A stretch of 63,762 nucleotides of DNA, the filler included, from Folioceros fuciformis (taxonomy: Eukaryota): assembly GCA_049999805.1 (NCBI GenBank). It is 19 parts of 19 records of this genome, joined end to end, with 100 filler letters (N's around TTAATTAATTAA, not from the genome) between each part and the next. Parts side by side here need not be neighbours in the genome. Positions count along the whole stretch, not along the records: positions 1 to 9,574 come from JBNGIO010003905.1; 18 more parts are not named here. One strand, written 5' to 3'. This document shows positions 1 through 63,762 of this stretch, one piece after another (within the stretch, counting starts at the first letter, position 1; each line of letters opens with the position of its first letter). The position numbers and the translations under genes were made by a program. The notes below the pieces were generated by a model, which was not told the DNA's origin, did not search any database, and was given only the letters and a program-made list of their open reading frames with translations.

Positions 1-1489
1 GCTCAGCCACCAAGGGTGAACAGTTGCAGGGGAAGACCTAGCGGGCGACCATCCAGCAAGGAAGAGGCGGCGTCCACAGATTGAAGATCAGACATCCTCT
101 GAAGTCTCAGGATAGTCTAAGAGGTGGTAGATCCTTGTGGTGGTAGGGCCAGCTCATTGGTGGCAGGTTGTGCTAGAAGTCTAAATAAGTGGCTGGTGAT
201 AGCTGGCTAGGCTATTAAAATAATATTTCTCAAGTTAGAGAGAGGGGAAGTCAGAGAGAGAGAGAGAGGCTCCTATAAGATCAGGTGAGCCTGTAGGAGG
301 AAGGAGTCATTCACTTTGGGAGTCAGTCTATCTCTTTGTGAGCTCTTGGAGGTCCTCTCTTCATGAGCTCTTGTGGTCTGTCCCTGCTTGGTTTAGGACT
401 TGCAGTGTGTTGCCGGCTGTGCAACGTCTAGTAGGATCGCAAGCCGTGTGTTGCCGGCTGTACCGTGTCTGGTAGGATCGCAGGCAGCGTGTTGCCGGCT
501 GTACAGTGTCTGGTAGGATCGCGGGCAGCGTGTTGCCGATTGTATAGTGTCTGGTAGGATCACAAGGTGTAATGACCAGGGTNNNNNNNNNNNNNNNNNN
601 NNNNNNNNNNNNNNNNNNNNNNNNNNNNNNNNNNNNNNNNNNNNNNNNNNNNNNNNNNNNNNNNNNNNNNNNNNNNNNNNNNCTCTTGTGGTCTGTCCCT
701 GCTTGGTTTAGAACCTGCAGTGTGTTGCCAGATGTGCAACGTCTGGTAGGATCGCAAGCCGCGTGTTGCCGGCTGTATAGTGTCTGGTAGGATCGCAGGC
801 AGCGTGTTTCCGGCTGTACAGTGTCTGGTAGGATCGCGGGCAGTGTGTTGCCGGTTGTATAGTGTCTGGTAGGATCACAAGGTGTAATGACCAGGGTGTA
901 GGGGCTTGCCCCTAGCTCTTGATTGTAAAGGGTGTGTCTTTCTCTCAACCTGTCCACTCTTGTTCCTTGCTTGGTCAAGTGCTGTAGGCCGGCCATGTCT
1001 CATGGCGTCTGGTAAGGTTGTGGGGAGGAGATATCCAAGAGGGGAGTGTGTTCCCTTCTTCCTTTTGTTTGGGGGTTAGTCTAGTGACTCTTGCCGGGTA
1101 GGAGGAGTCAGTAGGGAAGTGTAGAAGGTAGTGGTGTCATTGTTAGTTGTTGGTGTTGGTGCTGGAGTGAGGGAGTGAGTGAAGTGTGTGAGGGAAGTCG
1201 CAGATCTAAGAGGTTAGAGTCGTTGTAGTGACTGGAGTGAGTTTGTGGGCACCGAGAGAGGTGCAGCTGACCGCCGGACAGCGAGGCCTGTCCTACGCCT
1301 GATCAGAGCTGGAGGGGAGCCCTCGAATCCATCATCGAGTTGATCAAGTCCGACCCTCCATCCACAGCAGCAAGGAACCCCATCGCTCCTTCGTGGGAAC
1401 GAAACCCAATGTCTCAACGACAATGGGATAAGTGTGGCCACTAAAGGTGGAACCCATTGGCAATCAGTGCCCGGGGTTTTGCCTCCACA
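1..1489 (+). mobile_element. Large LTR-like repeat, 'family A' (3' part, ends ...GCCTCCACA)
   Basis: 1112-1489 is near-identical to 37212-37589, and similarity stops at GCCTCCACA(A) in both. About 880-1040 is the reverse complement of 24826-25000. The opposite terminus TGTGAACCTC is seen at 39085 and, reversed, at 10052 and 26297. Confidence 0.7.
405..880. repeat. 41-bp tandem repeat (CGTGTTGCCGGCTGTACAGTGTCTGGTAGGATCGCAGGCAG) inside family A LTR
   Basis: Units start at e.g. 488 and 529. The array spans an N100 gap whose flanks overlap. Confidence 0.85.
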
Positions 1490-2081
1490 AGGCACAGTCG
1501 GCCAAATCATGGTCGTGGAAGGGTGAGACCCACAGGATAATTCTTGAGTGCAGAGGCTGGGGGTGGAGAGTGAGTAGTGGTGGGTAGAGTGTGCGACGGG
1601 AGGTCCGTAACTGGCTAGGGGTAGTGTGACCCCGAAAACGCCGTTCAGGTTCTGAGTGAAATCGGAAGGAGGTAACTTGGGTTAGAGATAGAGAGAGACT
1701 AAGAGTGGGACCCACCGAGGTAGTGGAGTCCACTACCGTTGTAGAGCCACGATCAAGGTAGTCGAAAGCCGAGGTAGTAGAAGCACCTCCGAGGTAGTAG
1801 AAGGTCGGTAGTTGTAGTGCCCCCCCCTCTAGTAATCGAGAGGGTCTGAGAGGTAGTGCAGAGTTGCGGTAGCTGAGCCGTCACGGAGGTAGTGGTAGAT
1901 GACCTGCGGGTAGAGGAGCGGAAGGTAGGTAAATCCTGACCTTTGGTAGTAACTGACTTTAAGGAAAAACCTGTGTTATTTGGGACAAATCATGCCCTTG
2001 GGAGCAAATCCCACGGCTACAACAACATAGAGGGCTTGTGTGGACCTCGCGGTACCCCCGGGTACAATGTTTTCCCCCACA
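1490..2081 (-). mobile_element. LTR-like repeat 'family B', terminal segment
   Basis: Reverse-complement homolog of 5409-5760 and direct homolog of 38500-38900. All three share a terminus of the form TGTGG(G/A)GGAAAA(T/C)ATTGTACC. Confidence 0.7.
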
Positions 2082-5000
2082 TCTACCATTGCCAGGATAG
2101 GTGCGTTGCTGAGTGTGGCCTTGATGTTTTCGAAGGCGTGGAGCGCTGCTGTTTCTAACAGGAGAGGTTTCCCTCTAGGTTGGCGAAGTGTGTTGGTAAG
2201 CAGGACAACTATCTTGCTGAAGTCTTGTATAAAGTGCTTGTAAAATCCCGCCATGCCGAGGGACCTTCAGAGTTGCAGGAGGTCCTAGGAAACTAGCCAC
2301 TCCTAGATAGCTTTGATTTTTTGAGTGTCGACCTGGATCCCTTGGGCACTGACAACGTGCCCAAGGTATTTGCACTCAGTTTGCATAAAGACACATTTGC
2401 TCTTCTTTGCCAGCAGTTTGTGGTTTCGCAAAATTGTTATGACACGTTCCACTAACCGGTAATGGGTCTCTACATCAGGGGAATAGATCAATCTATCGTC
2501 GAGGAAGACTTCCACTCCCCGCCCGAGCAACGGCTGCAATATCTCCTGCATCAAACATTGAAAAGTGGTGGGGGCGTTGGTGAGTCCGAAAGGCATGACT
2601 ACAAACTCGAAATGTCCGTGTCTGGTACGAAAAGAGGTCTTGTACTCATCCCCTTCATGAATTCGGATCTGGTGAAAACCGGAACGGAGGTCTATCTTCG
2701 TGAAGAGGGTGGCTCCATGCACCAAGTCCAGGATCTCGTCGATCCGCGGCATCTAGTAAACATTCCTCACTGTTGCTTTATTTAAGGCCCGATAATTGAT
2801 GCAAAGGCGCCAGGTGTCGTTTGGCTTGGCTACAAGCAGGATTGGGGCACCGAATGAGGAGACAGACGTTTTGACAAACCCCCTCTACAGGAGGTCATCC
2901 ACTTGCCTCTTGATCTTCTCGCTTTCTACTGGTGAGGTTCTGTAGGGGGGAATGCTAATCGGTTTATGCCCAGGTAGGAGTTTGATCTAATGGTCAACAG
3001 CCCGTTTGGGAGGGAGTTCTGTGGGCTCTGCAAATACATCTCGGAAATTGTGTAGTAGTTTTCTCATAGGTTTAGGTAACTGATCTTCCTGTTCCTTGTG
3101 TTTCATGGCCCGGGATTTAGCGGTCCCCTCCAGTGGTAACACTTGTTTTAGCTGTGCTATGTATAGAAAATGCCCTCAGGTTGTGGCTTTATTCAAAGCT
3201 GAAATTGCATACAAGTGTTTGTCAGGGAGGCGGCTCTCCCCTTGCATAACATGTTGGGCGTTTGTCGTTAGCACCACCTCGTTGGTGGCCCAATCCAGTT
3301 TCAGGTGGTCAGAATGGGTTGTCATCCACGGTTTTCGAAGGATTATGTCGTGGCAAAGGTTGGGCATGACGGTGAACCGGAGCTTCTCCTCATCCCCCCT
3401 TGGGAAGGTAAGGACCGCCTCTGTCCACTCTTCCTTGCTGGTGTCTCGTTTGTTGAGAGTTGTAACCATCATCGAATAGTGACCGGTGTCATGTATTTCT
3501 AGTCCAGCTCTCCCTGTTGCCGACCGGGCGATGTAATTGTGGCTGGCTCTTGAGTCGAGTAGCGCTGTGGCTTTCTATCCGACATGCCTACCAAGAGTTT
3601 TACAGGAACATGGTCGAGCTCCATCATAGTGTGCCCTTCCTGGTGCATACGGATTGCTGCCGCGAGGGCTTGGGCTGTGTCGTCTTGGAGTTCGGGCTCT
3701 TCCTCGATCCGGATAGCATGACTGTCCTTGGCAAGTGGGCCGCCCGAAGTCTGAGGGGCCTGCCTTGTCTCTTTGAGCCAAGCAAAGAAATCTTTGCGAT
3801 GGGGGCAGGTCTTGCAGGCGTGGTCTGGTGAGGCACATGTAAAACACAACTTCTTCTTGTAGTACGCCTATTTCTCCTGTGCCGTCAGAATCTTGAACGT
3901 GGGTTTCTTGTCGGTGGCTTGTACAGACTTGCTTCCCTGATTTGCTGTGGGTATGGGCAGGTATTTATACTTGTTAGTCCCGTAGTTGATAGCTGCCTTC
4001 ATAGCGTCTACCAACGTAGCAGGACTCGTCTAGTACACATATGCCCTGAGCTCCTACCTCAGCCCGTTGATAAATTTTTCCACCTTCTGTTCTTCATCTA
4101 ACCTTGGCATGTCGAGGGTGAGCTGCAGGAATCGATCGCAGTACTCCTGGAACGTAGTTTGCTGAGTGATGGTTCTGAATTTGTGATATAAGTCTCTCCG
4201 GTGGTTGACTGGTAGGAATTGTGTCAAAAAGGCCTGGCGGAACACCGCCTAGGAGAGGATAGGTGGTGCCAACCCGAGGTCTACTTGACGTTCTCGCTGT
4301 CGCCACCAACGATACGCATACCTTTCGAGGTTCATAACACAAAATTGGATCCTCTAGAGGTCGTCCTTGTCACTTGACCTGAGGTACTAATCCATCTTGT
4401 CAATCCAATCATAGGTGTGTTGTGCTTCCTTGTTTGAGCCATCGAAGGTTGTCGTTTTGATCTTCCGTTGCAGGTCCTTGTCCAACAAGCTCCTGGATTT
4501 GAATGGGATTAGCTCGTCTTCCACAGATCCGAGTTTTAGTGAGAACCTACCTTTTTGGGCTTCATAGTTCTCGTATCGCATCAAATGAAGCCTTCCTACC
4601 AAGGCTTGAATTTCTGGATTCTCCTTCTCGCTTGGCTATAGGTTAACCAGTAGTTTCTTGAGAGCTTCCTCGTCATCCCCCGCCCAGGGCCCCTATCGCG
4701 TCCCGGGTCTGGCCTCAGCTCGAGAGCTGGGGCGGCCGAGGCCCCCGCTAATCGCTTCCGCCAATCTCCTAAAATCTGGGTGATTTGTTTCAAGATGTGT
4801 GAGGGGAATGGTTTCTTGGTGTTTCGTACCTAACCCGTCACCCGGTTGGGACTGTTGCTGCAAGGCTGGTGTGTCCTGCTCTATGTGGCCTAGCGCCTGT
4901 AGCACACCTTCAAGTTGGCGCTCTACCCACGCCCGGCTTTCGCCTACTTGGGTCTCGATGCGGTGCATCGTGGCCTCTACCTCCTTCAACTGCCAATCTT

Positions 5001-5408
5001 GGGAAGCAAGGGTACTAGTGATTTCTTCACACATACGTTCCACTCTTGTGGTGCGGGTTTCCCAATCCTACCATTGACTAACCTCGTTCCTTCTCGTCCA
5101 ATCGTCTTGCATTGCAGCCGTGCAGAATCCTCCTCCTCGGTCACGATCTGGGGACGGCCGGCCCACGGCGGCTTCGCCTTCTTCACGTGCTGCCCTCCTC
5201 CGCGATTGGGGTGCCATCGAGTGACCACGTTTTTGAGGTCGGCCGCACTGCCTAGGAGCGTTGTCCATCTCGTACTTTGTGTTTGATCCGGCTTGGTGTT
5301 GGCGTCCAGCCCTTCTTCTCACCCGACCCCCAATGCCCAATAGGGAGGCACCATCGTCGCTCTCGATGGAGATTGCCTTCTCCATTTTTGCCAAAGGTAT
5401 GACGTCCC
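2082..5408 (-). mobile_element. Ty3/gypsy retrotransposon internal region (decayed gag, zinc knuckle, partial protease, RT, start of RNase H)
   Basis: Gag 'FRQAFLTQFLP...QKVEKFINGL'; CCHC 'CFTCASPDHACKTC'; 'HDIILRKPW'; RT 'MPRIDEILD...[15 protein letters not shown]...MPFGLTNAPTTFQ...VFLDD'. Many stop codons. Confidence 0.93.
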
Positions 5409-6345
5409 TGTGGAGGAAAATATTGTACCCAGGGGTACCACGAGGTCCACCCAAACCCTCTATGTCATTATAGCAGTGGGATTCGATCTCAAGGGAATGA
5501 TTTGTGCCAAATAACACAGGTTTCCTCTAAAAATCGGTTCTAACCTAGGTCAGGCTTCACCTACCCCTAGTTTCTCTACCTACAGGTTCCACTACCACTA
5601 CCCTTTGGTGGCCTAGCTACCACATCGCAGCTTTACAACTCCCAGACTAGTTCCACCACCGAGGTAGGGGTCTCTACAACTACTGGTTCTTCTATGACCG
5701 GTAGGGGCCTCCACAACCGGTAGTAGTTTCCACTACCATGGTGGGTCCCACCTCAAGTTCCTAACTAATACGCGTTGATTCTGGTATCACCGCGGGTTTC
5801 TACGTGGCTTTTCCAGGTAGAAAGTCAGGGTTACTTAGTTCTCCGCAACCACCCGCTTATACAGCCTAGTCCATGGTGTCCACACTTCACGCCCTGCACA
5901 CACGCACATACAGTTCTTCCACTCAAGTTGATGCCAACCACACAGACCTGTCTCACAATCGCACTCACTCCCGGTAATCGTCGTGTTCCTTCAGCAGTCT
6001 CACACCCCTTGGACTTACAACAATATTACCACAACTCACGTCCTCATAGCACAACTAGACCGCGTCCGTTCATACAAACACCTTCATATCCACACTCAGC
6101 AACCACGACTCCTCAGACAGTTTTCTCACGGCGTCTCTTACCACAGATTCAGCAACATCTCCACACACACACTTAAAGATCCTTTAGTATCTCCTCCACG
6201 ACTTTGTTAGCACTCCAGCTCTCTTAGACACACAACGTTCACAACACACTCACTCGCAGGCAACAGTTCGGGAAGTAAGAGAAGAAGAAACACTCCCTCC
6301 TCTCTTAGGTCGTTCCCGCAGCTTCCACCAGGGTCCAGGATACCA
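5409..6345 (+). mobile_element. LTR-like repeat 'family B'
   Basis: Starts TGTGGAGGAAAATATTGTACC. Homologous to 1490-2081 and 38500-38900 (reverse). Right boundary is approximate. Confidence 0.65.
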
Positions 6346-6759
6346 GTAAGGGGGGGAAATCATTTGCCTAAAGGAGACCAGGTGAAACAAGGGGCTGACC
6401 AAGTTTCCAGCCAACATCACAGTTTAGAAACATCCAAGTATGATCAAGCTGTCCGATTACTGACTATGGTGTTAACACACAAGGAGCTACTGAAGAGGGT
6501 ACACAAGGCACCCTTACTCAGCCTGCAAGATGTGGGAATTGAAGAAGCTGCTGTAGGCATCATGTTGCAGCCTTCACAAGCTGAGATGTTGTTGCCTGAT
6601 CTTGATCAGTCAGGGCTTGATTCTCTTGTTGCAGGCAAGAGGGTGAAAGCTGCATTGTTGTCTTGTGAAAGTCAGGGTTTGCCAGTCGTACAACCCACAA
6701 ATCGGTGCAAGGCCACAATTGGCAATGTGCTGGTGGACAATCGTGGCAGCCACGTGCTG

Positions 6760-7035
6760 GTGAATGGGTTTGCGCCCAGAGCAGTGTTGTTGGACACGGG
6801 GGCACAACCAGTCATCATAGGGAAGGTTATGGCTGCTAGGCTGAGATTGGAAGGGAGTGCTCTACAGCCGTCTTCCTGGAATATTTGCACAGCCTAAGGG
6901 GCGGTTGAACCTGTAAAAGGGGAAACCACCCAACCAATCAAGATTACTTTGAAGCCCAACACAGCGGATGAGGTGAGCTTGACGGTGCACTGCCTGGTCA
7001 CAGGGGCCACCAATTATGACATCCTATTGGGATAG
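6760..7035 (+). pseudogene. Retroviral-type aspartic protease domain
   Basis: 'RAVLLDTGAQPVIIG' catalytic motif, and 'NYDILLG' C-terminal motif in the same frame past the TAA at 6895. Confidence 0.88.
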
Positions 7036-7524
7036 GAATTTTTGTTCCCTCCAGGAGTTTCCATTGACAACTGGACAGAACCGGCCTTTTACAGGCCAGA
7101 TTGGCAGCAAGGGGGAAAGTGCATTGCTTACCTGCCCCTGGATTTGCATGGCGCCACACAAGCAGCCGAGGCTACGCTAGTGGTAAGGCAGGCCTGCATG
7201 GTGTAGATTGAGCCATGGGAGGATGGGACAATGCCCTCATTACTACCAGACCATTGAGCTCAAGTATGGCTAGTTGAATATGGAGAAGACGAGGAAGTTC
7301 TTGCCCCTGATCCTGAAGAAGATGCGCTTGGAGCGCAATTGCATTCTTAGGTCCTATCCGGGGTTCTCACAGCCAGCAAGGAGCGTCTACAGCGAGCTCA
7401 AGAGATAGTCGCTCGTGTTATGCAAGTGTTGCAGCAGGCTTTCACAGACCTAGCCACAGCGGAGGCAGCAGATGTTTCTCCTATCCAACAGGCTGTTATT
7501 ACTTGGCAGCCTACATCACAAGGG

Positions 7525-8490
7525 ATTACCTTGGTGGAGCTGTTTGGGGGCTTGTGCACTGGTCTAGAGGCAGTGCTGAAGTGCAGCATCACTGTTTCCA
7601 GATACATCTACTGTGATGCCTGCCCAGCTGTTAGGCACATTGCAATCCATTGAGTGCAATTGCTAAAGCAGTTTCCTCAACAATTTCCTCGGCAGGCCAG
7701 CAAGAGCATGTGTAATGCTCTTCCACATAACATTCGATATATCCAGCAAGCACACATCTAGGCCATTGGAAATGTGAATTTGCTAATTGCAAGATGGGAG
7801 TGCCAGGGTCTGTCCCAAGCTAGGAAAGGAGCAGGGCTGCACGACAGTCGTTTAGGCTTATTTAGGGATCTGGTGCAAGTACTTCGATGGGTCCAGGATT
7901 ACCACCCACGAGTGGCTTATTTGCTGGAAAATACACAAGCTTAACTGGATGCTCGTCCACAATTACGCTAAGACATGGGCTATTCAGCAGGTCATTGGTA
8001 CGCCATTCACCATGGATGCTGCTCAGGTGGGCAGCTATGCTCACAGACTTAGGAATTATTGGACAAATCTGGCCCCATTACCTTTTTAAACTTGGCCTTA
8101 TAGGAGTAGCAGCGGGACCCTACTCGACTCCTATAGGATGTGCTGGATGACAATCATACCCCCAAACATCTTCATGAAAAAAAAAATCATACCCCTAAAC
8201 CTGTCACAGCCAAGGAGAGGGCTCCATGGTTCCCTACCAACACACCAGGTTAACCAAGGAGGACCTTGCCCACGGTGGTCAGTTATCCTCGTTCCTATAC
8301 ATATAGGAATAACGGTCCTGGTATGCTCTTTAATGAGGATACCAAGGTGTGGGAGGAACCTACAGTGGAGGAGAGAGAACGGATAATGGGTTTTCATACT
8401 CACAACACAATAGCACCCCAAGCTTCCAGGGCACAGAGATTTGCAGCACTTGGCCATGCTATGGATGTGAGTGCTTTAACTTGGCAGCTT
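7525..8490 (+). pseudogene. C5 cytosine DNA methyltransferase catalytic domain (retrotransposon-borne)
   Basis: Motif I ITLVELFGGLCTG (7525); motif IV NLLIARWECQGLSQARKGAGLHDSRLGLF (Cys codon 7801); motif VI AYLLENT (~7915-7935); motif VIII DAAQVGSYAHRLRNYWTNL (8015-8071, shifted frame); motif IX EPTVEERERIMGF (8356); motif X QRFAALGHAMDV (8434). Confidence 0.9.
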
Positions 8491-8795
8491 AGCCTTTGCT
8501 TGGCTTTCCAGGTGTTCACCAGACCTTGGGACCATGGTTCCCACATCCAGACCCTATCCTATCATTCGGAAGTAGTTCATCTGCCATTTCTTGGATTTCG
8601 TTACCAATCCTATCAGCTCGACGTAGGGGGGGGGAGGACATGTCTCCCAAACTTGTTTTTGCTGCTTTGGAGCTGGATTCAGGACTAGGACTGTCAGCAG
8701 CTATCAAACCTCCACATACTACGGAGGCCTTTGATTGGATTATGGGTCCTCAGCTAGATTCAAGGCAGAAGCAGCGGATTCGGGCCCTGCTTTAA

Positions 8796-9335
8796 CAATA
8801 CTCGGATTGTTTTGCCTTCAGCATGAAGGATTTGAAGAGGTACAATGTTATGACGTCCAGGATCAACCTCAACACTACTGAGCCAATCTATAGGTGCAGG
8901 TACAGGTTGAGCCAATATGAATGGGAGATTGTGGAAGCACGCTGCCAAGAGTTGTATCGGGCTAGACTGATCAGGCCTCCTAGTTCTAATTACGTAGCCG
9001 CTACTGTCCTTCCACCCAAGAAGGATAGCCAGGGCTTTTGGACTGAAAAGCAAATGTGTGGGGACTATCGTCCCATCAATGCAGCAACAGCACTTGATAG
9101 TTATCCTATGCCTACGCCGGAAGAGTTGTTTGACAACATTGGACAGTCCAAATTCTTCTCTATGTTCAATCTGCGACAGGGTTTCAACCAGGTGTCAGTG
9201 GCAGAGGAGGATATACCCAAGACAACATTTCATGGAGCTCACCAGCTGTGGGAGTGGCTGGTCATGCCTTTTGGGTTCAAGAATGCACCAGTAACCTTCC
9301 AAAGGGTCATGGACAAGGTATTGGCAGGGGCCCGT
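8796..9335 (+). pseudogene. Ty3/gypsy reverse transcriptase, N-terminal part
   Basis: 'AATVLPPKKD...MCGDYRPIN...YPMPTPEELFD...LRQGFNQ...WLVMPFGFKNAPVTFQRVMD'. Cut before YxDD by an AT-rich insertion starting TGTTA at 9336. Confidence 0.93.
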
Positions 9336-9574
9336 TGTTAAGCATAATTAATGTTGAGATTAATTAGTGCTAATCCAGCTTATTGAGTTTGTACTAATTA
9401 GTGGTAAGAGTGATTAAGGTTATGATTAATATATATATATAGCTTATTAGACTTTGCTATGTTAGGCAAAAAAGTATTGTAGGGTTTGGGGTCATTTATC
9501 CCATATTGGGCACGAAATGAGAGTGCCACCCATAGGTCCATAAAAGAAGGGATGAACCCACTTAGTATTTGCAG

Positions 9575-9674
9575 NNNNNNNNNNNNNNNNNNNNNNNNNN
9601 NNNNNNNNNNNNNNNNNNTTAATTAATTAANNNNNNNNNNNNNNNNNNNNNNNNNNNNNNNNNNNNNNNNNNNN
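9575..9674. other. Artificial scaffold spacer N44-TTAATTAATTAA-N44 (first of 18)
   Basis: The same spacer starts at 12009, 14275, 16919, 23444, 24726, 27074, 28316, 30190, 31608, 33452, 37112, 40274, 44155, 47088, 53354, 59895 and 62461. It provides stops in all six frames. Confidence 0.97.
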
Positions 9675-10052
9675 CTGACACTGACATACCCAGATACCCG
9701 TTCCTATGTTCAAACCATTATTATATTATTATATTATTTTAATATTATTATTTAATTATTTAATTATTTAATATTATATATCTTTAATTAATATTAAACT
9801 AATCACCCAACCCTATGGCCCGGTACCGAACCTAATCCTTCCCAGCTCTGGGACCAAACCTATACCCACTCTTATAACCAAACCCACTATTTCCTGGTCA
9901 ATTAACCCAATTAGCACAAAGAAAAATAGGAAAAATGACCAGAAAATCAAGGAAAATTAGGGAAAATAAGTTGAAAAAGAAAACCAAACCATACCACTAT
10001 TAACCCTTTTTCAACCAAAACAAACTACTACCCCAAACTTTGGAGGTTCACA
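9675..10052 (-). mobile_element. Family A LTR terminal segment
   Basis: Near-identical to 26060-26297 and the reverse of 39085-39610. Ends GGAGGTTCACA. Confidence 0.7.
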
Positions 10053-10310
10053 AGCTACGTTGTAGGTTGAAGCACACAGCTACGTTATAGGTAGGTTGAA
10101 GCACGCAGCTACGTTCTAGGTTGAAGCACGCAGCTACGTTGTAGGTAGGTTGAAGCACGCAGCTACGTTCTAGGTTGAAGCACGCAGCTACGTTGTAGGT
10201 TGAAGCACGCAGCTGCGTTCTAGGTTGAAGGCACACAGCTCCGTTCTAGGTTGAAGGCACGCAACTACGATCTAGGTTGAAAGCACGCAGCTCCGTTCTA
10301 GGTTGAAGCT
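10053..10310. repeat. ~25-bp tandem repeat (AGCTACGTTCTAGGTTGAAGCACGC)
   Basis: About 10 adjacent, slightly variable units. Confidence 0.9.
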
Positions 10311-10745
10311 TAGGGACTGACAATCTATGGCCAACATGGAGCAAATGTTTGTCTACGGCTTAGCCCTTGCTACACTAAGTGTAGTTAGAGAGTTGTTTTA
10401 TTTACTAATTACTTTGAGGGGAGTAGTGATGCTACCATCACCGATTGCGGGCTATCTTTAAGATCTGTGAGCATGGATGATCAGAGACTTCTAGATTATG
10501 CTCTTGATAATACAATTCTGTCATGTCNNNNNNNNNNNNNNNNNNNNNNNNNNNNNNNNNNNNNNNNNNNNNNNNNNNNNNNNNNNNNNNNNNNNNNNNN
10601 NNNNNNNNNNNNNNNNNNNNNNNNNNNATTATGCTCTTGATAATACAATTCTGTCATGTCAACAATTGGAGGCTGCTCTTGCAATTGCAGCCCACACAAG
10701 ACAATTACTAAGGGGATTTCTAACAGATATTCAATTATCAACGAA

Positions 10746-11396
10746 CTATAAGAAACCCCACCCGCGTACATGACATGTGGACTTTATACCTTCAACTTTC
10801 TCAATATTCCAATACCTACTCCATCCTGAATTGTGACCAAGTCGCTCCCAATCTTGGACTTTATTGAAGTCCGTCATGAGAGCTTCCCAGCGATCACCGC
10901 ATTGCTTCGTCGTCCTGTAAACCTTATGGCTTGCACATGAAGTTGAAATTACAGCCCATCTTGTGTTGGTAAGAGTCATCTTTTCTTTCATACCGCCGTC
11001 CCTGTGCTTCATAACATCCTCCTTTCGTACAGAAACCAATATGAGCAATTCAAATTCGTCCCACCTTTTCCATGTGTTATCTTTGTCAATGAGTGATGAA
11101 TCACCTTGATTTCAAGCTTGAACCCTAGACATTTTCTTGCCCTCGGCACGGTTGGGATTCACAGATGGCTTTTGAGGACCTTGGCTTTCTAGCTCAGTCT
11201 GAAATTGTGGCGTCCAAGCTGCGGAATAGCCAAGACCTTGTAAGTGTGCTGCTCCATTATCCCTAATGTGGGTTTGGAGGAGCAAAGGACCTCCTCCCTT
11301 GCTCATGCTCAAACCTTGAGCTACACCATAAGACAAATGTTGAGATTGATACACGTTTCTATTAGCAATGTCTTCACAATTTGTAGCATGCTTCAC
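10746..11396 (-). pseudogene. Trihelix/Myb-SANT-like DNA-binding protein remnant (host ASR3/GT-like TF or Harbinger ORF)
   Basis: 'RWDEFELLILVSVRKE...RWAVISTSC...RTTKQCGDRWEALMTDFNKVQDWE...YW'. In-frame stop at 11112-11114. Confidence 0.75.
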
Positions 11397-12108
11397 ACTT
11401 GATACCTACTAGATATGATTGGCACATTGAATCCACCCGAAGGTCTTGCTGAAGTGGATAGCAGAACAAAAGAGTCCATATGTACAATGCAGGCGCGCCC
11501 TGTCCTCAACGCTAGAACAATTCATGTAAAGAGGGCAACTTGTAGCAGTCATAGAAATGGCAAAAAAACGGGCAATTCCTAGTCCCACATAACATCCAAC
11601 CCGGATTGTATATAACTCTGTTCCGTTATTTCAGACGGCGCCAACTGACATGGCGGGTACTCTGGGTTGGAGAAATCCAAGTGTACCTAAAAATAAACTC
11701 GGCAAAAACCTCTGACCCAGAGTGCTCAACCTGGCCGTAAACCATTAATGTTTATTGTCTTCTGTACAACGGGGCTGGAAATCCTCTGGGAACGGGTTAC
11801 ATGGGAACCTAGCATAACTCTCCCACTTGACGTGCCCGCTCCCTCCACTTGCACGCCGCAGCTGCTTCGTGACCCAGCAAGGGCCTGCAGAGTCCCTCCC
11901 CCACACAAACCCGAATCGACGTTCCCGACTCTGAGGTAGACCAACGCCAAAGTGACTAAGACTTGAAGATGTTCATGCGATGAACTTGTCTGTGTTCTCT
12001 CCTGCTACNNNNNNNNNNNNNNNNNNNNNNNNNNNNNNNNNNNNNNNNNNNNTTAATTAATTAANNNNNNNNNNNNNNNNNNNNNNNNNNNNNNNNNNNN
12101 NNNNNNNN

Positions 12109-13062
12109 GCTGTGGATGAGCAGGTTCCGGAGGAGATGTGGTCTGGAAAGAAGCCATCATACAAGTATCTACCTGTGTTTGGCTGCGAGGCATACTACCA
12201 TGTTCCGAAGGAGTTTCGGGACAAGTTGGCACCCAAGTCCAAGAAATGTATTTTTCTTGGCTATGGTGAATCTGGTGTGATGGGATACCGTCTGTGGGAT
12301 CCAGAGGCCAAGAGGATGCTTTGCAGCAATGACGTGGTCTTCAATGAGACCAAGATGCACAAGAAGCCTACTCCAACTATGGAGGTCTTTCAAGAAGATG
12401 GACTTGACCGTCCCGCGCAGGTTGAACGTCGTGATGTGCAGGAACAAGTTCCTCCACTCATACAAGAGGAAAGAGTACAACCAGCTCCGGTCGAGGTGCC
12501 AGTGCTTCATAGGTCAGGAAGGATCTCACGTCCTCCTGATAGGTATGTTGCATCTCTTGATTATGTCATGCTGATGGATTGTGGGGAGCCTTCTTGTTAC
12601 CAAGAGGCATGTCAGTGACTGACAAGGACAAGTGGGAGAAGGCGATGCAGTCGCAGATGGATTTTCTCCACAAGAACCAAACTTGGGAGTTGGTTCGGTT
12701 GCCTAAGGGCAAGAAGGCATTGCCATGCAAATGGGGGTATAAGATGAAGGACATACCCCATTATGGCAAACCTAAGCACAAGGCACGATTGGTTGCTAAG
12801 GGTTTTAAGCAACAGCAAGGTATTGACTTTGATGAGATTTTCTCACCAGTTGTCAAAATGACCACCTTGCGATGTGTTCTTGGTCTGGTTGCAAGGAACA
12901 ACATGGAACTTTGTTCAGATGGATGTGAAGTCGGCATTTCTGCATGGTGGTCTCCAGGAAGAGGTATATATGCATCAACCAGAGGGCTTCATTCAGAAGG
13001 GCAAAGAGCATCTAGTGTGCAGGTTGAAGAAGAGCCTTTATGGCTTGAAGCATGCACCCAGG
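12109..13062 (+). mobile_element. Ty1/copia pol fragment (integrase C-terminus to RT)
   Basis: 'VFGCEAYYHVP...KLAPKSKKCIFLGY...GYRLWD', 'TWELVRLP...KARLVAKGF', '[11 protein letters not shown]...LKKSLYGLK'. A different LTR (TGTTGAG...) inserts at 13063. Confidence 0.95.
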
Positions 13063-13196
13063 TGTTGAGTTATCGAGCTCTATATGAGCTAAACTCATGT
13101 GGTGTTAGTTATCCCAGTTGGGTTCATACTAGACTAGTTCTAGTTATTAGTGAACTTAGGATAGTGTAGATTATCCCATATTGAACNNNNNNNNNN

Positions 13197-14274
13197 GCTG
13201 TGGATGAGCAGGTTCCGGAGGAGATGTGGTCTGGAAAGAAGCCATCATACAAGTATCTACCTGTGTTTGGCTGCGAGGCATACTACCATGTTCCGAAGGA
13301 GTTTCGGGACAAGTTGGCACCCAAGTCCAAGAAATGTATTTTTCTTGGCTATGGTGAATCTGGTGTGATGGGATACCGTCTGTGGGATCCAGAGGCCAAG
13401 AGGATGCTTTGCAGCAATGACGTGGTCTTCAATGAGACCAAGATGCACAAGAAGCCTACTCCAACTATGGAGGTCTTTCAAGAAGATGGACTTGACCGTC
13501 CCGCGCAGGTTGAACGTCGTGATGTGCAGGAACAAGTTCCTCCACTCATACAAGAGGAAAGAGTACAACCAGCTCCGGTCGAGGTGCCAGTGCTTCATAG
13601 GTCAGGAAGGATCTCACGTCCTCCTGATAGGTATGTTGCATCTCTTGATTATGTCATGCTGATGGATTGTGGGGAGCCTTCTTGTTACCAAGAGGCATGT
13701 CAGTGACTGACAAGGACAAGTGGGAGAAGGCGATGCAGTCGCAGATGGATTTTCTCCACAAGAACCAAACTTGGGAGTTGGTTCGGTTGCCTAAGGGCAA
13801 GAAGGCATTGCCATGCAAATGGGGGTATAAGATGAAGGACATACCCCATTATGGCAAACCTAAGCACAAGGCACGATTGGTTGCTAAGGGTTTTAAGCAA
13901 CAGCAAGGTATTGACTTTGATGAGATTTTCTCACCAGTTGTCAAAATGACCACCTTGCGATGTGTTCTTGGTCTGGTTGCAAGGAACAACATGGAACTTT
14001 GTTCAGATGGATGTGAAGTCGGCATTTCTGCATGGTGGTCTCCAGGAAGAGGTATATATGCATCAACCAGAGGGCTTCATTCAGAAGGGCAAAGAGCATC
14101 TAGTGTGCAGGTTGAAGAAGAGCCTTTATGGCTTGAAGCATGCACCCAGGTGTTGAGTTATCGAGCTCTATATGAGCTAAACTCATGTGGTGTTAGTTAT
14201 CCCAGTTGGGTTCATACTAGACTAGTTCTAGTTATTAGTGAACTTAGGATAGTGTAGATTATCCCATATTGAAC
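13197..14274 (+). repeat. Exact duplicate of 12109-13186 across an N10 gap (assembly artefact)
   Basis: Identical sequence and identical ORF translations at offset 1088. Confidence 0.9.
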
Positions 14275-14374
14275 NNNNNNNNNNNNNNNNNNNNNNNNNN
14301 NNNNNNNNNNNNNNNNNNTTAATTAATTAANNNNNNNNNNNNNNNNNNNNNNNNNNNNNNNNNNNNNNNNNNNN

Positions 14375-14830
14375 CGACTAATGACTAATAAGTCAACCGT
14401 GCCCTAAGTAGCTAGTTGTATAATAATATAATTTAGGGCTAGACAAAACGTGCCCTAAATTTCCACTCAAGGGGGTATTTATATCCTCTAGAAGAACTCC
14501 CAAGGAAGCTGCGCAAGAAGCGCACAAGAAGGGCACAAGAAGCGCACAGGAAGCTGCGCAAGAAGCGCACAGGAAGCTGCGCAAGAAGCGCACAGGAAGC
14601 TGCGCAAGAAGCGCACAGGAAGCTGCGCAAGAAGCGCACAGGAAGCTGCGCAAGAAGCGCACAAGAAGCGCACAGGAAGCTGCGCAAGAAGCGCACAGGA
14701 AGCTGCGCAAGAAGCGCACAAGAAGCGCACAGGAAGCTGCGCAAGAAGCTTCCTACAGATTAGCTTAAGCTAATCTAAACTAATGATACTTAACTAGACA
14801 CTAATCTTAGACTAAACACATTGGGCTTTA
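14375..14830 (-). mobile_element. Family A LTR segment containing a 23-bp tandem repeat (GAAGCTGCGCAAGAAGCGCACAG, 14504-14750)
   Basis: Flanks match 25235-25430. The homologous position there has a shorter, diverged AAGCTCAC repeat. Confidence 0.7.
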
Positions 14831-15029
14831 ATAACCCTACAGATCCTCTAGCACCTCTGAAAGGCAGAGGGCAGACAATTTGGAGTAGCCCACGGGAGGA
14901 GGGGGTAANNNNNNNNNNNNNNNNNNNNNNNNNNNNNNNNNNNNNNNNNNNNNNNNNNNNNNNNNNNNNNNNNNNNNNNNNNNNNNNNNNNNNNNNNNNN
15001 NNNNNNNNGAGTAGCCCACGGGAGGAGGG

Positions 15030-15425
15030 GGTAAGCACTTCCTTTGTAACAGAGGGTTGGATTGTGTTGCACTACCTGGAAAGGTCACTTATGTGCCTGG
15101 CCTCTGTGTGGATGGAGCCCGTGTGCTGCAGTTAACTGTACATGTGTGTGTGGACATAGGAGGGACAAGAGGCTACTGCCTGCAACTAAGGATCCACAGG
15201 GGGCCCTTCTTCCACTCCTGTCGGGGGTGGGGGCTGCCTCACTACTATTCTGAAGCCGTTCTGAAGGAGCTGACGGAGGAGGAGGCGCAAGCGTGGGTCG
15301 ACTGGGAGCCAGTGCTTATCCTTAGTAACAGGCCACAGGAAGAGAGGAGGAGTCCTCTGCGGCAGGACCTACCTGCGCCGCCGCTGGCAGAGGTAAGTAG
15401 TGACAGCGAGGTGGAGATCCTCTAG
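15030..15425 (+). pseudogene. Unknown retroelement-associated ORF, copy 1 (frameshifted)
   Basis: 'TEGWIVLHY..YVPGLCVDGARVLQL...GGTRGYCLQLR...GLPHYYSEAVLKELTEEEAQAWV' aligns with 35413-35901. Confidence 0.6.
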
Positions 15426-15764
15426 GAGGACTTGCCCGACCAACGGCGAGGAAGAAGGGCCAAAGGTCGGCGAGCGGGAGGCAGCCAAGCGTGGCGGTGA
15501 AAATAGGAGATAGTAATTGCATCCTAGATTCGAATCTTTGAAAAATCTCTAGGTAATGTTTTTCTCGAACCTGACACTACTCATAATTAAAAGCACCTCC
15601 CTGCCCGTGGACCAAACTTAATGGCGGGTCCGCAGCCGCCATTGCAATGTACAAGAGGCCCGTTAGCGCCTCGAAAGTGATGTTTTTATAGAACGATAGA
15701 TTGATTAACAGCGAGCACAAGGCATGAATATTCAGCAATAGCAGCACCCTCGCATGTGTGTGCG

Positions 15765-16918
15765 TGAGAGACATAGTTGTAGCGGTTAGTTAGTTCTTGG
15801 TACGTAACTATCTTGTAGTTGTAACTACCATGTAACCCTAACTTACTCGAAACGAAAACTACATTAATATATTTATTTATATGTTTTATACCTAATATAT
15901 ATATAAACCTAATTACGAGGTGCGAACCTAATCTATCCAACACCCCCACTTGAGCTCATCGTGATTAGGTTTCGATGGCGGCTGTCGCCTAGATTGATGC
16001 TCTGTTGATCAGTTGGATCGCCCAGCTTGAATTGACGCACAGCGCACCTGCACAGGCAACGGACTTCCACAGCATATGATCAGACCTACTCTTATGTCCA
16101 GCACCATTTCTGCGGAGGCGACTCTGTCGTTTTCAACTTCTCAGCAGCTGAGCTTCAGCCATAGGAGGCTTCTTCCAGTTGGTTCGCTCAAGGGATGCAC
16201 CCTGGTTTGCCGTGGACACAACTGGGCACCGCCCTCATTCATCTGCAGAACAATTGGACTCTACCTGCTGAGAATCGGTGTCGACAGCGAATCTACTCCT
16301 GGCTCTACTTGCAACTTTTATGCAGCTGATGCACTGTTTGAAGACCTGATCCAAGAAGATGCCGTGGCGCCGCCTTTCTAGTCATTCTTGCAGGGCCGAA
16401 GACCTAGTCTACTTGCATGTTTGTTGTGCAGTTCCTTCGACAGGGCCTTTGTCAGTAGATCAGCTGGATTGTCTGCTGTAGAGATGTACTTGATGCGCAT
16501 TTGTCCATCCGCCACCACCTCTCTTATGAAATGGTGGTGGATTTCTATATGCTTAGTCTTTGAGTGAAACACTGGATTGTGTGAGAGCGCTATCGCTCCC
16601 TAGTTGTCACAACGGATCACAGTTGCCTCAACTTGTGCCATACCTACATCAGATAAGTTCCTTCTGCACCAAATTGCCTCCTTGGCAGCTACAGTGAGTG
16701 CTTTATATTCAGCTTCGGTGCTTGAAGTGGAGATTGTGTTTTGCTTCTTGCTCATCCAGGATATGGGACCACCTGCTAACAAAAAAACATACGCTGACAG
16801 GGATTTTCTGCTGTCTAAGTCTGAAGCCCAGTCTGAATCTGTAAAACCCTCCAAGGTGAGCAACTTCTCTTCCATTCCTGCATAGACTATGCCGTGTGTT
16901 GGAGTCTGCTTAAGGTAT
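15765..16918 (-). mobile_element. Ty1/copia 3' end: RNase H (16918-16378), 3' region, PPT (15953-15943), LTR (~15942-15765)
   Basis: 'GFTDSDWASDLDSRKS...STEAEY...CDN', 'KTKHIEIHHHFIRE...NPADLLTKAL'. On the minus strand, TCAAGTGGGGG is followed by TGTTGG. Confidence 0.92.
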
Positions 16919-17018
16919 NNNNNNNNNNNNNNNNNNNNNNNNNNNNNNNNNNNNNNNNNNNNTTAATTAATTAANNNNNNNNNNNNNNNNNNNNNNNNNN
17001 NNNNNNNNNNNNNNNNNN

Positions 17019-17345
17019 GAGGAACAACCTAAGGAGGGCCAAAGTCCAATGAGCACGCCAAAGATTGGAGGAACAACCTAAGGAGGGCCAAAGTCCAATG
17101 AGCATGCCAAAGATTGGAAGAACAACCTAAGGAGGGCCAAAGTCCAATGAGCACGCCAAAGATTGGAGGAACAACCTAAGGAGGGCCAAAGTCCAATGAG
17201 CACGCCAAAGATTGGAAGAACAACCTAAGGAGGGCCAAAGTCTATGATGAGCACGCCAAAAATTGGAGGAACAACATAAGGAGGGCCAAAGTCCAAAGAA
17301 CATGCCAAAGATTGGAGGAACAATCTAAGGAGGGCCAAAGTCCAA
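17019..17345. repeat. 49-bp tandem repeat (GAGGAACAACCTAAGGAGGGCCAAAGTCCAATGAGCACGCCAAAGATTG)
   Basis: Units at 17019, 17068, ...; about 6.5 head-to-tail copies with no spacers. Confidence 0.92.
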
Positions 17346-18019
17346 AAAAGGTACTAGCCCCTTAGAAACTATCTACGGTTCTTAAAATATCATGATGGAG
17401 AATAAAAAAAAGCCTACTAAATTAGGTTGGTAAACTTGTAAGCATTACATAAATTATTTTATAATATATAATATATCATTATTGATAATAAATTTTATCA
17501 AATTTAGTTTATAAAGCAAATACAAATGACTTATACACTCACTTTGCTACAAGGAGAAACGCATGTAATGAACATGTTGTAAATTGAAAACTGGAAACCA
17601 TTAATCCCATTGTTTTATGTTAGTAATGTTCATTTTTACCACTCTCCCTTAACCATCTACCATTTCCTTTCAGGAATATTTTAAACATGACGTGACCTGA
17701 CAATACATTGAACATCGTCCGGACAACGAGGACAAAGAGCTCCGGTTTGGGAAATGTGAGAGAAAGGCTTAATAATGGATTGTTTGGAGCGATAATAGAC
17801 GCTCGTTTCGCGAGAGAAGTCGTACATAGCAGCTAAGAGTACCACGCTTTGCAATACAGTGTGGTGTTCCAGCGCAGATTGGATGCACAACGTGTGTGAA
17901 TTTGGCCAGGGGCGGGACCGGGAACGCGGCCGCAGCAGCGTGGAGGTGCGGGGCCGCAGTTGGCGATCTGTTGAGCTCTGATCCGCAGGAAGGAGGAGCG
18001 GAAGGGAGTGGAGACGACC

Positions 18020-18995
18020 ATGGCTCCCATCAAGAGGGCGGGCAATCCGCTGCTGGCGCTGGTGCCTAAGACGCTGATGCCGCAGCCTACAGACATCTCT
18101 GCGGGCGTGCTGTGGGGGACCACGGCTGTTGTTGGAGCCCTTTTTCTCGTCCAGGTTGGTCCTTCATTGCATTCTTTGCCCTGACCTGCCTCGGAGTGCC
18201 CCGTCTGAATCCCTTGGTTGCCGGTCTGTAAATTCTATGCTTGTCCGGTGACGAAATGTCGATCTCCTGCGGGTTGGATCGCCGCGGCTGAGGTTCGGCG
18301 TTGTGGCGCTTGCCGAAGTAGGGATAAGGTGGCCCACGTGCTGTGTGTTGCGATGGGGACGTGAACTCGTGAAGGAGGCGCCATATCGCAGGCTACGAGT
18401 TGGCGAGTTGGTAGTCTTGTGCCGAGGGTTTTAAGTGACTGAAAATCCGGCTTGTCGTCGGTGCAAGGGAGACATTCAGCGTGCAGCAGCTTTGCCATCA
18501 CCTACGCTCTGGACTGGGTTTGTAGTTGGGACCTGTCCTCTCAGTCTGGTGTGGTTGTCAGGGGAGTTTCATCTTACCTCTGTGAGCGGGGTTGGCGATC
18601 CGCACTGGAAAGTCCAGCAAGCTTTGATCTGCTTATTGAGGCTTTGCACTGGCATTGCACATCGCTGGCCGTAAGTTATGCGGCATGGTATCCTGATGGG
18701 ATAAGTTGGGGTAGTCACGTAAGATGTGTTTGTTGTCTGGCCAGACTTCACTGTCTCTGTTGTGATCAGGCTGCTGTCCTAACGTTGTGGCACCTTCTGA
18801 GATGGGTGTTGTGTCTTGCCCTGAAACTAGGTTGTGACTTGCACACGTGTGCTCTTGCATCTGGATGCCTGGGAGAGAGATCTGCATTCAAGTTGACGCT
18901 CCTGACAGGCATGTGGTTGTTGCGGCGTGCAGCCCTTTGGATGGATAAAGGAGCAACTTTTTACCAAGGAAGAAGAGAAAGCACCTGAGAAATGA
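18020..18995 (+). CDS. QCR10: Mitochondrial cytochrome b-c1 complex subunit 10 (QCR10/UCRY/UQCR11-like), 65 aa; exons 18020-18154 and 18933-18995
   Basis: Exon 1 MAPIKRAGNPLLALVPKTLMPQPTDISAGVLWGTTAVVGALFLVQ, then a GT...AG intron, then exon 2 PFGWIKEQLFTKEEEKAPEK*. Matches the plant UCRY pattern (TDI..A..WG....GA...VQPF.WIK). Confidence 0.9.
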
Positions 18996-20769
18996 GTGAG
19001 GGAATGCCGGAATGGAGCTACACGTCGGTTGGCCCACTGACGCCTCAGCTTGTGTTAGGCTTGAAAGCCACATTCTTCCCAAGCCTTTTTGTTGTGCTGA
19101 CTTGTCTTTTGACAAGGATTGCCTTGCAACTGGTCGTATCTTTTTGCTTGCCTGCGAAACGCAACAGTAGTTGACGAGAAGAGGATCTGCCTTGTGGCTC
19201 AGGATGTGGTGTATGTATATCTCCATCCGGCTCAATTTTTGTCTTCATTTGCTCCACATTTATTGACTATGGTTTTGCAACATGGGTTTCATTGATAACA
19301 TAGCGGTAGGAGTGCCGTGGGATTGAAACTTCTCGTGCCCGGAGGTTAAAGGAGGTTCGTTCTGAACAGAGGAGTTGCTTACCTTTCCTAAACCTTTCTC
19401 TTCCTAAATGTCTTGTGAGATTCACAGATAATTCCGTGTCTATCTGAGATGATCTAATTGCTTTGCAATCCTCCAGTTCCTGCTGAGGTCGATCAGTTCA
19501 TCGGACTTGCAGGTCAGCCAGTTTAGCACTCAGCGTGAATGGTCCTGCCCCGGTCCGTGCTCCTAAAGGACTTGCAGCACGAGGAAGCCAGCCTTACATC
19601 AACCATAAAGTAGATGTCTTGGCGACGAATGTCTGTCACCGGTTAAAGGCTTGTCTCACATCCTCCGAGAGCTGTTACTTACACGAATAGGTTTGCAAGG
19701 AGCGTGTGGCCATGGAAAAGCTTCTCGACCCGCCATCCTAACAGGGTTCTAGCGGTTGTCGAGCTGAGTTATCCTCAGCCCGCCTGTCCTGTTCAGGGGG
19801 TAATCCCGATTGACAATTTCAAAGAGGCTCTGTGTTCCGACACAGGGATCCTGCCGGTGCTTGCGGAACACAGGCATCTTTAGTGTCACATATTATCTTC
19901 AACAAGGGTTGCTGACCTACAAGATTCTTCTACGAAAGTCGGCAGCTATCTCGAACCCACTGAGAAATGACAGTGTGATCAAAGCTACAACGTACAGCTA
20001 ATCTCCTTGTATCCTCAAAAGAAGCACCAGCATGACTCTCACAGAGAGCCAACGCCAAGCTTTGACAGTTCGTCTCCTGTTCATGGCCATCAAGGGCACA
20101 AGCTTTTGAACTGTAGAAGGTGGCAACATCATTCCTGAAACCTACGGGCTTCTTACGGGCAGTTTTCTAACACAGAGACCATGCAACCTCATCCTGCAGG
20201 GCGACTGCGGGGAGGAGTGAAGAAACCACCCATGTGGTATTCTCAGATATATGGCAAGGGTAGTTTCTGCTTCCTCAAGCTCGTGAGCGAACTGGACTGG
20301 GGCGTAACAGAGTCAGGCAGATTTCATCTGGACAACGGCACCATGACTTACATCTGAAGGAAAGACAGATTAGTCGCTGTAAAGGCAGTCGGCATTTCAA
20401 AATCGTGAGTCTTGTTTCAGTCAGAATTCTGCATATGCCATAGTTGATTTGAACATCTTGAATGATTTGAGGCAGGCTCAACAGATTGATTGACTGCTGT
20501 ATGTTGTCTTTTTTTTTTAAAGTGAGAATAGAGTGGATTAGTTAATTTCTACTAGCAGACGGTTTCGTAGGGCTTTGCACGACAAGGTCTGTATAGGACA
20601 CCATTGTAGCCGTGCTCTAATTCAAGGGTGCTTGACAAGTGGACTTGCAATGCAACAACCACGTGTATATGTCACTTGTGAAGTGAGGATAGCAGATCTA
20701 GATCCTCTTTGAACTCCATCTGCAAATGCTCAAGGCAAGAATTGAGAAACCCAATGGGAGAATTGAGGC

Positions 20770-21175
20770 AGGGATTGAGAAGGCTTTGCACTTTTACGAC
20801 CACATGCAAGAAGAGGATGTCCTCCCAAACATTAGCTGAGATTGTAACAAACACTCTTACTAAGGAGTGTCTAAACAAGGTGGAGCGGCCCTTACTGAGG
20901 GGTGTCTAAACAANNNNNNNNNNGGTGTCTAAACAAGGTGGAGCGGCCCTTACTGAGGGGTGTCTAAACACGGTGGAGTGATTGTAAAAGCGGATGGTCA
21001 TTCATGCAGACCTGTATCAACGTAGGTTATCGTTCTAATTCAATTGTTGGCAACATTCATAGGCAAATGAATGCAAACTGTGGAAGCATTTTGGATGCAA
21101 AGCATGTGTTCGATATCTTGTGTACGAGAGACGTAGCGTTTGAGAATGGAATGATCTTAGGTATGCTAAACTAGA
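20770..21175 (+). pseudogene. Degenerate PLS-class pentatricopeptide repeat fragment
   Basis: 'IEKALHFYDHMQEEDVLPN' and 'VGNIHRQMNANCGSILDAKHVFDILCTRDVAFENGMILG' resemble PLS PPR motifs (MYAKCGS..DA..VFD.M..RDVVSWN.MI.GY). Frameshifted. Confidence 0.7.
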
Positions 21176-21869
21176 AGAGAGGAGGGTGAGGGGGCTTAGC
21201 ACCTACATGATCCATCCATAGATTGAGAGTGTAATGTTAAACAAGACCTAGGACCCGGTTCTTTATTCTATAATCAGGAGTCAACAAAAATATACAATAC
21301 AAGACGGTTACAGACCATCACATACCTTGGGTGCTCACAACCTAAGCATTGAATGCTCTCAAGGCATGAGGAGTAAGAAGGTCATATCTTAGAGAAAACT
21401 CTCATGGCCATCACACACCTTGGATGCTCACAACCTAAGCATGGAATGCTCTAAAGGCCACATCTTAGTTGCTTAGAACCTAAGCATTAAATGCTCCCAA
21501 GATCACATCTTAGATGCCATAACCTAAGCATTAAATGCTCCCAACGTTACATTTTAGATGCCATCAGCCTAAACATTGAATGCCCTTGCAAAGCATGAGG
21601 CAATATATTTATGTGTATCTCCCTTAGTCCAAGGCTAGGTCCCCTTGTTTAGACTAAGGCTCTAGTTACTCTCATCATAACTACTTAACTTAAGCTCCAA
21701 GCTACGTTCTATTATCACTCATTCTAGGGTTGCATATTTCATGCATACTACTTCAGCAAGCTCTCTTCCATGTTTCTTAAGCAAGATTTGTTTCTTTAAG
21801 TATATAAATGGTATGCATTAAGTAGTAATTACAAGAAAAAAAAATTCTTCTTCAAAGGTTTGCTAAGCA

Positions 21870-22170
21870 TATTGTTATTGTGGGAAAGTTTCCCAAGAAG
21901 TATTGTTATCTGAGAAAAGTTTCCTAAGAAGGATTGTTATCTCAATAAAGTTTCCTAAGACCCCTCATATTCATTTTAGAAAAACAGGATGAACAACCTA
22001 AACCCTACAACCCATCTACCCTTAGAGAGGAAGGTAAACCATGATAAGGACACTAGGAGCTAGAAGTTTCCTAAGAGGGATTGTTATCTTAGAAGAGTTT
22101 CCTAACAAGGATTATTATCTTAAAAAAAGGTTCCAACGAAGGATTGTTACCTTAGAAAAGTTTCCTAAAC
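21870..22170. repeat. Degenerate ~31-bp repeat (GGATTGTTATCTTAGAAAAGTTTCCTAAGAA)
   Basis: Two clusters of about 3 copies each, upstream of the haspin-like ORF. Confidence 0.7.
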
Positions 22171-22413
22171 AGGATTTTTTGAGTTAATAAGAAGGTTTAC
22201 TAAAAAGAAATATTCTTATCATGTAGGTTTTTCTGTCTTTCCCTATGTAAGGGACGCATGCTTGAAAACATAACCACCTTTCACAAAATCACGAAGGTTT
22301 GCTTTGGACTCCCAGCAAGGATTGTTTAAGCTCTCAACAGGTACACTTTTTATAGCTCAACTAGATATATATATACATTGAAAGTATTTGAAGGCTGCTA
22401 GCACTTCACCGAC

Positions 22414-23109
22414 ATGGAGTCTAAAGACTCTTTTAAAGTATCTAATTTCAAAAGTAGGATGGAGTCCACAACTACCTTTATGACTCAATGTATCAATTCT
22501 ATGGGCATAAATTTGACAAATATACAAAAAATAGATGAAGGCTCATATGGTGAAATATATAGGTGTAGCAACAATGTGCTGAAGGTAATAGCCATGGAAA
22601 GTGCAAGTGACATTCAAAACGAGTTTGCAATTGCAAAGATCTTGTCAAAGTTACAAGACCTTAAGAACTCGTATTTTTGCAAAACCTTCATGAGAAATAT
22701 ATGCGAAAAGGAATATGAGGGACAATATTCTAGTGAGCTCTCTATAGCTAGGGCATTATGGTCAAATGCTGCTTCTTCAAGTCATCTTGCCAACTATCTA
22801 TACGGCTAGAAATTTAAGTTAGCAGTGCAAGAAGATAGTGGGGTTACTCTAGGTGCTATCAAATTTGAAAACTTGAAAGAAGTAAAAAGTACACTATTGC
22901 AAGTGATTTTAGCGTTAGAGGTTGTGGAAGCAGCATTCTCATTTGAGCATCGAGATTTACATGATCGCAATATTCCTATATCTCGAAGAAGAGATGAGAC
23001 CACAGCTGCAAGATTTCGGATAAATGACTGTGAAAAATGGATCAACGTTTATGGGATACATGTTAGAATTATTGACTTTAGATTATCTCGACTTCAGTTA
23101 AATGAACAT
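22414..23109 (+). pseudogene. Intronless haspin-like atypical protein kinase remnant
   Basis: One frame with a single TAG at 22807: 'KIDEGSYGEIY...VLKVI', 'LLQVILALEVVEAAFSFEHRDLHDRNI', 'YGIHVRIIDFRLSRL'. Matches haspin signatures FEHRDLH and IIDFTLSR. Truncated by a repeat insertion. Confidence 0.82.
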
Positions 23110-23346
23110 GTGAGGGTCGTTTTAGTGATTGGAGTGAGTTTGTGGGCACCGAGAGAGGTGCAGTTGTTTGCTGGACAGCGAGGACTGTCCCACGCCTGAT
23201 CGGAGCTGGAGGGGAGCCCTCGAATCCGTCATCAAGTCGGTTGAGTCCGACCCTCCATCCAAAGCAGCTAGGAACCCCATCGCTCCTTCGTGGGAACAAA
23301 ACTCAATGCCTCAACGACAATGGGATAAGTGTGGTCGCTAAAGGTT
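23110..23346 (+). mobile_element. Family A-related LTR fragment interrupting the kinase
   Basis: Homologous to 1215-1450. Confidence 0.75.
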
Positions 23347-23543
23347 GAAAGAAATGAAAGAAATGGGAAAAGGGGAGGGAGGCGGGATGGGCAGCTTTCC
23401 AAGCAGCGGGGTAGCTTTCTGGGCAGCGGGCAGCGATCGAGCANNNNNNNNNNNNNNNNNNNNNNNNNNNNNNNNNNNNNNNNNNNNTTAATTAATTAAN
23501 NNNNNNNNNNNNNNNNNNNNNNNNNNNNNNNNNNNNNNNNNNN

Positions 23544-24725
23544 GAAGTATACTTCTATTCTATAAAAAGTACTATATAGTAGTTTTATCTAATCTTTCTT
23601 TAGATAAACTTTTTAATTTTAGTTATTCTTTTATATAAGACTTATAGATATAGACTATAATATATTCTAGTAATTTTAACTCTATATACTTTTATATACC
23701 TTTAAGTAGTTATAGAACTAAATTAGATAGTAGTCTTCTTATCTATACTATTATAAAAAATATTTCTTTAAGTATTTAAACTAGCTTTTAAATAGTTTTT
23801 AACTATAAAGAATATTAAAGTAGATTTTAAAAGTACTAAACTAGTTCTATATAACGTAGAAGCTATTTTATTAAAGCTTAATATAAGATTATAAACTCTA
23901 AAATTATTACTATATATATAAAGTATAATTAATAAGTTTATAAAATACTAGTTAAGAAAATAAAAGTATATTTAAATAAAAAAAACTCTAATAGTAAAAG
24001 AAGTAAGTAATATAATTACTAAAAGAAAAGATAGTAGTTATAATACTAATAAAGAGTCTATATATAAGATATATAATATAAGATNNNNNNNNNNNNNNNN
24101 NNNNNNNNNNNNNNNNNNNNNNNNNNNNNNNNNNNNNNNNNNNNNNNNNNNNNNNNNNNNNNNNNNNNNNNNNNNNNNNNNNNNGAAGTATACTTCTATT
24201 CTATAAAAAGTACTATATAGTAGTTTTATCTAATCTTTCTTTAGATAAACTTTTTAATTTTAGTTATTCTTTTATATAAGACTTATAGATATAGACTATA
24301 ATATATTCTAGTAATTTTAACTCTATATACTTTTATATACCTTTAAGTAGTTATAGAACTAAATTAGATAGTAGTCTTCTTATCTATACTATTATAAAAA
24401 ATATTTCTTTAAGTATTTAAACTAGCTTTTAAATAGTTTTTAACTATAAAGAATATTAAAGTAGATTTTAAAAGTACTAAACTAGTTCTATATAACGTAG
24501 AAGCTATTTTATTAAAGCTTAATATAAGATTATAAACTCTAAAATTATTACTATATATATAAAGTATAATTAATAAGTTTATAAAATACTAGTTAAGAAA
24601 ATAAAAGTATATTTAAATAAAAAAAACTCTAATAGTAAAAGAAGTAAGTAATATAATTACTAAAAGAAAAGATAGTAGTTATAATACTAATAAAGAGTCT
24701 ATATATAAGATATATAATATAAGAT
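23544..24725. other. Extremely AT-rich scaffold with RIP-like composition (541 bp, duplicated across N100)
   Basis: Manual scan of 23544-24084 found no CA, TG or GG dinucleotide, one CG and one CC, with abundant TA. Confidence 0.8.
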
Positions 24726-24825
24726 NNNNNNNNNNNNNNNNNNNNNNNNNNNNNNNNNNNNNNNNNNNNTTAATTAATTAANNNNNNNNNNNNNNNNNNN
24801 NNNNNNNNNNNNNNNNNNNNNNNNN

Positions 24826-26297
24826 CCCCCCACACCCCCTCGGATATCTCCTCCCCACAACCTTACCAAACGCCATGAAACATGGTCGGCCTGCAGCACT
24901 TGTCCAAACGGGGAACAAGAGTGGACAGGTTGAGAGAAAGACACATCCTTTACAATTAAGAGCTAGGGGCAAGCCCCTTCACCCTGGTCATTACACCTTG
25001 TGATCCTTGAAGGATCAGAAAGGGAGCCACATGATGAAGGAGAAGAGGAGGGGAGAGGAGAGGAAGAGAGGAGGAGAGGAGAAAGAGAGGTCTCACAGTG
25101 TCTCTCACATCTCTCACAGATCTCTCTCATCTCTCACAGTGTCTCTCACATCTCTCACAGCTCTCTCTCATCTCTCACAGCTCTCTCTCATCTCTCACAG
25201 TGTCTCTCACATCTCTCTTGCAAAGGGAGCTCAAGAGGGTATTTATACCCTCTAGAAAAGCTCCCAAGACAGCTTCACAAAAAGCTCACGGGAAGCTTCA
25301 CAAGAAGCTCACAGGAAGCTATGCAGGAAGCTTCCTAAAAATTAGCTTAAGCTAATCTAAACTAATGATACTTAATTAGACACTAATATTAGACTAATCA
25401 TATTAGTTTAATTACATTGGGCTTTAATAACCCTATGGCCCGGTACCGNNNNNNNNNNNNNNNNNNNNNNNNNNNNNNNNNNNNNNNNNNNNNNNNNNNN
25501 NNNNNNNNNNNNNNNNNNNNNNNNNNNNNNNNNNNNNNNNNNNNNNNNTTACCAGACGCCATGAAACATGGCCAACCTACAGCACTTGTCCAAACGGGGA
25601 ACAAGAGTGGACAGGTCGAGAGAAAGACACATCCTTTACAATCAAGAGCTAGGGGCAAGCCCCTTCACCCTGGTCATTACACCTTATGATCCTTGAAGGA
25701 TCGGAAAGGGAGCCACATGATGAAGGCGAAGAGGAGGGGAGAGGAGAGGAAGAGATGAGGAGAAGAGGAGAAAGAGAGGTCTCACAGTGTCTCTCACAGC
25801 TCTCACACCTCTCTTATCTCTCCTACAAAGGGAGCTTAAAAGGGTATTTATACCCTCTAGAAAAGCTCCCAAGGAAGCTCACAAGAAGCTCACAGGAAGC
25901 TTCACAAGAAGTTCACAAGAAGCTATGCAGGAAGCTTCCTAAAAATTAGCTTAAGCTAATCTAAACTAATGATACTTAATTAGACACTAATCTTAGACGA
26001 ATCACATTAGTTTAATTAGATTAATCACATTAGTTTAATTACATTGGACTTTAATAACCCTATGGCCCGGTACCGGACCTAAACTTTCCCAGGTCTGGGA
26101 CCAAACCTATACCCACTCTAATAACCAAACCAACTATTTCCTGATCAATTAACCAATTAGCACAAAGAAAAATAGGAAAAATGACCAGAAAATAAAGGAA
26201 AATTAGGGAAAAGAAGTAGAAAAAGAAAACCAAACCATACCACTATGAACCCTTTTTCAACCAAAACAAACCACTACCCTAAACTTTGGAGGTTCAC
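24826..26297 (-). mobile_element. Family A LTR segments (two related copies across a gap) with (TC)n-rich repeats
   Basis: Reverse homolog of 880-1040. Ends GGAGGTTCAC, as at 10052. Confidence 0.72.
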
Positions 26298-26890
26298 TGC
26301 TGTTGCCCAGTTCTTTGAAAACCCAGGAAAGGATCCTTGGCTTGCTATCAAGCGCATTATGAGGTACCTTAAGGGTACACCTAATTATGGCCTTTGCTAT
26401 ATGCCAAGCAGAAAGAAGCATTTGTAGCTAACTTGTTATGTAGATGCAGATTGGGCTTCTGATGGAGACACCCGAAAAAGTATATCAGCTTATTGTTTTC
26501 TAGCCAACTTCTTTGTAGTTAATTGGTCATGTAGAAAACAAGCAGCCATCTCCTTGTCTTCCACAGAGTCTGAGTACAAGGCACTCACCGAAGCCACTAA
26601 GGAGGCTGAGTGGGAAAGGAAGCTTTGTGAAAACTTGGGTATGAAGCAAGAAGGGCCAATAGTCTTGCATTGTGACAACATGTCAACAATTGCTTTGGTA
26701 GCTAACCCCGTCTTCCATGCACACACCAAGCATATAGAAATCCAACATCATTATATTAGGGATGCTGCTCAGAGAGGTATCGTCAAGGTTCAATATATAC
26801 CTACCGATGACAACACAGTAGATGTCCTTACCAAGTCCTTGCCTAAGTTCAAACACTGTTTTCACAGAGAAGGGCTTGGTTTGGTGGATT
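26298..26890 (+). mobile_element. Ty1/copia RT C-terminus / RNase H fragment
   Basis: 'AIKRIMRYLKGT', 'YVDADWASD', 'STESEYKAL...CDN...[13 protein letters not shown]...DVLTKSL'. Confidence 0.93.
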
Positions 26891-27173
26891 GTAGTAGATA
26901 CAGGACACTAGACAAATCACTTATTTGGTAGGATCTTTCACTACACAAATATTCCGTCACTTAGGTTGATGATACGAAGCAGTTGGCATGCTTCTCTTCT
27001 GGTCACTGGAGTAGTGTTCTACTTTGTGAGATCCTGTAGACTACAGGCTCTACAAGAGTGAGGACTACCGACTNNNNNNNNNNNNNNNNNNNNNNNNNNN
27101 NNNNNNNNNNNNNNNNNTTAATTAATTAANNNNNNNNNNNNNNNNNNNNNNNNNNNNNNNNNNNNNNNNNNNN

Positions 27174-27495
27174 AAAGGGTTGGGATAGTGACCAAGGTGC
27201 ACGAAACCCTTGGCCACTTTGGTGTGAAGAGGACACACCACATGCTGAAGAATACGTATTTCTGGTTAGGGATGTATGCAGATGTTGAGAAGGTGGTGGC
27301 TAAGTGTGCTGTATGTGACGCAATCAAAGCCAGATTTAACACCCAAGATGTGGTGTTGCACTCCCTACCAATCAGAGGACTATTTTTCAAATGGTCGGTT
27401 GATCTTATGCCAGAGCTTCCTCTCACAAAGCAAGGTAACCGACATTGCATGGTCATGATTGAGCACTTCTCTAAGTGGGTTGAGGTAGCCTTCTT
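27174..27495 (+). mobile_element. Ty3/gypsy integrase fragment (H2C2 zinc domain plus start of core); duplicated at 27750-28071
   Basis: 'HETLGHFGVKRT...YFW.GM..DV...V.KCAVC', 'FKWSVDL...MIEHFSKWVEV'. Confidence 0.9.
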
Positions 27496-27654
27496 TGTTG
27501 GGGTGTAGAAACCCTAACACGATTAAACATATGATTTTTGGTTAGGTTAACTAACCAACCGACACCTTACAATTTTGCTAGTTAAGCTCTTATTTGTTAA
27601 TTAAATGGTGTCTTTGTGAAATATGCTTCCGCAAGTTTTTCTTAGTATCAGAGC
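27496..27654 (+). mobile_element. Short LTR followed by tRNA-iMet PBS (TAGTATCAGAGC, 27643-27654)
   Basis: Starts TGTTGGGG. The PBS differs by one base from the canonical TGGTATCAGAGC. Confidence 0.6.
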
Positions 27655-28415
27655 CCTTTAAAATGATTCTGAGGTCAGGTGTAGAGAGACTGCACAAGCA
27701 TAATATATACATCTGTCATCTTGGTTAGATGTAGTATAGNNNNNNNNNNAAAGGGTTGGGATAGTGACCAAGGTGCACGAAACCCTTGGCCACTTTGGTG
27801 TGAAGAGGACACACCACATGCTGAAGAATACGTATTTCTGGTTAGGGATGTATGCAGATGTTGAGAAGGTGGTGGCTAAGTGTGCTGTATGTGACGCAAT
27901 CAAAGCCAGATTTAACACCCAAGATGTGGTGTTGCACTCCCTACCAATCAGAGGACTATTTTTCAAATGGTCGGTTGATCTTATGCCAGAGCTTCCTCTC
28001 ACAAAGCAAGGTAACCGACATTGCATGGTCATGATTGAGCACTTCTCTAAGTGGGTTGAGGTAGCCTTCTTTGTTGGGGTGTAGAAACCCTAACACGATT
28101 AAACATATGATTTTTGGTTAGGTTAACTAACCAACCGACACCTTACAATTTTGCTAGTTAAGCTCTTATTTGTTAATTAAATGGTGTCTTTGTGAAATAT
28201 GCTTCCGCAAGTTTTTCTTAGTATCAGAGCCCTTTAAAATGATTCTGAGGTCAGGTGTAGAGAGACTGCACAAGCATAATATATACATCTGTCATCTTGG
28301 TTAGATGTAGTATAGNNNNNNNNNNNNNNNNNNNNNNNNNNNNNNNNNNNNNNNNNNNNTTAATTAATTAANNNNNNNNNNNNNNNNNNNNNNNNNNNNN
28401 NNNNNNNNNNNNNNN

Positions 28416-29297
28416 TGTAGAAGCCAAGGCTCATGAGGAACTCCTACCACCTACCACCCACCATGAAGTCACTACTACAGGAGTTCCAAGATGTGTTCAC
28501 CGAACCAGCAGAACTCCCCCCTAGACGTCCTATCGACCATGCCATAGAGCTCCTGCCAGGCCATAAACCCATCAGTATCCAGCGATATCGTACGTCAGCC
28601 ACTGAAAACGAGGAAATAAAAAAATAATTAGGCGAACTTCTACAGAAAGGGTTTGTATGCCCTTCAGTGTCCCCCTTCGAAGCCCCAGTCCTTCTCGTTG
28701 GCAAACCAGATGGTGGTGGTTGGCGACTATGCATTGACTATCGAGAACTCAACCGGGCCACAGTCAGAAATGTCTACCAGATGCCGAGGATCGATGAGAT
28801 CCTGGACCAACTTCACGGTGCAAAGTGGTTTACCAAGATTGATCTGAGATCCGGCTTCCACCAGATTAGGATCAAGGAAGGGGATGAGTCTAAAACCGCC
28901 TTCCGCACAAGACATGGCCACTTCGAGTTCAGGGTCATGCTGTTTGGCTTGACAAACGCACCTGCAACATTCCAATGTCTCATGCAAGACATCTGACGAC
29001 CATTGTTGGGGCACGGCGTAGAAGTTTTCCCCGACGACATCCTCATATACACACTTGACCTAGAGAAACATTACACCTTGGTCAGAAAGGTACTTAAGCT
29101 GCTACGTGCAAACAAGTTGTTGGCCAAAAGAAGTAAGTGTGACTTCATGAGGCAAGATTGTGAATACCTGGGCCACATCATTAGTGCAACATGTATCCAG
29201 GTGGATCCCCGCAAGGTCAAAGCCGTGGTGGACTGGCCCCTACCCTAGGATATCACACAACTACGTGGGTTCCTGGGCATGGCCGGATTTTACCGCC
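28416..29297 (+). mobile_element. Ty3/gypsy RT fragment, related to 2082-3100; exact duplicate at 29308-30189
   Basis: 'ELPPRRPIDHAIEL', '[11 protein letters not shown]...MPRIDEILD...[11 protein letters not shown]', 'VFPDDILIY'. Confidence 0.94.
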
Positions 29298-30447
29298 NNN
29301 NNNNNNNTGTAGAAGCCAAGGCTCATGAGGAACTCCTACCACCTACCACCCACCATGAAGTCACTACTACAGGAGTTCCAAGATGTGTTCACCGAACCAG
29401 CAGAACTCCCCCCTAGACGTCCTATCGACCATGCCATAGAGCTCCTGCCAGGCCATAAACCCATCAGTATCCAGCGATATCGTACGTCAGCCACTGAAAA
29501 CGAGGAAATAAAAAAATAATTAGGCGAACTTCTACAGAAAGGGTTTGTATGCCCTTCAGTGTCCCCCTTCGAAGCCCCAGTCCTTCTCGTTGGCAAACCA
29601 GATGGTGGTGGTTGGCGACTATGCATTGACTATCGAGAACTCAACCGGGCCACAGTCAGAAATGTCTACCAGATGCCGAGGATCGATGAGATCCTGGACC
29701 AACTTCACGGTGCAAAGTGGTTTACCAAGATTGATCTGAGATCCGGCTTCCACCAGATTAGGATCAAGGAAGGGGATGAGTCTAAAACCGCCTTCCGCAC
29801 AAGACATGGCCACTTCGAGTTCAGGGTCATGCTGTTTGGCTTGACAAACGCACCTGCAACATTCCAATGTCTCATGCAAGACATCTGACGACCATTGTTG
29901 GGGCACGGCGTAGAAGTTTTCCCCGACGACATCCTCATATACACACTTGACCTAGAGAAACATTACACCTTGGTCAGAAAGGTACTTAAGCTGCTACGTG
30001 CAAACAAGTTGTTGGCCAAAAGAAGTAAGTGTGACTTCATGAGGCAAGATTGTGAATACCTGGGCCACATCATTAGTGCAACATGTATCCAGGTGGATCC
30101 CCGCAAGGTCAAAGCCGTGGTGGACTGGCCCCTACCCTAGGATATCACACAACTACGTGGGTTCCTGGGCATGGCCGGATTTTACCGCCNNNNNNNNNNN
30201 NNNNNNNNNNNNNNNNNNNNNNNNNNNNNNNNNTTAATTAATTAANNNNNNNNNNNNNNNNNNNNNNNNNNNNNNNNNNNNNNNNNNNNCGCTCTTGCGC
30301 CTGTGGTGCCTGTTGCGGCTTCCTACGCCGCCTACGCCGCTACGCCTCCTGCGCCTCTCAATGGCTTGCGTTGCCAGCCACCTTCACGCTCACGGCCATA
30401 GCCTCAAACCCCCGCCATAGCCACCGGTGGCACTGGCACTCTCTCTA

Positions 30448-30660
30448 GCTCTGATACCATGTTGAAATAGCACCACAAGCCTAAGACTCCACAATTTCTT
30501 ACTTATGGTGCACAGGATGCTACATATATAGCCTTCAGGCGGGGCAACCCTCGATAAGGTAAGCCTTAGTCTCGAGGGTGCAATATCATGATATATCCTG
30601 ATAACACTTAGGTGATAGATAACTACGAGTTCAATATGGGATAATCTACACTATCCTAAG
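30448..30660 (-). mobile_element. tRNA-iMet PBS (30448-30459) and adjoining LTR end; segment duplicated at 30954-31607
   Basis: GCTCTGATACCA followed by TGTTGAAA. 30629-30660 is the reverse complement of the LTR sequence at 13155-13186. Confidence 0.7.
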
Positions 30661-31707
30661 TGTTGTATGCTCTTAATAATAATTTAGTTAGAGCTTGATT
30701 TCTAACAGGCTGAGCAGGAGCAGGGCGTTGTTCAAGAGTCAGCGGAGCAGGAACCCATCGAGAGAGAGAGAGAGAAAAGAATAGGATTTTATAAGATATT
30801 GTTTTAGTTTTAAATTTGCATGGATCCAAATTTTGAAATAAAGTCCTCAACTGCACGACTTGCTATTACATCATGACGTTGCAGGTTGACGGCATCGTAT
30901 CTTGCCTTCCTACCGCAGTGCCCTTCATCGATGAAGTCCATATNNNNNNNNNNCGCTCTTGCGCCTGTGGTGCCTGTTGCGGCTTCCTACGCCGCCTACG
31001 CCGCTACGCCTCCTGCGCCTCTCAATGGCTTGCGTTGCCAGCCACCTTCACGCTCACGGCCATAGCCTCAAACCCCCGCCATAGCCACCGGTGGCACTGG
31101 CACTCTCTCTAGCTCTGATACCATGTTGAAATAGCACCACAAGCCTAAGACTCCACAATTTCTTACTTATGGTGCACAGGATGCTACATATATAGCCTTC
31201 AGGCGGGGCAACCCTCGATAAGGTAAGCCTTAGTCTCGAGGGTGCAATATCATGATATATCCTGATAACACTTAGGTGATAGATAACTACGAGTTCAATA
31301 TGGGATAATCTACACTATCCTAAGTGTTGTATGCTCTTAATAATAATTTAGTTAGAGCTTGATTTCTAACAGGCTGAGCAGGAGCAGGGCGTTGTTCAAG
31401 AGTCAGCGGAGCAGGAACCCATCGAGAGAGAGAGAGAGAAAAGAATAGGATTTTATAAGATATTGTTTTAGTTTTAAATTTGCATGGATCCAAATTTTGA
31501 AATAAAGTCCTCAACTGCACGACTTGCTATTACATCATGACGTTGCAGGTTGACGGCATCGTATCTTGCCTTCCTACCGCAGTGCCCTTCATCGATGAAG
31601 TCCATATNNNNNNNNNNNNNNNNNNNNNNNNNNNNNNNNNNNNNNNNNNNNTTAATTAATTAANNNNNNNNNNNNNNNNNNNNNNNNNNNNNNNNNNNNN
31701 NNNNNNN

Positions 31708-33451
31708 GGTAGTGGGTTCCATGATCGTGGTGGGTCCCACCCAAAACCCTAACTAATTATATTCCGGCACATACGCCGCCGCGGGTTTCTGCCCAGGGGC
31801 TTCCAGACTCACAGATCTGGCTTATTGGATGCTCCTCACACATGCAAGTGCTAATCCTTGAGGAACAAGACCTCGCGGATCAGCCACACTTCCACACACA
31901 AACATGCAACACTCTCCACACATGCAAAACACACCAGAACTCTAGTGCACAGTTATTCCTCACAGGCCTGCTTCCAAATGTCTCCAATCCTCCAGCAATG
32001 TCCCCAAATCTCCAGCAAATCCTTCATACTCCTTCACAATCCCTCATAAGCTTCAACAATCTCTAACAACCGCTCACAAACACTTCAAAATCTCTCAGAA
32101 ATTCTCCAGGAATCGCATCTAATCTTCAGCACTCTTCCTCAGTCATACAGCACCTTGCCAGCCGTTTTCTTCAGCTGTCCAGCAATGTTGCACCAACCTC
32201 AGCAATCTTCCAGGGTCCTCCTCAGTCTCTCGGCTCCCTCTTCCTCACCAGATTCAGAACGCAGCCAACGGTTCAGGGAATCAGGGAAGGACAAACTCTC
32301 CCTCCACTCCACGCAATGGGTGGATTCGTCCCCCTCTCCTCAGCTACGGACCACAATTAGTCCTCACTCACTCCTTCAGTCTTCTTTTTCTTCCCACACT
32401 GTCACTCTCCAGCTCCAAATTCGAAAGGCAGCCCATGGTTTAGGGAATAAGGGAAGGAGAAGCTCCCCTTCCACTCTGCGCAGCTGGCGGATTTGTCCCC
32501 CTCTCCTCAGCTATGGATCACGGTCAGCCGTTCAGGGAATAAAGGAAAGAGAAGTTCTCCTTCCACTCCACGCANNNNNNNNNNGGTAGTGGGTTCCATG
32601 ATCGTGGTGGGTCCCACCCAAAACCCTAACTAATTATATTCCGGCACATACGCCGCCGCGGGTTTCTGCCCAGGGGCTTCCAGACTCACAGATCTGGCTT
32701 ATTGGATGCTCCTCACACATGCAAGTGCTAATCCTTGAGGAACAAGACCTCGCGGATCAGCCACACTTCCACACACAAACATGCAACACTCTCCACACAT
32801 GCAAAACACACCAGAACTCTAGTGCACAGTTATTCCTCACAGGCCTGCTTCCAAATGTCTCCAATCCTCCAGCAATGTCCCCAAATCTCCAGCAAATCCT
32901 TCATACTCCTTCACAATCCCTCATAAGCTTCAACAATCTCTAACAACCGCTCACAAACACTTCAAAATCTCTCAGAAATTCTCCAGGAATCGCATCTAAT
33001 CTTCAGCACTCTTCCTCAGTCATACAGCACCTTGCCAGCCGTTTTCTTCAGCTGTCCAGCAATGTTGCACCAACCTCAGCAATCTTCCAGGGTCCTCCTC
33101 AGTCTCTCGGCTCCCTCTTCCTCACCAGATTCAGAACGCAGCCAACGGTTCAGGGAATCAGGGAAGGACAAACTCTCCCTCCACTCCACGCAATGGGTGG
33201 ATTCGTCCCCCTCTCCTCAGCTACGGACCACAATTAGTCCTCACTCACTCCTTCAGTCTTCTTTTTCTTCCCACACTGTCACTCTCCAGCTCCAAATTCG
33301 AAAGGCAGCCCATGGTTTAGGGAATAAGGGAAGGAGAAGCTCCCCTTCCACTCTGCGCAGCTGGCGGATTTGTCCCCCTCTCCTCAGCTATGGATCACGG
33401 TCAGCCGTTCAGGGAATAAAGGAAAGAGAAGTTCTCCTTCCACTCCACGCA
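31708..33451 (+). mobile_element. Family B-related LTR sequence, present twice across an N10 gap
   Basis: Reverse homolog of 38000-38530, and similar to 5720-5830. Confidence 0.65.
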
Positions 33452-33551
33452 NNNNNNNNNNNNNNNNNNNNNNNNNNNNNNNNNNNNNNNNNNNNTTAAT
33501 TAATTAANNNNNNNNNNNNNNNNNNNNNNNNNNNNNNNNNNNNNNNNNNNN

Positions 33552-35251
33552 GGAGTGCGCCCTGAGGCTGATAGAGCCTGTATGCGAGGAGGGGATCAGA
33601 GGCAGACCCCAGGAATGAAACCTGGAGTTGATTAGGAGGGTCTACGGGCGCGACCAACAGGAGGAAGGGGGACTGGTGCTGGAGTTTCTGAAGAAGCGTG
33701 GCGGAACGGGAGCCGCAGAAACGCTGCACAAGGCAAGCACGAGAAAGGAAGCGAACGGATGGCTGGTGCGCGACATGGCGAGTCCCCAGCTATTGGGATT
33801 GGCCAGGTGGTTCCAAAGCTTCTTCCAGGTACGCAAACAGGATTATCTGTCCGACCAGATGCTCCTGTTTGTGCATGAAGTAGTGAAGGGCACCAGGATC
33901 GATTGGGGGAGGATTTTATACGCCCGGATGGATGAGGAGAGGCAGAACCTGATCCAACCCACCCCTAAATCTTCTATGATTTCCCCGTTTCTAATCCATG
34001 TGTACAGTTACGCTAACCTAGTCACTGAGCTAGAAATGCTGGCCTCGCTGCACCTGTGGAAGCCAGTTCGCGATGTGAAGTGGAAGCCCGCTGAGCCAAC
34101 AAGGGCTGCCTCCAGCAATTTGGAAGCTGACAGTGGGAATAGCTCGCAAGAGGAAACCCCAGTCAAGCCCAGGAAGAGGATGGCGCCACAAAAGAAGACT
34201 CCTGCCAAGAGGAAAAGGACCAAAGGACAAAGTGTGAGCATGGGGGCTGATCAGGAGGAAGGGGGGACAGCCCTGGAGCAGACGGGCCAGTAGGAGGCAG
34301 AACGAGAACCAGCTGTCCAGGGAATCAAGGACCGAAGGTTGGAGGAGCAAGGTCAGGGTGAGGCAAGACCCAAGGAGCCACAGGATCAGGTGATGGCAGC
34401 CGACACAGTTTCCTTCAGACAGGAGGATAAGTTAGGGCATGTTTTAAGAGAGGAGGGTTTCTCAAGGTGGAAGGATATTTTCAGGTGCAAGCCTCAGAGA
34501 GATAGGTTGTAGGTGGGAGACCTGGACAAGTTGCGACAATTCCTGGGCAGACAAATCACGGCGAGAGGAATGGGCACCGGAGGGATGCAGGAGGTGGACC
34601 TACCCGGGCTGACTGCTGCGATGGTGCAAGCCCAAGCAGACCTCCTGGATTAGGTTGCTAGGGCCCTGACCTGGTTAAGTGTACAAGCGGAGCGAGAGGC
34701 CGAGGCTCGGGGAAAGGAGGAGAAGGCTCGTGAGNNNNNNNNNNNNNNNNNNNNNNNNNNNNNNNNNNNNNNNNNNNNNNNNNNNNNNNNNNNNNNNNNN
34801 NNNNNNNNNNNNNNNNNNNNNNNNNNNNNNNNNNAAAGAGCAACAGGGGACCCTGCTAGCTCAGGTGAGGGAGGCTCACGAGACTAACCTGGAGATGCAA
34901 CAGGAAATGGCTAAAGCATAGGAGATGGAGATAGCCGCTGTGGAGCAGGCTCAGAAGTTGGCTGAAAGATACAAGCGGGAGCGGGATGAGGCCAGAGAGA
35001 GAGTGAAGGGGAAGGGCAAGGCTGGGTGTCCGAGTCAGTCGCCGACCCCGGTAGCAGAAGGAGCTACCGGTAGCCGAACCAGGGGAACGGTAGTCGAGGG
35101 GACTACCGGTAGTCCGGTAATCCACGGGACTACCGATAGCCCGATAGTCCACGGGACTACCGGTAGTCGGGTAGCCGACGGGGCTACCGGTGGCCGAGCA
35201 AGGCCCAGGATAGCTGAAGAACCAACCCTGGAAACAAAGAGGAAGCAGTAG
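33552..35251 (+). pseudogene. Decayed retrotransposon accessory ORF (globular region, K/R-rich NLS-like stretch, coiled coil, 27-bp/9-aa repeats)
   Basis: 'VVKGTRIDWGRILYARMDEERQNL...ISPFLIHVYSYANL', 'KPRKRMAPQKKTPAKRKR', 'EQAQKLAERYKRERDEARER'. Interrupted by TAG stops. Confidence 0.5.
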
Positions 35252-35412
35252 GCGCGGCTGCCCTTTGGCGCTCCAGGAGGGTGACTTGTACCAGGAGGAC
35301 AGAGCCAGAGGAGGCAACAGCTGGGTAGGCAGAGAACCTTCGGGTACCCCAGCAGGAGGGGGAGCAGGCAACCCGAGGTAGCCAAGGGGAGGACGGGGTA
35401 AGCACCTCTGTT

Positions 35413-35901
35413 ATGACAGAAGGTCGGATTGTGCTGCAGTATGAGGAGGAGGCCTCCTATGTGCCAGGCTTGTATGTAGAAGGGGCTAGGGTTCTTAAGC
35501 TGTTTCTGTATGTAAGTATGGGCACAGGAGGGACGCGGGGCTACGGCCTGCAGTTCAGGACGCGCCTGGGATTCTACCACTACAGCTGGTGGGTGACAGG
35601 ACTGCCCCACTGCTATGCAGAGGCAATTCTGGAGGAACTGACGGAAGAGGAGGCCCAGCGCTGGGTAGAACGGGGGCCTGTGGCTGTCCTCAGCAACCAG
35701 AGAAGGAGGAGGAGTGGTGGACCACAGCGGCGGGACCCACCTGCGCCGCCAACCAGGTCCAGCAGTAGCAGCAGTGATGTGGAGATCCTCTGGGAGGATC
35801 TGCCGAACCAACGGAGGGGTAGAAGAGCAAGAGGAGGAGCAGCAAGGGATGACGCGCGAAGGCCAGGAGGAAGCCGCCAGCGGCGTGGGAAAGGGCGATA
35901 G
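35413..35901 (+). CDS. Unknown retroelement-associated ORF, copy 2 (open, 162 aa)
   Basis: Open ATG-to-TAG ORF homologous to 15030-15425. Downstream non-coding sequence is also similar (TGTACAAGAGGCC). Confidence 0.55.
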   Translation: MTEGRIVLQYEEEASYVPGLYVEGARVLKLFLYVSMGTGGTRGYGLQFRTRLGFYHYSWWVTGLPHCYAEAILEELTEEEAQRWVERGPVAVLSNQRRRRSGGPQRRDPPAPPTRSSSSSSDVEILWEDLPNQRRGRRARGGAARDDARRPGGSRQRRGKGR

Positions 35902-37211
35902 TAAATGCAGGCTAGAATAGGATTTTTTTAGCGTGCTTTATTTGGACCTAAGTTGCTCAGAATTTAAGAGCGCAGCTCCCCTGCCTAACAGACTTTATGG
36001 TGGAAAAAACGGCCATCACTGTGTACAAGAGGCCGGTTTGGAGGCCTAAGAAATCAGCAAGCACCAGCCGAACAGTCGACCTTGCAGGGACCTAGCGATG
36101 GCCATTGCTGGACAAGAGGTCCAGGCAAGCGAGCGCACGTAGCAACCTGGGGTGCGGGTATAGGTGGTGGGCGATCCGTGATCAGGTCCGGGGACGAATC
36201 GGGAGGAGGAGCCTCGCCGAGTGGGAGAGAAGCTCCCCAGCTATCCTCGAAGTCGTCACGTGGGGTGGTGCGGGTGTCGGAGGCGAATCCGCGAGTTCGG
36301 AGTGGAAGGGACTCCTCTTCCCTTAGCCCCGGTACCTCACCATTCCTCAACGTTAATAGGAGCCCAGGAGGGGCATCGCTGAGAAAGAAGATTGAAGAAC
36401 TGGAGAAAGGAGAGCGCGAGAGTGCGCGTGTGTGAGAAGGAGGAGGAGCGAGTGGCCAAGTAGTGGGTAAGAGCGAATGCGAAAAGGAAGCCAGAAGGAG
36501 TGGAAGCAGGAAGTGAAGCGGTGTGGAAGTGATTCGACGACTGTTAAGACGGGCAGAATGTATACAGAGAACTGGTGAGTGGGGTAAGAGAGAACAAAGC
36601 CGGGGAAACCCTGGAGGCGAGGTGAGTAATGTGGGTGGGGTGCAACGAGACGCGGTGTGTATGTGTGACTGGTCGCAATGAGACTGGAGAGGCTGTGAAG
36701 AAGCTGAATTGAGACCGGAAGGGGTGTATCTAAGGTGTGAGATCATGCGGGTGGAAGGCGTCCAACAGATTGCTGCTGTTCATGTGTGCGTGCGCTTGTT
36801 CCTGAGGTGAGTGAGGCGGTTTTGTGGTGAACCAAGGAAGGGAAGCGCAAAAAGGGATGCGCGGGCAGGAGGGTATCAGTCGGGTAGGAACGACCCTGTG
36901 GGAGAGAGGAAACCCTAGGGAGAGAAAACCCTAGAGAGAGGGAACTGAGAGAGAGAGAGAGAGAGTGGGACCCACGAGCGGTAGACCGTTAGGCGACCGT
37001 CGCCCGAAAGGCGACGGAGGTAGCCCGAAAAGCGACAAAGGTAGTCCAGGGGGAGGTAGTCCCTGGGGCGACTGGGTGGTTGAGGGGTCGTCTGGTGGGA
37101 GAAGTAAGGGGNNNNNNNNNNNNNNNNNNNNNNNNNNNNNNNNNNNNNNNNNNNNTTAATTAATTAANNNNNNNNNNNNNNNNNNNNNNNNNNNNNNNNN
37201 NNNNNNNNNNN

Positions 37212-37589
37212 TAGGGAAGTGTAGAAGGTAGTGGTGTCATTGTTAGTTGCTGGTGTTGGTGCTGGAGTGAGAGAGTGAGTGAAGTGAGTGAGGGAAGTCG
37301 CAGATCTAAGAGGTTAGGGTTGTTGTAGTGACTGGAGTGAGTTTGTGGGCACCGAGAGAGGTGCAGCTGACCGCCGGACAGCGAGGCTTGTCCTACGTTT
37401 GATCGGAGCTGGAGGGGAGCCCTCGAATCCATCATCGAGTCGATCAAGTCCGACCCTCCATCCACAGCAGCAAGGAACCCCATCGCTCCTTCGTGGGAAC
37501 GAAACCCAATGTCTCAACGACAGTGGGATAAGTGTGGCCACTAAAGGTGGAACCCATTGGCAATCAATGCCCGGGGTTTTGCCTCCACA
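37212..37589 (+). mobile_element. Family A LTR 3' end
   Basis: Near-identical to 1112-1489. Confidence 0.8.
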
Positions 37590-37763
37590 AATTGTTCTTC
37601 TCTTCTTCTATCCAATGTGCATTGATGGGAGGTGCGATCCACGTTGGACGCGATGCCATAGCATGCTTCATGCTGCTGAAGTTCAGGAAAGTAATTTCCT
37701 AATAGTAGTCCAAAAAGATCTAATCCTTGAGATGACATAGGGGATCCTGATATTGTCCATGGT

Positions 37764-37775
37764 GCTCTGATACCA
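37764..37775 (-). promoter_or_regulatory. tRNA-iMet primer binding site of an LTR element
   Basis: GCTCTGATACCA is the reverse complement of TGGTATCAGAGC. Confidence 0.65.
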
Positions 37776-37999
37776 TAAAGTGGTATTTAGCAGCAATGCA
37801 CCACCAATCGGGACCTGTACGAGAGCATGAGAGAACGAGAGCAAGAGAGGCATGAAAGATGATTTCCATAAGTGATCAAGAGACTATAAAAGAGTTTTTT
37901 GTGTAACCGTTTTATGACCTAAATAGAAATGTTGTTCTATTCAACTTAAGTTGAATATCCATTGAGTTAGAGTCTATAAACCCTAACGGAACCCCAATA

Positions 38000-38900
38000 G
38001 TAAGATTGCTGGAGAGTTGGGAACATTGCTGGAGAACTGAAGAGAAAATGGCTGAGAAGTTGCTTGAGGAGAAGTGCTGAAGATTGGATTCGAATCCTTG
38101 AGAATTTCTGCGAGATTTCAAAGTGTTTGTGAGCGGTTGTGAGAGCTTGTTGAAGCCCATGAGAGATTGTGAGGGATTGTGAGTAGTGGTGCAGGATTGT
38201 GAGGGATTTGCTAGAAGATTTGGGAGCATTGCAGGAGATTGAGACCCTTGGGGCCAGGCCTGTGAGAATAACTGTGAACCAAAGTTCTTGTGTGTGTTTT
38301 GCATGTGTGTGGAGTGTGCATGAGTGTGTGGGGAGGTGTGGCTGATCCGCAAGGCTTTGTTCCCCAAGGATCAGCACTTGCATGTGTGTGGGGCATTCAA
38401 TAAGCCCAACATCTGTGAGTCTGGAAGTCATGGGCAGAAACCCATGAGTGGAAACCCGCGGCGACGCTTGCGCCGGAAATAATTAGTTAGGGTTTGGGGG
38501 TGGGATCCACCACGGTAGTGGAACCAACTACCGTCGTAGAGACCACTACCGCCGTTCTTAAGAAGGGACCGGGGTAGTAGAAGGGCCGTGGTTGTGGAGT
38601 CCCCTACAAGGTAGTTGAAAGGTTGGTAGTTGTAGAGCCCCCTACCCCGGTAGCTGAGTGAGGCCAAAGTTGTAGAGTAGGGTCTGTGGTAGCTAGGCTA
38701 GCTGAGGGGTAGGGGTAGTTGAACCTGTAGGTAGTGGAGCTGGGGTAGGTAAAGTCCGACCCAGGTAGAAGCTGACTTTTAGAAGAAACCTATGTTACTT
38801 GGCACAAATCATTCCCTTGGCATCAAATCCCAGTGCTATAACGACATAGAGGGTTTGTGTGAACCTCGCAGTACCCCCGGGTACAATATTTTCCCCCACA
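38000..38900 (-). mobile_element. Family B LTR
   Basis: Ends TTCCCCCACA, as at 2081. Homologous to 5409+ and 31708+. Confidence 0.72.
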
Positions 38901-39084
38901 CACACCTGGTGTCTTCTTCGTGTTTGGGAAGGCGACCTCCTCCTCCTATTGGTACTCTCTCCAACATGCAATGTTTCACCCACACTACCTTGTTCCCCAC
39001 CCACAACACGGTTTCCACCTTGTTCAAGTGCTTGTGACTCGCCACAATTTCTGTGGACAGTTGGAGCCCCTCTGTGACATCTTG

Positions 39085-39620
39085 TGTGAACCTCGAAAGT
39101 TTGGGGTAGTGGTTTGTTTTGGTTGAAAATTGGTTAATAGTGGTATGGTTTGGTTTTCTTTTTCTACTTATTTTCCCTAATTTTACTTTATTTTTTGGTC
39201 ATTTTTCCTATTTTTCTTTGTGCTAATTAGGTTAATTGATCAGTAAATAATTGGTTTGGTTATTAGAGTGGGTATAGGTTTGGTCCCAAACCTGGNNNNN
39301 NNNNNNNNNNNNNNNNNNNNNNNNNNNNNNNNNNNNNNNNNNNNNNNNNNNNNNNNNNNNNNNNNNNNNNNNNNNNNNNNNNNNNNNNNNNNNNNAATTG
39401 GTTTGGTTATTAGAGTGGGTATAGGTTTGGTCCCAAACCTGGAAAAGTTTAGGTCTGGTACCAAACCATAGGGTCGGGAAAGTTTGAGTTTAGGTTTGGT
39501 GATTGGTTTAATATTAATTAAATATGGATAGGATTAAATAATATTAAATAATGGAATAATTAAATAATTGTTTGAACCTAGAAGCGGGAAGATGGGATAT
39601 GTCAGGGTGAGATGTCAGGG
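39085..39620 (+). mobile_element. Family A LTR 5' end
   Basis: TGTGAACCTCGAAAGTTTGGGG is the reverse of 9675-10052. Confidence 0.72.
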
Positions 39621-41489
39621 TGGTATGGCTGGCTGACAAGGTTGCATGATTGACTAAAACGGCCATGAGGGCCATGCCATAGCTAGGGCACAACTGCGAC
39701 TGCTCCCATCCCCATTCCTCTCCCTCCCTTCCTTCCTTCTCCCACATTTTTCTTCCCCGCTTCCTTCCCCCTCCCTTCTCAATCTTCCGGTCTTGTTTTC
39801 TCCATTGATTCAGTTGCAGGCAGGAGGACGGATCTCCAAGTGTTGGGATTGGATGTGCGCATAAGAGGAGCATGAGCCAAGCTGAAGGACTTGGTTGCTA
39901 AAGGGCCAGCCCTTGACCTCTTCTTCTCCCTGATTTCTTTCCCAATCCCCCTCCTGCTGTCCATATTTCCTCCCCAATCCACTCCCCAAGCTTATTTCCC
40001 ATCACCGCACCACTCCTGCTGCTATCCCTTCCCTGCACGCTCCCTCCATGCTCCAGCCTCGCTGGCCTTTTCTTCTCCTATTTTCCCTATCCCAATTCTG
40101 GCCATCTACGCCAGATCCGCAGCCCGCGGTGCTAGATCCTGGACCGCCAGCCACTCGCCGCCAATTTCCTGCCAGCGCCCTGCCCAGCTCATCCTCCAAC
40201 CCGCTCCTCACTATTGTTCCCCTTTCCTACTGCCATGTCGTTGCAGAAGTGTATGCTAGCGGCAATTCTCCCCNNNNNNNNNNNNNNNNNNNNNNNNNNN
40301 NNNNNNNNNNNNNNNNNTTAATTAATTAANNNNNNNNNNNNNNNNNNNNNNNNNNNNNNNNNNNNNNNNNNNNTACTCTTGTAGGTATGCATTCAGTTGT
40401 AGACGTCTAGTGTTTATTGGTCATATGTATACAAATTGTAGGCCAAACAACTCGATCAAGGACTAACAAAGTAGCCAAATCGATCAACCTTGCAAATTAT
40501 GAAGGTCGCATAGGAGGCATACATAATTATTAATCATCGACTGCCAACTATGCACAACAAAGTATGCATATAGGCATTGATTATACCAACAATAAGAGGG
40601 GACTTTAAGCTAAGGCTAGTGTAAGATCATGCCACATAAGATGGACTTTTAGAATGTTTTATGGTGGAAGAAACTTGCTTGATACCTAAGCCAAACCAAC
40701 TTGAGTTTGTACGTTGATAACTCTCATATAGATAATATATTATAAATACAGTAACTATCCTGTAACAAGACATAAGTTAGTTAATTAATTAAATAAAAAT
40801 AGTTAGAGACATAAAATATTGAAACATATTTTCATATAATATACTCCATAAAGAAATAGAAATACATGATCTCACTAATAAGGAGATTGATATTAAGGTG
40901 ATTGGGAGGGTCAATCTAAAACGCCTTTCAATCATCAATCTAAAACGCCTTATACAATAAAGGCCACAAAAGGCTGGGAGTGGTTATAGTCATCATTATG
41001 AAGGCTAAACAACAAAAAGGTACAATAGCGCAATGATGAAGTGCAATTAAGCTTTCACGGCACATTATCCCGCAGTTATTGATTTAATGTTAATTGTCTC
41101 TTTATAATACGACCTAGACCTATATAAACCCACCTTCTGGCACNNNNNNNNNNNNNNNNNNNNNNNNNNNNNNNNNNNNNNNNNNNNNNNNNNNNNNNNN
41201 NNNNNNNNNNNNNNNNNNNNNNNNNNNNNNNNNNNNNNNNNNNCCCACCTTCTGGCACACATTTTAGGTTCATAGAGTTTCCCTTCCTCTATGCATTTTG
41301 GTGTGCATTTTTATAGGATTTTTATCCATAATTATTTATATAGTTATGGATAACTTATTTATTTATTTTCTACAATGATGAGATACATTCCTCCTCCTCA
41401 TTTACAATTATCTAGGATCATCTCATCTTCTTTTTTCCTATCTAGACATTCTTTATCCCTTCTTACATAATTGTGTTATTATTGTTATT

Positions 41490-42175
41490 TTTATATCCAT
41501 GAGGATTCTAGCAATTGAAGAAGAGAATACTCGGCTCCAACATAAAGCATGGTGGAAATATCCTCGTCAAATAGCATTATGGAGGGATGTACATATGATA
41601 GCTTGGCATAGGGATGGGGCGAGAGTTCCTGTGATGCTCAATGGCAATTTGTTTACAAAATGTCTTATCCCAATTTCATTTCATTGGTTAGTTTACTACA
41701 ACCTCACATTGTTTTGTCTTCTTAAAGGAACCTTTACAAGTAGATCATGTAGTGGCAACAGTGCTCCATCACCTTGCATGTGGTTTATCACCACATATTA
41801 TTGTTGCTATGTATGGAGTTGGTGCAACTACAATGATGCAATACACTTTATACATTACCGAAGATCATGTGGTGGCAACTGTGCTTCATCGCCTTGCATG
41901 TGATTTGTCACTACATATTATTGTTGATATATTTGGAGGTGGTTGGACTACAATGATGCAATACACTTTATACATTACTGAAGTGTTGTGCAATCCACAG
42001 AAAATATTCTTACATTTCATCACATATCCTTCCCAACACAAGTTATTTCAACCAAGTTCCAAACTCTTATAGGATTACCTAACATGGTGGGTTGTATTGA
42101 TGGATCTCATATCAAGCTAGCTCAATAACCTTACAAGAAAAATAATTGAGGAGCATATTGGTGTCAACATGATGA
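41490..42175 (+). mobile_element. PIF/Harbinger transposase remnant
   Basis: HTH-like 'VVATVLHRLACDLSLHIIVDIFGGGWTT..QY' and DDE_Tnp_4 motif 'GLPNMVGCIDGSHIKL' (42072-42120). Confidence 0.8.
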
Positions 42176-42301
42176 AGGCACGAGCATGCTAGGGGATTAA
42201 GCGGGCGATGAAGGTGATGCTGGCAACGGCCTAGCTTGGGGCCTCAATGGAAGCGATGAGCCCCCCACGAGAGGGGCTCAACAGTTGGCACATGCGCGGC
42301 C

Positions 42302-43085
42302 GTGGTCGGTATGTGTTCTAGTAAACAGAGTGCGAGGAGGCTAAACGCAGAGGGAAAGGACTCTAATCCACCTGACGCTAGCCGGACAAAAGCTAAAGCT
42401 GAAAACAACGCTCAAGTACGAACGTCGGTGGAGGACCGTGTTCATGTACAGGCACAGGCGGGCGCTTCTCAAGCATCTGCATTGGGCTTGGCAAAAGAGA
42501 GGCCAGGCCTTCAGCTGGGCCCCCTAATAGAGTTTCTTACGGAAGTGAGGTATTTTCAACAAGAAGAAGACAATCTCGCTGCCAGATCTGTTGTGGGGCG
42601 GATGTTGTCCGGTGGCCCCCGTTCCGTTGAGGAGCTGGAGAGCTGGGTGACTCAGGTCTCGGGATGCCCGCCAGCATATGTGTTCCTAAAAGCCGATGGT
42701 TCCTTTCAAATCAAGTGTGATGAGGTAGCGGGAGCGCAAGCAATCTTAAACACAACGCTGCCTCTTCGAGATTCCAATCCGGTGCTGGTGGAAGCCTGGT
42801 CCCCGGGGAGCACCATTATGTAGTCGAAAATCAAGAGGCAATTTCTCTGGGTGGGACTCCCTGCTCTTTTGGTGCAGCTCATTCCAATGATACGCAAGAT
42901 CCTGGGACCATAGGCCAAGTGGTGGAGGTTCCCAAGGTGGATTCCCATTTTTTTGATAGCAGCAAGCCCCCGCGTTTTGGCGTGATGGTGGATAGCCTCC
43001 TGAACCTACCTGAAGGTGTCATTGTTCGAGATCCGGAGGACCCAGCTAGGTGTTTTATGCAACTCTTCGACTACACAGCAGGACC
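42302..43085 (+). mobile_element. Probable LINE (L1-type) ORF1 remnant, DUF4283-like
   Basis: 'SVVGRML...ELESWV...GSFQIKC...AQAIL...VLVEAWSP...LWVGLP...IGQVVEV...PRFGVMVD' follows the plant LINE ORF1 pattern. Confidence 0.55.
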
Positions 43086-43772
43086 TCACCGTAGAATCAT
43101 GCAGTGAGAATCTAAATGCCGGGGATTCGCCTGCAGAAGTCTGTCAGAAACACTATTGCAAAAGAATGACGCAATCAGCACAGAGTGAGACGTGACAGAT
43201 CTGAGCGCTACCATCAGAATGCTCATGTAACTCCTGTAACCAGAGATGCCGCGGCGCAACACATTCCATAGAAGATCGCGGGCTGAAGATGACGACGCTT
43301 ATCTCCAATCATTTTTCTCAAGCCTAGGATCAAGTTGTAGAAGCTCACGAGAACATGCACGCAACAATCACATTCAGCACAAGTGGATTCGCAATTATCC
43401 TGAGCACATGTTTCCTTGCGGTCATAGGATATATGAGCATATAACCTTGTTCGAGCATACTGTGGAGAGAATATTCATAAGACTCCAAATAATAGTAGAT
43501 GCCGTCCTAAATTTTGACGCATCTGCACAATGTGATGTAAAATCACAAAAGTATGAAGTGGGGGCAAAGGAATGCCTATCCACATATCAGCTTCTGACGA
43601 CAAATTAAGTAACGTAGGGCAACGTGGTCGCTCACCTGGACCCGGACATCAACCGGGACAAAGGCACAGATCCGACTCTCCGACCTCCAGCAGTTTGAGG
43701 CAGTGGTTTCAGGGCAACGTCCCGAATTGGCTGCAGCAGACCTCTTCATATCAAAGGAGAAATCCAGCGCAA

Positions 43773-44154
43773 ATGGCCAACGCCATGAAACTGGACTTTA
43801 AGGATAAGGATCGCTTCTCAGGATCCAACTACGACTTCTAGGCACACAGAGTCAAGACGTTGCTCCAAATAGAAGAACTGTGGGACATTGTTGATGGTAC
43901 TGTGGCACATCCAGATGCAAACGCACCTGCAGCAGACATAACTGTGTGGGTTAAGAAAGATCTAAGAGCACGAACAATATTGGAGCTTACCATCGACAAC
44001 ACGATGATTCATCACATCGAAGATGCCACCACAGCTCATCTTGCATGGACTGCGTTATCGCAGATGTTCGCCACAACTAACCAGTCCTCGCTGGTTCATG
44101 CCACGCTTTCTTTCTGGAACTGTAAAATGAGAGAGTCAGAGAGTGTGGAGGAAC
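43773..44154 (+). mobile_element. Ty1/copia gag fragment
   Basis: 'DRFSGSNYDF*AHRVKTLLQIEELWDIVDG...WVKKDLRARTILEL...AWTALSQMF...KMRESESVEE'. Confidence 0.88.
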
Positions 44155-45086
44155 NNNNNNNNNNNNNNNNNNNNNNNNNNNNNNNNNNNNNNNNNNNNTT
44201 AATTAATTAANNNNNNNNNNNNNNNNNNNNNNNNNNNNNNNNNNNNNNNNNNNNCTAGGACAACTACCTAATCTATAGTCAGATTATTAGTGGCATTCAT
44301 ATATAACTCAGAATGTTTAAAAAGGAATTCTATCAACACAAAAATTTGGGCAAATGAATGGTCGATCGAGTTTATGGCTGGCATCGCCTTGCTGAGTGGA
44401 TTCAGCATCAGAATCGTCACAAGGGGCTAGAAGTCGTTGCACAGGCATCATGGAATGCTGTAGCAGAATGACCCCACAAAGAAACCATAATCAGAGAGGT
44501 TTCCTAACTTCTCATTTTTCTCAATCACCTATTGTTGACAAATTGATTAACATGATTGAGGCACACCAGCAACAAGTTGACAGACGCTTCGTCAGTATCT
44601 CACAAAGAATAACTGCAGTGATTGTTGACTTGCATGATCTTATTGAAAAGATAGATCATTTGGACTTTAAATTAGTAATCTTGTTGAAGCCTACCTTGCT
44701 TGTTAATCCTGCATTTAGAGGAGCAGCCTGTAAGCACGCTAAGAAAACAAGTAGAGCTCATACGTTTAACAGTCCAAATTGGTGTCTCTCCTGTGCAATA
44801 TATTCGTACAACACGTTGAAGATTAGAAACTAGAGAATTGGGAACGTTGCACAGCATCAGGGGTTAACAAACATACCTATAGATGACAGGTTGCCTAACC
44901 TTGTTACTAACATTGTATGACTTTGTTGTTGAAGATACATGTGCCTGAGGTTCAGATAAACAAACCTACAAAGGTCAGTCATTTTTAGCATCTTAGTGTT
45001 TTGGGAGTAGCTAACCCAGAATACAAAAGAGGAAAAATGGTTGATCCCTAGTTGGAATATAAGGCAGACCACGTGGTTTGGTATTA

Positions 45087-45424
45087 TGTTGGTTAGCCTA
45101 ACTAGACATAGTTATAAGTGTAGTTAGTTAACTGGCAGGTTAGTCAAAGGGCTCACCTCTTCGTAAACTACTACTTAAGGCCCACCTTTGTATCCACCTA
45201 ATTAATTTGCTAATAGATCATTTTCAATGCATCAGCTTCTGCGTTAGCAATTCTAACTTGGTATCAGAGCCACGGCTCAGATAGCCTATGATTATTATGC
45301 CTAGAAGATTGCTTGCCCTAGAATGTCTAGGTAGCGCAATTCTAACTTGGTATCAAAGCCACGGCTCAGATGGCCTATGTTTATTATGCCTAGAAGATTG
45401 CTTGCCCTAGAATGTCTAGGTAGC
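45087..45424 (+). mobile_element. Short LTR plus PBS (45259-45270), with an 89-bp tandem duplication containing a second PBS (45348-45359)
   Basis: TGTTGG start; TGGTATCAGAGC and TGGTATCAAAGC in consecutive 89-bp units. Confidence 0.65.
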
Positions 45425-46819
45425 ATAGTGTCTTGGCTATGAATATGCCTATAAAAAAAAATCTTTTTAGAGAAAAGAATTAAAAAAAAAACCTTAACAC
45501 ATGGGTTGGTCCCCCATCTTGGTACTGATCGAAGACCAGGGCTCTTAACACTGGCGTTTTGATAGAAATCAAGCTACCAACCCCCTGTCAACTTCTTACG
45601 ATTGCAGTATGCTTTCGTGCAAATATGAACCAACAGAAGCCTGTATGATTCTTCAAAATAAAGGGAAAGGCATTCTGCCTCTCCCTTGCAGTTCGTCGCG
45701 CGCGACATTCTTGCACGATCATGGCCAGAAGACAGCGCCAGATAGATCGATCTCCCTGTCTTCTTCATGCACGATTGCCTAGGCCAACTCGCCTTGGATC
45801 AACTCCAATTCCTGCCCATCNNNNNNNNNNNNNNNNNNNNNNNNNNNNNNNNNNNNNNNNNNNNNNNNNNNNNNNNNNNNNNNNNNNNNNNNNNNNNNNN
45901 NNNNNNNNNNNNNNNNNNNNAGGACGAGGATCTGTGAGGATTTGTCCAGATTGTGGTGGATTTGCTTCTGCCCAGGTGCACGGGCAAATTGGAAAGCCAG
46001 GAGCTCAATTTAGCTTGATTACTGTGCAGGAGGAAGGCATTTTTTGGGGCGCACCAAAGCCATACCACCATCGCGATCGAGCGAGGCTGCAGGCACTCAG
46101 CGAGAAGCGTGCTGCCGCCATCACGGTTGCGGTGGAGCGCTTTGCCCACGGTGCTCACTGGTGTGCGTCCCCCGAATCGGTGCGACACCGCCGAAACGAC
46201 ATTTTAACTCGTCGTTTTGTGGAGGTGGGTTTGTTTTATCCACGAACCAGTGTGAATGCGGCTAATTTTGGCATCAGTTCCAAACCGGTTCCATTTTGTG
46301 CCTCTTCACGCTTGTTGGCACCTCTTCATGGTGACTTTCCGGCACAACAAGGACTTACCACTGTTTTTCCTACGGCTTCGACTTGAGAAGGACTCAACCT
46401 TGCATCCGTGAAGATCGAGGCCGATTCTTTGCCTCCTCCTCATCATGGTTTGGGCAATGTGGGTGCATCCTCAGCGAAAATCCATTGAAGAAATTTATGC
46501 TTCGTCTGGTGACTCTCTTGGTTCAATCGATCCACCAACACGGCCCTCCAGACTTCTTGCTCTCTGGCAATCAGTGGCCAACGAAGATCTTATCCACCTG
46601 GCAACCCAAATTCAAGAATTTCAAGGGAGTGTTAGTTCTGAGAGCGCTGAAGTCACCGAGCCTCCTCCTCCTCTCCTTTAGATCACTTGAAGCAAGGGAG
46701 GAAATAACTATGGTGGGTGGATTCTAAAAGACGAAGGGTAATACTTTTCTTACATAATTTTTTGTGATTATTCTTTCACTCGTACTCTCGCCAATCAACC
46801 TCCTAATAGCCTCTCTCTG

Positions 46820-47065
46820 ACCTAAGCCACACCTAACTCTAACCCACACCCAGTTCTAACCTAAACCTAACTTAAGTCTAACCTAAACCTAAGCCAAGTC
46901 TAACCTAAACCTAAACAGACCTAACATATTCAGACCTAGTTCTCACCCCAACCTAACCCAAGCCTAACTCTAACCTAAGCCAAGTCTGACCTAAACCTAA
47001 ACAGACCTAACATAGCCAGACCTAGTTCTCACCCCAACCTAACCCAAGCCTAACTCTAACCTACC
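46820..47065. repeat. Degenerate CCTAA/CTAAAC-rich tandem repeats
   Basis: Repeated CTAACCTAAACCTAA units with a higher-order duplication. Confidence 0.7.
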
Positions 47066-50000
47066 CCTGCACTTAATTGCCCGTTACNNNNNNNNNNNNN
47101 NNNNNNNNNNNNNNNNNNNNNNNNNNNNNNNTTAATTAATTAANNNNNNNNNNNNNNNNNNNNNNNNNNNNNNNNNNNNNNNNNNNNCCCTGAGGCTGCG
47201 AACCTCAGTCCCGCCCAGGGGACAACACCTGAAACTGGCATGGCTCATTGCACCACTAGCATTCCAGATTTGGAGCCGGTGTACGGAGCAACGCCTCCAA
47301 CGGAGAGATCGGGATTCAGCAGGCTGGGTGTCCGACTGACACTGCTCGAACTCCAGCTCCCAGGAGATACTTGCAATCTATTTATTTACTTATGGAAAAA
47401 ATAAGATAGAATTATCCAACCCTCAAGAGGTGAAACAAACCACCGAGACAGACCTGGAGGCATGAAACCTTTCTTGTTCTTGGATCACTGGACTTTCCAT
47501 GGATAGGATAGAAGAGGCCAAGCCCAGAATGCTACTGGCTATTAAAACTATTTCTGAAGGAGTCTTTTCAACCTTTCATACGTGCTCCTGGCTAAGGGAC
47601 TTAATCTCGATCATCAGCCTGGGTTCTCTTCAAGATCCTTGAGTCTCCTTAAATTTTGATATCCAAATGCGGAGCAGACCCTAATTTCATCTCCTGAAGT
47701 TCACGTGCACTTGAGAATCATGCAAGTACACTATACTTGGAACCGATTTAGTGTATAACAACGATTGAGGTCCAACAGTGTAGGTGTGTGGTACCCGAAG
47801 CAGAAAACCATCCTGCGTACAGTACCAAGTACCACTCACCATCCATACCTGTTACGCTTTCCATGCTGCCGATCCAGAGCTCCAATGCCAGAGATGCAAC
47901 TAGTCATGGTAGCCTTGGGGTGTCGTATTTCGTTGGAGACCTACATTTTCCTCCCCCCCCCAGAATTAGGTTCGAACCTGGAGGTGCGAATAATTTGGTA
48001 CTGCAAGTGGGGAAATGTGAGTTCCCTCTAGAGCTCGTCAAACATCCCTCTTGTCCCAACGGTGGTAGGAGCCATACCTGAGGGGCGGAACCAAAAATCA
48101 GTATTACATTCTCTGGGCTTCATGTGCATTTTGCCTGAGCAAACAAAACCAGAATCCAAGAGATGTCCCACCAACACATGCCCAACAAATGTCCTGGTCC
48201 CTAAGAGACAAACGACGGGAGGTTGCCTAGCTCAAAGGTCATGACTTCCCTACAAACATTGGAAAAAAGAAGAACTGGGAAAATTTCCTCAGCATAATCG
48301 CTGTTTCATCACTCTTCCTGTCGGATGGAGAAAGGTACGACGGTTATCATCCACGGAAATCTCCAGCTGCAAACACGACAGCTTTCCACAAGTCCTCGAT
48401 GCACAGGCACCAGTTGAGGGCGGGGGATTGCATATACTCAGAACCCAAGCCCCACACGTCATTAAAAATACATCGGCGTGAGGGAGTTGGCTGATTGACC
48501 ATGTGGCCAGGAAAAGGCTTCCAGAAACCCACTCAGGAGGCTTTGGCAGAGTGAACTTGCACAGCACTAAACTGATTTGCAATAGACCCAACTCTCATTC
48601 ATGCTCAGGGACATCCACCACCGTTCACTGAGCCTCTTCTGAAAGACACTCGAACTTGAGGTGTCAGAAGTAGCATAATCGTCACTGCAGAAGACCATTC
48701 GTAGACGATGCATCCGCACAACTGACTCAAATACGCCCACAAGACTTAGCGCAGGCTTGACGCAANNNNNNNNNNNNNNNNNNNNNNNNNNNNNNNNNNN
48801 NNNNNNNNNNNNNNNNNNNNNNNNNNNNNNNNNNNNNNNNNNNNNNNNNNNNNNNNNNNNNNNNNAGAGCTGTAGCCTAGTCTGGACCGATATCTGGAAG
48901 AATCGAGTTGATATCATCTGTGTCTCGAAAAAAGCTTGGCGGGAAGGACCCAAATTTCCTGCACGGCGTCAAGCAACAGGCGAGAGCTCAGAACACCCAT
49001 CGACGCAACGACAGCACCTGAATTTCCCCACGGGCCACCCACTGTGTTCTGAGAGCTGGCGGCTGTGCTGGCGTCGGGGCACATACCCTACTTGTTAGGT
49101 ATATGCAGGTCGAGGTGTCTAGTGCTGATTCCCAGTTCCGGCAGGCAGCTGAAGTTTGGGCTCTTCACTCGGTAACCACAACGACAACCTGAACTCCAAG
49201 TCCACGTAGAAAACGGCTGCCAGGCAAAACTCGTAAAACCCGATTCACAGACACGCAGAACTCCAGCTGCTGCACTGCCCATGCTGGCCCACTCCGTTCA
49301 CACGCCCCAGCTGAGGTCTCTCCCGACACCCTGCATCTCAAACAAATGGTCCAGACGTCTGAAGGTGCAAAGCAGAGCATGGCCATTTCCGTGGCCACGC
49401 CGCTGCTTTTACATTTGCTGCACATGTGCCTGGCCAGTGCCCACGACAATCCTTAAAGCCCAGGGGGGTTTGGGTCTCGGTCCTAACCTAAGTTAGGCCC
49501 GGGACTCGGAATTCGGCTGACCCCGGCGACTAGGCTCGGCAAGAGGACGTCATCTCTTTGCTCCTCGCTCGGTCAGTGGCGGAGCCGCTCGGGCGATCAC
49601 GACCAGGAAGAGCCAATTCGGGGCCGGCTCTGCGAATTCCGAGCACCGCATTTTGTGTTCTGCCCGCACTTGGTCGATGCGAGACATCGCAGATTGAGGC
49701 GCGTGGTGAGCGCGATTATCAGAAGGGCCCCGAGTAGGGCAGATTGAAGGGCGAGGATGGAGGTGTCTAGACTCATTTGGCTGGGAGGGATGTGTTGTGA
49801 TCATTGGGAGTAGGAGCAGGATTAGGCTTAGGCTTTGGAGGTTGTGTGGCCCTCCCTGTTCTTTGGCGGAAAATGAGCTTCTGGCACTCAGCCTGTGCTG
49901 GTTAGTGTCCGGATTGCAGACAGGCTTTGTTGGAATTGCGTGGAGCCGTGGAGTTTTGTTCGGGATCGGCTGTGGTCTGTCATGAATGTGCAGGTGGCTG

Positions 50001-50158
50001 TGCCCCCACTTGTTCAGAGGTTTACTGGATACCCTGACTCGTGAAGCTAGTCGGATGATCTTGGAGTTTCGAAAGGCAGGCCCTCGAGATCTGGATTAGG
50101 AACCTAGAGCTGCTTTAGCCACAGGAGCTTTGGAGGTGGAGTTACAGGGGGTGCCAAA

Positions 50159-51696
50159 ATGGAAGGAGACGCGAATTGGGAGGAGCTGAGGAAAGAGGCT
50201 CGGAAAATAGAGGGAGATCTGGATGTTAAACTGTCTTCCTATGCCAAACTGGGAGGAATGCTGGCACACGGAGGTATTTAACTTGAGCCCTTACTCGTTC
50301 CCCAGGATGACGGGATGCCGATATGACTGGGTTTACAAGTTACTAGACTTTGGCGTTTGGTCCGTGCTTGAGCTGGGGTTGGAGGTAGCTCATTTGATAA
50401 GCTGAGCAAGCTGAGATGGCTGAAAACCCTGTCGTTTGTCTGGCATCGTGGCAGCGGGATTTTGTTTTGGTTGTGCTGATGGATGCCGTATTTGCCAGTG
50501 AGATCTTAACAGTAGCATGGTGTTTGGGTTAATGGGCATGCAAGAGAATGGAACGAGGTTGATGAATGCATTCCAGCCGACAACAAATTAATGCGTGCGG
50601 TGTTTATGTTCAAGGCTATGTCGATTCTGGATCATCAGGTGAAGGCCTTGGAGGGGATGGATCTTGGAAGTCCATGGAGATGGAAATCGAATCATTGTTG
50701 GAAAAGCTGTTGGACATCAATGACTCGATGAGTCGATGTGTTGCCGCTGCTGCAACAACAACTTCTGTCACACAGAAGCTTGCACGGCACAGAGATATTC
50801 TGCATGAATTTACTCAGGTGCGTTCTCATGTCAGGCCATACTCGCTATTCTGGCCGGTTCTCTGAAGACTTACCCTTGAGTCTGCATGCAGGAGTTCCGA
50901 CGCACACGCGGTAACATCACATCAATGCGGGAACATGCGGAGCTATTAACTTCAGTCCGCAATGACATCAGTGAATACAAGGTGCAGCGAGATAACAAGC
51001 AGATGTGTCCTGTGGAGGGAGGGGCATGGATGCGTTACGAAATAGAGTCTTGTTTGCTGTTGCATGTCGGGGAGTAGATGCGTAGGGAGTAGAAAAACAT
51101 AGCCATGCGGAATTGTGATGGGCTTTCAGAAGCTTGGCACCGGTCTTGTTGAAGAAAGCTTTCCCATGATGGCGTCTGTTTTGCAGGCGTCCGGGAGCTT
51201 ATCGCCAGGACCTAGCCTGCTGAGGGAACGTGGAACTATCCATGGCAGTATAAATCAGGTGAATGTGCTACAGATGTACAAAGCTCTTGGGACTTGCAGT
51301 GTTGTAGATCATTCCTACTAAATTGCAGGTTCTTACTATCGTGGTGGCACGTATGCAACAATGCAGATAGATGACGTAATAAACCAAGCACAGGCTACAA
51401 AGGGAGCCTTGACAGCCCAAAGGACGTCATTCATGGAAATTCAGAGCAAAGTGAAGCAGCTGAGCGATCGGTTTCCCGTTGTCCGTGGCCTCCTAGGTGA
51501 GACTTTGTGCACCAGTAGCCCAGTGAAACCTCATATTTCTCGTGGCCTCCAAGGATGTCTGACTCAATGTTTTTGTTCTGTGCGGCTTGGTGGAGCAGGA
51601 GCCATCAAGCGGAAAAGGTCGAAGGATACGTTGATACTGTCTGCGGTGATTACCATATGCACTCTTATTCTGCTCATCTATTGGATTTCCAAGTGA
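50159..51696 (+). CDS. GOS12: Golgi SNAP receptor complex member 1 (GOS1/GS28, GOS12-like); exons 50159-50273, 50615-50817, 50892-50981, 51187-51258, 51367-51496, 51599-51696
   Basis: MEGDANWEELRKEARKIEGDLDVKLSSYAKLG...SWKSMEMEIESLLEKLLDINDSMSRC...QKLARHRDILHEFTQEFRR...IKRKRSKDTLILSAVITICTLILLIYWISK*. All introns are GT-AG with compatible phases; C-terminal TM anchor. Confidence 0.96.
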
Positions 51697-52997
51697 TACG
51701 TCGGAACACTGCTTTGTGAAATGGAGCGGTCTGAGTTACTACAAGGTGGGTTTGAGGAGCATGAACGGTGGGTGGTGACATAGCCAGCTAGCTAGCTAGG
51801 CTGGGTGCCATCTATCTTGGACATGCTGCTATCTCTACTATGCGTCAAGGGATATGGCAGTCGGGTCCCTTCCTTTTGGATGGAGGTAGTAGCCCATACC
51901 AACGGCACCACTATCCCATGAATTCCGGCCGTGCATACAACGACCGAGCATTGTAGACAATGGAGGTCCACCACGTGTGCCCTCAGTCGCTTCCTCCGGG
52001 AGGTTGTTAAGCAGACTACCGCGTCCTTGTAAATACCACTTGTCTGTCCCTTAGCGCCACCAACAGAAGCACTACTGTATGTACACACTCCCTTCACATC
52101 GTCCTGCGCGTGGATGCCGACAGAAGAGGTTACCGCAAGCTTCTCTCCCTACCGCTACCTTCCTTCCTTCCGCGCGTCTGTAGCCGCGACCGCAAGAGGG
52201 AATGGCTGGCTTCCATGTGCTCACCAGGAACGGCGATGGCAGCAAGACGGGGATGCCATGTGGTGGATGTCACGGACGAGCGCGGGCACATCTGGCGTAC
52301 CTACACGTGACACGTTGACGCGTCTGTACTCCACTCGGATACGGAAGAGGCGAATACGGTTAGTACTGTACAGCGTTGGGGTGGGCCCCATGGACCCAGG
52401 TGGAAGTTCCTCCGGGTTCGTGGGAAGGCGACGAAAAGCGACAAAGCGACGGCGTGTCACGTGCCCACATGGCATCGTCATTTCCGTGTGGTTCCAATGA
52501 ACCGAGTAGATTCCACATCCGGCCCATGGACGGGGGACGGGAACGGGCAGCCGGGGGCTGGCTGGCTGGCTATGTAACCGTAGTAGGTAAAGGAACCCGG
52601 GCCCCCCGGACCGGGGGAACACGGTTATGTATATGTAATACATAACCTAGTGCATGTCCCAAGTGTACCCTACCCGGTTTGGATAGCGCACGTTTAAAAT
52701 GAAGGCGTCATTGGGCTGCGCATGGACCCAAAGCGAGCGCGTCTGTGCGGCCGTGTCCGGGAATCCGTGTGCCTGGAGCCTGGGAACGCTGGATGGCCTG
52801 GGAACGTAAAATGGCGCAGCCCTGCTGGCTCCCTTCGTCCCTCGCAGATCGGATCCTCCCAGCACAGGATTGCGGGGAGCGCGGCTGATTCGGGCGAGGC
52901 CAAGGGAGGGCAGGAGAGGCGATACGCGGGGCTTCTCAGAGCCAGCTCAGGGCCGGGGAAGATTGGATTGGAGGTCAGTGCCACTGGGAGGAGGAGG

Positions 52998-53353
52998 ATG
53001 CCGATGAGCAGGGAGCGAGGGCGCAGGCCCCGGGTGTACCGTGGAGTGCGGATGCGGAATTGGGGGAAGTGGGTGGCGGAGATCCGCCTGCTGGGGCAGA
53101 ACAACAAGGGGCGGATTTGGCTAGGGAGCTTCGACACCGCGGAGATGGCGGCACGGGCGTACGACGCTGCCGCGCTCTGCATGCGGGGCCGCAGCGCCCG
53201 ACTCAACTTCCCGGCCTCTATTCTCATGCTGGAGCAGCTGCACATCTGCCCCACCCCCGCTGCCTCCAGCGCCTGCATGACCAAGGAGGACATTCAGGCT
53301 GTGGCGGCGGCCGCGGCGGCCACGGCGGCGCCTGCGCCTACGGTGACCGCATC
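52998..53353 (+). CDS. AP2/ERF transcription factor, DREB A-5 / ERF group II-like (3' truncated at scaffold end; start could be as far upstream as 52722)
   Basis: '[18 protein letters not shown]...[34 protein letters not shown]' plus the downstream '[14 protein letters not shown]' motif. Confidence 0.92.
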
Positions 53354-53453
53354 NNNNNNNNNNNNNNNNNNNNNNNNNNNNNNNNNNNNNNNNNNNNTTA
53401 ATTAATTAANNNNNNNNNNNNNNNNNNNNNNNNNNNNNNNNNNNNNNNNNNNN

Positions 53454-56400
53454 CTTCAAGTAGCTGTCTATGCGCGAGTACCAGGCCCTTGGGCTCTGCT
53501 TGAGCCCGTACAAAGATTTGTGCAGCTTGCAGACTGGATTTCGCAGGCTGCCAAGGATGTCCACTCTTGAAGGCTCAGTCATATAAATCTCCTCTTGGAG
53601 ATTGCCATACAAGAAGGCAGTGGTAACATCTAATTGCTCCAGTTCGTAGTCTCCCACTGCTGCTAGNNNNNNNNNNNNNNNNNNNNNNNNNNNNNNNNNN
53701 NNNNNNNNNNNNNNNNNNNNNNNNNNNNNNNNNNNNNNNNNNNNNNNNNNNNNNNNNNNNNNNNNNGAACAATCTTAGAGTTGTTAGCTTGACTACGGGG
53801 CTGAATGTGTCCTCGTAGTCGACTATGGGGATTTGTGAGTACCCCTTTGCCACCACCCTTGCTTTGTATCTGTCTATACTACCATCTGCCCTCAGTTTGA
53901 GCTTGAATACCCACTTGGACCCGATAGACTTGTGATGTGTAGGTAGGCTTGTTAGGGACCAGGTTTTATTCTCATACAATGAGGCTAGCTCAGAGTCGAT
54001 GGCCTTTTGCCATAACTTTGCATCCGGGCATGCTAATGCTTCCTCATAGGTCTGTGGCTCAAAAGCCTTCAAATATGCTGCTAGGCAATACGTAAGATGT
54101 GACTTCGAGTGTCTGAGGTCATTAGGTTCCCAATAGTTTGGAGGCTTCCGAACCGTTGATGAAGACCTTGGCTCCAGGTGAGCATGCTTCTGCTTTCTTC
54201 TTTGCTGGGCAGTTTGTTGCTGACTTTCTACTTTCTCAGCTGAGTGCATCACGTCCATGTCGAAGGACACATGGTTGATCGGAGACTCATACAATGCTTG
54301 ATTCCGTATTGCTCTCCCGGAGTCTTTGCAGGTGTCCGAAGGATGGGTCTCAGGTTAGCTGCTGCTGGTTGCTGTGGGATTGCTTGTGCTTGCATAGGTA
54401 CATGTGTAGGCACCTGCTGCTGCTGACCTTGTTGTTGTGGTGCAGGCAGCAGTACCTGCAGGTCACCGATGAGAAACTCCTCTTGGTCTTCTGAGGAGTC
54501 ATCTTCTTCATTATCCCACTCTGAGCTGGCTTCTTCTCCCACTGTGTGGTCATGCTCAGCTCCTTCAACAAACACCACATCTCGTGAATGTGTTGTGTTC
54601 CTTGTTTGTCTGTTCAGCAGCTTGTAACCCTTAATGCCTTCGGTAAAGCCCACAAAAATCCATTCCTTCGATTTAGGCTTGAATTTCTTGCGAATGTGTT
54701 TATGGACCTGTGCATAGACTATGGAGCCAAAAACTCGCATATGAGATACATTTGGTCTCCTTCCCGTCCATAGCTCATATGGAGTTTTCTCCGGCACACT
54801 GCTATGAGCTACCCTATTTTGAATATAAGTGGCATAGGCCACTGCCTTTGCCCAATAGCTTCTAGGCAGGGCTGCATGCTGTAGCATGCTCAAAGCTAAT
54901 GTCTCCAAGTCAGCATTTTTGTGTTCTGCTACTCCATTCTGCTGCGGGGTGTGTGCATTTGTGAGCTGTCTAACAATGCCATGTTGTGTGCAATAGGCAT
55001 TGAACTCCCCGGATGTATACTCGCCACCATTATCGGTGCGGAGTTGCTTCAGCTTGTAGCACCCAAGTTTTGTACTCCAGGAAGCAGGAATAAGTTTCGG
55101 ATTTGAGGCGGAGGAAGTAGACTACGTAGAATCTTGTATAGTCATCTATAAAAGTAAGGAAATATTCCTTCCCACAAAGTGACTTGGGCAGAGGCCCACA
55201 TACATCGCTATGTACTAACTGTAGAACCTTTGTGGCCCTTGTGGAGGCATCTATAGGAAAAAGAGTCCTTTTATGCTTGCCGAGGACACAGGATTTGCAC
55301 ACACCAACATCATCAAGCTTGTCTAAGGTGAGCCCATCCACCATCTTGTGCTTGTACATGTGTACCAGTTTGCGATAATTTGTATGGCCTAGGCGGAGAT
55401 GCCATAAATATGTTTGAGATGGCTTAGCAAAGCTGGATGACGACTGAACAGCATGAGCCTGTGCTGTCTGCAGATCGAGATGATACAAATCGTCATTTTG
55501 CAATGGCCAGTTGCAAGGAGAGTCCCTTCGCTCGACTCTATCACACAGTTGCCTCCTCCAAAGCATATAAAGCAGTCAAACTGATCGATCTTTCTCACCG
55601 AGACTAAATTCTTTGTAAGTCCCAGAACATAAAGCACATGGAATTTCAACATGCTGAGATGGCATGAGATCCACTCTTATGGTCCCTTGACCTTCAATGG
55701 GGTGCTTGGTATCATCCCCTAAGCACACATACTCTGCTGGTGTGCTGCTCCTTAAGTTAGTAAAATAGGCCAGGTGAGGAGTCATGTGTTGTGAGGCGCC
55801 ACTATCTATATACCAGGCATGTGCTGGCTGATTGGCATAGCATGATATCATGTTACAGGAGTGATGTAACCTGATGGCATCAGGAGACGATGTGGGAGGC
55901 TTCACTACTTGGGTAAGGAATGCTCTACTGTACTTACTCATTGTTACAGCTAAGTGGCCTATAGATGGGCCATTTTCTCTAGATAGTCGCTTACGACACA
56001 CTTCCCATGTGTGATTTTGCAGGCCACACAACCCGCATGGAGGCTTTGGCCTAGTGCTGCTAGGCTATTGGGGTCGGAATCCTCCTTGACCTCCATGTCC
56101 TCCACGTCCTCATGCAAAAGGACGGCCTCGTCCTTGACCTCTAAACAGTCGGTTCATATATAGTGCCTTGTCATTGCTGCTGCTAGAAATAGATGTGCTG
56201 GCTATCTTTCTCCTAGACTCCTCAGTTAACATTGCAGCGATGACTCGATTCACGGTGAGTGTAGGTACATCCTGGAGAGCATGGACAACACTGGACCAGG
56301 AATCTGGCAGTGTTGTTAGGAAGAAGACCGCCATAAACTCTTCCTCCAAAAAGAAACCAACAGATTGCATCTTGCCTCTCCAAGTCCGAAACTCAAGGAC

Positions 56401-57613
56401 ATGCTTGTCCACAGGGTCACCATCAGCCATCTTTAATCCGGTAAACTGCTTGAGGACATAAGTTTGCAGCATGAGGTCACGTGAATCGTAGACCATTAGA
56501 ACTTGTTTCCACCAATCTTCTGCTGTCTCTTCTGCTCCTTGGAAAACATCTATGTGCGTGCTCTTCACGCTAAAGTGCAGGAGCGTTCTTGCCAACTGGT
56601 CATCCTCCTCCCATTTTGCAAGAGCATCACGATCTGCTGCTGCTGGCTTGGGTGTGGGGACTGGTGGCGTTCCCACACCATATACATGTGCCCAGAGTTT
56701 GCAAGACTTGAAGATCTCAACCATCCTGAATTTCCAGACATGGAAATTCGTTCCATCGAATTTGTCCTCCTTGGGAAGATTTGGGTTGGAGGACAGAGTG
56801 GTTGGTTGCTGCTGCTAGGCCATGTTGGAGGAGGTTGCTTAGATCACAAGAGGAACATACGTAGTCCGGACTGAAATGGGCTACGTTGGTGAATAGCAAA
56901 GCTGCAAGGTAATTTTCAGCACGTCAACTTCACCAATGTCATACTCTTCTCTGATGTAATATGAAATGTGGGCAGCATACTAATGTAGTAATGCTGCTTT
57001 AGGTTGTGCAGGTTGTCTGGAGAATAAGTCACGAAGGTGACTGAGAAGCAAGGAATATATTGTAGGTGCTGATGCAAGTAGATATAAATTAAACATGCAG
57101 AAGCTTGCGGTTAGCATCTTGTCATACTAGAACTGGAACATTGAAAGTGCTCCAATCGTATCCATCCATGGCAGGGTACCCTTGCAGAATATTTGTGGCC
57201 ATAAGCTCCAGGATTATGCTGATTTTGTTCCACACTTGCTGCCAACGGTTGGGGCCAAGAGAGCAAAGGTATTCTTTGTCCCTGGCCTTAAGCCATTCTT
57301 GTAGGCTTTGCTGACGTTGAGCCCTCCTTGCTAGTCTTTCTCTTTTCCTAAGTCCAGGCATATCTGTTGCTAACAGGCAGGATTGAGTGCATTCTTGCAG
57401 GCGGAGGACCTGAAGGCATTTGCACACAAAGATGTCGTCGTAGCAGATTATGCCCGTCCAGAATATTTAGAAAAAGAGCGCTAGATTAGATAGAGGGTTG
57501 CAAAGCCAAGAGGCATAAGAAAAATTTGCGCAAAATTCTAGAAAGCCGGAATAATTGCATTGGCATGCACGTCAGGTTTGCGCACGTCACGAATGACCAT
57601 AGCTCTAATACCA
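53454..57613 (-). mobile_element. Ty1/copia element: PBS (57613-57602), long leader, gag, zinc knuckle, protease, integrase, RT (decayed)
   Basis: TGGTATTAGAGC PBS; gag 'DKFDGTNFHVWKFRM'; 'CGLCGLQNHTWEVC'; 'WYIDSGASQHM'; 'LWHLRLGH'; 'LVHSDVCGP'; 'YKARVVAKG'; 'LDVTTAFLYG...LYGLKQSPRAW'. Confidence 0.96.
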
Positions 57614-57963
57614 TGATAAGGATCAGATGCTAAAGGCGCGCCATTGTATTAGCATAAAGAAAAGGTGAATACAGCGCCGCGGTCTCGTGACCTTGACGCG
57701 GTGACGGTTAGGAAACCCTAACCGTCTAGCCCTAAGCCTGTCTCTCTGGGTTAGTAGACATAACCTACCCTAACAAGAGCATGAAAGATGCGGAGAGCAA
57801 TTTGGCTCAATTAAACTTCATAATATAGAAAGACAAAAATGAGTTGTATTTTAAAAATGTCTATAAGTGTTACTCATATACTAAACCCAGATGACGTTTC
57901 ATCTTAGGCCTATCATCTAAACCCTAATGTCACTTAGACTATGTGTTGGCTTTACTTCCAACA
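57614..57963 (-). mobile_element. ~350-bp LTR with a PPT upstream (57974-57964) and a PBS downstream
   Basis: Minus strand reads TTGAGAGGGAG | TGTTGGAAG ... CCTTATCA | TGGTATTAGAGC. Confidence 0.8.
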
Positions 57964-58834
57964 CTCCCTCTCAAGCAACACTTGGTCTAAGGTAAACACA
58001 TAAGATAGTCGGAGAAGAGTCTCCTATAGACCATCGTGATGGAACAACAAACAAGGTCTTCAGCTTTCAATGGAATCACGATTACTCTTAAACCCTAGCG
58101 CTTCAAAAAATTGACTGTCTTCGTTACGCTGGACTTAGCGGCCGCCGCCATAGCTCTCGATTTCCTTGTCGCCACCATAGCCAGTTGTCGCGCCAGCCGC
58201 CGCTTGGAAGAGATGCAAATGCGCAGCAGGAAGATCCTTACTGAGCCACCGAGGGTTGAGAGGCGCAGAAGGCAGCCAAGGATTGAAGAAGAAGTCCGGG
58301 GTTCTTTGAATTGGGTGAGCTGTGGATCACTGGAGGAAGTTATACGACTCGTAAATAGTTTCCCAGCACTTCCTGGGCCTCTCCCAGGGACAGTTTAGGC
58401 CCCAGCATCCCAGGGACCTAAACCCCAGCAGACCGACTTTCGCTTCTCAGATATGGCTCTGCCCACCCTACTCGCCCAGCTCCAATTGGCGATAGACAGG
58501 ATCAAGGAGCTTGAGGATATGATTGCGACTGGAAGGAGACCATCCCCCAATGACGATTGGCAAGATGTGAAGCCGTCTGTGTAGAAGGGATTGCACTGTA
58601 GGGAGATTAGATACTAAGGTAAGCTTCATCGTTCTTGCAGTGCAATGTTTGCTCCCTTTGTCTCCTCAAGTACTAATTTGCAGCAGCTAACCCGGTGGTG
58701 TGTATGTGGGGCTTGTGCAGTTATTCTGTGTCTACGGAGAAAACACAGGCACAACTCATCAACACCTAGGGAACCTTCGGGTTCCCGCCCCACCTCCCAC
58801 AGATAAGTCACTAGCTGTCCAAGTATCTTGAGTA

Positions 58835-59584
58835 ATCATCCAGGCCTAAGCCTGACATGTGCTTGTAGTGTTTATGCTTCACCAAGCCCTTGGTTAACAC
58901 GTGTGCAACATTGTCCTCTGAGTTCATGTATCCAACCTTCACAGCCCCTCACTCAACAGCATCTCTTATATAGTGATGCTGTATTTCGATGTGTTTAGTG
59001 CGAGCATGGAACCTAGGGTTTGCGACGAGAGCAAGTGCAGACTTGTTATCACACAGTATTGAGGTAGGTGCCTACTGAGTTTGCCCCAAGTCATGTAAGA
59101 AAGTCCTTTCCCATTCTACCTCCTTCGAGGCATCTGTCAAAGACTTATACTCTGCTTCTGTTGATGACAAGGCAATGGACAACTGCTTTTACATGACCAG
59201 TTTACATTTGCGGATGTGAGCAGGAAACAGTATATCGAGAGGCTTTTTCTAGAGTCATTGTCAGATGCCAAGTCGGCTTCTGTAAAACCAAAAAGTGTAA
59301 GTCTCTCCTGCCCAGTCCTTCTGTAGAATAGGCCATGTATGTGTACCCTTCAAGTACCTAAATATCCTTTTAACTGCGCTCTAGTGTGCCCTTCCAGGCC
59401 TTTCTAGGAACTGAGACACAGTACTCATGGAGTACTGGATATCAAGCCTAGTCCAGTTTGCTACAAAAATCAGGCTTCCTACAGTGTGCTTGTAAGGTAC
59501 ATCACGCATGTCCTGAACCTCTTCTGGAGTTTGTGGACACTGTAAGTTGGTAAGCTTAGCTCCTGTAAAGTAAGGAGTAGTAGC
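58835..59584 (-). mobile_element. Ty1/copia RT C-terminus / RNase H remnant (upstream unit of the tandem)
   Basis: Minus strand 'GFTEADLASDNDSRKS' and 'VLTKGLVKHKHYKHMSGLGL'. Confidence 0.85.
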
Positions 59585-59792
59585 TGTTAGGATTTTGTAG
59601 AGCGGAGCTAGAGAAATCTCATAGTTGGCAAAAAGATAATTAATTACTCAGCAAAAAACTGTTTTTGAATACAAGTGTAAATGACTCTTCATATATTGAC
59701 GCTTCAAATTAGGGTTTACTAATAAACCAAGACTTAAATCTAAGCTATGTGGTTACCTATACCAGGGATGGTATGCTAACACACCCCCTTAA
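59585..59792 (-). mobile_element. 197-bp LTR (59585-59781, TGTTAG...CTAACA) plus PPT of a nested element
   Basis: 6-bp inverted termini, adjacent to CACCCCCTTAA (PPT on the minus strand). Confidence 0.72.
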
Positions 59793-59994
59793 CCACGAGA
59801 CGACACGGTAACTGCGACAGTCCCAGAAGCATGACGAGTTCGCTCCCGTTGATACTGGCAAGCTGCGCACTCGGGATCGCCATATTCCTCCTCGNNNNNN
59901 NNNNNNNNNNNNNNNNNNNNNNNNNNNNNNNNNNNNNNTTAATTAATTAANNNNNNNNNNNNNNNNNNNNNNNNNNNNNNNNNNNNNNNNNNNN

Positions 59995-62460
59995 ATGGCG
60001 GTAAAAGGGTGGGGCGCTTTGACTGACCAAGTGGGTAGCCGCGAGAGAATCTTTGGGGGCCATTAAGCGAGCATCATAATGAGGTTTGTCCGCGCGAGGA
60101 CAGACCAAAACACGGTTTATCATCTCGTAGTTGGTGAGGCCGCCTCTCCTCTTCCCCAGCGCAGCCCAATGCTGGCTTCTGTGTGCATGCCTGCATCCGG
60201 GGGGCCGGAGAGCCTTCATTCCTGGTGGGTGTTGGGTGCTGGGTGATGAGTGCTGCCTGTTGGCTGTGTGGCGCGTGCAGGGTGCTGCGTTCTGCCTGCT
60301 GTCCGCTGCCTCCTTGGTATTGCATCGAGAACGCCACCACAGATGCTTTGTAATAAGGCTAAGGCTGGCTGTATACAACCCGCAGAATGGAATAGAAAAG
60401 GATTGAGGAGTGGCGGATTCCATTCCACGAAAATTGAATGCTGGGCTTAACCGACTGACTGCGTGACTACTCATGGCACTTGCGGAGTGTAGTCGGGATT
60501 CCGAATGCAATGTTGTGAAATGGCGGTGCAAATCGGTTATGGAGTGTGGCTACGGAGATGAGGCCAAGCCCGCCGGTGACAAACAAATCCCACAATGAAA
60601 GTGGACGGGAATCGCAGATGGATGGACGGGAGGATGTGGTTGTAGCTTTGGTAGCTGTTTACGCATCCACAGTGCAGTGCTGTGCTGTGCCATGCATTGC
60701 ATAGACAGCTAGGTCTAGACATGGTGGTGGCACAGGATTGTACTTATATGTACATATTGTATTGTAGGCTGCGTGAAATGCCAGCTCGATGTAGTTTGTC
60801 CGCTTGCAGCTGTACCTGGCCTTACCTTATAGCACGGAACAAGACGGTGCGCTGCGCTGGNNNNNNNNNNNNNNNNNNNNNNNNNNNNNNNNNNNNNNNN
60901 NNNNNNNNNNNNNNNNNNNNNNNNNNNNNNNNNNNNNNNNNNNNNNNNNNNNNNNNNNNNTGAGCCTGGGACTGGGCCTCTGGGCCTGGGCTCGGACCTG
61001 GCCTGCCGCTCCCTCCTCCCTCTTGTTCCGTACTGAGTCGTGGCCTGGCCCGGTCTGGCCTAGCCAGGCGTTGCCAGGCCTGCGGCAGTGGCCACCCCAC
61101 CCACCAGCCAGTCACGGATCCCGTCAGTGACCGGGTCAAGTCATGTCCTGACATAGAGGATATTTGTTGGAGGCCCCATTTTGCTTTTGGAGCCTCTCAC
61201 GGGCCCCACCTCTGTTTCTCTCTCTCTCTCTCTCTTGGCGGGTAGTTTTAGGGCAGTCCCAAAAAGATGAAGACGTATTACAAGTGAGAGGGAGAGAAGG
61301 GAAGGGGAGGGAGGGGAGAGTTGTGTTGAATGTGTGCCGCTGGCCCCCGAACTTGGACTGGCCGTCCTGGTCCCGTATCCCCAAGTTGGCATGCATGGGT
61401 GTTAACCGTTAACGTCAGGGTGGGCGGGGGGCAGGAGCAGGGGCAGGGGAAGGTGGCAAATGGCAGGGACCCGAGGGCCACGGCCCCACACATGACGGAA
61501 CGGGACGGGACAAGAAGACGGGACGGGACGGGACGGATAGGACTGGACTGGACGGGACGGCAGTCCGGGACGGAAGTGAAGGGAGCGGCATAGTGGTGGC
61601 ACCGCCCTCTCCCATCAGCACGTGACGGCCAGCTCTCAGTGCCCTGCCCTGCTCTGCTCTGCCCTGCCTTGCCCACATGAATGATGATGTGCCGCTGCCT
61701 CTGGCCTGTGCAGCCTTCTGCCTCTGCCTCTGCCTCTGCCTCTGCCTCTGGCCTCTGTCCGTCCCTGTCCCCGTCCTCGTCCCTGTCCCTGTCCCCATTA
61801 GTGTCACACATTTGGCATTATTATGCATGTATGTACATATATCGGCAGCAGCTTCCTTCTTTCCCTCTACTTTGTACTTGTACACGTAGCCGGTGTTCAT
61901 ACCAGGAAGTTCCGTAGAAGGAAGGAATGAAGGAATGAAAGCATAGTCCCCATTCCCTTGCCAACCAAGATACACCATGACAATGTGATGCCATGCCATA
62001 TGGGTATGACAAGCACTGTGTCAAGGGAAACAAACGGGGCAGTCGCAGCACCAGTAGCAGTTGCAGCGGCGGCAGCACCAGTAGCAGTAGCAGCAACACA
62101 GCACCAGTAGCAGAAGCGGCAGCAGCAGGAGCAGCAGCAGTAGCTGCCGGTGGCCAATGGAGACCGTGACTGATGAAAGTGCTTGGACTGAAGTGGTCCC
62201 CGCATGCGCCAAACAAGACAGGACAGGGGCGATCATGCTTTTTAGCTGTGTGCTGCAGTGGAGCAGCGGGCAGAGCTCAGAGCGCAGAGCGCAGAGCGCA
62301 GATGGCAGAGACCAGAGACCTCAGTGCAAGTGCAAAGTGCCGGCCCTGGGCTGGCCTCTGCTGGGCTGGCCCTGCTCCTGGGCCCAAGCCTCTGCTGCTC
62401 TTGCTCCTTCTCCTGCTTCTCCTTGCGCTTCCTCCTCCCGTCCTCCCCTCCCTCTCCTCC
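59995..62460. other. GC-rich, microsatellite-dense non-coding scaffold of uncertain (possibly fungal) origin
   Basis: (GGGAC)n, (CTCTGC)n, (CAG)n and (GAAG)n tracts; no recognisable ORF or plant TE family. Confidence 0.4.
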
Positions 62461-63099
62461 NNNNNNNNNNNNNNNNNNNNNNNNNNNNNNNNNNNNNNNN
62501 NNNNTTAATTAATTAANNNNNNNNNNNNNNNNNNNNNNNNNNNNNNNNNNNNNNNNNNNNAGGAACCAGATTCCCAACAAGATGATCACAGACCAGGCAA
62601 GCAGGAGGGCAGCGGTGAGATTACACAGCTCAAGGATAGTGTTTTGGGGTGCCACAGAGCTTTATGTTGGAAGTAGGAGCATGATGCAAGTACTAAGCAA
62701 GGAGCATAGGAGGAGCAGGCACAACTCAAGTCATGTTTGTTTCACTGATAAAATTCTTTTTTTTTTTTTTTGTATCAGATACATGTTTCCAGGGTTTAGT
62801 TACCAATTACTTTTGCTTTATCTTCAATATTATTCTCTCTGATTATTTCAACTAAGAGGGAGTAAAGGAAATTAAAGTAGAAATGCTTNNNNNNNNNNAT
62901 TATTTCAACTAAGAGGGAGTAAAGGAAATTAAAGTAGAAATGCTTATGTTAAATATGTGTTAGTTTCATAATCAGTTATAACCAACTCCAACAGACTTTG
63001 GTACATATGACTCATTATTCATTTCTCATAATAAATGTTTTTTATTTTTCCCAAGCCATCGGCTTCCTCGTGCTCGTGGTTGTATCCCTGGCTTGCTAG

Positions 63100-63762
63100 C
63101 TTCCATCGCGTTAGAAGTGTCACGTTTTGTGAACTTACCTCTCATAGATCAGATCCTTCACATGAAGGACTTGAGGGAGAAATTACCTCTGTTGAACATG
63201 ATGCTTCAGATAATGAGGTAACCATTGACTACACTGATGATGCTCTAGTATCTGCTTCATTTGGTACTGGATTGCCTGCTGTTCAACCACCTTTCCCATA
63301 TGAGTATCCTGATTCGGATGGTGAAGAGGCAGCTTCAGATATTCAAGTTAATGAGGATACTGGTTCTCATCCACCTGTTGGCCCTCATGAAGGCCTTGAC
63401 TCAAACATTATGACTAGAGATGGATCACAGTCTGATAGTTCTGATGGTGGTGAGGATGTTGTATCAGTCCCAATATTCAGTAGGAGCTGATTTTCCTGCT
63501 GAACCTCCTTCTCCACGTTATCCTATTAGAGAATGGAGGCCACGGTCAAAATGGATAGAATTACCATATGTGTCTGTTGATTTTCAAAAATCAGCATATA
63601 CGGCCAACTTATCTGTCCCAGAAGTGAGGCCTGATCCTCAGTCGTACAATAAAGCTCTCAATGGCCCTGATCGTGATCATTGGAAGGCTAGTATAAATGA
63701 AGAGTATAATAGCTTAATAAAGAACAATACATGGGAATTGGTGGACTTACCTCCTGGACGTA
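63100..63762 (+). mobile_element. Ty1/copia integrase-RT linker and RT start
   Basis: 'RSVTFCE', an acidic linker, then 'DPQSYNKALNGPDRDHWKASINEEYNSLIKNNTWELVDLPPGR' in a shifted frame. Confidence 0.88.

What the first reader, a model, noticed from the sequence alone, without database searches (positions are those of the whole stretch)
6364..9335. Gypsy retrotransposon carrying its own C5 DNA methyltransferase between protease and RT, in a land-plant assembly
Seen in sequence: reading through stops, one pol frame runs protease (LLDTGAQ...YDILLG), a linker, then six C5-DNMT motifs in canonical order (I VELFGG, IV W-E-C-Q + GLHDSR.GLF, VI LLEN, VIII DAAQVGSYAHRLRNYWTNL, IX ERERIMGF, X QRFAALGHAMDV), then gypsy RT. 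The ORF track splits the domain into unlabelled pieces and misses motifs IV, VI and VIII. Established knowledge (recalled): DNMT-bearing retrotransposons were reported in Symbiodinium and the charophyte Klebsormidium (de Mendoza et al. 2018, Nat Commun). I do not know them as a characterised feature of embryophyte genomes. Inference: this lineage persisted into, or entered, a land plant. A virion-packaged, protease-released DNMT could methylate new cDNA or target sites, for self-silencing or host mimicry.
Basis: partly seen in the sequence, partly recalled or inferred. Interest (0 to 1): 0.93.

Follow-up and report, generated by a model that had tools for sequence, protein, structure and literature searches.

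The report
Dead gypsy retrotransposon carrying a DNMT3-like methyltransferase
This is a broken, truncated copy of a gypsy-type jumping gene that carries its own DNMT3-like DNA cytosine methyltransferase between protease and reverse transcriptase, a kind first described in a freshwater alga and shown here to have relatives in moss and liverwort genomes.

Summary
On the + strand, 6631-9335 reads protease, linker, a C5-DNMT domain with motifs I, IV, VI, VIII, IX and X in canonical order, then the start of a gypsy RT. It is collinear with intact gag-PR-DNMT-RT-RH-INT polyproteins.

The copy is dead. It has 13 in-frame stops and three frame changes. It has no gag and no LTR, and a high-copy repeat cuts the RT at 9335/9336.

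The domain is DNMT3-like (best PDB match DNMT3A, E 7e-24). The element is related to a Klebsormidium nitens protein with the same PR-DNMT order, so it belongs to the known Gypsy-DNMT3 kind (de Mendoza 2018).

The new part is the range. The nearest named relatives are in the liverwort Calypogeia fissa and in three Sphagnum mosses. A PR+DNMT tree puts the window sister to that clade at 97/94. Nine literature searches found no report of land-plant copies.

The window's own host is not proven. The window is 19 unplaced scaffolds joined by artificial linkers.

cDNA self-methylation is inference, not shown. Verdict: a new member of a known kind, of moderate interest.

The parts
6256..6630 (+). Pol region upstream of the protease (frame 1). 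The 5' edge of the homologous part; no gag lies upstream of it.
   Evidence: P0006 residues 134-606 align from 6256, but its N-terminal part alone gives only E 0.005 over 6256-6555. P0024 aligns from 6493. None of 8 gag-bearing N-terminal queries gave a match better than E 0.005 anywhere in 1-9574.
6631..7137 (+). Retropepsin-type aspartic protease, frame 1, with 2 in-frame stops.
   Evidence: gag-asp_proteas 30.0 bits (cut-off 28.2) on the read-through. It aligns to the PR of P0003, P0013, P0293 and P0299. Stops at 6895 and 7033.
7138..7470 (+). PR-DNMT linker, frame 1, with 3 in-frame stops.
   Evidence: Aligned continuously with P0293, P0283, P0008 and P0014, which span PR to DNMT. Stops at 7204, 7255 and 7348.
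7471..8526 (+). DNMT3-like C5 cytosine methyltransferase domain, pseudogenised. Motif I 7537-7551; IV 7795-7809 (Cys codon 7801-7803); VI 7927-7935; VIII 8030-8068; IX 8371-8394; X 8449-8466. The reading frame goes 1 to 2 near 7948 and back to 1 near 8087. There are 7 in-frame stops and a private 33-nt insert at about 8164-8196.
   Evidence: Translations. Alignment with 18 relatives. PF00145 22.1 bits against a cut-off of 22. phmmer hits. A family profile matches DNMT3A at E 7.3e-24. Stops. Contigs of X1, X2 and X4 skip 33 nt between 8163 and 8197 (table 5).
8527..8684 (+). DNMT-RT junction, where the frame changes from 1 to 3.
   Evidence: P0013 residues 962-1299 align to 7483-8526 in frame 1 and residues 1304-1517 to 8685-9329 in frame 3.
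8685..9335 (+). N-terminal part of a Ty3/gypsy reverse transcriptase, frame 3, with 1 in-frame stop. It is cut off at 9335.
   Evidence: RVT_1 51.9 bits. It is 62.6% identical over 179 aa to the RT of the DNMT element L002, 46-47% to P0013 and P0018, and 37-42% to the ordinary gypsy RTs of the same window. Stop at 8793.
9336..9574 (.). High-copy repeat that interrupts the RT. The scaffold ends at 9574.
   Evidence: Summed contig depth rises from about 130 to about 54,000 in X1 in the last bin. Contigs of X4 and X5 begin at 9336 (tables 2, 7, 8). The N run starts at 9575.

Best explanation
Positions 6256-9335 (+) are a decayed fragment of an LTR retrotransposon of the Gypsy-DNMT3 kind. It is truncated at both ends.

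Shown for the family: the intact family encodes one Gag-Pol polyprotein in the order gag(CCHC)-PR-DNMT3-like methyltransferase-RT-RNase H-integrase. In the moss/liverwort-type relatives a PHD finger follows the integrase. The methyltransferase is a non-rearranged DNMT3-type domain. Its catalytic Cys (motif IV), ENV Glu, RxR and RE residues are conserved across the family. In the land-plant-type copies it evolved under about the same constraint as the RT, so it was a working, selected part of the element.

Inferred mechanism (my odds about 0.4): the domain travels in the Pol polyprotein into the virus-like particle. The protease frees it, or it stays attached to the RT. It then methylates the newly made cDNA, or DNA at the integration site. 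New copies would enter the genome already carrying the host's heterochromatin mark. That could be self-limitation or mimicry of host DNA.

Shown for this copy: it can no longer do anything. It has 13 in-frame stops and three frame changes. It has no gag and no LTRs, and the RT is cut by a repeat.

Inferred from phylogeny: the lineage runs from streptophyte algae (Klebsormidium, Closterium) into land plants (Calypogeia, Sphagnum). The window's copy branches beside the moss+liverwort clade.
For: Anatomy and collinearity:
- PR, DNMT and RT of the window align in the same order to P0013 (2188 aa). Pfam finds zf-CCHC, protease, DNA_methylase (46.1 bits), RVT_1, RNase H and integrase in P0013.
- They also align to Calypogeia P0293 (residues 2-513 on 6694-8352, E 5.6e-92) and to locus L002. 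In L002, PR-DNMT-RT-RH-INT are all in frame 1, and one open 847-aa ORF holds DNA_methylase (37.8 bits), RVT_1 and RNase H.

DNMT3 type:
- A profile of 16 family members hits DNMT3A at 7.3e-24 and DNMT3B/3C at about 1e-21. DRM scores 5.8e-12 and M.HhaI 4.7e-11. DNMT1 is not among the 56 matches.

Conserved catalytic columns in 134 full-length domains:
- Cys 131 of 134.
- ENV Glu 132 of 134.
- RxR 129 and 125 of 134.
- RE of motif IX 127 and 132 of 134.

Selection:
- NG86 dN/dS among 59 metagenome copies has a median of 0.37-0.38 for the DNMT (1619 pairs with dS 0.1-0.4).
- For the RT it is 0.32-0.40 (538 pairs, 34 copies).

Kinship with the known kind:
- Klebsormidium nitens KFL_014220010 (P0299) scores E 7.7e-24. 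Its PR and then its DNMT align to the window in that order.
- 3 of 7 long loci examined (L002, L011, L029) have the A1...B1-A2-B2 split direct repeats. The legend of Fig. 4c in PMC5890265 notes a DIRS-like repeat layout for KnitGypsy-Dnmt3.
- The window's RT is closer to RTs of DNMT-bearing elements than to co-resident gypsy RTs.

Land-plant range:
- 8 of the 120 best hits listed carry species names, and all are Calypogeia fissa (5) or Sphagnum (3), on contigs of 4.6-66.6 Mb.
- Sphagnum P0371 has PR at 31 bits and DNA_methylase at 23.3 bits. P0371 and P0338 align to both the PR and the DNMT of the window.
- In the careful tree of PR+linker+DNMT N-half (29 rows, 388 columns), the window joins Calypogeia, Sphagnum and 5 unnamed rows at 97/94.

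More than one copy in the organism:
- Summed contig depth over the element is 27-134 in X1, against about 12 over the neighbouring unique gypsy.
- A run of another sample and study with the same species label (X4) holds contigs about 90% identical over PR, DNMT and RT.
Against: - Pfam support on this copy is marginal (22.1 against 22 bits).
- The Klebsormidium protein P0299 itself gets no Pfam family at E<=0.001. Kinship with it rests on alignments of 34% (PR) and 25% (DNMT) identity.
- The DNMT-only careful tree leaves the window unresolved. It sits in an open polytomy inside the PR-DNMT group, which has 92/85 support.
- No gag, LTR, RNase H or integrase of this element is in the window, so its full architecture is inferred from relatives.
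The window is a concatenation of unplaced scaffolds.
- The closest relatives by identity (P0042 64% and P0036 60% over the PR only; P0014 and P0008) are unnamed.
- No intact land-plant-type copy was seen. The longest ORF in any of 80 loci is 847 aa, and 0 of 59 gapless DNMT regions lack a stop.
- On mechanism, KnitGypsy-Dnmt3 gave no de novo methylation in yeast, which the authors call inconclusive (PMC5890265, section 10).
- 81 of 134 family members have Glu rather than the canonical Pro before the catalytic Cys. The effect of this on catalysis is unknown.
- The element's CpG depletion (observed/expected 0.32, against 0.67 in the neighbouring gypsy) is not specific. In 13 long metagenome loci the elements average 0.44 and their flanks 0.24.
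Confidence: 0.78

Rival explanations
1. The scaffold is contamination from a streptophyte alga growing on or with the sequenced plant. On this reading the element says nothing about land plants.
For: - The window is 19 unplaced scaffolds joined by artificial linkers, so no plant gene is physically linked to the element.
- Closterium and Klebsormidium carry the same kind of element.
- The relatives closest by identity are unnamed Logan proteins.
- The DNMT-only tree does not resolve the window's place.
Against: - The PR+DNMT tree joins the window to the Calypogeia+Sphagnum clade at 97/94, apart from Closterium and Klebsormidium.
- The RT is 62.6% identical to the moss/liverwort-type L002 and 43-47% to the algal-type RTs.
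- Both ends of the scaffold are repeats with summed depth about 5e4-2e5, against about 12 for unique sequence. They are also present in runs of two other studies with the same species label (X4, X5).
- The repeat at 1112-1411 recurs at 97% identity on another scaffold of the window, at 37212-37511.
- Related contigs of the element occur in X4, which is a different sample and study.
- Independently of this window, Calypogeia and Sphagnum copies lie on Mb-scale contigs.
Confidence: 0.1
2. The methyltransferase domain is real and selected but does not methylate cDNA. It could act on RNA, as proposed for SymbioLINE-Dnmt. It could methylate host DNA around the insertion. Or it could serve as a non-catalytic DNA or chromatin binding module.
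For: - KnitGypsy-Dnmt3 showed no DNA methylation in yeast, and the RNA idea is raised in the discussion of the same paper (PMC5890265, sections 10 and 11, read).
- The Pro of the Pro-Cys motif is replaced by Glu in 81 of 134 members.
- An earlier scan note (e1-2850094, unchecked) reports a catalytically dead DNMT fold in a diatom gypsy element.
Against: - The catalytic Cys, ENV Glu, RxR and RE residues are kept in 125-132 of 134 members. That would not be expected of a mere binding module.
- The closest solved relatives are the de novo DNA enzymes DNMT3A/B/C. DNMT2, which acts on RNA, scores only E 2.8e-4.
- SymbioDIRS-Dnmt3 domains methylate CG in yeast (PMC5890265, section 10).
Confidence: 0.15
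3. A one-off chimera: a host DNMT3 pseudogene, or an assembly mis-join, that merely lies between fragments of a gypsy element.
For: The assembly is poor: there are 55 N runs and identical contigs duplicated across N10 gaps. The copy has frame changes on both sides of motif VIII.
Against: - The same PR-linker-DNMT-RT order occurs in single proteins or ORFs from other sources: P0013, P0293, P0300, P0371 and the 847-aa ORF of L002.
- 28 of the 150 best hits show DNMT on the PR side of the RT.
- 512 of 599 metagenome candidates were confirmed as relatives.
- There is no N within 683-9574.
- Contigs of independent runs cover PR, DNMT and RT.
Confidence: 0.02

Closest known systems
KnitGypsy-Dnmt3 of the charophyte Klebsormidium nitens (de Mendoza et al. 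2018, PMC5890265; sections 9, 10, 11 and 15 read)
   Same: - An intronless DNMT3-type domain inside the Pol ORF of a gypsy-type element.
- The PR-then-DNMT order, seen in K. nitens protein P0299.
- A DIRS-like split-direct-repeat layout, seen here in relatives L002, L011 and L029.
- Purifying selection on the DNMT. The paper reports Ka/Ks below 0.2. Here the median among decayed copies is about 0.37.
   Different: - Only 25-34% identity to the K. nitens protein.
- The window's copy groups with moss and liverwort copies, not with Klebsormidium.
- The land-plant-type relatives end in a PHD finger. I could not see Fig. 4c, so I cannot say whether KnitGypsy has one.
- This copy is dead and truncated.
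- I cannot confirm that P0299 is one of the paper's own elements; supplements were not available.
SymbioDIRS-Dnmt3 and SymbioLINE-Dnmt of Symbiodinium (same paper)
   Same: Retrotransposons that captured a C5-DNMT into their coding region. The SymbioDIRS domain is also DNMT3-type, and it methylates CG de novo in yeast.
   Different: They have a different backbone (DIRS with tyrosine recombinase; LINE), and the paper regards them as independent acquisitions. The element here is a gypsy-type RT (RVT_1), and its relatives carry a DDE integrase (rve).
Host de novo methyltransferases: animal DNMT3A/B/C, plant DNMT3 (with DUF3444) and DRM
   Same: Best sequence match of the family profile (DNMT3A 7.3e-24). 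Motif order I-IV-VI-VIII-IX-X is not rearranged.
   Different: - No PWWP/ADD or DUF3444 partner domain. The domain sits inside a Pol polyprotein.
- DRM has rearranged motifs and scores much lower (5.8e-12).
- Motif IV is mostly E-C rather than P-C.
EpiLTRs of Cymbomonas and Euglena (bioRxiv 10.64898/2026.05.21.726589; passages read)
   Same: LTR retrotransposons that carry a cytosine DNMT together with a chromatin-reader domain.
   Different: Per the preprint, their DNMT is sister to DNMT4 and sits at the 3' end of pol, with an adenine methyltransferase and a chromodomain. Here the domain is DNMT3-like and lies between PR and RT. No adenine methyltransferase was seen, and relatives carry a PHD finger instead of a chromodomain.

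Membership tests
Ty3/gypsy (Metaviridae) LTR retrotransposon | Pol order PR-RT-RNase H-integrase, with a gypsy-type RT | tested here: inconclusive
   In the window PR precedes the RT (RVT_1 51.9 bits). RNase H and integrase are missing because the RT is cut at 9335. Collinear relatives P0013 and L002 have the full order.
Ty3/gypsy (Metaviridae) LTR retrotransposon | gag with a CCHC knuckle upstream, and terminal repeats | tested here: not met
   No gag match better than E 0.005 for 8 N-terminal queries on 1-9574. One search's repeat scan (minimum 150 nt) found no pair of direct repeats flanking the element. The copy is truncated at both ends. Relatives do have CCHC and repeats.
Gypsy-DNMT3 elements (KnitGypsy-Dnmt3 type) | A C5-DNMT domain inside the Pol reading frame of a gypsy element | tested here: met
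   PR-linker-DNMT-RT is collinear with single proteins or ORFs P0013, P0293 and L002.
Gypsy-DNMT3 elements (KnitGypsy-Dnmt3 type) | The DNMT is of the DNMT3 type, with motifs not rearranged | tested here: met
   Family profile against PDB: DNMT3A 7.3e-24, DNMT3B/C about 1e-21, DRM 5.8e-12, M.HhaI 4.7e-11. Motif order is shown. No full DNMT phylogeny with host enzymes was built here.
Gypsy-DNMT3 elements (KnitGypsy-Dnmt3 type) | Sequence kinship with the Klebsormidium nitens element | tested here: met
   P0299 (K. nitens KFL_014220010) scores E 7.7e-24. Its PR (34% identity) and DNMT (25%) both align, in order. However, P0299 has no Pfam hit at E<=0.001 and sits on a long branch in both trees.
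Gypsy-DNMT3 elements (KnitGypsy-Dnmt3 type) | DIRS-like split direct repeats (A1 ... B1-A2-B2) | not testable with these tools
   The window's copy lacks both ends. Among relatives, 3 of 7 long loci examined show the layout (L002, L011, L029), L014 shows only the A pair, and 3 show none.
Gypsy-DNMT3 elements (KnitGypsy-Dnmt3 type) | [quoted passage not shown] | tested here: met
   For the moss/liverwort-type copies only: median dN/dS 0.37-0.38 for the DNMT against 0.32-0.40 for the RT. The window's copy itself is a pseudogene.
C5 cytosine DNA methyltransferase (Pfam PF00145) | Score at or above Pfam's gathering threshold | tested here: inconclusive
   22.1 bits against a cut-off of 22 on the stop=X read-through, and 18.6-19.6 bits on shorter pieces. 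Relatives score 23-46 bits.
C5 cytosine DNA methyltransferase (Pfam PF00145) | Catalytic residues: Cys of motif IV, Glu of ENV, RxR, SAM-binding FxGxG | tested here: met
   All are present as residues in the window's read-through and in 125-133 of 134 family members. The residue before the Cys is Glu, not Pro. The window also has Arg at a Gly column of motif IV and His at the Asn column of motif X.
C5 cytosine DNA methyltransferase (Pfam PF00145) | Methyltransferase activity on DNA | not testable with these tools
The published yeast assay of KnitGypsy-Dnmt3 was inconclusive (PMC5890265, section 10).
Active (intact) retrotransposon | Uninterrupted gag-pol ORF with both terminal repeats | tested here: not met
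   13 in-frame stops and 3 frame changes. The copy is truncated at about 6256 and at 9335.

The most novel reading that the evidence does not exclude
Gypsy-DNMT3 elements are an old streptophyte retrotransposon lineage that crossed from algae onto land. They amplified to hundreds of copies in bryophyte-grade plants, carrying a two-part epigenetic kit: a DNMT3-type writer in Pol and a PHD reader on the integrase. Some land-plant copies may still be expressed; the roughly 90%-identical contigs in the possibly-RNA run X4 hint at this. If so, a transposon-encoded de novo methyltransferase acts in land-plant cells alongside the host's DNMT3, DRM and CMT. It could pre-methylate its own cDNA, and that would be testable in culturable mosses and liverworts.
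Probability: 0.3. Interest if true: 0.65.

Novelty: new member of a known kind. Interest (0 to 1): 0.45.

Why it matters
Retrotransposons that carry the very enzyme hosts use to silence them are a puzzle, and their function has never been shown for the gypsy type.

So far the gypsy type was described from one alga, Klebsormidium. Finding relatives in a liverwort, in peat mosses and in this host widens the range.
- It shows the lineage is not an algal oddity.
- It gives hundreds of copies for evolutionary analysis. The DNMT is as constrained as the RT in those copies.
- It points to plant groups with culture methods and established methylome work where the cDNA self-methylation idea could be tested.

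It also bears on annotation. Gene models in Sphagnum and Calypogeia that contain 'DNA_methylase' may be transposon fragments, not host methyltransferases.

The single copy in this window is a dead relic and has no function of its own.

Tried and rejected
- **Whole-genome search of the host.** No genome is held for this window. Copy census, a search for intact copies and LTR dating in the host were therefore impossible.
- **Rfam on the whole window.** 0 matches, so no RNA marker for the host.
- **AP2/ERF ORF (52698-53402) as a host marker.** Of 8000 candidates scored, 851 had E<=0.001 and 120 were listed. All the species-named ones are embryophytes, but identity is only 42-74% over the domain, so no close relative emerged. 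The gene also lies on a different scaffold. It is not decisive.
- **Earlier notes of this scan.** There were none for this genome or for look-alikes of P0293. One word hit concerned a diatom element.
- **Sequencing runs.** No RNA holder was listed. X4 is only guessed to be RNA, so its contigs over PR, DNMT and RT do not show expression.
- **Depth.** The depths are sums over contigs and are not a copy number.
- **The search for related loci with the broad alignment A2.** It failed for lack of a conserved stretch. The narrower alignment A3 worked.
- **DNMT-only tree.** It did not resolve the window's placement. The quick version had shown 98 SH-aLRT for a bryophyte grouping, which the bootstraps did not uphold. 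The longer PR+DNMT alignment was needed.
- **CpG depletion as a sign of self-methylation.** Rejected, because the flanks of related elements are even more depleted.
- **Search for an intact land-plant-type copy.** None was found among 80 loci.
- **Not run.** Structure prediction and complex prediction were not run, because the sequence evidence for the fold was sufficient.
- **Literature.** Nine searches found no description of land-plant Gypsy-DNMT elements. The library lacks most subscription journals, and supplements could not be opened. The species tables of de Mendoza 2018 and of PMC12344493 may therefore list such hits without my seeing them.


Full report
**What the window is.** The 63,762-base window is not one stretch of chromosome. 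It holds 55 N runs. Eighteen of the gaps have the form N44-TTAATTAATTAA-N44, an artificial linker with stops in all six frames, so the window is 19 small unplaced scaffolds strung together. Several scaffolds consist of the same contig twice across an N10 or N100 gap. The element's own scaffold is 1-9574, with one N100 at 583-682. The AP2/ERF gene at 52698-53402 (Pfam AP2, 55.1 bits), the Copia elements and everything else beyond 9675 are not physical context.

**The observation.** Frame 1 of the + strand from 6211 reads a retropepsin, a linker and the N-terminal half of a C5-DNMT with motifs I, IV and VI.
- Frame 2 carries motif VIII.
- Frame 1 resumes for motifs IX and X.
- Frame 3 carries the RT (RVT_1, 51.9 bits).

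Pfam is weak on this copy. DNA_methylase scored 18.6 bits on the ORF piece and 22.1 bits, against a cut-off of 22, on the stop=X read-through. gag-asp_proteas scored 30.0 bits against 28.2.

The homology search is decisive. phmmer with the 597-residue read-through of 6700-8490 against 1.84 billion representative proteins found 1059 proteins at E<=1e-3 and 85 at E<=1e-30, the best at 2.6e-63. An alignment with 18 relatives shows every motif in register.

**State of the copy.** Along the corrected reading there are 13 in-frame stops:
- 8 in 6631-7947;
- none in the frame-2 stretch 7949-8086;
- 4 in 8089-8526;
- 1 in 8685-9335.

There are three frame changes, near 7948, near 8087 and between 8526 and 8685. 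Eight gag-bearing N-terminal queries found nothing better than E 0.005 on the scaffold, so gag is absent.

At 9335/9336 the RT runs into a repeat whose summed contig depth is about 54,000 in run X1. Neighbouring unique sequence has a depth of about 12. Contigs of two other runs start exactly at 9336.

The window also has a private 33-nt insert at about 8164-8196, which contigs of X1, X2 and X4 skip (table 5). It shows as 11 extra residues. Some of the window's stops, and one frame break, lie where all sister contigs differ (tables 3 and 4), so part of the damage is private to this copy.

CpG observed/expected is 0.32 in the element, 0.67 in the neighbouring minus-strand gypsy and 0.78 on the AP2 scaffold. 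Related elements in metagenome loci average 0.44 with flanks at 0.24, so I read nothing special into this.

**What it is.** PR, DNMT and RT align, in that order, to P0013. This is a 2188-aa protein in which Pfam finds zf-CCHC, protease, DNA_methylase (46.1 bits), RVT_1, RNase H and integrase.

Among the 150 best hits I mapped domains with phmmer, using the segments of P0013 as queries:
- 28 have the DNMT on the protease side of the RT, which is the window's layout;
- 77 have it between RNase H and integrase;
- 39 show the DNMT alone;
- 6 show the PR alone.

A profile of 16 family members matched 56 PDB sequences. The best were DNMT3A (7.3e-24) and DNMT3B/3C (about 1e-21). DRM came far behind at 5.8e-12 and M.HhaI at 4.7e-11, and DNMT1 was not listed. 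The domain is therefore DNMT3-like with canonical motif order.

In 134 full-length domains the key residues are well kept:
- catalytic Cys in 131;
- Glu of ENV in 132;
- the two Arg of RxR in 129 and 125;
- the second Gly of motif I in 133.

The residue before the Cys is Glu in 81 and Pro in 40. The window and Calypogeia have Glu.

**Relatives and range.** With names attached, the best hit of the window's read-through is a 557-aa Calypogeia fissa protein (P0293, E 8.8e-92). It carries both the protease and DNA_methylase domains and lies on a 66.6-Mb contig. Closterium proteins follow, and then Klebsormidium nitens KFL_014220010 (E 7.7e-24). In all, 10 proteins passed E<=1e-5 among 8000 candidates. 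The K. nitens protein aligns with its PR and then its DNMT, though it has no Pfam hit of its own at E<=0.001.

A profile of the window and its nearest relatives found 588 proteins at E<=1e-8. Of the 120 listed, 8 carry species names: 5 Calypogeia fissa and 3 Sphagnum (S. magellanicum, S. tenellum, S. balticum). The rest are unnamed. Sphagnum P0371 has PR at 31 bits and DNA_methylase at 23.3 bits. P0371 and P0338 both align to the PR and to the DNMT parts of the window. Calypogeia is a leafy liverwort and Closterium a zygnematophyte alga.

**Trees.**
- The DNMT-only careful tree (41 rows, 347 columns) leaves the window in a polytomy inside the PR-DNMT group (92/85). The Calypogeia+Sphagnum clade (99/99) and the Closterium clade (100/99) are clear.
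- The quick version had suggested a bryophyte grouping, which the bootstraps did not uphold.
- The longer PR+linker+DNMT N-half alignment (29 rows, 388 columns) places the window as sister to Calypogeia, Sphagnum and 5 unnamed rows at 97/94. I left 7 near-duplicate rows out of that tree.

The window's RT is 62.6% identical to the RT of the moss/liverwort-type locus L002. It is 46-47% identical to P0013 and P0018, 43% to a Closterium RT, and 37-42% to the two ordinary gypsy RTs of the same window. RT and DNMT therefore tell the same story.

**Full-length relatives.** Of these, 512 were confirmed and 80 kept.

In L002, PR-DNMT-RT-RH-INT all lie in frame 1. One 847-aa ORF holds DNA_methylase, RVT_1 and RNase H. 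The integrase zinc finger, the rve core and a PHD finger follow.

L002, L011 and L029 have direct repeats in the layout A1 ... B1-A2-B2, with about 8.8-9.2 kb between the A copies. That is 3 of 7 long loci examined; L014 shows only the A pair (8.6 kb apart) and three show none. This is the split-direct-repeat layout of DIRS-like elements. The legend of Fig. 4c of de Mendoza et al. 2018 notes the same for KnitGypsy-Dnmt3.

None of the 80 loci is intact. The longest ORF is 847 aa, and 0 of 59 gapless DNMT regions are free of stops. Even so, the family was under selection while it spread. Median dN/dS is 0.37-0.38 for the DNMT and 0.32-0.40 for the RT.

**The host.** No genome is held and run labels are coded.
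- The runs that hold the stretch belong to one species label.
- X4 and X5, from other samples and studies with that label, share the scaffold's high-copy flanks.
- X4 holds contigs about 90% identical over PR (6711-7136), DNMT (8030-8466) and RT (9020-9333).
- Summed contig depth over the element is 27-134 in X1, against about 12 over the unique minus-strand gypsy. Several related copies therefore exist, but this is not a copy number.

Together with the tree, I put about 0.85 on a land-plant host and about 0.1 on algal contamination. The copy is only 35-49% identical to any named relative, so the host is none of the named species.

**How it works.** Shown: the architecture, the DNMT3-type domain, the conserved catalytic residues and the selective constraint.

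Inferred from how gypsy elements replicate (established knowledge) and from the discussion in PMC5890265:
- the domain is made as part of Gag-Pol and enters the particle;
- the protease processes it;
- it methylates nascent cDNA or the integration site.

SymbioDIRS-Dnmt3 domains methylate CG in yeast. KnitGypsy-Dnmt3 did not, which the authors call inconclusive because human DNMT3B also failed (section 10). I give the cDNA-methylation mechanism about 0.4. The window's copy itself is inert.

**Novelty.** The kind is known:
- de Mendoza et al. 2018 described it;
- a 2026 preprint writes 'streptophytes (Gypsy-DNMT3)'.

None of the nine searches found a description of copies in land plants. Supplements were closed, so species tables may hold such hits unseen. 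I rate this a new member of a known kind with an extension of range into embryophytes, and put its interest at 0.45.

Noticed in passing
window 1-63762: The window is 19 unplaced scaffolds joined by 18 artificial N44-TTAATTAATTAA-N44 linkers. Several scaffolds are the same contig twice across an N10 or N100 gap (for example 12109-13186 = 13197-14274). Gene neighbourhood across linkers is meaningless.
   Followed up: yes
window 683-1573 and 9336-9574: Ultra-high-copy repeats flank the scaffold. Summed contig depth is about 1.8e5-2.2e5 and about 5.4e4 in X1, against about 12 for unique sequence. They are also present in runs X4 and X5. One X1 contig joins 1489 directly to 9347 (27-nt side only), hinting that the 7.9-kb block sits inside one copy of that repeat. 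327-938 holds a 41/315-nt periodic repeat, and 1112-1411 recurs at 97% identity at 37212-37511.
   Followed up: partly
window 2087-5067 (- strand): An ordinary gypsy fragment without a DNMT lies head-to-head with the DNMT element: gag about 5067-4054, CCHC knuckle about 3867-3499, PR about 3574-3176, RT 2977-2087. It is at single-copy depth (about 12 in X1).
   Followed up: partly
proteins P0012, P0020, P0023 and others: There is a second architecture with the same DNMT3-like domain placed between RNase H and integrase (RT-RH-DNMT-INT, sometimes with a PHD finger). It accounts for 77 of the 150 best hits, all from unnamed sources, and forms a separate group in the DNMT tree (94/92). The catalytic Cys is kept.
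   Followed up: partly
L002:12361-13515; P0338; P0012: A PHD finger (38-40 bits) sits at the C-terminus of the integrase, where chromoviruses carry a chromodomain. It suggests a chromatin-reading partner for the DNMT. It cannot be checked in the window because that part is missing.
   Followed up: partly
motif IV, window 7795-7809, and the family alignment: The residue before the catalytic Cys is Glu in 81 and Pro in 40 of 134 family members. The canonical motif is Pro-Cys. The effect on catalysis is unknown.
   Followed up: partly
L001-L080: Every one of 59 gapless DNMT regions in the metagenome loci has 1-13 stops, and no locus has an ORF above 847 aa. The moss/liverwort-type family looks extinct, or nearly so, in those sources, despite 512 confirmed hits.
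   Followed up: yes
window 48866-53353: A separate scaffold carries an intronless AP2/ERF (DREB-like) ORF at 52698-53353 that runs into the linker. By eye, it also has a Golgi-SNARE-like C-terminal exon at about 51322-51696; this was not tested.
   Followed up: partly
window 22402-23199: By eye, two adjacent ORFs in a 30-33% GC scaffold look like a haspin-type protein kinase. The low GC contrasts with the rest of the window. Not tested.
   Followed up: no
window 53767-56814 (- strand) and 12109-14274: Copia-type elements. The first has gag, an integrase SH3-like domain and RVT_2 with long open frames. The second is a Copia fragment duplicated by the assembly.
   Followed up: partly
Sphagnum and Calypogeia gene models P0338, P0371, P0293, P0352: Annotated 'proteins' of these plant genomes that carry DNA_methylase or PHD domains are pieces of this retrotransposon family. 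They could be miscounted as host methyltransferase genes.
   Followed up: partly
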